Below are positions 1 through 64,000 of a stretch of 64,000 nucleotides of DNA, one piece after another (the first letter of the stretch is position 1; every line of letters begins with the position of its first letter). The stretch covers positions 52,080,001-52,144,000 of the forward strand of contig OZ336881.1 in NCBI GenBank assembly GCA_965287045.1, in the 5' to 3' direction. This DNA comes from Carcharhinus amblyrhynchos (lineage: Eukaryota). The notes under the pieces are model-generated. The model was given only the letters and a program-made list of their open reading frames with translations. It did not search any database and was not told where the DNA came from. Position numbers and translations under genes: made by a program.

Positions 1-469
1 TATCAATTATCTGAAGCACCAAGTTACCAAGATCCAGCACTACTGCACCTCAACCTACCTACTTATAGTTTTCAACCTCTAATAAATAATAACATGCACA
101 GTTTAAATCTAAGTTTTCTTGTGGTGGTAATATTAACAATTTCACTGTATAAAGTGATCTCACTATATTGTTTGTATAAGACATTCTTGGGTCTATGTTA
201 TTGGCAAGGTCTGAAATTCTGGGTGATTATTAAAGTCACAGATGCACTGCCTGAAATTTTCTTAAAGGTCAACCACTGGAGAATTTCAATCAAAGCAGCT
301 ATGATTTACCAGGAAACTCGTATGTGAGGGTCGGAAAATCCGGCCTGGTGTAGTGAAGCCATTTGTACCATATCAGAATCATACCATAAGGAAGGACATC
401 TTTTTGTATATCTTTTTTGACATTTTTGGTATAGTTATCCTATGATTCCCACTCCTCTGCTCTTTTCCC

Positions 470-700
470 ATAACCCTGAATTTTCATTAAGGAATTTGAC
501 CAAGTTAGTCAAACATGACCTGGCTCATACCTTCTCAAATGCCAGTTAATTTTGTCCAAGGTTACTGTGTCTGAATGTTTTCCCACCAACAATGTTAGGC
601 TGACTGGCTTGTAGCTGCGGATTTTACTTCCCCCCCCCTTTTTCTAAACAGGTAAATAATATTCGTAATCTATTGGTCCTCTGGCACCATATCCAAGAAT
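470..700 (-). mobile_element. Degenerate CR1 LINE RT fragment
   Basis: Reverse complement reads like YKPVSLTLLVGK (CR1 RT N-terminal motif); heavily decayed. Confidence 0.55.
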
Positions 701-777
701 GTAACTGAGCTAGTTTGTACAATGATGAATTTACTCATAGATTAAAGTTTGAATTTTGGGAATGTATGAACTTTAAG

Positions 778-1115
778 TCCATAAAATAATGAGGGCATAG
801 ATCAGCTAGATAGTTAACATCTTTTCCCAAAGGTAGGGGAGTCTAAAACTAGAGGGACTAGGTTTAAGGTGAGAGGGGAGAGATACAAAAAATCCAGAGG
901 GACTATTTTTCTCACAGAGGGTAGTGAGTGTCTGAAACAAGCTGCCAGAGATAGTAGTAGTAGTAGAAGCATTTAGAGTTACGTGGGTAAAATGGGTATA
1001 GAGAGATATGGGTCAAACGCGAGCAATTGGAACGAGCTTCGTGATTAAAAGAAAAGGGCGGTATGGGCAAGTTGGGCCGAAGGGCCTGTTTCCATGCTGT
1101 AAACTTCTATGACTT
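778..1115 (+). mobile_element. CR1/HER1-type LINE 3' end
   Basis: YKIMRG-like ORF2 C-terminus and tail gggccgaagggcctgtttccatgctgtaaacttctatgact; closely similar to 12790-13165. Confidence 0.85.
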
Positions 1116-1867
1116 AAGTACTTACAATGTTCTCAAAGCAAGGTTGAGTAATACATTCAGTGCCAACTGCTACTAACATGAGAGCCCTCTGCTGGACAAC
1201 ACTATTATGGACTATGTCTGAGGCTTATCAAAATGTTTCTCAGAATGAAAATCAAGTGGAAGCGACTCAAAAGCAAATGCACTGGATACTGACAATTTGT
1301 AACCATAAATTGATTCTCTTTGAGTTTCTACACATATATAAATTATTCATTTAATTTTCAACACAAAGTATAGCCTAAAAACAAATATACATTAAACAAC
1401 ACTTTAAAGCATTTGAAGCTCCAGCATCATTTGTGATTATTCTTCTTACAGCTGAGTGTCTGTGAATATTGTGTGCTCTTTTGTAACTGAACTAAAGCCT
1501 TTAATTGACTCGAATAGTTCTTCATCATCTGGGTACTGGAGGAGAAATAAAAATCGCATTAGATAAGCATCATCCATTTACAACAACCACAAATGCTTGT
1601 ACAGAATTAGACTTTCACTTAGGAAAATTGTATGGTTTGATGCACATTGAATTCAATCGTTTAATAAAACAATTTTTTTCTATATTCAGACATTGATGGA
1701 TCATTGTGTACCATGTGTTGGATTACATAGTATAGACAGTGCAGAAACACAGCATGCAACCCAACCAGTCCATACTGCCATTTATACTCCTTTCAAGCCC
1801 CCCTTCCATCTTTCTTAAACTAAATCTATCATCACACTGGAATACTGTGGTGAGTAACTCATCTTTT

Positions 1868-2420
1868 GATTCCCCAAAGCCTATCTACCATATACAAGGC
1901 ACAAGTCAGGTGTATAATGGAATACTCCCCACTTGCTTGAATGGTACAGCTCCAACAACACTCAAGAAGCTTGGTACCATCTAGGACAAAGCAGCCTACT
2001 TGATTGGCACCACATCTACAAACATCCACTCCCTCCACCACCTACACTCTGTAGTAGCAGTGTGTACTATCTACAAGATGCATTGCAGTAATTCACCAAT
2101 GATCTTTATTCAGCACCTTCCAAACCCACTTCCACTTCCATCTAGAAGTATAAGGGCAGCAGTTACTTGGCAATACCACCTGCAAATTCCACTCCAAACC
2201 ACTCACCATCCTGACTTGGAAATGTATCACCATTCCTTCGCAGTTGCTGGGTCAAAATCCTGCAATTCCCTCCCTAACAACATTGTGGGTCAACCCACAG
2301 CACATGGACTGAAGTGATTCAAATAGACAGCTTACCACCACCTTCTCAAGGGCAGCTAGGGATGGGCAATAAATGCTGGCCAACCAGCGACCTCCATGTC
2401 CCACAAATGAGTAAAAAAAG
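1868..2420 (+). mobile_element. Non-LTR retrotransposon 3' fragment (RTEX-like; clade uncertain)
   Basis: YKAQVR..APTTLKKLGTI*DKAA motif and 3' tail ctcaagggcagctagggatgggcaataaatgctggcc; appears nested in an older minus-strand CR1 tail (about 1720-1840 and 2490-2580). Confidence 0.8.
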
Positions 2421-2956
2421 ACCTTCATCTGCTTATCTAGGTTCCCCTCCACCACCTACCACCGCCCCCCCCCCCCGCCCCCTAGATTTATCTACTAAAC
2501 TCTTCAGCCAGTCCCTATAGTAGCAAATTCCAAATCTTCACCACTCTTGAAACCAAGATGTTTCTTCTGAATTCCTTTTTGGATTTATGGAAGATTTTGG
2601 CCTGAAATCTCCAACCAGAGTAGGAACCTTTGTGTCCTGCTTTGATCAGACTGTAAATTACCCATTTACCTGTATTGGTTAAAGAGATCTCCAATGGAGA
2701 ATCAGATACTGCAGTACAGTTGGATGGTAGGTCGAGTCCGAGGCTTGGGCAGAGGATTTAGGGGCTGGGGGGTTTGGGGAGTGGGTAGTTAGACTAGGAT
2801 TACTCTGTCTCACATTTCCTGCGTAACCGTTCATGTAAACAAGTCAGAATAGACTGAAGTCTTCATCATCAAATCCAAATCAAATTATTTTGCAGGGTCC
2901 TGGGGAGCAGGGAAATTGCTCATTTGAAGGTCACACTTCCTAAGACAATTTCAAGG

Positions 2957-3081
2957 CTAGAATTTTACCGGCATACCCACCCCGATTCCAGGGCGGGCCT
3001 GGCTTGCAGAATGGAATTCTCCATTGGCTTTGGGTAGGATTTTATGAGCCTCGCCCCAGCGAAGTCGTAAAATGCTGGCCA
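2957..3081. mobile_element. Short MITE (Harbinger-type family)
   Basis: GGCTAGAATTTTAC...GTAAAATGCTGGCC inverted termini; related copy at about 3222-3333. Confidence 0.6.
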
Positions 3082-3779
3082 TTGTGTTGAGATTTTCACA
3101 GGATCACAATGCATGTTTTATGGGGCATGTCCAGTCTCTGATGATTTGGAAAGTGGACAATCTGGGCCCACAGACTGATGATTTCTAGTTATGTTCTTCC
3201 CCACAAGAGAAAACAATGGATGGGATTCTACGACCTTGCTCGGGCAAGACCAGAAATCCCCGCCTGAGGTCAACGGTGATTCTGACCTTTGCCCATGCTG
3301 ATTCCGTGGCAGGTGAGGTGGTAGAGTTCCAGCCACTCTCCATTTCTAATATTCTCAATTTTCATTGTGATTTTCTAGAATTTTTTTTATATCTAACAAA
3401 TCACTTAATGAATAATTATGGTTTATGTTTAATTCCAGATTGATGAAACTCTACTTGGAAATGGAATTGAGCCAATGATTTCAAAATAATTCATCATATT
3501 AATGTAAGCAAATAAAGGCATGAAACTGGGCAATAACTAATACAAAACAGGCCAACACCAAATCACCACCCCTTTTACACTATGTCAGTTTTCTTTTTGA
3601 GTGGTGGAAAAGAGGATTTGACTCATTATAAAATAGGGGATGAAATTGGTCAGTATTGTAATATAGAATAACAGTGAATCACCAGCCTAAGCGCTTTGTA
3701 AAATTTAATCCAAACATACAAAATAGGAGCAGACAATAGGCCATTTGACACGAGCTGTACATGGTTATGGTTTAATTAC

Positions 3780-3995
3780 CATTCCACTGTCACGACCCTG
3801 TCCAAGGGAGTCCCAAACTGAGTCTTCCATTAGGGATTTTCTGTCGTGGGTATCAATCAGCTGACTAATGCTGCGATGCAGGGAAGTCTGGGAACAGGCG
3901 TGAGTCAGCTGACTCTGGCTTGACACACACAGCACTGAGATGTTGGAATTACTGACTTGAGACCCATGTCCTGTGATTTTTGTGTCTGTTAGTCC
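3780..3995 (-). CDS. USH2A: Usherin cytoplasmic-tail exon, orthologue of human exon 71 (penultimate)
   Basis: 216 nt, gattcctaag|GGACTAACA...GGAATG|gtaatt. Translates GLTDTKITGHGSQVSNSNISVLCVSSQSQLTHACSQTSLHRSISQLIDTHDRKSLMEDSVWDSLGQGRDSGM. Confidence 0.95.
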
Positions 3996-4729
3996 CTTAG
4001 GAATCAAGACAATTATTAATAATTACTATTAGTAATTGGCATTAGGTACTAGTAATACGATGCCATCATTTGAGGAACTGCATGCATCAGTTTTGAACAT
4101 GGCTTCATTTCCACTGCAACCAAAATTACCAAATTTATAGCACAACATTACTATTATGTAATGGAGAGCACACCAGATCACTGCATTCACACACATCATT
4201 ATTGTCTACTGATTACTGATTACAACTATTGGAAACCAGATCATCAGTTAGATCTATGTAAAGTACTATTTCAATGGGATGTAAATCAGGTGGGTTCTAC
4301 ACAAGGGGGAACATTCTGCTTCATCAGATTGTAACCCAGGTATAGGAATTAACAATTACTCTTGTCTGCTATCAGCGTCAAACAATTCGATCAGGTTGCG
4401 AGGATCGGATTAGAGTTTCTCAGAACCAGTTTTTTTTTTAAAACGGTCCAACAGTTATTATTTTAAACCAAATTATTGGATTAATCAATGTTTGTGTAGG
4501 CTTCTCAGCAGGTCCACGTGGGATGTTAGCATCTGTCCTGAAATATGGACAGTGGAACTTGGCTATCGGTTTCTGCTCAGCGACTGCACTGTCGTATCGT
4601 GAAAGCCGCCTTGGAGAACATTTACCCAAAGATCAGAGGCCGAATGTCAGAGAGCAGATGGCCTTGTTAGCCAGCTCAGAGTGCTCTAACCACAGAACAG
4701 CAATGTAGTATATCTGAAAGAGGTAGAGA

Positions 4730-4950
4730 TGATGTAGAGATGCCAGCGTTGGACTGGGGTAGGCACAGTAAGAAGTCTTACAACACCAGGTTAAAGTCCA
4801 ACAGGTTTATTTGGAATCATGAGCTTTCAGAACGCTGCTTCTTCATCACCAGGTGAATGGCACTCACCTGATAAAGGAGCAGCATTCCAAAAGTTTGTGA
4901 TTCCAAATAACCCTGTTGGACTTTAATCTGGTGTTGTGAGACTTCTTACA
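4730..4950. mobile_element. Penelope-like element terminus, fold-back (family A)
   Basis: Arms at about 4768-4858 and 4862-4949 are reverse complements (gtaagaagtcttacaacaccaggttaaagtccaacagg / cctgttggactttaatctggtgttgtgagacttcttac). Confidence 0.75.
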
Positions 4951-6014
4951 AAGAACAAAGAACAAAAACAGCCCGGGAAACAGGCCCTTCGGCCCAACGA
5001 GCCCACGCCGCCATCTCAACACCACCAGTCCCCCTCTTACTGAAACAGGTGGAGGCAGAGAACTAGAGAGCACAGTTGGCTGTTACTACCATTGGTAGTA
5101 CCACAAGTGTGCCACATAGTAGCTGTAGGTATCCTTGCAGCAGGCGATACAACTCTGTTACTGCCTTCCTGATGCTTTTTGCTTACAGTTCCAGCTATAA
5201 ATATAACTGAGTGGATGCAATCTGGCTGTTTTACAGCCTAACCAGCCTGGAATCCCTCTGTTGCGCCTCTATACAACATAATTAAAGAACAATTCCACTT
5301 CGTTAACCTCTTGTCTCAATATAATAGACAGTTTCAAAATACCAGAGTGCCAGTTGGCACAATGCTTTCTGAACAATTAGCGCTGATCTGGTTAAAGGAA
5401 TTGAAAGTCAACAGAAGTGCCAAACCTGTCTTGAAGTGCTGCAACAAATCTTTATATCTGAGTTCCTTCATTTCACTTCATAATGCAATACAGAGATCAC
5501 GAGTATCCCATTTTATGGCTCATATTATTGCAGTGAAAATGTTCAGAAATTGGACATATAATTACATACTAGGGACCTCATTTAAGTATTGGAATTTAAA
5601 AATTGGTGGGCCCTCCTGATGCCACAAGAAGAAACAGGGAAATGAAATGGGGCATTAAGATAACCAAGGTCTGGTGTAACCGATTGCTGTACATGCTTGT
5701 AACCAGTTCACACTAATTACACCCATGTGTAACCGATCAGAAAATGTATTTAATGTTTATTCGGTTACGAGGAATCGCTTTACCTGTGACAGAACCTGAG
5801 AAATGTGCAGAAGTATACATGTCAAACTAAATGTCTCTAACTCAGATTTGAAAAGAATAATGAAAGTATTCTCAGGTTGTTGGACAGATCTTAGAAGCGA
5901 TGGAAAGAAACCAAGGCTTCTACCCCTCTTGTTTTCCAGTTGGGACACTGTGATAATATTTTGTGTATTTTTGTTTACTACTAATCATCATAATCTGTTG
6001 ATTGTTCATAGAAC

Positions 6015-6755
6015 ACAAATGCCAGGCAATGACCATTAGCAATAAGAGACACCAGCTTTTCACATTCAAAGTTGTAACGGTCACTGAATCACCTACTGCT
6101 AACATCCTTGGGTTTATCATTGACCAGCAGCTCAACTGGACTCACCACATAAGCACAATGGCTACAGGAGCAGGTCAGAGGCAAGGAATACTGTGGCGAG
6201 TAACTCACCTTCTTACTCCCCAAAGCCTATCCTTCTACAAGGCACAAGTCAGGAGTGTGATGGAATACTTCCCACTAACCTGGATGGATGCAGCTCCAAC
6301 AACACTCAAGAAGCTAGATATCATCCAGGACAAAGCAGCCCGCTTGACTGGCATCACATCTACAAACATTCAATCTGTCCACCACTGACATTCAGTAGCA
6401 GTAGTGTCTACTCTCTATAAGATGACTGCAGCAATTCACCAAAGATCCTAGACAGCACCTTCCAAACACATGAGCACTTCCATCTAGAACGACAAGGGTA
6501 GCAGATAAATGGGAGCAACACCACCTGCAAGCCGCTCACCATCCTGACTTAGAAATATATTGCCGTTCCTTCACAGTCGCTGGGTCAAAATCCTGGAATT
6601 TGTTCCCCAATAGCATTGTGGGTCAACCCAAGAACATGGACTGCAGCGCTTCAAGAAGGCAGCTCATCAGCACCTTCTCAAGGGCAACTAGAGATAAGCA
6701 ATAAATGCTGGCCAGCCAGCGACACCCATATCCCACAAATGAATAATATAAAGAA
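6015..6755 (+). mobile_element. Non-LTR retrotransposon 3' fragment (same RTEX-like family)
   Basis: ORF 6002-6388 ILGFIIDQQLNWTHHI...YKAQVRSVMEYFPLTWMDAAPTTLKKLDIIQDKAARL, with the same 3' tail as 1868-2420. Confidence 0.85.
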
Positions 6756-6760
6756 CAAAA

Positions 6761-6987
6761 TCATAGAATTCCTACAGTGTAGAAAGAGGCCATTTGGCCC
6801 ATAAAGCCTGCACTGACAACAATCCCATCCAGCCCCTGTAACCCCACGTATTTCCCTGCTAGTGTCCCTGACATTAAGGGGCAATTTAACATGGCCAATC
6901 CACCTAATCCACATAAATTTGGACTGTGGGAGGAAACTGGAGCACCCGGAGGAAACCCACTCAGACTTGGGAGAATGTGCAAACTCA
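6761..6987 (-). mobile_element. V-SINE/HE1-type SINE with CR1 tail, partial
   Basis: V-domain core (gggtttcctccgggtgctccagtttcctcccacagtcc) plus a ctgtaggaattctatga tail. Confidence 0.85.
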
Positions 6988-7169
6988 ACAGTGGAGTATT
7001 TGCTCTTTTGTTCACTTGCTACTCATTGCAACTGCTCTCAGGTTGTGAATACTTTGACTATTTCAAAAAAAATCATATGCTTTTTGGGTGACATTTCCTC
7101 AATCAATGTCCCCACTAATCTCCAGATATCACCCACCTGCAGCTGTGTGCGGTTGTTTCAGTCTAAAGT

Positions 7170-7560
7170 TTATACACTGGAGTTGGCTGTGTTGGCAATA
7201 AGGACTCTCATAACACCAGGTTAAAGTCCAACAGGTTTATTTAGTAGTAAACACCACTAGCTTTCGGAATGCTGTTCCTTTGTCAAGTGAGTGGAGAGTT
7301 CTGATCACAAATAGGGCATATAAAGGCACACGTAGTTTACAGAATACTGATTAGAATGCAAGTCTTTACAGCTGATCTGCTATTCAAGTCTTAAAGGTGC
7401 AGACAATGTGAGTGGAGAATGGAGATGCACCTTTAAGACTTGAATAGCAGGTTTGCTAGAATCTGAAATCAAAAGAGAAAATGTTGGAAAGTCTCAGCAG
7501 GTCTGGTAGCATCTGTAAGAAAAGAGATAACATTTCGAGTCCAGTTGCCCCTTTGTCAAC
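7170..7560. mobile_element. Penelope-like termini: family A (7170-7450) abutting family B (7458-7560)
   Basis: Shares aacaccaggttaaagtccaacaggtttattt with 4730-4950 and ggaaagtctcagcaggtctggtagcatctgt with 29232-29364 and 30331-30552. Confidence 0.7.
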
Positions 7561-7644
7561 AGTGAATGGAGATTTGGCTGGGCGCCAAATTCTCAAACCT
7601 TGCTGCAGTGGGAGTGTGGCGCAAATGGCCGACAAGATCACACC

Positions 7645-8580
7645 CTTAGTGGATGAACAAAACTATGGTGCAGATACAGTTCAACGTGGACAAGTGTGAG
7701 GTTACCCACTTTAGTTCCAAGAAAGACAACATAGCAATATAGGAATTAGGAGCCAAAGTAAACAAATTCAGCTCTTTGACCCTAATCTGCCATTCAATCA
7801 GGTCATGGCTGCTCTCTCCCTGGTCTCAAATCCACCTCCCCACCTATACCCCACATCCCTCTTTCCTTTTGTTTATTAGAAATATGTTTATCTCCCTCTT
7901 GAAATTATTCAATGAATGCAATACAAATCAATGCATTTTCTGAATGATGTGGAACTAAGGACAGTAAATGAACAAAGAGATTGGGAGTCCAAGTACACAA
8001 ATCCTTAAAAAATAAAGCAGTGAATAGGTACAAAAACAATCAGAAGGTCTAATGGAATGTTGACCATTATCCAAGGGGATTGGAGTACAAAGGAAATGAA
8101 GTTATGCTTTGGTTGCTTAAAGCATTGTTAAAATCCCATCTGAAGCAATGTGTTCCATTCTCAGCAGGCATCACACCCTGGGAAGGATATACTGGCTCCA
8201 GAGTGGGTGCAGCATGAATTCACCCGAATAATACCAGAGCATAGGTTGTTCAGCTATGAGGATAGGCTGCATAAGATTGACTAATATTCTTTTTAAGAAT
8301 AGGTGATTGAGGGGGTGATATGATTGTGGTGTTAAAAACGTTAAGAGTTATGTAGGTAGGTATGGAAAATTTATTAAAATTATAGCCAGTCCATTCAGGT
8401 GCAAAACCAGAAAGCAATTTTTTTTGGAACTCTCTCCCCAACAGAGGATGTTGAGCATGTTGGGGTAATTGGAACATTCAATACTGGGATAGTTATATTG
8501 TTGTTAGGCATTGATCTACATGAATGGTGGGGACTCAAGGGTTAAATAGCCTAATCCTGATCCCATTGTACCTATGTTCT
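7645..8580 (+). mobile_element. Old degenerate CR1 3' fragment with a nested minus-strand CR1 tail
   Basis: FNVDKCEV, LGVQVH and PHLKQCVPF-like remnants; tail ends cctatgttctt. Confidence 0.7.
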
Positions 8581-8589
8581 TAATGCTAA

Positions 8590-8871
8590 TAAAGTTTAAA
8601 GTTTATTTATTATTGTAGCCTTACATTAACACTGCGATGAAGTTAGTGTAAAAATTCTCTAGTTGCCACACTCCGGTGCCTGTTCAGGTACACTGAAGGA
8701 GACTTTCACATGGCCAATGCACATAACCAGTACATGTTTTGGACTGCGGGAAGAAACCAGAGCACTTGGAGGAAACCCACACAGGCACAGGGAGAACGTG
8801 CCGGCTCCGCACAGACAGTGACCCAAGCCGGAAATTGAACCCAGGTCCCTGGCACTGTGGGGCAGCAGTGC
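8590..8871 (-). mobile_element. V-SINE, second tail type
   Basis: tRNA-like head and V core, followed by the tail gtgtacctgaacaggcaccggagtgtggcaact...aataaataaacttt; a tail-only copy lies at about 9535-9685. Confidence 0.85.
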
Positions 8872-10659
8872 AAAAGGAACTTGTATGTGTATAGCATTTC
8901 TCACATTTTTAGGATATGCACTTCTTTAAATAGTAGTACTGGAATTTTATTTGAGAGGGCTGACTAGGTCTTGGTTCCTTTAACAGTATCGCACTCCCTT
9001 GCTGCGACTTTGCCCAGATTATTTGCTGATTTTTCACAGAGTTGGGAACGCTTTGCAGACTTTTAAAGATGGTTGGTAAGACCAGATGTGGAAGTCCCAT
9101 TCTCATTTCTGACAGATCCCATTATGTTGTAAAGGGGACAGGGACAGGATGCATTCACATATGTGGGAAACCCCAACTCAGCTGGGCCACTTAAACCCAG
9201 TGTTGAATTTAAATAGCCATCACTTTTGCTGCAGCAAAGGTTTTAATCACATAGTGCATGAGTCAGGAATTTATGGAGGTGATATAAATACTCGTGAAGG
9301 GAGTAAGTTCTGTGGAGGTGTCATGTTCTGAAATTATTTAAATTCAAAGTTCTTTAAAACAAAATAAAGTGGAACGAGAGTTGAAAATATTTGCTCTGTT
9401 TCAATAGCTGTTTGCTGTTGAGACTTTCATTATTAATATTTGACTGCTTTCCACAAATTACAATTATTTGAGCATAAGGTTGTGAGTTCACAGCTTGATT
9501 GACAATTCAAACAGTTTATTAAAAGATTAACTAAAAGTAAAGTTTATTTATTAGTTACAAGCAGGCCTACATTCACACTGCACTGTGAAAATTCCATAGT
9601 TGCCACATTCTGGCATCTGTTCAGGTATACTGAGGGAGAATTTAGCATGGCTAATGTACCTAACCACCACATCTTTGATGTGGGATTGTGAATAAAAATA
9701 TGGTTGTTTTTGTAAGGAATTAAGTACTTGAGAATTTTTAAAGATTTTGAAGGAGCTTCCATGAATGGGAGGTTTTTTTACTGTGGTAAGGCTGTAACAG
9801 ATTTTTTACTTAATTTCATCTCAATATGGCTCTTGAGCTTTACCCGTAGTGGATACTGAGTGATGCAAGGGCACATGTTGGTACTTGAAGTAATGAGCTG
9901 ACATTAAGTTGTCATGCGAGATAAGGGGTAGTGGGGGGCATGGGTTAGGATGGATGGATGGAGCATGGGGGGGGGGGGGTGATGGGGGGGGTGATGTGAG
10001 GTCATAATATATCACAAAACAACAATGACAAAGTCCTAGGGAACTGAGGCAAGCCTTTTAAATACCCCACCATTGCACTCAGTAGCCCTGACGGTCATCA
10101 TGATCGACATCTGCGAGCAATGCATCCACCCACCTTTTGGAATGAAAATCGTGTCAGATGTGGCACATTTTCCCAACTTGCAATATCTATGTCAGGATTG
10201 AAAATCCTGTTCTGTATTTAAGTGTTAAGGGATTTAACCCCACAATGTTTGATTCAGCTATAAAAGAACATAAGGAATTGGAACAGGAGTAGACTATACC
10301 AAACCTGTTCTTCCATTCAATACAACTAGTCAACCAATGCAGCATCTTACATACTAATGTAGGGCCAAATAATATGCAGGCATTTGGCTCGGAGCAAGAG
10401 CAGGCCACCCAGTCTCTCATTGCAATTACTGCACTGAGCTATCCAATTATTAAATCAGGGTGATTTACATGTGCTCTTCTTTAGTAACTATTTATCAAAC
10501 CTAGTTTCACTTATAGAGGAGAACTGGATGGATGATCTATCCATTTAGAGCTGGAAATATATTCTGATGAAATTTAGATTATATTTATAAACAGCTAAAA
10601 AAAAAATGGCAAATACTTTTCTACAATGACAATGCCTGTCGCTGAGGCTCTAAACTCCG

Positions 10660-10689
10660 CATGCACTGCATTCAAGACAAAGTCATGCA
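10660..10689 (-). promoter_or_regulatory. Two UGCAUG (RBFOX-type) intronic splicing elements
   Basis: Plus-strand catgca at 10660-10665 and 10684-10689 reads TGCATG in the USH2A sense, 79 and 55 nt downstream of the cassette-exon donor. Confidence 0.6.
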
Positions 10690-10743
10690 GTCATCAGGCT
10701 CCATTGAGCTGTCACACTGCAGGCCACAAACTCTTAGGCATAC

Positions 10744-10815
10744 CTCAAAACACATTGTATAACTTTTAAGTGTGACAGAACTTGAAGCATCAGAGGGTGC
10801 CGCAATAGCATCAAA
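10744..10815 (-). CDS. USH2A: Usherin 72-nt alternative cytoplasmic cassette exon (inner-ear-type 24-aa exon)
   Basis: ttcttctcttcccag|TTTGAT...TTTGAG|gtatgc, phase 0-0. Translates FDAIAAPSDASSSVTLKSYTMCFE, close to the mammalian hair-cell exon peptide (about FDSVADISDVSSNVTLKSYTMHFE, from memory), and lies in the expected intron. Confidence 0.9.
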
Positions 10816-10864
10816 CTGGGAAGAGAAGAACAGTTTAACATTACATACATGTAACACATGAGCA

Positions 10865-11200
10865 AAATCATGAGCAATCTGGACAGAGTAGATCAAGAGA
10901 AACTGTTCCCACTGGTGGAAGAAATGAGAACTAGAGGACATCAATTTAGGGCCAAAGTACCAAAGGCGACATGAAGGCAAATATCTTAACAGAGCGAATG
11001 ATTAGGATCTGGAATGTATTGTTGAGGGGTGTGCTGGAGGCTGATCCAATCATGGCTTTCAAAAGTGAATTGAATCATTAGCTGAAGAAAATAATGCAGG
11101 CTACGAGGGAAGGTCAGCGGGGTGGGACCAGCTGAGTTATTCTTACAGGCACAGACATGATGGACTGAAAGTCTTCCTTCTATATTCTAACTATTCTATA
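10865..11200 (+). mobile_element. CR1 3' fragment
   Basis: LDRVDQEKLFPLVEEMRTRGH-like remnant; begins about 50 nt from the cassette-exon acceptor. Confidence 0.7.
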
Positions 11201-11329
11201 AATCTTGATAAGATGGTGCAGTCAGTAAATGTGGAGTGTGCCAATCAAATTATTTACTTCGATATAAAACCTTGAATTCTCGAAGTGCATTCCTACCATG
11301 TAGATAGACAACTTGATTTTTTTGTCACA

Positions 11330-11645
11330 TGATCATAGAATCCCTACATTGCAGGAGGAGGCCATTTAGCCCAATGAGCCTGCACCAACAACAATCGCAC
11401 CCAGACCCTAGCCCCATAATCTCATGTCTTTACCCTACTAAACCCCCTGGCAGGAAGGGACAATTTGGCATGGGCAATCCACCTAACCAGCATATCTTTG
11501 GACTGTGGGAGGGAACCAGAGTGCCCAGAAGAAACCCACACAGAAACAGGGAGAACGTGCAAACTCCAAACACCAAGGCCGGAATTGAACCTGGCTCCCT
11601 GGTGATGTGAGGCAGCAATGCTAACCATTTTGCCACCATGCCAAA
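11330..11645 (-). mobile_element. V-SINE/HE1-type SINE
   Basis: tRNA-like head (A/B boxes), V core and CR1-type tail. Confidence 0.85.
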
Positions 11646-12177
11646 CGATACGATAATAATTCCATGAGAGAGGTAGTTATAGGCATCAAACTAATGTGAC
11701 TCTAAAAATGTTGGCAACCAATTCTGTTAATTTTAGGTAATGTTTAAAATCACTTGATTCCACGGAATAGAAGGGGAGAAAAGTAAGAAATAATTTTCTC
11801 TCTCCCTCGAACCTTGCAAATTGCACATGACACCACAGTAGTGAAAAATCAATATATTGTTAACAAAATTGGAAGTCTTGATAATGCAGCTTTACTTTTC
11901 AAAAGGGCCACACTTAGCCCCGGCACTGCTTTCTCAATAAATAAAGACACTTACCCTCCGTGTGGGCCCTTGTTCCACTTGTGGAATAGATACAAAAGGA
12001 ACATGCAATGTTGTTACATTAGAATGCTGGTCACAGGCATGATCAGCACTAGAGTTTGTCTTGACCAGGAAACATCACAGAATAAATGGAGAAAGAAAGG
12101 AAAGAAAAAATTGCTGAAATTAAAGTGTGAATAGAGTTTAGGTAAGAATTCAGTCTAGGCAGGATATTTGAAAGAAT

Positions 12178-12485
12178 TATAGAATCCCTCCAGTGCAGAA
12201 GGATGCCATTCAGCCCATCAAGTCTGCACTGACCACAATCCCACCCAGGCCCTATTCCCCTAATCCCACATATTTACCCTGCTAACCTTCTGACACTACG
12301 GTCAATTTAGCATGGCCAATCCACCTAACTCACATCTTTGGACAGTGGAGGGAAAACGGAAAACCCATACAGACATGGGGAGAACATGCAAACTCCACAC
12401 AGACAGTGATCCGAGGCCAGAATTGAACCCGGGTCCCTGGTGTTGTGAGGCAGCAGTGCTAACTACTGTGCCACCATGCTGCCCC
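12178..12485 (-). mobile_element. V-SINE/HE1-type SINE, full length
   Basis: gggcagcatggtggcacagtagttagcactgctgcctcac head through the ctggagggattctat tail. Confidence 0.9.
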
Positions 12486-12519
12486 AGGAGCCATAGTTCT
12501 ACCATGCAATAAGGCATTC

Positions 12520-13165
12520 AATATGCTTGTTTTCATTGATCAAAGCATTGAATACAGGAGTTGGAACATCTTGTTGAAGTTGTACAAGAGATTGTTAAGG
12601 CCATACTTGGAATACTGTGTGCAGTTCTGGTCACCCTATTATAGAAAGGATATTATTAAACTGGAAACAGTGCGGAAAAAAATTACTAGGATGCTACCGA
12701 GACTTGATGGTCTGAGTTACAAGGAGAGGCAGGGTAGATTGGGACTTATTCCTCTGGAGCATAGGAGGCTGAGGGGTAATCTTATAGAGATCTATAAAAT
12801 AATGAGGGGCACAGATCAGCTAGATAGTCAATATCTTTTCCCAAAGGTAGGGGAGTCTAAAACTAAAGGACATATCATTAAGGTGAGAGGGGAAAGATCC
12901 AAAAATGTCCAGAGGGACAAATTTTTTTTTTTTTTTTACACACAGTGGGCGGTGACTGTCTGGAACAAGCTGTGAGAAGTAATAATAGAGACAGGAACAA
13001 TTTTGCTTTTAAGAAGCGTTTAGACAGTTACATGGATAAGATGGGTATAGAGGGATATGGGCCAAATGTGGGCAATTGGGATTAGCTTCAATGGTTTAAA
13101 AAAAAGTCGGCATTGTCAAGTTGGGCCGAAGGGCCTGTTTCCATGCTGTAAACCTCTGTGACTCT
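12520..13165 (+). mobile_element. CR1/HER1-type LINE 3' fragment
   Basis: ORF 12523-12975 LYKRLLRPYLEYCVQFWSPYYRKDIIKLE...RRLRGNLIEIYKIM followed by the typical 3' tail. Confidence 0.92.
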
Positions 13166-14320
13166 AAGATAAATTTGCCAAGGATAATGATACTATTGTT
13201 GAGAAAGAAAACAAAATAACGCAGTAGATTTGGATATCTTAAATGTCATCTGTAACAATAGTGGATCTTGACTCTGTTGACCTTAACTGAGCTTTATATC
13301 AGGTAGACTTAGAGATTTCTTCAGGATTCGAGACAAATGTGTGAACAACAATGGAAGCATCAGATACAAGCTCTGCTGGAAGTCTGCACTGTTGAATAGA
13401 ATGATGACAAACTCAAGGTAAATGTTTATGATTCTGATAGACACAAAGCAAATCACTGTGATGAATTTTCTCAAAGTCTCCCTCAGTCTGCTGCCAAAAC
13501 TTTGGCAGAAAGGTGGTGGCGAAATCGCTTTACTCTTCAAAAGGAGAATTTCTGTGACATTTTTTTGAAGCTATATGGGGGGAGTAGAAGATGCTCTGAG
13601 CAAATTCACCTCCGTTATCTTACGAGAGGATTTCATATTTATTTATTTTTTTCTTTGGGCCAATCTTTCTAAAGACTTGTTTGGTCTTTTTGTTGTTCAG
13701 TAGTACACGGTACAATTGTTCACGATATATTGACTTTGGGCAGACCTTGCTTTTCTTTTGTAAAGAATGCTAAAATCGCAAATCTAACACTTCCTGATGA
13801 CAGAGTTTATAAAAACATTGTCTGATACGCCATTAACATATGATTGTGTCTAGGTTTATGCTGAATTACAGGGTCTCATCTAAGGTAGCAGTCAGGTGCC
13901 GCAAGTGGAAAAGGTCCACATCTATTAAGAGAAAAAGTCAGTTCCTATTCCTGATTGCTATCCAGTGATCTCTACTAGAAAATATACATAAGGAGACATT
14001 GGAGGAGTACAGGGTACATGGTTTTAATGTAACATCCTCCCCCCCATGATGGGATAGCTTGCCATCACTTCCTGTCAAGGCTTAAGTTAAAAGGTTAGAC
14101 AAGCAGCTCTTGACATTTCACTCCATCTAAAGTCAGTAAGGTTAAGGGAAGGCAAAAATTGAAGGAAAAAAAAAGCAAGGGTACATCCCAAATCACTACA
14201 GAATAATGAACATTTTGGAATGATCACTTTGGGAAATGAAGTGAAATTCTAGCTGTGCCGAATGCTTTGCGTCTTTATAATTTATGGTTGATAATAACAA
14301 AAGACTGCCAAAAAACTTAC

Positions 14321-14550
14321 CATGAAGGATTCATTGGGCAGGTTAGTTTTCTTCTGAAGTGGAATTAATGGAGGCCTCTCTCGTTTGTATGGTTGTTTAT
14401 TTATTGCCTTTTGTAGGAGGATGGCCAAGAATATAGCCACAAACAGCAACCCAAGAACCGCCATGATTATAATGAACCATAATTCATTGTAGAATGGAGT
14501 ATTTGATTGTAATACTCCTGTTTTCTCCTCAACAACAGGTATTATTGAAC
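14321..14550 (-). CDS. USH2A: Usherin transmembrane exon, orthologue of human exon 70
   Basis: 230 nt, ttttaaag|GTTCAATA...TTCATG|gtaag. Translates GSIIPVVEEKTGVLQSNTPFYNELWFIIIMAVLGLLFVAIFLAILLQKAINKQPYKRERPPLIPLQKK..., with a hydrophobic helix and the conserved RERPPL motif. Confidence 0.96.
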
Positions 14551-15986
14551 CTTTAAAACAAATAAAAGACATGAACACATCCTGAAAATCATTGTAAAAC
14601 TCTTACAGCTGGATTTAATATGCCCTGTCATGGTGAGAATCATGAGGGCCCAGGTAATTGCAGAATGGCCCCACATCAGCCTAATCTCCATTAATTAAGG
14701 CAGAGGCTGAAAGGAACAGACCCGAGATTCTCAGCCACCAACATTGAGATGTCAATTGGACTCAATAGTGAACCAATTGACTCCCAGTGTTCCCCAAACC
14801 ACTGCAATTCAATGGTACTTTAGTACCTCAGGGATGTAACAGGATCCTGTCAGCTATCCTGTGCCCTTGGAGGCTGCCAAACAGGCCTGAAAGAGGAAGG
14901 GGTGGGGCCTCAGTCAAAGGACCCAGCATTAGAAAAGGTGAGGCCTGAGGAAAGCCACTCCCGTGCTCCCAATTCCCACATTCCCTCTCCCATGACCCCC
15001 ATTCTGCCCTCCCTTACCTTTGGTCTGGGGTTCCAGGACTTTCCGTGGGCCTCTGGTGGGTGTATTGCTGCCAGCAGGTACTGGTCCCACTGGTGAAGGC
15101 CTCTGATTGCCTAGCAGCTCTTGGCAGGTGAGACCTCGGCTGTGAGCTCCCCAGTCACAGGGGGAGGTCTAAAGGATACTTGATTCCATCAGGCCACTGA
15201 GCTGATGGGTGTTCCAACTGGTTCTGCAACCAGTGAAAGAAGCAACTGCTGACCCCATAAAATCCAATCCTTGGTTTTTTTTTAAGATCGTGGGTTTAAA
15301 AAGGAGATGCATATATTAGAGCTTTGTCCCTTTCATTCTACTTTTGAGAAATGAGAGCCTTCTTATTGAATTAGATATCTACATGGTAACAATTTTTGTA
15401 ATAGTAATATTTCTTAACTTTTAGGGGCCCTTCAATAATTAATCTGTCACAGATCTCAGCATGGATATTTTTTAATCTTGCATCTAAACATTCCATTTTA
15501 AAGAAATGTTGGTCCGAGTTCTCCCTCACCCCTTTCTTACACGGAATGGCTGAATGAAATCAGAGACACATGAAACCTTTAATCATTAGCCACGCTATCT
15601 ATGCAAAACCTGATGTTTTAATTCCACTTTTAAGCATGCACATGCATGTTTAAATTGTTCCAAAACAGGGGTTGCTAATTATATGGTTTTTACTGAAAAG
15701 ACCGTGGGCAAGATTCCCCAATCTCCCAGTCGTGTGCTTCTGGGTGGCGGAAGGCAGCATGCTGTTCCCTGGCTGCCGCTGTCAATGGGATTTCCCATTG
15801 ATGTAACCCATGCTGCCTCGAAACCGACAGGCAGCACTGGAGAATCCCGTTGGCATGAATGGTCAGAGAGTTCTGGCCTGTAAATTGGAGGATAATTTTT
15901 ACATTATGTGCCACTGGACGTTACATTGCTATGGTGTGTATAGGCTCTCAGCAGACAGTATTAAACCATTGTAAATTATTCTACCT

Positions 15987-16308
15987 ATGGCACAGTGCTC
16001 AGTACTGCTGCCTCACAGCTCCAGGCTCTTGGGTTCGATTCTCAGCTTGGGTCACTGTTTGTGCGGAATTTGCACATTTTGCTTGCATCTGCGTGTGTTT
16101 CCTCTGGGTGCTCCAGTTTCCTCCCACACTTCAAAGGTGTGCGGGTTAGGTTGATTGGCCATGCTAAATTGCCCCTTAGTGGCCCAGGATGCATAGGTTA
16201 GGAGGATTAGCAAGGTAAATATGTGATGGGGATAGGGCCTGGGATTGTGGTCGGTGCAGACTCAATGGGCCGATTGACCTCCTTCTGCACTGTAGGGATT
16301 CTATGACT
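15987..16308 (+). mobile_element. V-SINE/HE1-type SINE
   Basis: Head, V core and tail ccttctgcactgtagggattctatga. Confidence 0.88.
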
Positions 16309-16339
16309 GATTTTATTAGATTCACTACTAGATTCATGA

Positions 16340-16922
16340 CAAGATGCAGCTCCAACAAAACTCAAGAAACTTGCCATGTTCCACGACAAAGCAGCCTACT
16401 TAATTGGCACCCCTTCTATACACATTCATTCCCTTCAACACCGACAAACAGTGGCAACTGTGTGTATCATCTACAAGACGCACTGTAGGAGATCACCAAG
16501 GCTCCTTAGGCAGCACTTTCCAGACCCACAACTGCTACCATCTAGAAGTTGGAAAAGAGCAACAGACACTTGGGAACAACATTACCTGGAAGTTCCCCTC
16601 CAAGTCAAATTGGAATTAGCTTACAGGTTTAAAAAGAAGGGTGGTGTGGACAAGTTGGGCCAAAGGGCCTGTTTCCATGCTGTAAACCTCTATGACTCTA
16701 AATCACTCACTATCATGAGTAGGAAATATATTGCCATTTCTTCACTGTCGCTGGATCAAAATCCTGGAGCTCCCTCCCTAACAGCACTGTGGGAGTATCT
16801 ACACCTCATGGACTGCAGTGGTTTAAGAAGGCAGCTCACCACCAACTTCTCAAGGGTAATTAGTGATGGACAATAAATGCTGGCCAGCCGGTGACACCCT
16901 CATGCCATATAAATGAAAAAAA
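16340..16922 (+). mobile_element. RTEX-like LINE 3' fragment containing a ~95-bp CR1 tail insertion (16607-16699)
   Basis: Collinear with the 1868-2420 and 6015-6755 copies except for the CR1 tail between aagtc and aaatc. Confidence 0.82.
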
Positions 16923-17106
16923 CTACAGATTGCGGGAATAATTGGCATTTACTAGTATATTGTTTATGTATGTGGCTTTATTACTTTTCTTTGTTCAGCC
17001 TACATTACTTCAGCTAATTACAAAAAAAAATCTCCACTAATTAGACTATTAAAAAAAACAGTTGAGTGCAGTTGATTTAAACAAAGCAAATGTGGAACAT
17101 ACTTAC

Positions 17107-17190
17107 CAACATCTGTTGCTGTGCTATATTTGATGATAGGGGTACTAGCACTTCCCATATCTGTTACACAGATAACTTGGAATAGAAAAG
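17107..17190 (-). CDS. USH2A: Usherin coding exon, orthologue of human exon 69
   Basis: 84 nt, cttgttgtag|CTTTTCTA...GATGTTG|gtaagt. Hand translation (T)FLFQVICVTDMGSASTPIIKYSTATDV, similar to human TFFFQVICTTDEGSVKTPLIQY (from memory). Confidence 0.94.
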
Positions 17191-18904
17191 CTACAACAAG
17201 GAACAGAACATAATTACAATTCCAGTGAAGCTCAATGTTTTACACATAGTTTTGGCAGACTCAACTGCAGAGAAAAATAACTTCCTTCATGCTGTTACAT
17301 AATAAATAGGAAGGTGTGGGTGTATGGCTACAGGAAGTGAGGCAGTTGTGCTGAAAGGTGACTTTTACCTGAGGCACAACAGAGTATTCAGGCAGGTGAT
17401 TAATAAATATATACTGTGATACACACTGCCACACATACCTTTTACCTCTAAATATAAAATTCCGCACATGAGGATAATTTTCCACCCCCATTTTTGGTGG
17501 CCGGGGAATCCTTTTCGTTTCCAGACGAGGGTGCAATCTTTCAGGGGCCATGATTGCTGGTGGGGTGAGCTCTGAAGAAGCCCACTCTGCCAGCGTGACT
17601 TAATGGACCCCGCCTCTAGGCTTCCTTTTGACTATTTGTCCAAAAGTATGGTGGAAAAAGACGGCAAAGCAGCCAGCGGGCTACACACCTCTTTTCACAT
17701 CTGGACTGACACGGTCAAAAGACGAGAAAATTCCACCCTAAGTTTCTTACAAATTATTGAAATATGAAAAATGAATGAGCCTTTAAATAGACTTCAACCT
17801 TGATAAAGGTTGCAGCAGAACAACCCGGAACATTTACCAATAAACATATAATGGAGGCAAAGGTCAAACCAATGTTCTCTTGCTTCCAATGAAAAATGAC
17901 ATCCATGCTATTAAATGACACATTGAGGTAAAATTCAGCCTCAGCATGGTCTCCCAGAGCAGGTTGTATCAGGTTAGCTGCTTAACTTTCCTTTCCATTC
18001 AAGTCAATTTCCAATCTTCAGTGTGTCAGGGAAGCAACAAGAAGCATTGGAATTCTTGACCAAATTGTTTATAAGTTAGCCAGATAATTTATAGGAAAGG
18101 GAAGGCATGGCAAGGAGAGTGACTATAAAGTGGTTCACGGTACCTAACGGTTAAAATTACCCAAGGAGCCATTTACACATAAAGGCTAAGATGTAAATAG
18201 GTTGACCAAAGTTGACTTCACAGGGGGCTTGGGCCAACTGCTGCAAAGGCACAATGGGGAAAGGTGCTGTCTAAGACCTTACAGCCATAGTGAACAGGGG
18301 ACTGGGAATTGTATAAACCCCACTGGGCTGTATGACTCACATTGAATGAATGCATAGAATATCACGTGAATCACAACTCTATTGAAGCACCTCTGCAACT
18401 TGATCAGTGTAGAAAGCTTAAATATCATTGCATTTTTTGCAATGACCATTTTGAAACATTTTGTATTGTTCCTTTGATTGCATTGAAGCACCTCAGAGCA
18501 CAACATAATTGAGGCAGAAAACTTGAATATTATTGCACCAAAACATTCTTTCAATAATATAGCAACAGGATTGCAATTCGTGAAATGCAAGAAGAAAAAT
18601 ATTTATCTTCATGCTCCTCTAGTTTCACCCAAGGATTGGTGCCAGTATGTGCACCCCCTCTCCCCCACCCAACACACTCATGAACTATTAGAGCGATTGC
18701 CAGCAAGGCTGCCAGGCCAAATTAGGCCCATGGTGACTGGTAAGATGCTCTGTAAACTCAGAAGCCTTTCAATAATGTATGGCCCTGAAGGTTGTTTTAT
18801 AGCAGTATGAATGGAAGTTCCTTCTTGAATGATAACCACAGACTAGCATCAACTGATTGAACTGTGAAGAAGACAAATCAGAGCTGGTTTTTTTTTGAAC
18901 TAAC

Positions 18905-19081
18905 TTTTATCAGATGTCCTCGGAATGTGCAATCTGCTGTCGAAGCCACTGTAAATGCGCAAGTTGTTCTCTGTCAGTATGTACTCCTTCAGCTCTCCAT
19001 TCAGCTGGAATGTTTGACTCCAGTCCACATAAATTGTTGTCAAGTTGCTGGTTACACTGAATGGTGCTTTGTACTGGGGCA
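18905..19081 (-). CDS. USH2A: Usherin coding exon, orthologue of human exon 68
   Basis: 177 nt, gctccccag|TGCCCCAG...GATAAAA|gttag. Translates (M)PQYKAPFSVTSNLTTIYVDWSQTFQLNGELKEYILTENNLRIYSGFDSRLHIPRTSDK. Confidence 0.96.
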
Positions 19082-19979
19082 CTGGGGAGCAAAGCAGGTT
19101 ACATTGCTGAAAGCAGTAACTAGATTATCTTTAAATTCCTTCTGATTAGTTAAACTTGAGAGGTTCATAATTCTAATTGTTTTTTTCTAAATTGCCCTTT
19201 TCCATTTAAGAATGTGAATTGAAAAACATACAGCAAGGTCTTTTTATATCTATTAGAGGTACACAATAAAGTGGTATGCCTTCTAAATAAGAGAGGTATA
19301 ATTAAGTGAGGTGCGTGAGTATCTATAAAAGATGTGCAGTCTACATCAACTGCTATGATGGTTATAACATGAAGCCAGTAAATAATATGGATAGAGAGAA
19401 GTTATGAGTAAGGGTTATCAATTGGATATAACCCATAATGGGTGCAGGGATCGTGACACACTTAGGCTTTGTCTAATGGAAGTGATGCAGTTTGCACATC
19501 AACCTCATCCTGCCAACTCAACTCCATTATTGCAGTGCACAGCCTACCTACTTCCGACTGGCTGCAAGTTTAACAGGGGGCCCAGGTGCATGTGAAGCTA
19601 GCATTAGTTAAAGTTTGCCTGTACTTCTTGAATTCACCCTGCAATTTTTAAAGGGGAGATCAATTTAGACTACAGCAGCTGTTTAAATTATTTCTGCAAT
19701 GTTTTGCACAAGGGAGAGGACCAATAGAGCAACAGACAATAGAGAGGGTTTCCAGGTTCTCTGATGCAGTGATGCAGGTCTGACTCCAGAAAGAGAAATG
19801 TCATTATTTGACATGGGGGTCACAAGGCTGTCCAGGTATTCACTATGAAAAGGATGGGAGCACATAGCCACAAAGGTCATGTGGCAATTCTGGCTCCAAA
19901 GATCTGGCTGCAGTGCTGCAGAGCCGCAGAAACTTCAATTAGCTCACGAGTGGTCAAAATTAGCAAATGTATCTTTAAT

Positions 19980-20285
19980 GGGTGGCACTGTGGCACAGTG
20001 GCTAGCACTGCTGCCTCACAGTGCCAGGAACCTGGGTTTGATTCCTGCTTTGGGTCACTGTCTCTGCGGAACCTGCATGTTCTCCTCGTGTCTGCATGGG
20101 AGTCCTCTGGGTGCTCCGTTTTCCTCCCACAGTCCAAAAGATGTGCTGGTTAGGTGCATTGGCCATGCTAAACTCTCTCTGTGTACCCTTACAGGTGCTG
20201 GAGTGTGGCAACTAGGGAATTTTCACAGTAACTTCTTGGCAGAGTTAATGTAAGCCTACTTGTGACAATAATAAATAAACTTTAA
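19980..20285 (+). mobile_element. V-SINE, second tail type, full length
   Basis: Head gggtggcactgtggcacagtggctagcactgctgcc; tail gcctacttgtgacaataataaataaacttt. Confidence 0.9.
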
Positions 20286-21002
20286 GCCTTACACTTTCTT
20301 AAAATTAAAAAAAATACATCCGTGTGGCTAATTTCTAAACTTCTTGAAACTGGATGATGACCTTTTAAAATGAAGCATGTGTGGCTACAACCTTCGAACA
20401 ATAGATGCTAATCTGGCTGTATCAGGAAATTTGCACCTCACTATCTCTGAAGAGATACTAATGACCCCTGTGGGCTGCAGACACCAAATCCAAAGGGAAC
20501 CTTTGCATTTCAGGAAGCAGGCTGGCCAACTGGCAACTACTAATCTGCTAGGACAAAGCACACTGCAGCCCTCTAACAAATTCTTAATGGCTGGAAAATT
20601 ATCCGCCTCTGCAACCCAAACAGAGGGATATATCATAACATTCAAGGGTATGGGACAAGTACAAGAAAACGGAATAAGTGCACCTTAAGTGGTAGTTATT
20701 GTCAGTGCAGACTGGATGGGCTGAAGGGCCTTTTCGGCGCTGTATGACTCTATGACTTACCCAAGCTGAAGTGGAGAGATGGGAGCCTTGTGATATGGTC
20801 CCTTAGCTGGTGGAACCTGTAATATTTCCTTGTGTAGCTGCAAAGATCAGCCGTCCATGTTTCCATCTACCAAGCAAGAGCACAGAAAAGGGACTCTGAC
20901 CAGGTTTGAATGCCTGGTCTCGTTTACACTTATTCCACAAGTTCTCCTGTACCATCACCTACAAGACTGTCTCATCTCTACGTGCCTATTTCCAGCAGCA
21001 CA

Positions 21003-22285
21003 TTGGCACAGTGGTCAGCACTACTGCCTCACAGCACCAGGGACCTGGGTTCGATTCCCAGCTTGGGTCACTGTCTGTGCGGAGTCTGCACATTCTCCCT
21101 GTGTCTGCATGGGTTTCCTCTGGATACTCTGGTTTCCTCTCACAGTCCAAAAGATGTGCTCGTTAGGTGTATTGGCCATGCTAAGTTCTCCCTTACAAGT
21201 GGTGTGCCTCAGGGATCTGTGTTGGGGCCACTGCTGTTTGTGATTTTTATTAATGATCTGGATGAGGGTATAGTTGGGTGGATCAGTAAATTTGCTGATG
21301 ACACCAAAGTCGGAGGTGTGGTAGATAGTGAGGAAGGGTGTCATAGTTTGCAGGAAGACTTAGACAGGTTGCAGAGCTGGGCCGAGAGGTGGCGGATGGA
21401 GTTTAATGCAGAGAAATGTGAGGTAATTCACTTTGGTAGGAATAACAGATGTGTTGAGTATAGGGCTAACGGGAAGACTTTGAATAGTGTGGAGGAGCAG
21501 AGGGATCTAGGTGTATGTGTACATAGATCCCTGAAAATTGGGAATCAAGTAGATAAGGTTGTTAAGAAGGCATACAGTGTCTTGGCGTTTATTGGTAGGG
21601 GGATTGAATTTAGGAGTCGTAGCGTTATGTTGCAACTGTACACAACTCTGGTGCGGCCGCACTTGGAGTATTGTGTGCAGTTCTGGTCCCCACATTACAG
21701 GAAGGATGTGGAGGCTTTGGAGAGGGTGCAGAGGAGGTTTACCAGGATGTTGCCTGGTATGGAGGGGAGATCCTATGAGGAGAGGCTGAGGGATTTGGGG
21801 TTGTTTTCGCTGGAAAGAAGGCGGCTAAGAGGGGATCTGATTGAAACATATAAGATGATTAGAGGTTTAGATAGGGTGGATAGTGATAGCCTTTTTCCTC
21901 TGATGGAAAAATCTAGCACGAGGGGGCATGGCTTTAAACTAAGGGGGGGTAGTTATAGGACAGATGTCAGGGGTAGGTTCTTTACCCAGAGGGTGGTGAG
22001 GGATTGGAATGCCCTGCCTGCTGCAGTTGTAAATGCGCCTAGTCTGGGGGCGTTTAAGAGGTCTGTAGATAGGTTTATGGACGAAAAGGGATTGTTTTAG
22101 GTTAGTGGGTCATTGTTGTTGTTTTTTTTTTAACTGGTCGGCGCAACATCGTGGGCCGAAGGGCCTGTTCTGCGCTGTAATGTTCTATGTTCTTACTGTA
22201 CCTGAACAGGTGCTGGTGTGAGGCGACTAGGGGACTTTCACAGTAACTTCATTGCAATGTTAATGTAAGCTTACTTGTGACACTG
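21003..22285 (+). mobile_element. V-SINE (second tail type) split by a CR1 insertion
   Basis: Head and core at 21003-21196; the tail resumes at 22192 (cttactgtacctgaacagg...). Confidence 0.88.
21197..22191 (+). mobile_element. Young 5'-truncated CR1 LINE with an uninterrupted RT C-terminal frame
   Basis: SGVPQGSVLGPLLFVIFINDL...KFADDTK...RPHLEYCVQFWSP, open to the stop at 22100; tail tgttctatgtt; CTTAC duplicated at 21192-21196 and 22192-22196. Confidence 0.95.
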
Positions 22286-23317
22286 ATTAATAAACCTTTA
22301 AAAAAAAGTGAATCATCCAGCATCAGCTCAGCTAGCTGACGTCTGTAAAGGAATACACACAGTATTGGACTTCGATTTTGGACTCTGGACTCATGTGAAA
22401 ATGTTTTTTCTCTGTGGTCTTTTCCTTGTAAATCTTTCTTTCTCTGTCCCCTTTTACAGTATGAATGCCCAGAGAGCTACACAACGATTCCCCCCTCAGC
22501 TAGCATCTTGAGTGTGCGCAAATAATCTAACAGGAAAACACTCTGGTTTCCCCACCGCCATAAGCACTTACAGCCATTTCAGTTGAATTGCAACTATATG
22601 CCAACAGTTACAAAGTCTTTATGCCACTTGCCTCTGAAACAATTTTTGTCTTACTTCTATTTAAAAAATAATTTTTAATATGAGATAAAATATTCTCCAT
22701 GAACATTCTGGGATGCTGTTTCAGGGACAATTACAGTAGTTGTTTTGAGAGCGTCTCTCAGCCCCTTGGAACGTGGTGGAGCTTCTGCCTGCCCCAAACC
22801 ACAGAGCCCCTGACACTTGATCAGTGCACACGACCAAGGTCATTACCGCCATTTCTCTGGGCAATGTAGCTGGTACTTCCGACTCTGCTCGGTGACATGC
22901 TTCAGGTGGGATTAGCTACAGTACAATGTGGCCGGCAACCCTGGCTGAAAAGAAAATACTTTAAATATTTACAAAAAAGAAGAAATTCAATCTAGCACTT
23001 TGCCTGGTGAGTGTATCACTCTGCGATTAAATATTAATCACCGTACCTATTCAGGTTAAACCACCAATTCACTGCTTCAACATCTCTCAACACTAGGAAC
23101 ACACGAAAGTTCAGAGAACCAGCTGTGCTTTGGGGTGAATGAGGATAATATTCATTGTGTGATAATAATAAACTGTCCGTGTTTGAAGAAACTTCCAGTG
23201 GGAAATGTGCAAGTGGCATTATGTGGCAAGTAGCCAGAGGAACAGATTCATGTATAATTTCCCCCATTCAGCTACTGCAGTTACATTGGGGTGCAGAGAA
23301 ATATCCACCATATATAG

Positions 23318-23465
23318 TAAGAACAAGGAAAATTACAGCAATGGAACAGGCCCTTTGGCCGTCCAAGCCTGCACCGACCATACTGCCCGTCTGAACTAAA
23401 ATCCCCTATCTTTCCGGGGACCGTATCTCTCTATTCCCATGTATTTGTCAAGATGCCTCTTAAAA
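23318..23465 (-). mobile_element. CR1 3' tail fragment
   Basis: aagaacaaggaaaattacagcaatggaacaggccctttggcc is the reverse of a CR1 tail. Confidence 0.7.
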
Positions 23466-24194
23466 TTCCCTGTGCTACAAAATATAATTTCATTCATTTA
23501 TTGAAACGTCAGACACAAATAATCACATTTTTTTGGAAAGGGAGTACCTATAAAGGACAGAAATCTACATTTCCCTAGGTGCACCAGCATTTAAACTAGG
23601 CCCTGGTTGCCAATCCAAGAAATTAGTTCAATTTTATCTGAAAACCTTACATATGCCCCTTTAAGAGTGTTTTCAAGAGATCGACATTTAAAAAAGAAAG
23701 CAAAATCTGATGTGACACCAGCATCCTTTTGTTAGATTAAACTAGTCATTCATGTAGACAGGTCTCAGGCAGTATAACAAGCTACAGATGGTTTGATAGA
23801 GAGAAGGCTTTGAGTGCTAGCTGGAGCACAAGATTTGATATTTTTGGCTTTATTGGAATAAAATGTAACTGAATCAGCAAAATTTAGAACTGTGGCCTCA
23901 TCCTTAATAGAAGGCATAGCACAATTCTCATTTGAACCCAATCTATATCAAAAGTCAGTTCAACATCATTATATGTCAATCATCAAGTACAAATTTCCAA
24001 ACTTTCACAATAAAATTCTGATATATGTGCATCGGCAATATAAGAAAATGTGCACTCATCCTGTTGCAACATGTATTATTTATAAACTGCTTGATATGTG
24101 TATCACTATCACATCTATGGGGGGGGGGGGGGGGGGTGGGGATCAAGTGTAACAGAACATTATTATTCCACTTGACCAGTCGAATTATACTTAC

Positions 24195-24412
24195 TCTCTT
24201 TCAGTGTAGTAATGGCAATCCACTCGGAGGCTGTGCTGCCCACTGAGTTGTAGCTTATTATTTTAAGGTTATAACTTGTGTAAGGCTGGAGGTCTGTCAA
24301 GTTGAAGCTCTGGCCTTTTCCGGTGTATACAACTTTAATGGGTTCAGCAATACAAGACTGCGCTATTGGTTGCATTGGCTGAGGACAGGCGATGAGCATC
24401 TGGAGCTCATAG
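24195..24412 (-). CDS. USH2A: Usherin coding exon, orthologue of human exon 67 (FN3)
   Basis: 218 nt, gtttctag|CTATGAG...AAAGAGA|gtaag. Translates YELQMLIACPQPMQPIAQSCIAEPIKVVYTGKGQSFNLTDLQPYTSYNLKIISYNSVGSTASEWIAITTLKE; phases match both neighbours. Confidence 0.95.
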
Positions 24413-24985
24413 CTAGAAACAGAAAGGAGTTCAATAAACTGAAATGAAATTCAGAGACTTCGAGATATCGACATAGTGAAGTTGTCCTAAATATTGTAGC
24501 TTAAGAAAACATGTAAAGCAAGGTAAAAATTCAAATTCGATCTTTCGCAATATTAGTAGATGAATATTTAATACCTTCTATGTTATTCATTGGATGGAAT
24601 TGATCTATTTAATTAAATATTGGACTGAGGAACGCCATACAGATGGCTTAATCTATTATGTCTGAATAAAAAGTATATTCTGGGCTGCAACTCAAGTGTA
24701 AGATTACAGTTATATTTTCTCTCTGTGTGTATCACCATGAGGATATTTTTGGGGAGATGGTGGAGGGGGAGGGGAAATCATATAAACTATAGAGTTGCAA
24801 GCTTCTTTTCCTCAGTGTGTTACATCCAAGAAATTTTTAAATAATTCAAACTCTTCTCAAATGGTGAGTTTAAATCATCCAGTGTTGTCACGTAAGAAAT
24901 TTGAAGTTACATTCAGATTATGTTAGGTGCAGCCCAGTGAGCACTGTTTCCTAAATATCTTTAACGCAGTTGGTGTAATTCTTAC

Positions 24986-25224
24986 CTTTGAATGATACCA
25001 TTAGGTGACTGTGGAGAGCTCCATTGCAAATTAGCACTCATTGATTTTACACTCTGAGCCAGCGGAGGAGGCTGATTGGCAGGAGCTGATGAGCGAGTAA
25101 CAAGCCTTGCCACAGGTCCTTTGCTGCAACACTTAAAACAAGTGCATGCCTCTACGCCAATGGAATAGTTAGTAAAGGGCTCTAGACCATGAATGGTTTG
25201 CTGTGTTAATGTTCCTTCAGAGAG
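24986..25224 (-). CDS. USH2A: Usherin coding exon, orthologue of human exon 66 (FN3)
   Basis: 239 nt, gctgacag|CTCTCTGAA...ATTCAAAG|gtaag; absent from the ORF track, translated by hand: LSEGTLTQQTIHGLEPFTNYSIGVEACTCFKCCSKGPVARLVTRSSAPANQPPPLAQSVKSMSANLQWSSPQSPNGIIQ. Confidence 0.96.
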
Positions 25225-26379
25225 CTGTCAGCAAAGCACAAAGCAGTGATGTTTATATACTTTGATACTAAATCATCTTTTCCAAAACATATAGAGGAGA
25301 CCAGACTTAAGTGACAAGCTATCTATTTTTAATGATGTAGATTGGTTGATTTTACTTAACGTATCAGGTACACACAGAATATCGTCGGGATGTCATTGTC
25401 TCTCATTTCAAAATCATCCATGGACACAAGCTGAGTTTTGCTAGGGACCATATCTCTCAGCTGGTTGTTATAACGGGGATGCTCTAATATTAAGCAATGA
25501 TGCTAAGAAAAGCCAAGGTGATCTATTTCATAGTTCAGCAATTCCTGGTACATTTGTGCTCCAGACCAACATGAATTCCATCCTTTAAATACAAGTCAGG
25601 CTGTTGGAGATGGCAGCAGTTTGAGATACATGAATAGAACATAAGCTTTATATTCACTATCTCTAATTTCCACACAGCATGTTGTACAGTCATGTGTGGC
25701 TGGTCAGTAGATGGTAATTTATTCAATGGCATAACGCACCATCTTGTGTTGCTGATGGATAAATATGAACAAGCGCAGCTGGAGCGTTGGGATAACACTC
25801 TAGGCAAAATGACCCCTCCCCAGTGAAAGAGGGAAAAGGGACTGAGCTAGGCATTTACAAGGTCAAATCTTTGTTTTGTGTAAACAATCAGTAGGTAAGC
25901 ATTCAAACTACCTTCTGGCGCAATATCAATGCACAATGAATAGAATTGTAATGGAATACACCTATGCATAAAATTCACTTTTTCAGGGCCAGACAGGTTT
26001 TTCAGCTAGAATCGTCACTTCAGTACACCTAACTGTCATAGCCCCATTTTTATCATCTGTTCTGAAGAAAGTGGTTTCTGTGGAATGATTTCTGTGCAGA
26101 TTCCTTCTGCTGAAGTGCAGTTTATGGAGGAGCCTGGTATCACTGACAGTAACTTCTGGATTCCTGCCTTTAACTACACATGTGCAGATGCCAGACGTGG
26201 CTGTCGGCTTTACACTGTATTAACAGTGAGCGCTGACAGTCTTACTCTTACCAGTACAGCAAAAACTAATCATTGAATTGAGAAATATAGTGTAAATCAA
26301 ATAATGTTCAGTGTTGCTCTGTCAGCCCGTGGCAGAGGAATAAAGCATCTCATTGATGGTTAAATAGTTAGAATGAGGT

Positions 26380-27190
26380 GGGTGTTCAATTTGGTACTTC
26401 CCAGAGGAAACTTGTGCACCGCCCCTGGGAGGGACTGGTGGTCCAGCTCATCACTTTGTTCACTACCAGGATGACCTGGCAACAGGTGCAGAAAAGACAT
26501 TACACTGAAAAGGGACTGACAAACAAACGGTCCTCAATCTCACCACATATTTCAAGAACGGTCCAAAGATTACTGTTGCGAGGTTTTTGCCTGTTCTACA
26601 TGATATACTGGTGGGGTTGTTCGCCGTGGGCGCAAACCCTGTTATGGCTGGAAACTCGTGTGACAGGCCCATGACTGGACCTGTGCCAGGGAATCTCAGA
26701 ATGAGAGCTTCCCTGCGCCCCTCTCCCACCAGCAATGTAATCAGGTTCATGCCAAAAAAGGACATGAATCTGGTTTGAATAAATTTAAACTAATTAACAT
26801 CTGATTAAACAGCTTAATGACGTACCTTCCAGGAATGTCAAATGTTCCCACAAACTGGTGTGATGTAATGCCAGCGGGCATCACTACTATTCTCCAGCAG
26901 TTGAAATGGGGGCATGGAGGCCAGTGTCACCCCCATGTGGTCAGAGACACAGTTGGGCAGTACCCCAGCACTGCCAATCTTCCCTTTAAAAATTGGCAGC
27001 CGATCTCTGCAGAGGCTGGATTTCCAGTGTCTTTAGGCCTAGTCCTTCGGGTATGATGGTGTAAAACATGCCTCCCTGCCTTCTTTTTGAGAAAGTTTCT
27101 GGAGAAGAACCTGCCACTTTCTCTGAGGAGAACAATGCCGTTTTTCTTTTAGAACCTGACATTTTGCAATTTCTTGAGAAATTTCTTCCT
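26380..27190 (-). mobile_element. Possible Harbinger element end with a decayed Myb/SANT-like ORF remnant
   Basis: Weak resemblance of the RF...GRREAL stretch to the N-terminus of Harbinger Myb-like proteins, next to TIR-like sequence near 27190; by-eye similarity only. Confidence 0.3.
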
Positions 27191-27191
27191 A

Positions 27192-27522
27192 TCATAGAAT
27201 CATATAAACATAACGTCTCCACAGTACAGGAGGAGGCCATTCGGCCTATCAAGTTTGCACCGACCACAATTCCACCTGGGCCCTATTCCTGTAACTCCAC
27301 ATATTTATCCTACTAATCCCCCTCACACTAGTGTCAATTTAGCATGGCCAATCAACCTAACCCGCATATCTTTGGAGTGTGGGAGGAAACTGGAGCACTC
27401 GGAGGAAACCCATGCAGACATGGGGAGAACACGCAAACTCCACACAAACAGTGTCCCGAGGCTGGAATTGAACCCAAGTCCCTGGCGCTATGAGGCAGCA
27501 GTGTTAACCATTGTGCTACCGT
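27192..27522 (-). mobile_element. V-SINE/HE1-type SINE
   Basis: Head, V core and CR1-type tail (tcatagaatcat on the plus strand). Confidence 0.88.
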
Positions 27523-27908
27523 AATATGTTTGTTAATTCTCAAGCTTATCCATATCTCTGGAGGGCGCACTTTTCTGAATCTAATTTAGAATGACCACAT
27601 CTTTCAACGTCATAATATTTAGAACAATTCAATTGCCTGACACCCCATGATTTAACAACAATCAGGTTGACAATGTTTTTAAAATTATTTGTGAAATTTA
27701 TTTGAAAATTATTGAGCATGCAATAAAGGTACAATTCCATTGACTTGAGCAAGGAGCTCCAATAGGAGATCTAAAGCAAGCTGTTGGTGCGATGGTGGAA
27801 CTGCGCATCCAGATTTTTCTCTGGGAATCCTCTGGGAAATGTTATCTAGCTTCCTGAGGATCATGTTATGATCCTAATAAAGACTGCTAACTTGTAAAAA
27901 GAGACTTT

Positions 27909-29762
27909 GGGGACGATCTTACCAAAAACATTCCAAGTGCCAAATGAGCGTAAAACCGGGAGAGAATCATGTACATTTTTTGGGTGAGCTGTCAGATACG
28001 ATCTTATGCCACTTAGTGCAAAGAAAAGGCAAAGGGTGATTTATGCCAGTGGAGGGAGTGGACAGGGTCTATTCTCTGTGGGAAGCCAGCTGCTGACAGC
28101 TAGAGGGTACCATTGCTCATGCGCCAATCTTGCAGTGCACTAACTGTTCATAAGAGTGCACAGTTAATACACTGGGAGATATCTCACTCTCCCCCCACTT
28201 TCACCAAATCACATTCCCACCCCTGATCGTGCCCTCACCTGGTCACCCCTACAATTGCGGCACTCCCCTGCCAATCGTTGCTGCTGTCCTCCCCTCTCCA
28301 GCCGTTCACTGCCCCATTCCCCCCAGCTGATCGCCACCCCCATCCGTGTTCCCCCACCAGTTGCTACCCCATCTCCTCCTGACCGATCACTGCCCCAGTG
28401 ATGCCCGATTGCAGAGTGCACAGCCAGTCACCTCCCCGAGGCCTCATCCCCTAAACTATAGAAAATATATGTCCCTTAACTTCCTAAAATGACCAAAAGC
28501 CCCATGCCACATTTATAACTTGCACTGTAACCTCAGCAGAATTGTAATGTTTGCAGGAACCAAGTTCAAAGTTGCTGTCAATGCCTAATAGGCTTACTTC
28601 TCTCTGTTTCACTGAGTGCCTGTCAAAAGTTGTTTCCCACAGTCTTGAGAATTCCCAAACCAAAGCCAACGCTGATGACTCCTTTTCTTGACCATGCCAG
28701 GGCAAATCCGCCAGTGTCCTTAAATTTCCATCGATCATGTCTCTTCAATGAGAAAGTAAGCTTTCGTATGCATTCTGCCAGCTATTTAACAGAAACCAGC
28801 CTTTCCACTGCTCTTCAGTACAGCTGCTGTATTCCTGTCTCACCCTTGGGGACTCACTTTCTCTTTCTAATTCTCGATTAGGGCTTTCTGGGCTGGATTT
28901 TGAGCCCGCAGTCTCCATCTGTGAGATCACTGGTGGGGGCTCAAGTTCCAGCAAAACCTGGAAATCGTCAGTGAGATTACAATCTCCAATTTTTGCCACC
29001 CCACGCTGGTGATGTAATGGACACAAACCTTATTTCAATACATTTTAATATATTTAAATCTACTTAAACACCCGACTTGCCAGATTCTCCCCACTCATGA
29101 GATTTTCATACAGGCTCACACATACATGAACCTGTCAAGGGACTCCCCCACCTCCTCCCACTCCCCCCCCACCCCCCGACCCCCAGGAATGCAAAGGTCA
29201 GACAGGGAAATGGCCAGGCAGTTTTATGGTAAAAAAGCAAATTACTACGGATGCTGGAATCTGAAACCAAAAGAGAAAATACTGGAAAATCTCAGCAGGT
29301 CTGGTAGCATCTGTAAAGAGAGAAAAGAGCTGATGTTTTGAGTCCAGATGACCCTTTGTCAATGCCTCCTGGCTCTGCCCACTGGCACTGGTTGGCAGCG
29401 TCAGACAGTGTGTTCTAAGGGGAGACTCACATGTGGGGATGCATCTATTTGTGGTGGAGGGGTGAGCAGACACAGAGAGCAATGAGGACACTGGCAATGA
29501 TCGGGGGGGGAGAGTCAGAATGTGGGAGTGTGGGATGGGGAGGCAACAGATAACCCCCAATGTTGGAGCTAGCTTTCTAAAGGGCCCCTGGCTGAAAGAG
29601 TCCTCGCCCTGCCAGAGTGATGGTGAAAACCTCACCCACTCTTTTTTTTCAGTTAAAGGGATAAAATCTGGAGCGAAAACTCGCCAGTGGAGCTGTAGGG
29701 TTCCACATCCATTTTCTCACCATAACTGATACTTTGTCAAATTCTTGTAAGATCACCGCCCC
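27909..29762. mobile_element. Composite non-autonomous TIR element(s) with a nested Penelope terminus (29232-29364)
   Basis: GGGGACGATCTTAC at 27909 and GTAAGATCACCGCCCC near 29747-29762 are inverted termini; C-rich internal repeats. Confidence 0.45.
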
Positions 29763-29779
29763 CCTTTTCAATTGTGGCA

Positions 29780-29960
29780 CCCCCTGCCGATCTTTGCTGC
29801 CGTCCTCATCCTCCTGCCCGATCGTCGCACCCATTCCCCCCCAGCCGATCGCCACTACCAACCCTGTCCCCTCTCCCCCACCAGTTGCCACCCTGTCCGT
29901 TCCCCCCCACCAGTTGCCACCCTGTCCGCTCCCGAATGATCGCCACCCTGCCACCCCTCT
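29780..29960. repeat. GC-rich imperfect tandem repeat (about 22-25 bp unit, ccccaccagttgccaccctgtccg)
   Basis: Unit repeated several times; related units at 28210-28400. Confidence 0.7.
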
Positions 29961-30330
29961 GAATCAAACTGCTTGGAAATTTGTAGTTGGGCAATTGGAA
30001 GACCAGGTGCTCTTTCCCTTGTCTTCAGATGTGAAAACTGGCACACTGGGTTCAATAGGAATTGACCTGGATCCCTGGTCCACATAGTAAACATGTCACC
30101 ACGGCCTATCACCAGGCCGAACTAGCAGGAAATCACCTGACCTTCTCCATTCTCCATTTTACCTTCAATTAACAGAGGCAATTTAAAACATAACCATTTT
30201 ATAAAACTTTACATTTGTACCAAGTTGGAAATGTTAATCATACCAGTGGTGTTGTTGGCTGGTACGTGATGAAAAGAAAAGAAGTAAGGAAAAAGAGAAA
30301 CAAATTACAATACAGTGCAGAATAAAATAT

Positions 30331-30552
30331 CAAAGCAAATTACTGTGGATGCTGGAAGCTGAAACAGAAACAAAAAGTGCTGGAAAACCTCAGCAGTTGT
30401 GACAGCTTCTGTGGGGAGAGGATAGAGCCAACATTTCGAATCTAGGTGAACCTTTGTCAGAGCTTTGTCAGCACTCTGATAAAAGGTCACCTAGACTCGA
30501 AACATTGGCTCTATTCTCTCCCACAGATGATGTCAGACCTGCTGAGATTTTC
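30331..30552. mobile_element. Penelope-like fold-back insertion (family B) with a 13-bp TSD
   Basis: cagaataaaatat at 30318-30330 and 30553-30565; internal arms at about 30380-30462 and 30474-30555 are inverted. Confidence 0.8.
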
Positions 30553-31671
30553 CAGAATAAAATATGTTTAACTTAAAAGAAATAATACAAGGAATATTAC
30601 ACGAAAAGTTTGAGAAAATCTACTCCAGCTCGTGACCCAGTACCGGACATTTTCTAATGACACAATCAGATGACATTCCACGTATAGCCCTAAACGTCAG
30701 AAAACAGGGCTGAGAGGCACAGCCCTGTGTACAATTTTCTGGCCTTCAATGAGGCTTGCATCACTGAGAAACCAGGGCCTTGTGTTCCATGAAGGACTGA
30801 ATGGTTTGTTTTTTGTGCTGTAACATTCCATAACTACAGCCTCACCAAACAGTGAAAATATGCCATCACTGTAGAACATGATATGGATTTGATTTACGGC
30901 AGTGATGTTGCATGTCACTAATTAACAGACCTGCTCACGTTTCAAAAATTCAGGCAGACACCTTTTGCCAGTTAATTCACATCTGGAATTGAACAGCTGA
31001 AGCAGTTGGCTATTGCCTTCTGATGTCAACTGCTTTCACTATTTATTGCTTTTTGTCCTGATAATACCGATTGAATACAGTTCTTTGTGCACTGACAGAT
31101 GGCTTAGCCAAAATATAATAAAACATATTGCAACTGTAATTTCCTTGCAGAATCATCACACTATTTACCACGGGCTCAGAAGTGACCTCTTGTGTGCAAT
31201 AATGGCCTCAGACTTCAACTGGTGACATTAGAGTATAATGATTGCTACTGCAGTAACCTTGAGGGAAGTATCACTGCATCACAACAAACCATAAATTGTC
31301 TTTTAATGAATAAGAAGCATGTCATGTTGGTGAGCAGCGAATGGAAACAGATTGTTTGTGTGTCCTGACCAGGGAAACTATTGGTAACAGGCATTGACTG
31401 AAACTCATGGTGACACAATTTATTAACTGACACGTGCTTAATAATGAAATCTGAAGATGACTCTGGTCACTGCTTGTATGAACACTGAGGAAAAAGCACC
31501 TCTATCAAGAAAGGAACACGGTATTTATGTTTTTATAAAATAAAACATTTGGAGGAGTAGTTGTTTGGGAAACATATTAATAAAAATAATTTTCCAAAGC
31601 TGGTTCCAAACACCGAAGGACCAAATATCCCTGCACGACTTACAAAATTCACCCGCTCTTAACTACTTATT

Positions 31672-32013
31672 TTACTCATTCATGGCATGTCAATATCGCT
31701 GGCTAGGCCAGCATTTATTACTCATTCTCGAGGGCATTTAACAGTCAACCACATCGCTGTGGCTCTAGAGTGACATGTAGGCCAGACCAGGCAAGAGCAG
31801 CAGATTTCCTTCCCTAAAGGACATTAGCAAAGCAGCTGGGTTTTTACAACAATTGGCAGTGGTTTCATGGCCATCATTAGACTTTTAATTCCAGATTTTT
31901 ATTGAATTCAAATTTCACCATCTGCTATGGTGGGGTTCGAATTCGGGTGCCTGGAGGAGTACCTGGGTCCCTGGATTAGTACTTCAGCGACATTATTACT
32001 GCACCACCACTTT
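31672..32013 (-). mobile_element. tRNA-derived SINE (third family, RTEX-like tail)
   Basis: Core tagactttt aattccagatttttattgaattcaaatttcaccatctg shared with the copies at 36781, 44170, 57700 and 61990. Confidence 0.82.
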
Positions 32014-32799
32014 CTCTAAAACCCTTTACCCCTAAAACAAACAATTTTCATCTACGAGCTTTGATATCATTGAGCAATATTTGTCAGTGATCATAGGCAT
32101 GGGAAGTGTGTTTCTTCCAAACAATGCCAAACTGCTTTTTACTATACTGTTATATTATGGCATTTGGACTACTATTGTCATTGAATTCAATCTTTCTACT
32201 CAGAATACAGAAAAAATAAGGTCCATATTACTATTTGCCTTTGCAATTGATTGGCTTTGAATCAGATTTCATGCCAACATCAGAATCTATCCAGCTTTTG
32301 GTCTACCGATTCATCCAACTATCCATCAAAAATGTTTGCTTTTAGCACTGACTCCAATTTCCATTTTAATTTTCTTGCACCCAGTGGTGCACTAATGCTG
32401 ACTTTTGTTTTGTTCCGTAGCTAGTAATTCCCAGGATAGGTTCTAGTTTGTTGTCAGGGGCTTATATCTTGAGGGGCGCTGCTCCACATCAAGCAGAGTG
32501 GGGGGCGGGGGGAGGCAGGGGTGCAGGTTAGTGTGTTTAATACACTAACTGCAAGTGGATAGGGGAGAAAGGAGTTTCTATCACACTCTCTCCCTAATCC
32601 ACAAAGGACAACATACAAAAATAGTATCTCTCCTTTCTTCCTGCTCTTTGAATTTGTTTTTAAGTCAGGCTACCCACTCACAGTTGTGTGGCTTGGGCAG
32701 CATATTATCTGGGTCAATTGGTTTGATATCAAACCCAACTGAGCCTTGATTAATTATTTAAATATAGTGAATGGGCTGCTGATTTTGGACTATCCCCAG

Positions 32800-33675
32800 T
32801 GTTATGGGGTGAGTTTGTGGGTGGGTGTGAAGATGGTGGGGTGGGCACCTGCCCTATTTGACATGCTCATCAAAAGCATGCCTGATGAGCATGTCAAATG
32901 TAGCCTTGTATGCACATAATGGATATGACTAGACCCTATTAACCTTCCATTGTACTAAGATAGCTGCCTTCATCTAAATCTGACTGGGTGATTCTAAAGA
33001 TATCAAATGACAAACGGGATGATTAGAATCAACATATACACTATGCTTTGTTTGGGAGAAAGGACTTCGAACTTATGGAAGCCATATGATGAAGGAACCA
33101 TTTTGTCGTTGGTTTTTAAAACCAGCAAGAATCCATTGTAGAAGGGAGTTCCATCAAGATCCATTGAACTAGCTGCAAGATACCCAAGTAGTCAAGATAA
33201 TAAACAGCATTATCTTGAAGGTGGAAGATCCTATCAGAGAGAGACGGACTCTCAAAACTGTTTCAGTTAAGTTCACTCGACAACTCACCTCCCAGAAATT
33301 CAACTACAAGAAACCTCACAGCTTACTAAGAATCCTCCATTTTACCAGATCTTCACTTCAAAAAAAAGCACTAATTTCATTCAAGGAACTATAAGGCAAC
33401 CATGAAAAGATGAGATATTCATAAGCAGTATATTACCTTCATCTGTACCCAGCCTGTGTATGTGTGAGAGTATGTGATGATTGAATCACTGCATCAAATT
33501 TTGGGGTAAATGTGTAATAATAAATAACCTTCTTTATGTTTAAACTCACAAATGCTTTCTGCTGGGATGATTTAATTGGGACACTCACTCAGAGTAAGAA
33601 AAAACTCACCACTTACATATAAAAAAATACTGCCCACAACCAGTAAAAGAAAATATGTGAATTCTGTCCATGACA
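32800..33675 (+). mobile_element. Possible solo LTR
   Basis: TGTTATGG...CCATGACA imperfect inverted ends and AATAAA near 33519; no clear TSD. Confidence 0.3.
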
Positions 33676-34094
33676 CATTCTAAACTCGTTCTCCCTTTCA
33701 CTACCTCTTCCCCTGTAAAGGCAACATATAAATGGAGATTGTCGATCAATTACTATAATCTAAAGCAACGTGACAGTAGAAGCAGTTCCAATGAATTTGG
33801 ATTAGGGACAATAGTATTGTATTCAGGTCCATTTTAAAATAGTACATTATCTAAACCATCCAAATATTAGGCTCCGTGGCCCAGCATTGTTCTCCCTACC
33901 TGATCTTGGGGATCGTGCACTGGATGTGATGGGGCAATGTACTGGCTCTGTGACTGACAAAAATCTGACAGGTTTCAGAGAAACATGCTAACTTGAAGAT
34001 TATCTGCAAAAAGATTAATTACACTGTCACCTATACAATGAAATGCACTTAAACGGGAACTTGTCTTATGCATCAGCTTTGTCTTGATGATGAT

Positions 34095-34815
34095 CATAGG
34101 ATCGATAGTTGCTATTTGGCCCATCGAGCTTTATCCACCATTGAGAAAGATCATGGTTGATCTGATTGTGGCCTTAACACCACTTTCCTGCCTGCCCCTG
34201 ATAACTCTCAAATTCCTTTTCAATTAAAAATCTAACTAACTCAGCCTCCAATATATTAAATGACCCAACACCCACTGCTCTCTGTGGAAGAGAATTAAAA
34301 AGACTAACAATTTTCTGAGAAGAAATTCCTCCTCGGTTCCATATTCAAAGGGAATCCCCGTATTTTTAAACTATGCCCCCTTGTTCTAGATTCCTTCATG
34401 ACAAAAAACAGCTCCCTCAGAACCTTATAGCCGGAATTCTCTGGCTGTGCACGCAGGCGGGATTCTTTGGTCCTGCCGGCAGCAGGACTGAAGGGGTGAT
34501 GTGTGATGACATCAGTGGGAATTCCCATTGATAAGGGTGGGAACAGACTGCTACCAAATAACGCGCCACCTCCCACCAACGGAAACAACGGCTGGGAAGC
34601 CAAAGAATCTCACTCTAATGTTTCAAGAAGATCACCTCTCATCTTTCTCAACTCTAATGAGTATAGGCGTAACTTGCTCAATCTTTCCCCATAAGTCAAC
34701 CCTTCATTCCAGGGATCAGCTGAGTGAACCTTCTCTGAACCGTTTCCAATGCAAATTTCTCCTCCTTAAGTCCAGAAGACAAAACCACACATAGCACTTC
34801 AGTTGTGGTCTCATT
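34095..34815 (-). mobile_element. CR1 3' fragment interrupted by a MITE (about 34430-34610)
   Basis: ESRTRGHSLKIRG...RRNFFS and RPQLKCYVW remnants flank a GCCGGAATTCTC...AGAATCTCAC element. Confidence 0.75.
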
Positions 34816-35492
34816 GGTCGCCATCAGTCAATGGGAATCAGCAGCTCACTGGAAGATGGAGTGAAATGTTGGGGAGAAGCAACTGCTAGGGATGAAGGGT
34901 AGTTACTGACACTAAGTTAAATCACAAGGAGGAAGATTCAGGAAGGTCTCACACGAGGCTGGGAGGAGAAGCAGAGAAGCCCAAGGCATGGGAGTTCTAC
35001 ACTTTTCTTGTGAGGCACAGAGGAGGGCTTTTACTTTGGAACCCACAAGGAAAGTCAAAAAAAAAGCAAAGCAATCTTTTTTTTTTGTTCCCCTCTTGAA
35101 CTCTTTTTTCTGCCAACCAAGGTAACAACAAAACATTCCCATACATGCCTGATGATATCCTTGGAATCTGGTTGGGTTCTTTGAAGAAAGATCCAGCTAA
35201 TTTTCAGTGCTGGGGAAAGCAGGTTATTGTCAAAACCCAGAAAGAGCTCATGGGCATATGTCCTGCGTTCAATCTTAACAATCTTAAAAGCCTAGCTTTT
35301 ACCAGGGATGGAGGGATAAACTGTTCCTGAAACGACCACCGAGAAGGGTGAGAAATGCTGTACTCTCATGGACAGGATGATGAGGCATTCTGCAAATATA
35401 GAGTCTGGATGAAATTAAGATAAATGCGCACTTAATTTGCTTTCTCTTCCTGTCAATGCAGGATCAATAAAGGAAACAGTGTACGTGCTTAC

Positions 35493-35705
35493 CAGTGTGT
35501 CATCACTTCGGGTCCAACTGCGAGCAAAGAGCCTGTACAAGCTGATAATTCCATTTGGTTGGGCAGGTGGAGTGATGTTTACTGCAGCAGAGGTTGCATG
35601 CACTGAAAGAAAGCTGGGTGGATACAAGCCTTCAGGAGGAGCTTGTCCGGTTCTTGAGCGAGTCCATGCACTTGATGAGTTTCCTGCAGAATTCACTGAG
35701 CTTAC
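35493..35705 (-). CDS. USH2A: Usherin coding exon, orthologue of human exon 65 (FN3)
   Basis: 213 nt, phase 0-0, ttaactgcag|GTAAGCTCA...GACACACTG|gtaag. Translates VSSVNSAGNSSSAWTRSRTGQAPPEGLYPPSF...PNGIISLYRLFARSWTRSDDTL. Confidence 0.95.
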
Positions 35706-36094
35706 CTGCAGTTAAGAATCACAACTTAAAAAGAAAGCACCACATAATGAATGGTATTGTCCTAGCTTGAGTAAACTATCTGCTTTATAACACGAAGAAA
35801 GGCTAATGAAGACCAACAGGGAAAAATTGGACCTTGTTTCACCTATTTTTTTTTGGCACATTGATGTTGAAAACTGTACCGGTGCCATTGCCTGCTCTCA
35901 CCTAGGACTGGAAAACTTAATTAACTTTGCTGTCAATCTCCAATCTTCTCTCACTTTCAAATGGCCCATCTCCAATATTTCCTCAAATTCGCTATCTCCA
36001 TTTTGGGGATAGGCTGTCCACTAATATTCAGTATAAGCCCTAGTGCTGTGAGGCAGCAGTGTTAATGACTGTGCCACAATGATGCCCCTTGTCT

Positions 36095-36355
36095 TGTTTT
36101 CATTTTCCACCCCACCAGAGTCCAATTCAAAGGATCATCTTCCCCCTTTTGTATCACCTCCAACATGATGCTACCATCGAGCACATTTCATCTTCCCCAA
36201 CCAGCATTCCAAAGGGAATATTCCCTCTGCGACACTCTGGTTCAATCCTCAATCACTCCCAACAACCTTCTCAGCAATCATAGGAGGCGTAATAACAATG
36301 TCCTTTTACCTCCTCCCTCCTAACTATCCAAGGCCCCAAACACTCCTTCCCAGTG
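36095..36355 (+). mobile_element. Penelope-like element ORF fragment
   Basis: IQRIIF...HLQHDATIEHI...LRDTLV...CPFTSSLLTIQGPKHSF remnants, typical of the linker between the PLE RT and GIY-YIG domains. Confidence 0.7.
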
Positions 36356-36621
36356 GAGGGGGAGATTGTCGGGCCAGTGTTTGACTGTTTCGGCTTGAAT
36401 AACATTGCTGTAAAATATCTTTTAACCACTTTTTGATGTTGTAGGTATTTTTAATGCCGTTATAATTGGGCACAGTTGCTGTTGTCACTGATGTTCTGCT
36501 GGGTTGACCATTTGGGTTGGAGGATGAGGAATAGCAACACTGGCAAGGGAGGGTACACAGAGCTCTCTTGTGCAGTTACAGAAGAGGGGTGCAAGACATA
36601 GTTCAGGAGACCCAAAGCATT

Positions 36622-36743
36622 GGGCGGGATTTTACGACCTTGCTCGAGCGAGATCAGAAATTCCTGCCCAAGCTCAATGGATATTTCTGTTGTCTGCCTT
36701 TGCTCGCTCCAACTCTGTGGCAGGTGGGGTGGTAGAATTCCAG
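36622..36743. mobile_element. Short MITE
   Basis: gggcgggattttacgaccttgctcg...ggtagaattcc; same family as 3222-3333. Confidence 0.65.
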
Positions 36744-36780
36744 TGATCATGTGACTGCTGGAGCTTTTCTTAAAAATTGT

Positions 36781-37155
36781 TTCATGGAATGCAGGCGTAG
36801 TAGGCAAGGTTTGCTATCCATCCCTAATTGCCCTTGAATTGAGTGGCTTGCTCCATCGTTTCAGAGGCCAGTTACAAGTAAACAATGTTGTTGCGGGTCT
36901 GGAGTCACATTTAGGCCAGGCCAGATGAGGATGGCAGATTTCCTTTAAGAAAGGGCATTAGTGAATTAGATGGGTTTTGCAGCAAAAAAGACAATGATAG
37001 TTGTCATGGTCAGCATCACTGAGACTAGTTTTATAATTCCAGATTTATTAATTGAATTCAAATTTCAACAGCTGCCATGGAGTAGTTTGAATACATATCC
37101 TCAGAGCATTGGGATTACTAGTCCAGTGACGTAACCATTATGCCATCATTTCTCC
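36781..37155 (-). mobile_element. SINE, third family
   Basis: Collinear with 44170-44560. Confidence 0.8.
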
Positions 37156-37329
37156 TTCAGGTAACTGACTGCCACACCTGAACCACACACCGAGAAGCAG
37201 TGCATCAGGTGCCTTCTCTTCAGGAATGAAGCAATCATAGAATTGTGTCACCTGTTGCAAAACCAACTGAAGGCCCACGTGAGGCCATGGGCAGTCCAGG
37301 TGGAAGAGAGAAAGTCATGAACTCATGCA

Positions 37330-37700
37330 GCTCTCTCAGTACAGTGGCCCCGAATTTCTACACCACTGGTTCATTCCCAGCTGCAACACATGACATAAAC
37401 GATATAACCCAGTTTGCAGTCCACTGCTGCACTCGGGATGGACTCCAGGAAGAGCGTTTCATCTCTTTCTTCATGAAGCATGAGTGCAAGCAACAATGGA
37501 TTGCATGCAAATAATCTTGCATCAGGATCTATACATGTCAGTGAGCAGAGCAGGATTCCACTCCCTCAATCTGCTTGTCACTCAAGCCCAGTTTCTTGAA
37601 AGTAGTCACATCACTTTTATTCAGCTACAGCCCTTAAGGCCATCTCGCTTCCACTTGGACTATCCAGTGTCAGGCCGATTGCTTGCTGATAGGTGATGCA
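37330..37700 (+). pseudogene. PIF/Harbinger (HARBI1-like) DDE transposase remnant
   Basis: NFYTTGSFPAATHDINDITQFAVHCC, then QATMDCMQI...GFHSLN...AQFLESSH...GRLLADR, matching Harbinger motifs FYxSGSFQ, GAIDCTHI, KGFHSLN, PGSSHD and WLLGD; frameshifted and internally deleted. Confidence 0.75.
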
Positions 37701-39254
37701 ATGCTTTCTCTATTCTTTTCTTGTAATGTGTAAGCAATTTACATAACAGCGCGGATCCCTTTAAGTTTTTTTGTGCACCTTGCAGGAACTGTCCAGCTAG
37801 GGCACAGGGATTAAATCTGTTTACATTGCTGAACTTGTGTGTGGCCTGCAGGGGGACTTTCAGGTTGCTGCTTGGCTTAACAGCTTAAAGGGAACACTGA
37901 TAGTATCTCCGCTACACAGAACTTATAGCTCCTGTTAGTAAGTATCTAGGGCAGAGAACCTGATCAACATTAAAATCAGAGTGATTCATCTATTAGAGCT
38001 CTGTTGGGTATACCACCAACCTTCTGAAATAGAGGGTTCCCTTCTTAGGCTATTCTGATGGATTTCTGCTGTAAAACCAGACTGAGGCATCAAATAGGTG
38101 ATCATCTACTGCATGCTCGATAACTTTGCCCTCTAAGTGTGCCAGCAAATAACTGAGTAAAGGTTTACAAACAGAATTCCTCCAAAAGCACCAACAGTTC
38201 CTTCTCTCTTCTCACCAAGGTCCATACGCCCATTACATACTGCCCTAAAAGTATATCCTTTATTAAGTTTTATACCATCAGTACTGTGAAAGTTAAATGG
38301 AGAAGGAAGACAAGCTATCACAAGATCAGCAATGTAAGCAGATTTAATCCCTGTGCCCTAGCTGGACAGAATCAATCAACAGGAAGTGGCAATGGGCTGG
38401 CATTTAAGTTGAAATGTTGGCGAGCAAGCTATGGTTGCTGGTGCTCTCTTCAATTGCCAGGAGGGATACTCAGGAGGGTCTATAATGAGAATGGCCGGCC
38501 TGAGGTCAGGAAGGCTCAAACTTTCCTTGTGAGGCTCAGAGGGGTCCTCCCACCCCTGGCTCCATAGAAAAGTCAAAATAATTATTTTTGGGTCTTTTCT
38601 AGCTCCAACTCCTCTTTCTACTAGTTTTGTTTGGCAAGATAACAAAACAAAACATTTCCCAGGTTGGCCTTTGGTTAAAATAGCAGTCAGGTCCTGATGA
38701 TATAGTCAGAGCTCAATCTGCTTATTAAACAAAGGATCCCACTGGTTTTCAGTGCTCAGAAGTTTAGGTTAATAGAAGATTAAATATACAACAATAGCTT
38801 ATCTTTAATGTCATATATTACAAAGAATTAGACAACTAAAAACCTCCATGGTGCAAAACCTTGATGCCTGATTTCTGTTGAATTTTGCCTAGTCTTCTGT
38901 CCTATGAAATGATGTTGGCCAGGGTTTGGCAGTTGGAAAGCTGCTAAACATTCACGGAGGCACTTGAGACATCCTTAGTTGGCAATGTCGAGAAGATCTG
39001 GATGCAGAGGGTCTGGTTGCAGACTGTTGCATAATTGCCTGGCACCAGAAAGATCACTGGTTAAGAGATTTGAGGGATATAGCAGGCATTGTGCCATGCT
39101 GAGAAGGGGCAAAGTATGCCTCTTGCATGATGCCACTGCCATTTCCATTTGAGAAAACTTCAGCACCCCAACGCCTTGCTCCGTCCGAGACCAGAATGTA
39201 TGATTCTCATGAGGCCGCAAAGCCATTTTCCATAATCTGCCTCATAGCTTAGAT

Positions 39255-39482
39255 ACAGTAAGAAGTCTCACAACACCGGGTTAAAGTCCAACAGATTTAT
39301 TTGGTAGCGAGACACTTTGTGTCTTTATATGCCCTGTTTGTGAACTAAAATCCCATTCACCTGACGAAGGAGCAGCGTTCTGAAAACATGGCTTTTGCTA
39401 TCAAATAAACCTATTGGTCTTTAACCTGGTGTTGTGAGGCTTCTTACTGTGTTTACCCCAGTCCAACGCCGGCATCTCCATA
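39255..39482. mobile_element. Penelope-like fold-back insertion (family A) with a 13-bp TSD
   Basis: tcatagctt(a/g)gat at 39242-39254 and 39483-39495; arms at about 39255-39308 and 39396-39450 are inverted. Confidence 0.8.
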
Positions 39483-39894
39483 TCATAGCTTGGATGCCAG
39501 AGGAGATTGGCAGCATTTGAGTTCCTAGTGAAGCTGTCAGAGCTTCCAGCAGAGGCTCCATCACTGCAGGATATCCTGCAGCTGATTTAATGCTCCCTGG
39601 TTAAGTACACCAGGATCCTAATAGGACCTCATCCTCTGGGGAACTGGCATGACAATCCAATGCAAATAGCAGCCTCAGCTCTCATTCTCTGTGCCTCAAA
39701 GTACGTATCTGTAACCTTTGCAGCAGGGCTACAGTGGGAGCTCTTGCTCTCCTTTAAGCTGCCGTATGAGTAGAAGAAGTTGGAGTGAAGTGTGTTGCAC
39801 TGATTGGAAAAAATGAAGGGTAGCTTGGTTGGAAAGCCTTGTGCGTATTGGAATTGCAGCTGGTGCAGAGTTAGAGAGAGCAATACAAGATATA

Positions 39895-41265
39895 TGAAAC
39901 ATAGAGACTAGAAGCAGGGGTAGGCCATCGGTCCTTTGAACCTGCTCCATCATGCATTTTGATCATGGTTGATCATCAAATTTAATATCCTGATCCCTCT
40001 TCCCCCTATATCCCTTGATCCCTTTAGCCCCTAGAGCTATAGCTAATTTCTTCTTGAAATCAGACAATGTTGTGGCCTCGTTTACATTCTGTGGTTGTGA
40101 ATTCCAACATTCACCACCCTCTGGGTGAAGAAATTTCTCCTCACCTCAGTTCTAAAAGGTTTACCTGTTATTCTCAACTTATGTCCTTAGTTCTGGACTC
40201 TCTCTCCATTGGGAAAATTCTTTCTGAATCTACCCTGTCTAACCCTATTAGAATTTTATAAGTTTCTATGAGATCCCCTCTCACTCTTTTAAACTCCAGT
40301 GAATATAATCCTAACCAATTTTGTCTCTTCAAATGTGACAGACTTGCCATGCTAGGAATTAGCCTGATAAACCTTCGCTGTACTCTCTCTATAGCAAGGA
40401 CATCCTTCCTCAGATAAGGACACCAAAACTGCACACGATACTCCAGATGTGGCCTCACCAATGCCCAATTAAAATTGCAGCAAAACATCCCTAGCCCTAT
40501 GTTCAAATCCTCTTGCTATGAAGGCCAACATACCGCTTGCCTTCTTTACTGCTTGCTGTACCTGTGTATTTACTTTCAGCAACTGAAAGGACACCAAGCT
40601 CTCACTGAGTATCCACCTCGCTCAATTTACACCCATTCAAGTAACAATCGGTCTTCCTATTATTGCTACCAAAGTGGAAAATCTCACATTTATCCATATT
40701 ATAATGCATCTGTCATGCAGATGCCCACACACTCACCTGTGCAAATCACACTGAAGCATCTCTGCATCTCCTCACAGCTCACCCTCCCACCCAACTCTGT
40801 ATCAGTTGCAAATTTGGAGATAATTGGAGGTAAATTTGGAGGTACATTTAGTACCCTCTTCCAAATCATCAATATACAATGTGAACAGTTTGGGTCCTAG
40901 CACAGAGCCCTGCAGAACCACACTAGCCACTGGTTCCAATCAGAAAATGACCTATGTACGTCAACTCTTTGCTTCCTATCTGCTAACCAGCTTTCTATCC
41001 ATCTCAATTACCTGCAATTCCATGTGTTTTAACTTCACATAGTAGTCTGTTATGTGAGAACTTGTCGAAAGGCTTCTGAAAGTCTAAATAAACCACATCC
41101 ACTAGTTCTGCTCAGTTACATTCTCAAAGAATCCCAATAAATTCATCAAGCATGATTTTCCTTCTGCAAAACCATGCTGACTTTGTCTGATCATACCATT
41201 ACCTTCCAAATGCTGAGTTATGAAATCATTGACAATGGACCCTAGCAACTTCCCCAGTATCAACA
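39895..41265 (-). mobile_element. CR1 LINE fragment, about 1.4 kb
   Basis: ORF 40174-40506 LVRPHLEYRVQFW...RVRGDLIETYKIL, with upstream QGSVLGP and DFQKPFDK remnants. Confidence 0.92.
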
Positions 41266-42864
41266 GTCAGAGTCTTATTTTTGCAACCCTGGTGAGATCA
41301 TTAAACTTCTTCTGATATTAAAGCCAGGTTGTTGGGGCAGCATCCAGCATTGACATGGAAATGTGCCCACAAGGCACTGCCACTGCTGCTCCCAGCAAAC
41401 CTGGCAGGATCAGGGAGAAATTCCTTCTTTTAATATGAATAGAAAGTGCCTGCACTTCTAAAGAGGAATCTGGGATCATTGTCCTACAAGGACATTGCAA
41501 TCAGCAGTGGTGATTATTGTTGGAATGGGAGGGGGAGGTATTAGAAGGTGTTATATGTTTTGTGTGGCCGGTGTCTGGAATTATTAAGAGGGGCTTCAGA
41601 CATAGTTATGAACAAAACGTATTTATTGAATTGAGAAACTTAGGTACAGGGGGTTTATGTAGCATGATGAATGCCCTGGGGCAGAGCCCCAGTTCTACAT
41701 GTTTACTGCACGCTTCCAGAAGATTCTCCACAGAGAGGATTCCACCCTCTGGTGTGAACACTCACTCTCAGTTTCTATTCAAGTCACCTGACGCTCAATT
41801 GTTATACTACCTTAAAGAGACAGACACTACAGAAGGGAAGTGATATTTTTGAAAAATATGTTTCATCTTGAGGAGTTCACCCTCTGCTTGTCCAATGTCA
41901 ATGGACTTGTTTGGGTGGGGAGAATGCTTTATTCCTTACAAGGCTATTAGGAAACGTTCATGCATTACCAGATACTGGAGTGTCTTGCCTCCATATTAAT
42001 ATGTAACCATTCTGTCGTAGACCTACTGCAGTTAAGGCTGTAGATCTATGGATCCAAGATGCTCATGACCTTACTCCTCCACCTGTACAGATATCTTTAA
42101 TACCTTTCGCTGAGATGATAGTCACTTTTTGTCAAATATTCAATTTCTTTAAAAGCACTGTGTCCTGTCCCTTGCTAACTGGCTGTTACAGTCAGGTCAC
42201 CATCAGCAATGACAGGTTTCAGTATGCCTTTAGAATTTTCAGAGGCAGAGATGTGATGAATAAGAAAATTAATAGCCACTGGTATTCAATTATTTCAACA
42301 AAATGCAGTACATGCAAGTGATATTAACCACAGCAGAATGAATACTAATTCAGCAGGGTCATGAGATTAATCCATTGAGATGTTAATGTAATGCAGACCT
42401 ACACTGTGGGCTATCAGCTGGTGGTAAAAGGTTGCTCTGTGATCTACGTGCTGAGCTAATGAACATGCAGCTCGAATTTTACTCAACCAAATGGCAGTGT
42501 GTTAAGTTTATCGCTTTGGTTTATTATAACAATGGGATTTATGGCGTCGACGGATCTCTAACAGTTGGCAGATGTTTAACAAGAAGCATTGGGTTTCTAC
42601 TCTATGCTGCCAGTTCATCAATTTGATTAAAGTTTAGCTTTACAATTCTCATATTAAAGTGCCATAAATTTAGGTTTTACTATCAAAAGGAAATTATTCT
42701 GGAATTTTCAATCATTTTCTGTTAAAGTTCTGAAGTCTGAGGAATATGCCTTACTCCAGCTGAAGAAGTGAGATGAATGAATTGGAACTGATGAGAGAGT
42801 ATAAATAAACTGAGGAAGGCTCTACTGTTTTATTAAATGATGAATTGTATTATTCCAAAACATG

Positions 42865-42990
42865 GGGCAGAATTTCCCATCTCGCCCGCAGTGGGGATTG
42901 TAGCAGGCGGGACACAGACCATACAAAGATCTGTCAATCTCGGGTAGGATTTTGTGGCATTGTGGCGAGCATGGCTGGAAAATCTCACCC
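42865..42990. mobile_element. 126-bp MITE with a 3-bp TSD (ATG)
   Basis: atg|GGGCAGAATTT...AAAATCTCACCC|atg. Confidence 0.8.
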
Positions 42991-44169
42991 ATGATATTTT
43001 GCAGTTTTGTAAATGCAGCAAGTTGGCGGTTAAAGGTTTTCTCCTTTACATATGTTTACACAAAATTCAAGGCAGGATAATGTGTGATGTTATCCCAGAA
43101 AATTAGTTAGCCACGATATTGGAGGGAAGCATGAATTATTCAAATTAAAGAAAATTCTAGTCAATTGTAAAACTGACAATGAGAAAGATTTAGACTTGGT
43201 TCTCCATCCTGACTCATACCTATCGTGTAGAATAATCAATTATTTTAAGTTTTCCTCCACGCTCCCATCAATTAGCTTTGATTGAGTGAGATTGATTTCC
43301 CTCTATATACTAGGTGAAGTATGCCTCTTTCAGGGGTACAATGTTGAGGAGAAGTTGCTGTGCCAGGTTTCTGTCTCATTTGTATTTAACAGACTATTAG
43401 TTGTGGACAAGTGCAGGCTGTTTAATATAAAGGACGCTGAGTGATATTGTGAAACGTAAACCATATTTCTTCATTTCCACTACCCACTGGCTGAATGCAG
43501 ACTACCATCATTAGAAACAGTTCTTTGACTTCTAATATCCACAAGTGAAAATGTTGCCACTGTGAGAGCCAATGTCACCCATTGCTGGGCCTTAGCCTGC
43601 GCCATCTCTTGACCTCCATGGCTTGTTAATCTATGGGTGAGCTGATCTCATTAACACAATGACATTGCAAAAGCCAATATTAATCTCTCTTTGCATTTAA
43701 TCAAAACCACGGTAATCTTATCCAATCAGGAAATAAATTTGCAGCAAAAGGCTGCACAGTATCATTCTGAACTTTGAGGAGAGAGAACAAACACTGAGGC
43801 TCAGACTCAAATTGCTTTGGAGCTGTCATTTGCTCTACAGGCAATTCCATGTTTTCAATGCCATGTGTAAGAACATTTGATAATGAAAGTTGTGAAGCTT
43901 GCCATCTCAGGACCATCAGGGCAACCCTCTGCTTTACCTCCGATAGTTCCCTTTCAATTCCTGCGCCCCCTCTTCCTTAATGAGCAGTGTCATTCCAGGG
44001 CCTCACCCTCTTCAAGGTCCACACCTCTCTGGATGATCATGATATGGGGGGGATGCAACAAACCTCTATAATGTGTGAGAATATTCCTGGGATCCACTGC
44101 AGAACCCCATCCAATCAATCAAGAAGGTCGAAGGTGGTCTTTATAGGCAGATGGCTTTTTTTATTATTT

Positions 44170-44560
44170 AATCTTTCATGTGGTGTGGACATTGTCTGTG
44201 GAGACCAACATTTGTTGTCCATCCCTAATTGCCCTTGAACTGAATGCCTTGCTCAGACATTTCAGAGGGCAGTTAAGAGTCAACCTCATTGCTGTGGATC
44301 TGCAGTCACATGTAGGTCAGATCAGGTATGACTGATGGATTTCCTTCCCTAAAGGGCATTGCTGAAACAGATGGGTTTTCATGACAATCAATAATAGTTT
44401 CATAGTCACCATTACTGAGATTAGCTTTCAATTCAAGACTTATTTTTATTAATTGAAGTTAAATTCTGCCAGCTGCTGTGGTGGGGTTTGATCCTTTGTC
44501 CTCAAAACATTAATCCGGATGACCAGTCCAGTGACATTACCACTATGTCACAGTCTCGCT
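44170..44560 (-). mobile_element. SINE, third family
   Basis: Same core and tail as 36781-37155. Confidence 0.8.
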
Positions 44561-44569
44561 TAATCATGC

Positions 44570-45400
44570 CTCTATGGCTCTGTCTCGAGGTCACTTAAAG
44601 ATGTGAGCAACCATTTCTTCAAGGAAGCCATCCACAGAAAAAGGTGATGACATGAAGAGCTGTGGCAGCCTGGACTGCCAGAGGATGAAGGTGCCAGAGT
44701 AGACCAGGCACACATGTAGAAAGCACTTCTCATGATCATACACCAGCTGAACATTTCGGGGTTGAGAAATCTCACTGGCTGCTCAATCGGTGCCTTGATC
44801 ACCATGTGGCTGCAGCTCGATGAGGCCCTGCAGCTAGGAACACAGGAACAGGAGGATGCCATTCAGCCCATCAAGCCTGCTCCGCTATTCAATACGACCC
44901 TGGCTGATTGGACATTTCAACGTCTTTTACATACGCTATCCCCATAGCTGCTTACATCATAGGGATGCAGGAGGTGAGTTGCACTATGCCTATGAAGCTC
45001 TATCAGTGCAAATTTTATATACTGCCTAGCTTTCACAGTGGGAACATCAGTGACCTGCAAGATACAATAGTATGTTGCTGCTTGAGAGACACCAACAAGG
45101 TCCACAACTGATTCTTGGAAGGAGCCAGAAGCGAAGACGTTCATATGCTTAGTGGCTTTGACAGTACTGGCAGGGCATGGCCATCAATGCTGCCAGGTTT
45201 GAGATCTTCTTCAGTGAGGACACAAATCTCAGTGACCAACTGTGTGGACAGATGCAGCCTCCTGTTGCACTGCTCTTCCAACATGTCCAGGTAGCTTCTT
45301 CTTTGGCGGCACACGCAGTATTGTGGATATGGTCTGCATGTCCTTCCTGCCCTTTGCCCCTCTCCTGTGTCCTCCTCACGCCCAGATTCTGCCCCTGCTC
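44570..45400 (-). pseudogene. PIF/Harbinger (HARBI1-like) transposase remnant, interrupted by a CR1 tail (about 44837-44970)
   Basis: YLDMLEEQCNRRLHLS...NVFASGSFQESVVDLVGVSQAATYYCILQVTD...ARQYIKF and CSHMVIKAPIEQPVRFLN align by eye to HARBI1 ([30 protein letters not shown]...CIHVAIKAP). Confidence 0.85.
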
Positions 45401-46169
45401 CTGAGGATGTCAATCCTCATCACCTTTTGTACCAATACCTGAGCAATCCCATTTCCATCTGTTGCCTTTCTCTCACTCATCTTCACTCTCAGTAGAATCA
45501 CAGGATTTATACAGTGCAGGAGGAGGCCATTTGGCTCACTGAGTCTGCACAGGCTCTCTGAATGAGTGTTTTCCTTAATCCTGCTCCCTGGCCTTATCCC
45601 TGTAACCTTACACTTTGTTTCTTTTCGGACAGCCCACTCAACCTCACCTCATAACTCCACAATGCCAGGAAGGTTATGGCATCCTCCACTGCCTGAGTGC
45701 ACACAGGTCGCTCACTTTGCAACTTCGACATACTTGCGTACCTATGGTTGAGTGTCACTTTCAGACATGGTCCCTTTAACGGACGCACCTAAGTTGATGG
45801 TGCAGGAGTGACCGGCTTCCCAATGTGGGTCCTTAATCAGTTAAAAAAAAGCTCATTCATAAGATTAATTGGTCTCTTTTTAAAATCCAACAAGTTGCTG
45901 GATCTCTTTTTCCTCTGTCCTGATCAAAATGGTTGGTGGCAGGAACAGTTATGTAAAATCAGTACACTGGTCGGCAGCACTAATAAGCGTGCCTGTTGCT
46001 CTCACCCTCGCCAGGACCTGAATATCCTGTCAGTAATGTAGAAGCAGATTACGCTTTGGGAATCTCTGTTCAACCTGTGTTTAGGGGTAGGATTATAATT
46101 GGAAAGTTAATCCCAATCTCATTTCAAAAATTGATAACATCAAAGAGAAATTAAGAGGTAAGGACTCAA

Positions 46170-46410
46170 AGTCTGGTTCAATTCCCAGCTTGGGTGACTG
46201 TCTGTGTGGCGTTTGCACATTCTCCCCGTGTCTGCGTGGATTTCCTCCAGGTGCGCTGGTTTCCTCCCACAGTCCGAAAGATATATTGGTTAGGTGCACT
46301 GACCATGCTAAACTCTTCCACTGGAGTGTGGCGACTAGGGGATTTTCACAGTAACTTAATTGCAGTGTTAATGCAAACATATTTGTGACACTAATGAAGA
46401 AACTTTAAAT
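46170..46410 (+). mobile_element. V-SINE, second tail type, 5'-partial
   Basis: B box, V core and ggagtgtggcgactaggggattttcacag tail. Confidence 0.85.
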
Positions 46411-47269
46411 TTTCTTCTGTCTGTGGTTTATAAGTTGATATTTTTCTTTGTAATAGTCTGATGGAATAACCAAGCAAACGTGCACACATATCTCCCTTAT
46501 AGCAGGTGACAGCTGTGCACAAAATACTGACCACAAACTGGATATAAATATTGAATGTTGTGCATGCTATGCAAAAAGTCAGCATTTATTCTCACAATAT
46601 GCTTTAGAAGATGGTACAGGAAAATTAAATTTCAGCTTCATCAAGAAGTGACTAAACAAATGTACCATTCCGTAATCAAATTTATCAGAAACTATTTGTA
46701 TAATTAAACATGATTACTGTCAAAGCTGGTATGGGTCAACATATGCATTTGTAAGTAATTTGTATCATGTCAGAGTGAATGGACAGTCTAGATGTATGAG
46801 CTTATAGGGTTAAATTAGGTTCAATAAAAGCCAATTACACAGTGATCAATCAGGATGATAGATCAAAACAGCTTTGAAAGGAGACCTGGTGAGTAATTTT
46901 CAGCAGGAGCACGTTCTTCCCTAACTTCTTTCAAACACGGAAAATGAGCAGAGCTCAGAATCAATCCTGAGTACAATGGATGGAGTTTATACCTGGTAAT
47001 TCAATAGGAAATATCAAACACTTATTCGCCTTTTTGTATTCTTAGTTTTTAGTGTTTTCTGATGAATGAACAATGAGGCAAAGGAGTAGTATCACCAACT
47101 TTATAGTTTATCCACAAAATGTTGAAAGATTTATTTGACCCAATAGGGTGTAACTCAAATATACATAAACAATGTTTTTCTCCCTGCCACACTTTTCCAA
47201 TAGTAAGTGATAGTCCCTTCCTCCAAATTTTGCAAATATCAGCTCATCCAAAGATCTGCTATCCATATC

Positions 47270-47480
47270 AATTCCTTCAAGTCCTGTTCATCCATCTCCT
47301 CACTGACCTGACTTATCTTGGTCCCTCAATCCCTCAAAACTAACATTCTCATTCTTGTATTCAAATCGTTCTCTAGCCTTGTTTGTTCCTCTCCTTGTAA
47401 CTTTATCAAAGCCTACAACACACCCTCCTCAGTTCTCTATTTTACTGTCCCCAGCATCTTGTATATCCATCTTTCAGGAC
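47270..47480 (+). mobile_element. L2-like LINE fragment
   Basis: LTDL...VPQSLKTNILILVFKS resembles the L2 LHWLPV..FKILILVFK motif. Confidence 0.5.
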
Positions 47481-47954
47481 TGCTTGAGGCAAACAAGCAA
47501 CAAGACAAGAGTTTAAAATATACTGAACTGGTTTCAAAGCTGGAGGAACCACAATCAAGTCACGTGGGCCACTATCCCAGACATTATTTTTCTCTTTCTC
47601 TCTCTCCCTGCCCCTGCCAATCACTACTTACCCCAAGCTAAACTTTCTTACTGCAACCACGATTGTGATTCGAGTCGTTACCCTACCAGATCCTAGTTTT
47701 TACCCTCCCCAGGCCTTGAATCTATCAGCCATGATCACCATTGGCCAATACCCCATCCTTCCTGACCGCAGACACTACTATACACCTTTTTACTCATTTT
47801 ACTGCATGCCACCCCATATGGCTCCCATCCAGACCGCTCTCTCAGTCTCCTTTATGGGCCATGTTTGGCATTGCCAGTCTCCAGGACTTCCTCTCTGGCA
47901 AGGTTCCAGGGGATAATCTTACTAATAATGAGATGTGCTGCTCAGTGCTTTTTA

Positions 47955-48488
47955 AAAAAATTATTAGTATCACAAGTAGGCTTACATTAACACTGTATGA
48001 AGTTACTATGGAAATCCCCTAGCTGCCACACTCCAGCACCTGTTCGAGTACAGTTTGAGTGATTCACCAACTTCTTCACTCAAAGGGTGGTGAATCTCTG
48101 GAATTCTCTGCCCGTTGAAGTGGTGGAGGCTACCTCGCTAAATATATTTAAGACGGGGGTAGATAGGTTTTTGGTAGGCAAGGGGATTAAGGGTTATGGG
48201 GAGAAAGCAGGAAAGTGGAACTGACCCACTTCAGATCAGCCATGATCTTATTGAATGGCGGGGCAGGCTCGAAGGGCTAGATGGCCTACTCCTGCTCCTA
48301 TTTCTTATGTTCTTATGTTTGGATGAGTACAGTGAGGGAGAATTTAGCATGGCCAATGCACCCAGCAAAGATGCCTTTCAGACTGTGGGAGAACGTGCAG
48401 AATCTGCACAGTAATCCAAGTTGGGAATTAAACCCGGGTCCCTGGCGCTGTGAAGCAGTACTGCTAACCACTGTGCCATCATGCACCC
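47955..48488 (-). mobile_element. V-SINE (second tail type) split by a plus-strand CR1 3' end (48055-48324)
   Basis: gagtacagt duplicated at 48046-48054 and 48325-48333; the insert has FFTQRVVNLWNSLP and a cttatgttcttatgtt tail. Confidence 0.9.
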
Positions 48489-49604
48489 ATGGGCCACTGC
48501 ATTCAAGTGCTGTTATTCTTTGGTTGCTCAAATTTCTCAGCCAAATTATTTGTTTTTTCTGTTAGTTGTTAATGATAATGATGTTGAAATTGGGTTCGTA
48601 AGTATTACAACATAAAGGTGATGCTCTTTTCTCCCCCACCCACCGTCCTTTCACCAGCTATTTTCCAATCTAGGATTAATTGGCAGGCATTACATATCCC
48701 AGGTATTATATTTGTACATCGGGCTGGTGTATCTTTCTGTGCTCAGTGAAACTAAATTTTCTTTCCATGTTTTGCCATCTATCAAGATACATATACTGTG
48801 AGCGTAAAGTATCAAGAAATGCCTCCAGTATTCTGCTTCAAAAATACACTGCACTGCCTGTATGAATATGCCATTTTGTATTTCTATATAGTCTGCTCTA
48901 CATTTGTTCTAAATACCAATTCCTGGGGGATTTGGATTCTGATTTATCTCTGTTAAGAAGTAGGCTGAGATTCCTGTATTCACCCACTCAGGGTTTCCAT
49001 AATTATTGTTAAGGAGTCTAGATTTTGAGAACAAGTAGTTGGGGGAAGACAGAGAGAGTCACTTCCATATTGGGCGACCTGCATACCAATGTTATGAGCA
49101 TTATTAGAGTAGCAGACAGTTGAAAGCTATATAAATGCATTGAAGGCTGGAACCTTATGATTTCAGTCTCTGCCAGAAAAATGGTACCTTTTTTGGATTG
49201 GGAAGCCGATTTCCTAATGGGTGGGCTTCTCCAAGGCTCTTTCCCAGAGCATTAACATCCATTTTTTGAAATCCCCCTCCAATTAGGGAGTGCAGATGGG
49301 ATCACATGCCCATTCTATCAAAGCGAGGATATCTGATAAAGGGACAAAGAACCAAGAAGGCTGCCCCTAGACCTCTCAATCTTGCCAGAGGTGTCTCTGA
49401 GGAATCTGAGAGGCAGCTACCGAGTGAGCTCTCCCAAAGACACGAGGACCCACCTCTACTTTGTTAGGGAATTCTACCAGAATTGTTTGCACATTTGCAA
49501 ATGGTAATTTCTGAATTTTAGCTAGTTCAGTTGAAACACAAAGTGATGAAACACTAATAGTGCGTACATTTATGCAAAACCATATCTACTATTAGTCGAT
49601 GAGA

Positions 49605-49875
49605 AATTCACATAGAAGGGTTATCCAGACTCAAAGGGTGGAATTCTCCTATCCTGCCCACCATAGGAATCATAGCAGGTGGGACATAGACCATGCAAAA
49701 GTCCGATGACCTTGGATGGAATTTTCCGGTCTTGTGGCGAGTGCAGCTAATAAAATCCCACCCAAAGCCTTGGCTCTGTTCTCTCTTCGCAGATGCTGTC
49801 AGGCCTGCTGAAATTTTCCAGCATTTTCTGCTTTGGTTTCAGATTCTAGCATCCGCAGTCATTTGTCTTTATTCT
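49605..49875 (+). mobile_element. Penelope-like terminus (family B) interrupted by a 128-bp MITE (49636-49763, AAA TSD)
   Basis: aaa|GGGTGGAATTCT...AAAATCCCACCC|aaa; the flanks rejoin into the family B sequence. Confidence 0.78.
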
Positions 49876-51589
49876 ATTATTCAGTGATTCTTTAGTTTTT
49901 ATGGATCTGGTATTTTATCATGAGACTAAAATCAGCTAAACTGAGTTAAGCATGTTGTCCCTGTTTTTATATTACATTTTTAAACTTGTCCCAATTGGAT
50001 CAACACCATTGTTGCTTTCTGTCTCTCTGATTTTCTGCTGGGAAATGAAAAGAGTTTCTACTCCGTAACCAATAATTACAGCTGTACAAAGACTTGTGTG
50101 AACGTTAGTGAACACTGATGCTGATGCTTAGTTTTATCTTGACACAGCAATCTTATCTCATCTTCAGAAGAGTGCACCCTGGCACTGGGCAGTCATTTCT
50201 ATCCTTCACATCTAAGGCAACACCGACCTACTTGAGTTCAAACCCACAGACTCGAGTTTACGAGTGAACGAGCAAAGAGTGTTTACTTTCTGTGGATGCT
50301 AATGAAACTGGAAAACGTATTTTATTTGTGATCGTGACAGGCCTACATTATTGAAAAGGCACTTCAATGTGTACAATACAGGACTTTGACTCTGAACACG
50401 TTAACTTTATTCTGAATCTAAAAGTAACAATTAATCACGACATAAATGAAAAATATTGAATGAGATTTTGCAGATTCCATCCCAAATTTTTTAGTCAGGT
50501 ATTTGTTCAGTTTCTGTACTGATTCATTAGGAATGTTCAACTCAAATATTAGAGTCCACGATGTTGCTCCAATGACAGAGAGAGAGAAAAAGAGAGACCC
50601 AATAAAAATCTTTTAAAGATCTTATGCTCCCAGTGGAACGAATAGGCCTCTTGGGGGAGATAATTGATCCCCTTTGGAATTGATTGTCTATCCTTAGCAA
50701 TAATTACAAATCAGTACCTCCACTACTAATCATGTCAAAGCTTGTGGTAACAGAATGGCTGAGAAAATGGTATGTGCGCAAAGTGGAGTTCAATCCCAGT
50801 GTAGCGCAGACGCCAGATGGCAGCACCACAAGGAATTGACCCATCATCCTTGTTTTCTTACTGTAGGACCAAGACACCAAGTTCATTCCCAAAGTTAGCC
50901 CATCAGTCCTGGGGTGGTGAGGGGAGTGGGGGCATGGCAGAACTGGCTGGCTTGGATGTCAACTGAGGCTTTTAGTTGATTCTGGGATGTGGAAGAACCA
51001 ATCATGAGCATCCCTGCTCCTCCCAGCTGTGTAATAAGGTAAGTAAAAAGGTTAGAAAGTATTCAGCCCAACAGATCCATGCTGGTTGCAACTTACCTTC
51101 CTGATGGTGGCCTACAATGGACCCTTGAGGCACTATAGGTTTGGCTACCGAGGACCCGAATTTGATCAGAATATTCACAGCTCAAGATGCGTCAGTTGTA
51201 ATCAATTTTTTAAAAGGAGACCTCAAAGAGGTATGAGTCCCCTCATTATCAAGACAAAGAAGCTAATACCTGTGTCATGCAGCCTCACTGGATATCTACA
51301 GAGGAATATTGACTTACATGGCAGATGATAAAAATGTGCATGTCATATTAAGACTCTTGGGCATCCACTTGACCCTATAATGGGAACAGTGCAACCTAGT
51401 ATCCAAGTTAGGGAATGAGAAATGTTATAATATCTCAATTAGAGCTCCCTTGTCTTCAATTTGGTTTTTGACTGAGCTGGTTGACTTTAATGCTCTGAAG
51501 CTTACGATTCAATTCATCTGAGGCCTTTAGAGGTGAATTTCCCAGAGTAGCCTGGGAATTTCCTCAGACATGTTCAGTTATTTGGCGGG

Positions 51590-51738
51590 TGGGCAGGAGG
51601 GGGGGAGGGAGAGGGGGAGAAGGGGGGGGAAGGGGAGGAGGGGAGGAGGAGAGGGGAGGGAGAGGGGAGGGAGGGGGGAGAAGAGAGGGGAAGTGGAGGA
51701 GGAGAGGGGGGGGAGATGAAAGGGAGGGGGGGGGAGGG
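51590..51738 (+). repeat. Polypurine G/A low-complexity tract
   Basis: About 150 nt of nearly pure G/A with many G runs. Confidence 0.9.
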
Positions 51739-54700
51739 TATTGCATTCACCCATGCCTTCATTACCAGAATTCAAAATGGTGTTATGATTGGAAGTGAAG
51801 CAATGATAAAACTAGGTTCTATCCCAAATTCCTGGACAAAAACAGAATTTTTTTTTCCTAGAATTCTTGAAGCTTTCAATTTTGGTAGACAGATTATTTG
51901 AGAAATTCTAATATTTGTTTTGGAGGTATGATAGCTTTTTCTCAGCAGTTGTCCAGGAATTGGATACTAACAAATATTTTGGCCAATTTTGCTAGCAATG
52001 GAGAGAACACATTACCCATCATAAAGCTCTTAGGAGATTGGTTACTGATAGTTTCATAGATAAATGCTCACTATCAAGTTCACACAACATTCTGAAAGCA
52101 AGTATTACATCATTCTGGGCACCTGCTATTAGTGTGGTACAGTGTTTGGACTTACACCAATGCCAATGTACAGCAGAAATTGGAAATTTAGCATTGGTAA
52201 AGAGAGCTTCATTGAGAGTGATCTTGCTCTGTTATTATTGAACATAATTGACACAATTGTGGGTACATCTGCAGCCAATTGCGTAGTCAATCGTGAAGTC
52301 AATATTGTACCAGCATAACTGGAATAAGAGATGTTAAAATAGGAAATCATCCTGACCAGGAAGTTTGTCACCAGCATATATAAGAAAAATTATGGATGGT
52401 TCTCCAACAAGTTTCTGATATTCCCTAGAGATGGGGGAGGCTCACAGTCATGAACACTGATTTGGAAAATGTAGGTTCTGACCTATCACAAAGTTCTGAA
52501 ATGGGGTAGACATGATTCTTCTGGGTTCAGAGAAAGATATCTGACAATGACAATGGGCCTGAATTAACTCTGTGTGAATGATGCAGTTTTGAGTGAGTTA
52601 AAATCTCAGCCATGTTGCCAATAGAATTAATGGGTATTTAGTTATCTATGTAAAACTAAAAGTTTTGATTAGATTTGCACAAGTTATCCAACAAAATCAT
52701 AATTTCCACATGGGGAAAGGGAGGACATTTGATCCTCATTCATGTCATCTATCTTTAGCTCAAATATATCTCGAATTTTTGGTTTCACGACCCATAGAAT
52801 TAATGCACCAAAAATTTTGACAGTGTAAAGGCAGGTCAATTAGCCCATCATCATCTACTCTTCCCTCTCCCTATAGCTTTGTATCTTCCTCAGTTTCAAT
52901 CATTTATTCACTTATACCTTATAAAAGATGCAATCATCTTTCCACAGAAATGCCCTGTGGCAAAGCATTCCACATTTCACTAATCCTCTGCATTGACATT
53001 TCTCCTGGCCTCTCTCCTCCCTTCCTGACATTGGCTCCAAACTGTCCTTTGTCCAGTTTTAGCCAAATCTTCTTCTGAATATCTTAGTGTTCTTTGAATA
53101 TACCTTATCTGTACTGTTAGTTATTTTATGTTAAATTAATTTCAAAAAGGAAAAACATATGATGTATAAAAATTACAGTAGTTTCCTGGTGAAATAACAT
53201 GCAGATCTGAGTCTTGGATAGATATTGGCCACTTGCCTATTGAAGAATTGTAATTTTGGTTGTGTAGCATGCTAATAAGTTGACCTTGTACCTCTGAGGC
53301 TCAGCACTGAAATCAACCCAACCCAACTCATGAAAGTGCTTAATTCAGGTTTTTGGTGACAAAAGTAGGAAAATATTTCACCTCCTCAGAAACTAGCATG
53401 CTTTCTTTCAATGAAAACAATAGTTTTGCCAAAAAAAACATGATAATTACTAACAAAATAGTAAGTTATAATTTGTAATGCCAAATAAAATTTAAACCAG
53501 TGCAAGTAACTTCAGGTGGAAGAGATTTCTGTAACTCTATCAGTTAATTAATTTGACTTTGCAGCTTTGGCTTAGAAAGGGTTACTTTCAATAGAGTACT
53601 GCATTTATACTTTACTTTGTTCTATTCCAATGCTCTTCTTATTTCATTTTTAATGACATACAGCTAATAATTACACAATGAGACAATTTATTTTCCAACA
53701 ATCTTAATAAGAGGACAACATCTCCCTGCTAATGTATTTGGTCTTTATTACTTAATGTGGAGAAAGCTCATAGTTTCTTCTGCTTATCCAAGATGACACA
53801 AGTAAAGCCGTTGAAATTTGCAATTATCAGTTAAAATCTAAATACAGGGACATTCTGGTTTTCTGTGTTGCAATAATCAGGATCATTTCAATGTTAATCA
53901 CTGCATTTCCCTGCTGCTTATTTTGTTTTTAATTCTTATCCTGGACAAAAGTGATGGTTTGTGAAATGGATATTATATTGTAAACTAGTATCATGGAAAT
54001 CATATGCCATCGGACTGACTGTACGATGCATCATGCCATAAATACATTTTCTGAAGACTTCTTTTTAATTTGCAGATTACAATCTAACACTTGGTTCTCC
54101 AAGTGTTGAGATAATTTTTTGACCAAGATGATTAAAGACTTAGTTTGAAAAGGCACATAGTGCACAAAAGGCTTTTAGGCAGTCACAGTTCCGTTAACGT
54201 GAAAATAAAGATGTTTATTATTACAGTCTAATCTGAATTTGCTTTAACATCAAACTCATTTAATAAAAAGAGCAATCAGCACTCATAAGCCCGACAGACA
54301 GTATGTATATAATTTGTTTCCTATGGGTTTGTAATAGGATGATTATCACATTCCCACGAGACAGTCTGGCAGACTTTAAAAGGTCTTTCCGATACCTATA
54401 ATGGCTGAGGGCAGCAACTAATTCAATAGATTCGATCAAAATCATCCCTGCTTTCACTGTGCCTGATTTATTACTTCAGCTATGGGTATTCATCACTCAT
54501 TTTATTTTGATGTTGAAGCCTCATAAATTATGCCTCATAAATAAGAAGAAATAATCAGCAAAATTATATCAGCCTATCTACAACCTTGGCATAAATTCTT
54601 CCCCTTGTGGAAACACACGCAACTGATGTTTGAAAAGAATAATCTGCAAACAAAAATGTGTATATGCTCACAGTCTGCCATCTTCTTCGGTTATGGAGTG

Positions 54701-54987
54701 CATAGAGAAAGATGTAGCTCATACTAACTCAATGGGAAATCAGCAGCACTAACATTATGAGGGCAAATGGGTGTGTCGGGTACCTGGTGAGACTGGTTTA
54801 AAAAGTAAGACTTCAGTTTGAAAAGAACACGCCAAAAATACTTATGGACATTTGATTCTGTGATAGGAATATTATGGCATTCAATACTAAACCCGAATCT
54901 AAATTTGCCTGAACATCAAATGCATGTTTAGTATTCAGGCAAAGTAATAACGTTTTTATAATAAATGTTTCTATTTTCCAATATCAT

Positions 54988-55123
54988 GGCTGGAACTCTT
55001 TGGCCGTGCATACTCCATCGTTGCTGCCAGCGAGGATGGAAACTTTGTTGCTCAGCCAAATTTCCATTCACTTTAGCAGGATGGGAGAATCCCAGCTGTA
55101 GGCGAGGTTGGAGAATCTGGCCC
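54988..55123. mobile_element. Short MITE
   Basis: ggctggaactct...agaatctggccc termini. Confidence 0.6.
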
Positions 55124-55129
55124 TGTACT

Positions 55130-55525
55130 CGAGAGTTTAAACGTTCTTTTGCATAGCGTGGCTCCATAGTGCCACTGCAACCCATAGCACAGAAGCCCAT
55201 TGCCCCCTGTCTCGAATGTAATCAATGTCTGAGTATCCGCAGCTCTCTGGGATAGAGAATTCCAAAGATTCAGGGCACTTCAAGAGAAGAAAATCCTCAT
55301 CTCAGTCCTGATTGACCAACTCCTCATTCTGAGGCAACGAAAATATGTTGCAGACTCCTCAGTGAGGGATAACCTATTCTCAACCTCCACCTATAGCAAG
55401 TCCCTCAAAGATTTCATATTTCACGTAAATCATCTCCCACTCTCTAAACCCCAGGAAATTTAGATCTCGTCTACTCAATTCCCACTCATAGAACAACTCC
55501 CACACCCCAGGAAACAGTCCAATGA
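55130..55525 (-). mobile_element. Degenerate CR1 3' fragment
   Basis: gctctctgggatagagaattccaaagattc is the reverse of an NLWNSLSQRAA-like motif. Confidence 0.6.
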
Positions 55526-55534
55526 ACCTTCATT

Positions 55535-55848
55535 TTTCAGATGAAATATTTAAACCAAGGGTCCTTCTCTCCTCTCAGGCATGTGCAAAAGATCCCATTG
55601 TACTATTTCATCAAAAAGCAAGACAGTTATCCCTGAATCACTGTCCAATAAGTGTCCCTCAATCAACATCACAGAGAAAAATAATATCTAGTTATTGTCA
55701 CATTGTGGGGGCTTGCTGTGTGAAAATTGACGGCTGCAAGTCCTACATTACAGCATTAACTCCATGTCAAATTATTTCATTAAGTTTAAAGCACTTTGGA
55801 TGTGCTGAGATCATGGAAGATGTTATATAAATAAAGAAATTTCTTTTT
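55535..55848 (+). mobile_element. Deu-domain SINE (SacSINE1/AmnSINE-like)
   Basis: aaaagatcccattgtactattt...ccctcaatcaacatcac...cttgctgtgtgaaaattg...aaagcactttggatg...tatataaat resembles the DeuSINE core and tail. Confidence 0.75.
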
Positions 55849-56689
55849 GTTGCACTTCGTCTAGGACAAGTGTGCACTTCCTTAGGTAAGGAGACCATAA
55901 CTGCACTTTGGACTCTCGCGGCTGGATTTTACAGTCTCCCCATTAGACATATTTTTGGAGGTGGGGGGCACAGTAGGTACTTGAGGTACCCAGCCTGCCA
56001 TCTTCCTGCCTATCTGTCCCTCATGATATTCTAGATAATAATCGGCAGCTTGCCTATTGTACTTGAATAAATAATTAAAGGTAGATTGAGCAACAATGTG
56101 CTACTGAAGAGCCTCAATTTAGGTGAGCATGAGCGGGCCATCCGAGGCCTCATCTACTCCACTTAAAACACCGACAGGTCAGGTGTGAGTGGGAGAGCAG
56201 CCGGAAGGGAACCCAATGCATTTTATAGGCTGGTGGGGATTGTCAAATTCTGCCCCAAGTTGTTGAGATTGAGATTGAGATTTTGTAGCAGTTTCTCACT
56301 TGCAATGTTTACTATGAGCAATGACACAAACATAATAGGAACACTGATCTGCAGTTCTTACAGTCAATTTTTAATTCTTTCCCATGAAGAGGAATAATAG
56401 TTGGTGCTTTCCACCTCTGAACAGGGGTAAAGTAAATGCATCAAGAAAGCAGAGAATCCCTCAGATAAAGAGAATCTGGGTAACAATGCGGATGGTGATT
56501 CCTAGGAGCAAGCTTTTGTAGGAGATGATTAAGTTTTGTGTGTCTGACCTTGGTTTAGCTCATTGGTGTCCTCTACTTGCCCAGAGTTTAAGGCACCTGC
56601 TCTTAGATTTTAGGTAATCGTACCTTGATTACTATTGAATAACACACCGTTAAATACAACATGAAAAGTATTTGGAGATAAGATTCATA

Positions 56690-57079
56690 TAGTGACCTCC
56701 CATCCATTGATTCTGTCTGCACCTTCCACTGCCTCAGAAAAGCAGCCAGCAAAATCAAGGACCCCATGCATCCAGGACTCTTTTAGTCTTTTCCCTCTTT
56801 TCTGTTGGGAACAAGATACAAAAGTCCGAGACCTAATACCAACTAACTCAAGAACAACTTCTTCCCTGCTGCCATCAGATTTTGAATGGACTTACCATAC
56901 ATTAAGCTGATCTTTCTCTACACCCTATTTCTGAGTGCAACACTATATTCTGCACTTTCTCCTTTCTTTCACACCTTTGTACTCTATGAACAGTATGTTT
57001 TGTCTGCACAGCACGCAAGAAACAATACTTTTAACTGTATTCCAATACTTGTGCCAATAATAAATCAAATAAAATCAAA
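56690..57079 (+). mobile_element. Rex1/Babar-type LINE 3' end
   Basis: HCLRKAASKIKDP...TNxLKNNFFPAAIR remnant; tail aataataaatcaaataaaatcaaa ends about 30 nt from the exon 64 donor. Confidence 0.8.
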
Positions 57080-57108
57080 GTAACTGATAAAGAAAAAGTG
57101 CTTCTCAC

Positions 57109-57430
57109 CTGATATTCATATTCCGTATATGGAAGTAACATCGTATCTCGAAATAATGTAGAGGAGCCATTATAAACAAGTACCGTCTCTGTATTCATTG
57201 ACGGATGTGTTACTTGTCTTCTGTACAGTCCATAGTACAATATCTCACCATTGGGCTTTTTGGGCATGGACCATGATATTAAAAACACCAACTGCATTCC
57301 TGTTGCATCAGTCTGCAAATCGATGATAGGCCTGGTTTGTCCCATAGGTGGAGCTTCTAGAGTTTGCACTGAGGCCCATTCACTGCAAACACAACCAAGG
57401 ACTGTGCAAGCTTCAACACGCACTTCATAC
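57109..57430 (-). CDS. USH2A: Usherin coding exon, orthologue of human exon 64 (FN3 domains)
   Basis: 322 nt, ttctcctgaag|GTATGAA...GAATATCAG|gtgag. Translates YEVRVEACTVLGCVCSEWASVQTLEAPP...SWSMPKKPNGEILYYGLYRRQ...VYNGSSTLFRDTMLLPYTEYEYQ, matching usherin FN3 repeats (human YEIRIQACTTLGCASSDW...YNGSSTSFIDSELLPFTEYEYQ, from memory). Confidence 0.96.
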
Positions 57431-57699
57431 CTTCAGGAGAAAAAAAAAATCAGCAAGATTAGTTTTGGTATGAAATACATCAAAGTCTTGAAAAAATGAT
57501 TTGTGCCCAATGTTTTCTGTTGTTCAGAATTTCTATTTGTTAAATCTGAGCGCAACCAATGCATTTAAATCAGGCTATATATCACTTCTCTCTGTTTTTG
57601 AAGCTTTGTGGGCACTTATAATCTAAAAAAAATCTTTCCAATTAAAATTGTACAGGTTCAATCAGCTATTTTGCTCTGTTTAATAATTTTCAACAAATA

Positions 57700-58060
57700 T
57701 GAGGACATCATGGCCATATCGCTAGACTATTAATCCAGAAATTCAGCTAATGTTCTGGGAATCCGGATTCAAATCCCGCCATGGCAGATGATGGAATTTG
57801 AATTCAATAAAAAGTCCCTGGAATTAAAAATCTACCATTGTCGGAAAAACCGATCTGGTTCACTGAAGTCCTTTAGGGAAGGAAATCTGCCGCTCTTTCC
57901 TGGTCTGGCCTACATGTGACTCAAGAGACACAGCAATGTGGTTGACTCTCAACTGCCCTCTGAAATGGTCTAATAAACCGTTCAGTTTTATGGGCATCTA
58001 GGGATGGGTAATAAACCCTGTCCGACCAGCGATGCCCATGTCCCATGAATGAATAAAAAA
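57700..58060 (+). mobile_element. SINE, third family
   Basis: tRNA-like head (ggattcaaatccc B box) and tail ctagggatgggtaataaa...ccagcgatgcccatgtcccatgaatgaataaaaaa. Confidence 0.85.
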
Positions 58061-58517
58061 GTATACAGTGGTAAAAACTGGGTAATCTCAAAGGAAGCAA
58101 ATAATTTCCAGAATGGTTTAGCTTTTGCGTGGGACTCATGCTGGCTCTCAGGAATGTGGCAGTCACATTACAGGAGCTATTATGCCGGTTCTCAGTTCAC
58201 CCTCCCGCTTCCAGTATTTGACCTCAAGTGGTATTAAAATAACATTCATTCGATGGGAATGCATCATAAAATAATATGTTCTCTGTGTCCTCAACATACC
58301 CCACACTCAGTCTTCACTTCTTCTCCAGGCAGAGAACCAATCTCAAAAAGCACAAATAACCCTCACCCAGCAAATTCAATTCAGGCCGGGGACACATCCT
58401 TGTGGTAACCACTGAAGATGAAGTGTCGTCCCTCAAAAGTGGAAAATCCTGGCCAGTTATTTTAAAGGAAAGGGAAGACTTCAAGGGAACAGAGCAGCAG
58501 TGATAGAAATGAAAAGA

Positions 58518-58790
58518 GAGAACTTGCATTTATTTAGAACCTCTCATGACCTAAATGCTTTACAGCCAATTAGTTTCTACTGAAGTATTATCACTTTTGT
58601 AATGTAGGAAAGGCAACAACCCAAAAACGTATATAGCAAGTTCCCTGAAACAGCAGTGATAATGACCAAATGATCTGCTTTTACATGTTGGTTTAAGAAT
58701 AAATATAAAGGGAGCAGAGAAAAAGTTTTTGTCAGATAGTAGGAATATGGGATCATTGGTAGGATGTACTATAGTGAACAACAGGAGGGA
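58518..58790 (-). mobile_element. Deu-domain SINE, degenerate
   Basis: Reverse-complement similarity to 55535-55848. Confidence 0.6.
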
Positions 58791-58851
58791 AAATAAAAGA
58801 CAGTGTGAAAAATAGAGAGGCCCCAGGCAACAAGTGCATTCGCTACCTTGA

Positions 58852-59162
58852 TCGTAGAATCTCTACAGTGCAGAAAGAGATCATTCGGCCCATTGAGCCT
58901 ACACGAACAATCCTAGCCAGGTCCTATCCCCCTAACCCCACATATTTACACTGCTAATCCCCCTGACATGAAAGTGCAATTTAGCATGGCCAATAAGCCT
59001 ACCCCGCACATTTTTGGAATGTGGAAGGAAACTAGAGCACCTAGAGGAAACCCATGCAGACATGGGGAGAATGTGCAAATTCCACACTGATAGTTATCCT
59101 AGGCTGGAATTGAACCCGGGTCTCTGTTGCTGTGAGGCAGCAGTGCTAATGACTGTGCCACC
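58852..59162 (-). mobile_element. V-SINE/HE1-type SINE
   Basis: Head, V core and CR1-type tail. Confidence 0.88.
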
Positions 59163-60677
59163 CCTTTTTTGTCCAATTTTATGTCACCCATCTATAAAGT
59201 TCCTAAAAATATTGCTCATCACTACTTCCCTCCATCCTTTGCAGTATCAAATTATTACACCTAAATGTTTATTTCGAATGAAAGAACAGTGAAAATTAAA
59301 ATTATTTGCCCTTGGAAATTCCTCCCTGCAGTGTATTCATTCCCTAGTCAATGCATTTCCAACTCCAAGTTGTTGATAGAGGAGCGAAGCCTGAAAGTAT
59401 TTAATGAACCAGATAGGTTTGGATTAAGTTCACAGAGACTTATCAGATATGAGGATTTGTTGTTTTGTTTCCTTGCTGAACGTGCTTTATTTATTGTATA
59501 ATGAAAGAATTACAAGGGAATACATTTTATTAAATTGTGCTGTAGTGGATGTGTATGTGCTGAATGCAATTTTCCAATTTGCTTACTGTGCGTTGTGAAT
59601 GTTTCCCTATTGCTAAGTAGTCTTGAAGCTAATGGTGTAGAACTATGTTTGATTGCATAACAAACCGGTGATTGCATGGGATATGTAAGTAACCATTAGG
59701 GGGAGTGGACCCAATGTCCATGGGGGGAATTTCCTAGTGCACTGTGGGATCTGGATGTTGAGAGATGCAGGCGCACATTTGTGACTCACCCTCCGTACCT
59801 CAATGCCAAAGACCTCCTCTTCTGGAATACTACAGGTTCATTGTTTTCAGTGGTGGATCTGTTACTTATTCAGTGATACATGATAGTAGAAAGCCACCAA
59901 AACCATGAATTGGTTGTTCTTGCACTACGTTATACATGACTAGGTGAGGAATGGGGTGACGGAGAGTTGGGGGGGGTGGGGGGGAAGGGGTTATGGATGT
60001 GGTTAGAATTCATGGGCACACGAGGCAATGTTTCATGATAACAAATTGTTTTGTGCAAGTGTAGCATTGTGGATGTTTATGATATCTTGACGTTTTCCCT
60101 CTTGCTTTCCACCATAATTGTTCTTTAAGTCGAGTTTAACAGAATCTTGAAAGATACTACTCAACCAATGTAGCAATGAAAGTCTGCACTTGCAATTGCT
60201 ACTGCTGTTGCTACAACTTCACAGGCAAACTTCACAGTTCTCCACAGTAATAAGATTATTTGCCATTATGCAATCTATGCTAATGAGCATCTCACCAAAT
60301 TGGACCTTGTGTAGTTCTAGCCTCCATGACAAGAGGTCAAATGAGATTCTCATGCAGCACGTGTGGGATAATCAGCGTGCAACAACTCCACTGTTCACTA
60401 CCTGCTCCTCATCAACTTCCTCTGCTACTCAAGGTCTTATCTTTTGATTCCTTCTCAAAATTGTGGTGTGGATACTTGTGGGGGTGGTGACAATTGGGCT
60501 TCGATGAGTGGTGCTCTGTACATCACTGATTTTGTGAAGAGAACATATGGAGTTTTTCTATGTACATTAGCACACTTATCTACTTAAGCAATGTGTTGTC
60601 ATGACAAATACATCCACTTTTGTATCATGAACATGAAGGGACAACTTTCACAATATATCAATGATATCACATCCACA

Positions 60678-61604
60678 GGGGTGGAATTTTTCCTAAAAAG
60701 TGCCATAATGGCGAGAATACCAGAATAGCCAATCTGTCGTACACACTCTGGATCACAATTATCCCACACTCAGTCACTTTTTTGAAGAGATGTGTTGTGC
60801 ACTGGTACTGAGGGGGTGGGGCCTAGAGATGCCAATCAGCCTGGCTGCTGAGAGTTTGGGTGCCATTTTGCGAGTGCACCCAGTTCTCACAGTGCACTGG
60901 GGGATTCCACCCATGAACAATGTGCCCCCTCCCCCTCATTAGCAGTATCTTCCTCCAGCCCTCCGGACACAGGTCACTGGCATTGGGACCTTCCTGCATG
61001 ATCCCTGACATGCCCCCCCATCATTACCTACTTCATGATTCACCCCTCTATGAACGCCCTGCAAGGCCCCCTGAAAACACTCCTCCCCCAATGCATAGAC
61101 CCCATTCATAACTCAGGTCCCAACCCCATTCAGGCCACACTGATCGTGGGCCCCTCCATCCTTCCCTCCATCATCTCAGGTAGAGTAGCAGAAGAACCCC
61201 CCCCTTCCCCCCTCACTGATCTCAGGTAGATTGGCAACGGACCCCCCCCATCCCCCAAATGGTCTCAAGCAGAGAGCCATCAGACACTCGGCACTTACCT
61301 CCTCACTGACTGGAGGGCCCGAATCGGATCTTTGTAAAGGATGTCTGTTTCATGCTGAATCTGGTTGGGCGAACACAGTGGTAAAGGGGGAAGTGCCGGT
61401 CAGGTTGGGCGTGCAGCCCATTAAGTCAATTTTAATGGCTGTCATGCTCATTTTGGGCATGGTCCTGATTGCAGCCATTTTTGGGCCTTGGGAAAGGGGG
61501 AACTGGCGAGGAGGTGGGCGCAGATTGCACTAGTCACCTCACACTCAACTTTACCAAGTTTTTGCACCCAAAAACAGGCACAAATTGATGGTAAAATTAG
61601 GCCC
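60678..61604. mobile_element. Long non-autonomous TIR element (Harbinger-type)
   Basis: GGGGTGGAATTTT...AAAATTAGGCCC termini; C-rich interior similar to 27909-28450. Confidence 0.55.
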
Positions 61605-61784
61605 ACCAGCTAAGGAGCTCCCGAACATGAGAGCTCAGACCACATATTGACCCCGAAGAGGGTGCTGAGCGCTAATGCTGCTAAGAAACTGCCAGCAATC
61701 AAACATGCATCCTCTAACAACTTGAGCAGGAACCATTGGCCATTAAGGCCAACATCACACTCTTTCATCCTTAAATTTTTACAA

Positions 61785-62302
61785 TAATGGTTTTATGGTC
61801 ATCATTAGATATTTAATTCCAGGTTTTTAATTGAATTCAAATTTCACCAGTGGTAGGATTTGAACTCAGGTCCCCAGAGGGATGCCTTGGATCTCTGGAT
61901 TACTAATCTAGTGACAATATCACTTGGCCACCGTCTCCCCATGGGTAACCATTTTCTTTCAAACTTTCAGGTAAGCTTTCCTTTTATTTGTTTTTGGGGT
62001 ATGGGTGTTGCTGGCTGGGCCAATATTTATTACCCATCACTGAGAGCATTTGGTGTCACATGTAGGCCAGACCAGCTAAGGGCAGCAGATTTCCTTCCCT
62101 AAAGGATATTAGTGAACAAGATTGGTATTAACGGCAATTGGCAACAGTTTCATGGTCATCATTAGACTTTTAATTCCAGATTTTTATTGAATTCAAATTT
62201 CATCATCTGCTATGGTGGGATTTGAACCCAGATCCCCAGAGCATTACCTTGGGTCTCTGGATTACTAATTCAGCAACAATACCACTATGCCACTCCCTCC
62301 CC
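61785..62302 (-). mobile_element. Two adjacent third-family SINE copies (61785-61940 partial; 61990-62302)
   Basis: Repeated core catcattaga...aattccag...gaattcaaattt. Confidence 0.8.
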
Positions 62303-62342
62303 AATTTTCAGGCACAGTCTGTTACTCTATGTGTTGATATCA

Positions 62343-62610
62343 ATGGCACAGTGGTTCACACTGCTGCCTCACTGGGGTCACTGTCTGTGTGGAGTTTGCG
62401 CATTCTCCCTGTGTGTGCATGGGTTTCCTTCAGGTGCTCCCTCTTTCCTCCCACAGTCCAAAGATGTGCAGGTTAGGTGCTTTGGCCATGTTAAATTCTC
62501 CCTCAGTGTACCCAAACAGGTGCTGGAGTGTGGCGAGTAGGGGATTTTCACAGTAACTTCATTATAGTGTGAATATTAGCTGGCTTGTGACTAATAAATA
62601 ATAAACTAAA
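62343..62610 (+). mobile_element. V-SINE, second tail type
   Basis: Head with an internal deletion, V core and second-type tail. Confidence 0.85.
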
Positions 62611-63624
62611 ATAAAATCAAGCTTCAGACTTATGGTTGTCAATGCATTTCTCAACCTCTTTCTGATCTGAATCCTGTCTGAATTTCTCTTCACTGGCAAC
62701 AGTCAAATTCTGCCATTTCATTCTGTCACAGTAAGAGTGTACATGTTCTCTTGTACTGCCTGTAGTCAGTATGTTTTATCTGGAGAGAGTTGTGTCTGTT
62801 CTTACTCTTGGAGTGTGCACTTCAACAAAATAATTCAGCAGCAAGCTTCCATGAGTATAAAGAAGGTTACTTATTTGCACACACTTACCCTGAATTATTA
62901 CACTGTCACACACTTTGTCTTTTGCACACACATACACAAAAGTTTGGATGCAGATAAAATAGTGCACTTTTACAGATCACAGTTAATTCAGTCTCTGATT
63001 TATGATTTCCAGTCTCCCATGTGGCAGCGCTGTGGTTTCTTGAATAGATTTGATGATTTAACTTTGAGTGTCTTGTAAAGTGTGAGTTGTGGCACAGATA
63101 AAGTATGGCAAGCAGTGATGTGGGGTGACCATCTGCTTGGCGAGTCATAGTTTCCAGCAGCACAGCTTCTTGGTTATCTCCAGGTAGTTACATCTTCACT
63201 GGTAGGTCCAAGAGAAAGAGTCCTTCCTTCCCCTTGTCTCCCTCCCCTGCCCTCCTAATGACCAGGGATCCACTCTTCATGCGGACTTGTTCTTCATCAC
63301 AACTAGCCCAAAATTTGACAGCAGTGCCCTCACTGCCAGCTGCAGCTCTTCCTGTGGTCTGGCAGCTGCCCAATGTCATTGGCAGCCTTGCCCTCTGCTC
63401 TGAGGTGAAAATTACAAATTAACCAGCTCTTAATGAGCTCTTGAGAACTTAATTGGCCTCAACCAGGGATTGGGCAGTATCATGTAACGTTCTGCAGCTA
63501 GCCTTATAAACATATCCTTGTTTCCTCTGTTTGAAGAGTCTGGAACTAGACAGTTTGCCAGTTCTCACAAGTTCGTTAGTGGATTATGAATTTCAATTTA
63601 AAATGGACATTTTCCACGTCTTTC

Positions 63625-64000
63625 CCCCCACTGACACTATAGTTAAGGATGCCCAGCAACAACTCTACTTTCCCAGGAGGCTTAGGAAATTCAGCATGTC
63701 TACTACGATTCTCACCAATTTTTACAGATTCACATAGAAAGCATCCTTTCCAGATGTATCACAGCTTAGTCTGGCTCTTGCTCTGACCAAGACTGCAAGA
63801 AACTGCAAAAGGTTGTAGTTTCTCGCGGTCCAGTCCATCACACAAACAAACCTTCCATCCATTGACCCTATCTGCACTTCCCACTGCCTCAGAAAAGCAG
63901 CCAGCATAATTCAGGACCCCATGCACTTTGGATATACTCTCTTCCACGTTTGTCCATCAGAGAAAAGATGCAAAAATATGAGATCATGTACTAACTCTCT
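63625..64000 (+). mobile_element. Rex1/Babar-type LINE fragment, running off the window
   Basis: DTIVKDAQQQLYFPRRLRKFSMSTTILTNFYRFT; overlaps in sequence with 56690-56860. Confidence 0.85.

Follow-up and report, generated by a model that had tools for sequence, protein, structure and literature searches.

USH2A is a deaf-blindness gene, and the locus analysed here raises the question whether a shark keeps, between the exon for the transmembrane (TM) helix and the exon for the cytoplasmic tail of usherin, the cassette exon that is spliced in the mammalian cochlea, and in which cells such a cassette would be used. The cochlea-specific exon 71 of mammals (Adato et al. 2005) is cited in the accessible parts of PMC8417766, PMC8268283, PMC3207874 and PMC8232728; the exon is described as 24 aa long (PMC8417766), and the last base of the human exon is c.15298-1153 (PMC3207874). 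A sequence-only reading of the window, meaning the whole stretch of 64,000 nucleotides analysed here, had proposed a shark counterpart of this exon.

Exons of USH2A in the window

Protein matches show that the window covers the 3' part of USH2A from a shark close to Mustelus, a ground shark. Nine colinear exons match named usherins in a frame open to a DTQL stop, and the features of the long isoform are present: FN3 repeats, a single TM helix, and a cytoplasmic tail with a PDZ-binding end. The C-terminal end of usherin is named a PDZ-binding motif in the accessible part of PMC8417766. The constitutive exons are the following.

17107..57430, minus strand: six upstream constitutive exons for the distal ectodomain, mostly FN3 repeats (57430-57109, 35705-35493, 25224-24986, 24412-24195, 19081-18905, 17190-17107); protein matches, open frame
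14321..14550, minus strand: constitutive exon of 230 nt for the transmembrane helix and a juxtamembrane cytoplasmic segment; protein matches, open frame
3780..3995, minus strand: constitutive cytoplasmic tail exon, 216 nt, 72 aa; protein matches
1446..1535, minus strand: last coding exon, in which the PDZ-binding motif DTQL precedes the stop; protein matches, open frame

Exon 57430-57109 gives a weak Pfam fn3 match. All 7 proteins retrieved with the TM exon are elasmobranch usherins. Among the matches listed, with residues summed over the matched exons, the closest named protein is the usherin of Mustelus asterias (608/657 matched residues), followed by those of Scyliorhinus (563/694), Cetorhinus (543/676), Heterodontus (515/666) and Callorhinchus (424/622).

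Cassette exons between the TM and tail exons

Two cassettes, called exon B and exon A, are placed in the intron that separates the TM exon from the tail exon.

10744..10815, minus strand: cassette exon B, 72 nt, 24 aa, near-certain orthologue of the mammalian cochlear USH2A exon 71; splice sites, translation, peptide identities
11955..12059, minus strand: cassette exon A, 105 nt, 35 aa, phase 0/0; AG and GTAAGT sites, protein inserts

Coordinates, strand, length and the 24-residue peptide of exon B, as given in the sequence-only reading, were all reproduced from the window DNA. The exon (10815..10744, minus strand) is preceded by a pyrimidine tract and CAG and followed by GTATGC. It is bounded by AG and GT and is in phase 0 at both ends, as are the end of the TM exon (14321) and the start of the tail exon (3995). 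The chain of nine constitutive exons is open to the C-terminal DTQL stop both with and without exon B (619 and 595 residues), as expected of the frame-preserving 72-nt exon that had been described. The surrounding stop-to-stop ORF measures 109 codons (11001..10675), and usherin matches are confined to the 24 codons of the exon; the sequence-only reading had called the host ORF otherwise meaningless.

The splice sites had been called strong, which holds for the acceptor and not for the donor. A crude matrix, for which the 9 acceptors and 8 donors of the window itself served as training set, gives the acceptor 7.9, inside the constitutive range (3.5-12.8), and the donor 3.9, a moderate value under all 8 constitutive donors (5.0-10.1). 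The 10.3-kb intron holds 427 in-frame AG..GT candidates with lengths of 30-300 nt, among which exon B comes 7th, and the top-scoring rival candidate of the same intron, 4944-4912, lies inside a repeat. Splice signals alone would not pick out exon B; homology does. A repeat origin of exon B was rejected, repeat-derived sequence being absent within 300 nt.

Homology and age of exon B

Exon B was sought in 127 usherins, which include the best 120 of 142 matches to the Cetorhinus tail (named, non-human) and the 7 TM-exon matches. Scoring covered the residues that lie between those encoded by the TM and tail exons, and the entries of Rhincodon and Danionella are unscorable; taxonomic groups are those that we assume from the species names. 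All counts that follow are counts among these listed matches.

The peptide was found in 32/127 usherins, in five of six groups: it occurs in sharks, rays, bowfin, teleosts, python, birds and a rodent. Among the 12 chondrichthyans listed, 5 have exon B, 6 lack it and 1 is unclear; five of those lacking it have no insert at all, and one has exon A instead. Identities to the window peptide are 24/24 in Mustelus and Pristiophorus, 23/24 in Stegostoma and Hypanus, and 20/24 in Narcine. One of the two holosteans listed carries the exon (Amia, 14/24 identical), as do 18 of the 57 teleosts, in a 23-aa form with 10-12 identities. Seven of the 27 sauropsid entries have it (Falco and Ara, 18/24 each; four chicken entries, 15/24; python, 14/24), and chicken usherins are evenly divided, four with and four without. 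The single case among the 28 mammals listed is Apodemus speciosus (17/24), and the sole amphibian usherin lacks the peptide (0/1). The teleost form usually has a cysteine at position 7; the shark cysteine is at position 22.

The window was also scored in six frames, as 127,858 windows. The Apodemus peptide scores 81 at 10815 and 30 at the next best site, so that the proposed homology to the mammalian 24-aa exon is upheld; each of four bony-vertebrate peptides (Apodemus, Falco, Amia, python) has its best score at 10815, with margins of 38-51 points. A profile built from 20 bony-vertebrate peptides reports one domain in the window, at 10815-10744 (i-E 4.7e-9).

Comparison of ten distinct 24-aa versions of exon B shows no variation at F1, S11, T15, L16, K17 and E24, and the overall pattern is F...S.[TI]LK[SR][YF]...E. 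Identity among sharks and rays is higher in exon B than in the flanking constitutive exons. Stegostoma matches four amniote proteins at 15-18/24 residues in exon B and 33-38/72 in the tail exon; the figures for teleosts are 10-12/24 and 37-43/72, respectively. Constraint on the peptide is no weaker than that on the constitutive tail, which argues for a real job.

Presence in 32/127 usherins that include those of sharks and bony vertebrates indicates that exon B predates the split between the two lineages, in line with the age first suggested for it. This dates a splice variant of a deafness gene to the common ancestor of jawed vertebrates. An origin before vertebrates is unsupported: a full-length usherin-like protein of 32% identity carries no signal of the exon B motif, scoring as shuffled sequences do (338/1000 as high). 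No lamprey or hagfish protein was found among the best 120 of 142 matches.

The expectation that annotation would miss exon B is not borne out. The database usherins of Mustelus asterias, Pristiophorus japonicus, Stegostoma tigrinum, Hypanus sabinus and Narcine bancroftii already include the same peptide at the same junction, although they are known as annotations only; since these make up 5/12 of the chondrichthyan proteins among the matches listed, annotation does not generally miss the exon.

Relation to exon 71 of mammals

The human junction c.15298 is in phase 0, with 103 of 5202 residues downstream; the residues that follow the insert number 103 in Apodemus and 101 in the shark. The Apodemus insert agrees with the published exon 71 in position, phase, length and last base, and the two are equated because position and length match. 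That exon B is the orthologue of this mammalian exon is, by the same kind of comparison, close to certain. Both are 24 aa long and in frame, reside in the same TM/tail intron in phase 0, and end in G, and 17/24 residues are shared with the rodent insert. The two differ in their distance upstream of the tail exon, which is 6748 nt for exon B and about 1150 nt for the human exon, and the shark intron features exon A 1139 nt upstream of exon B, exon A being seen in 0/28 mammals among the matches listed.

Exon 71 is described as 'well conserved in vertebrates' in the accessible part of PMC3207874, which cites Adato 2005, and its occurrence in a shark is for this reason less surprising. Little is added to what was known, since conservation across vertebrates had been reported and exon B is part of several annotations from sharks and rays. 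The result supports continued screening of human exon 71 in hearing-loss cases. A long-read study of human retina (PMC12047242) reports 72 USH2A exons and no natural skipping, and 'exon 71' is not mentioned in its accessible part; this fits, and is consistent with, absence of exon 71 from the main retinal form. In the accessible part of bioRxiv 10.64898/2026.03.09.710525 'exon 71' denotes the site of a zebrafish mutant allele, and the accessible part of PMC3017948 yielded no exon 71 content.

Candidate regulatory motifs and the use of exon B

Short motifs of two types are found downstream of the exon B donor.

10713..10717, minus strand: GTGTG, candidate RBM24/RBM38-type enhancer, 27 nt downstream of the exon B donor; motif match
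10660..10689, minus strand: two TGCATG, RBFOX-type candidates, at +55 and +79 downstream of exon B; motif match

We take TGCATG to be an RBFOX-type element that follows a downstream position rule; RBFOX-type factors are active in neurons and muscle generally. The motifs are short, were sought post hoc and belong to one genome, and their background is as follows: GTGTG occurs within the first 50 nt in 4.6% of background windows, and at least two TGCATG in 0.3% of 6390 overlapping 100-nt windows. Neither motif was seen within 100 nt of any constitutive donor (0/8). The window as a whole is not enriched in TGCATG (52 found, 60 expected).

A parallel is provided by CDH23, another Usher adhesion protein, in which RBM24 promotes inclusion of the inner-ear exon 68 via UGUGUG at +30 (PMC7397384, accessible part); RBM24 is expressed in hair cells (PMC10018040, accessible part). 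According to the former source, exon 68 is, like exon B, an in-frame cassette of the cytoplasmic tail placed ahead of a PDZ-binding end; it has a weak donor and GUGUG about 30 nt downstream, exon B a moderate donor and the candidate GTGTG at +27. The genes differ, and RBM24 control and dimerisation, shown for CDH23, are inferred for usherin. Ush2a was not found as an RBM24 target in the literature searched. Exon B might be regulated by RBM24 or RBFOX.

We favour, with a probability of roughly 0.6, the view that exon B is the shark orthologue of the cochlear usherin cassette, skipped by default and included by activators, most likely in hair cells. The exon would have been kept through the whole of jawed-vertebrate history. 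Its moderate donor would leave it skipped in the default state; cells having the right splicing activators, most likely hair cells, would include it in frame. The activators would be of the RBM24 type, acting via GUGUG at +27, and possibly of the RBFOX type, acting via UGCAUG at +55 and +79. Inclusion would add 24 residues to a disordered cytoplasmic tail, about 30 residues from the membrane, leaving the C-terminal PDZ-binding motif unaltered, and the peptide would serve for self-association or for binding within the stereocilia ankle-link complex. The parts of this view differ in strength: true alternative splicing of exon B in sharks is highly probable, and its enrichment in shark hair cells is reasonably probable. 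The sequence-only reading had also suggested that lateral-line or electroreceptor cells might use the exon.

A true orthologue could also be broadly included in sharks and fishes, for example in neural tissue, retina, pineal and skin, restriction to the inner ear being a later feature of mammals or amniotes; we hold this to be unlikely, though clearly the best of the alternatives. Exon B is commoner in the fish proteins listed (5/12 chondrichthyan, 18/57 teleost) than in the mammalian ones (1/28), which counts against ear restriction and may reflect wider tissue use in fishes, and the two downstream TGCATG point to RBFOX-type factors, with their neuronal and muscular activity. However, fish skin, head and whole-larva RNA contains lateral-line hair cells; projected annotation can add exon B, and the frequency of gene models is not tissue evidence; and the exon is absent from 6/12 of the chondrichthyan proteins listed. 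In the literature, usherin, ush2a, whirlin and rbm24 gave no match in one supplement of a paddlefish lateral-line paper (PMC5429088), 'usher' and 'ush2' were not found in the main text of a catshark sensory paper (PMC11979771), each source being accessible in part, and no mention of ush2a was found in the shark and electroreceptor literature searched.

Exon B might instead be a silent relic in this shark, recognisable and no longer spliced in, as its donor, below all eight constitutive donors by the crude matrix, would suggest. Identity of 24/24 to Mustelus and to the distant Pristiophorus and of 23/24 to a ray, in excess of that of the flanking constitutive exons, stands against this, as do the intact frame and splice sites, and we consider it very improbable. 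A chance AG...GT stretch, for which 427 candidates give room, or convergent similarity to the mammalian peptide is refuted by the usherin insert survey and by the six-frame scoring, in which all four bony-vertebrate peptides choose 10815, in a stretch free of repeat-derived sequence for 300 nt.

The exon B peptide and the usherin tail

The insert is placed about 30 residues inside the membrane and leaves the PDZ-binding end intact. An AlphaFold2 monomer model (19-sequence alignment) features the TM helix and one short helix only, at low confidence (mean pLDDT 53.8), and pLDDT is <50 over most of exon B; the peptide is thus predicted to reside in a disordered tail. Pfam has no family for exon A, exon B or the tail. 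A search of solved structures with the Stegostoma tail gave 4 matches (E 0.77-2.4), all generic TM helices, and no template is available for the intracellular region of usherin according to the accessible part of PMC7317166. In CDH23 exon 68 mediates dimerisation of the tail (PMC9986246, accessible part).

No function assigned to the exon B peptide was found in the literature searched. Because a conserved peptide of fixed length lies in a disordered tail, exon B may add a short linear binding motif, a proposal to which we give even odds; the invariance of F...S.[TI]LK[SR][YF]...E favours a motif over a spacer. The alignment marks the residues to mutate: F1, S11, T15-L16-K17, Y19 and E24.

Exon A and its relatives

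Exon A ranks 2nd of the 427 in-frame candidates in the intron, and the frame is kept by exon A alone as by A and B together. Usherin X2 of Scyliorhinus has a 35-aa insert at the TM/tail junction that matches 12059-11955 (24/34 identical, E 2e-10). By shuffling, homology of exon A to the insert of Alligator isoform J is clear (11/28 identical, 0/2000 shuffles as high), and that to the python insert probable (12/2000 shuffles as high). The order in python usherin is A then B, as in the window.

Among the matches listed, inserts other than B mark the TM/tail junction in 34/127 usherins: those of catshark, gar, axolotl, alligator, python and 29 teleosts, including the zebrafish database protein. 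They were seen in 0/28 mammalian usherins; the sequences provide weak evidence for loss of exon A in mammals, because exon B itself turns up in just 1/28 of those listed. Of the teleosts listed, 47/57 carry either insert and 0/57 carry both (one model per cluster). Identity of the teleost 22-aa inserts with shark exon A was not significant (170 and 247 of 2000 shuffles), and a profile of the teleost inserts does not find 12059-11955 in the window. The gar and axolotl inserts were likewise not significant in pairwise shuffles; a four-sequence profile ranked exon A first, with an i-E of just 0.089. Exon A as a duplicate of exon B was rejected (score 18, 557/2000 shuffles as high). One TGCATG lies inside exon A, and a GTGTG is found at +42. 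No paper on exon A or on shark ush2a splicing was found in a literature search thin on subscription papers.

We suggest, as a speculative scheme that as a whole is rather unlikely, that the tail of the ancestral jawed-vertebrate usherin had two cassettes, A of about 35 aa and B of 24 aa, allowing four in-frame tails. Hair cells of the ear and lateral line, electroreceptors and photoreceptors might choose different tails. Since TGCATG is found downstream of B and inside A, one activator, for example RBFOX, might favour B and repress A. Mammals would have lost A, and teleosts would have shortened both cassettes and used them as alternatives. Were this true, sharks would be the place to test how the tails of the Usher ankle-link protein are tuned across sensory cell types; were exon A ancestral and switched by tissue, tails not found in mammals may occur in fish models of Usher 2A. 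Exon A is the fresher lead of the two.

Other features of the locus

Ahead of the tail exon, the usherin of Mustelus contains six additional residues, 5/6 of which match the translated acceptor region 4013-3996 (minus strand), implying an alternative upstream acceptor in Mustelus. The window has no AG there, and the next AG upstream runs into a stop.

Four elasmobranch usherin entries (P0004, P0006, P0007, P0008) are short (195-220 aa) and start at or beside the same Met in exon 17190-17107; they are either annotation fragments or a TM-plus-tail isoform made from an internal start.

In the intron before the TM exon, the repeat-free stretch 15549-15476 (minus strand) matches, at 19/25 residues, a 25-aa juxtamembrane insert with two cysteines that is present in Pristiophorus only (1/127 usherins among the matches listed). 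An AG acceptor of fair quality is present, with two TGCATG some 90 nt upstream, but there is no in-frame donor where the match ends. The stretch could hold a microexon of 9 nt (15549-15541) that keeps the frame. Podarcis usherin has a 3-aa insert at the same junction.

Unclassified interspersed repeats reside at 4729-4949, 6185-6993, 8588-8874, 11325-11643, 12175-12485 and 15985-16922; they have up to 11 overlapping self-matches in the window, and flank exon A on both sides.
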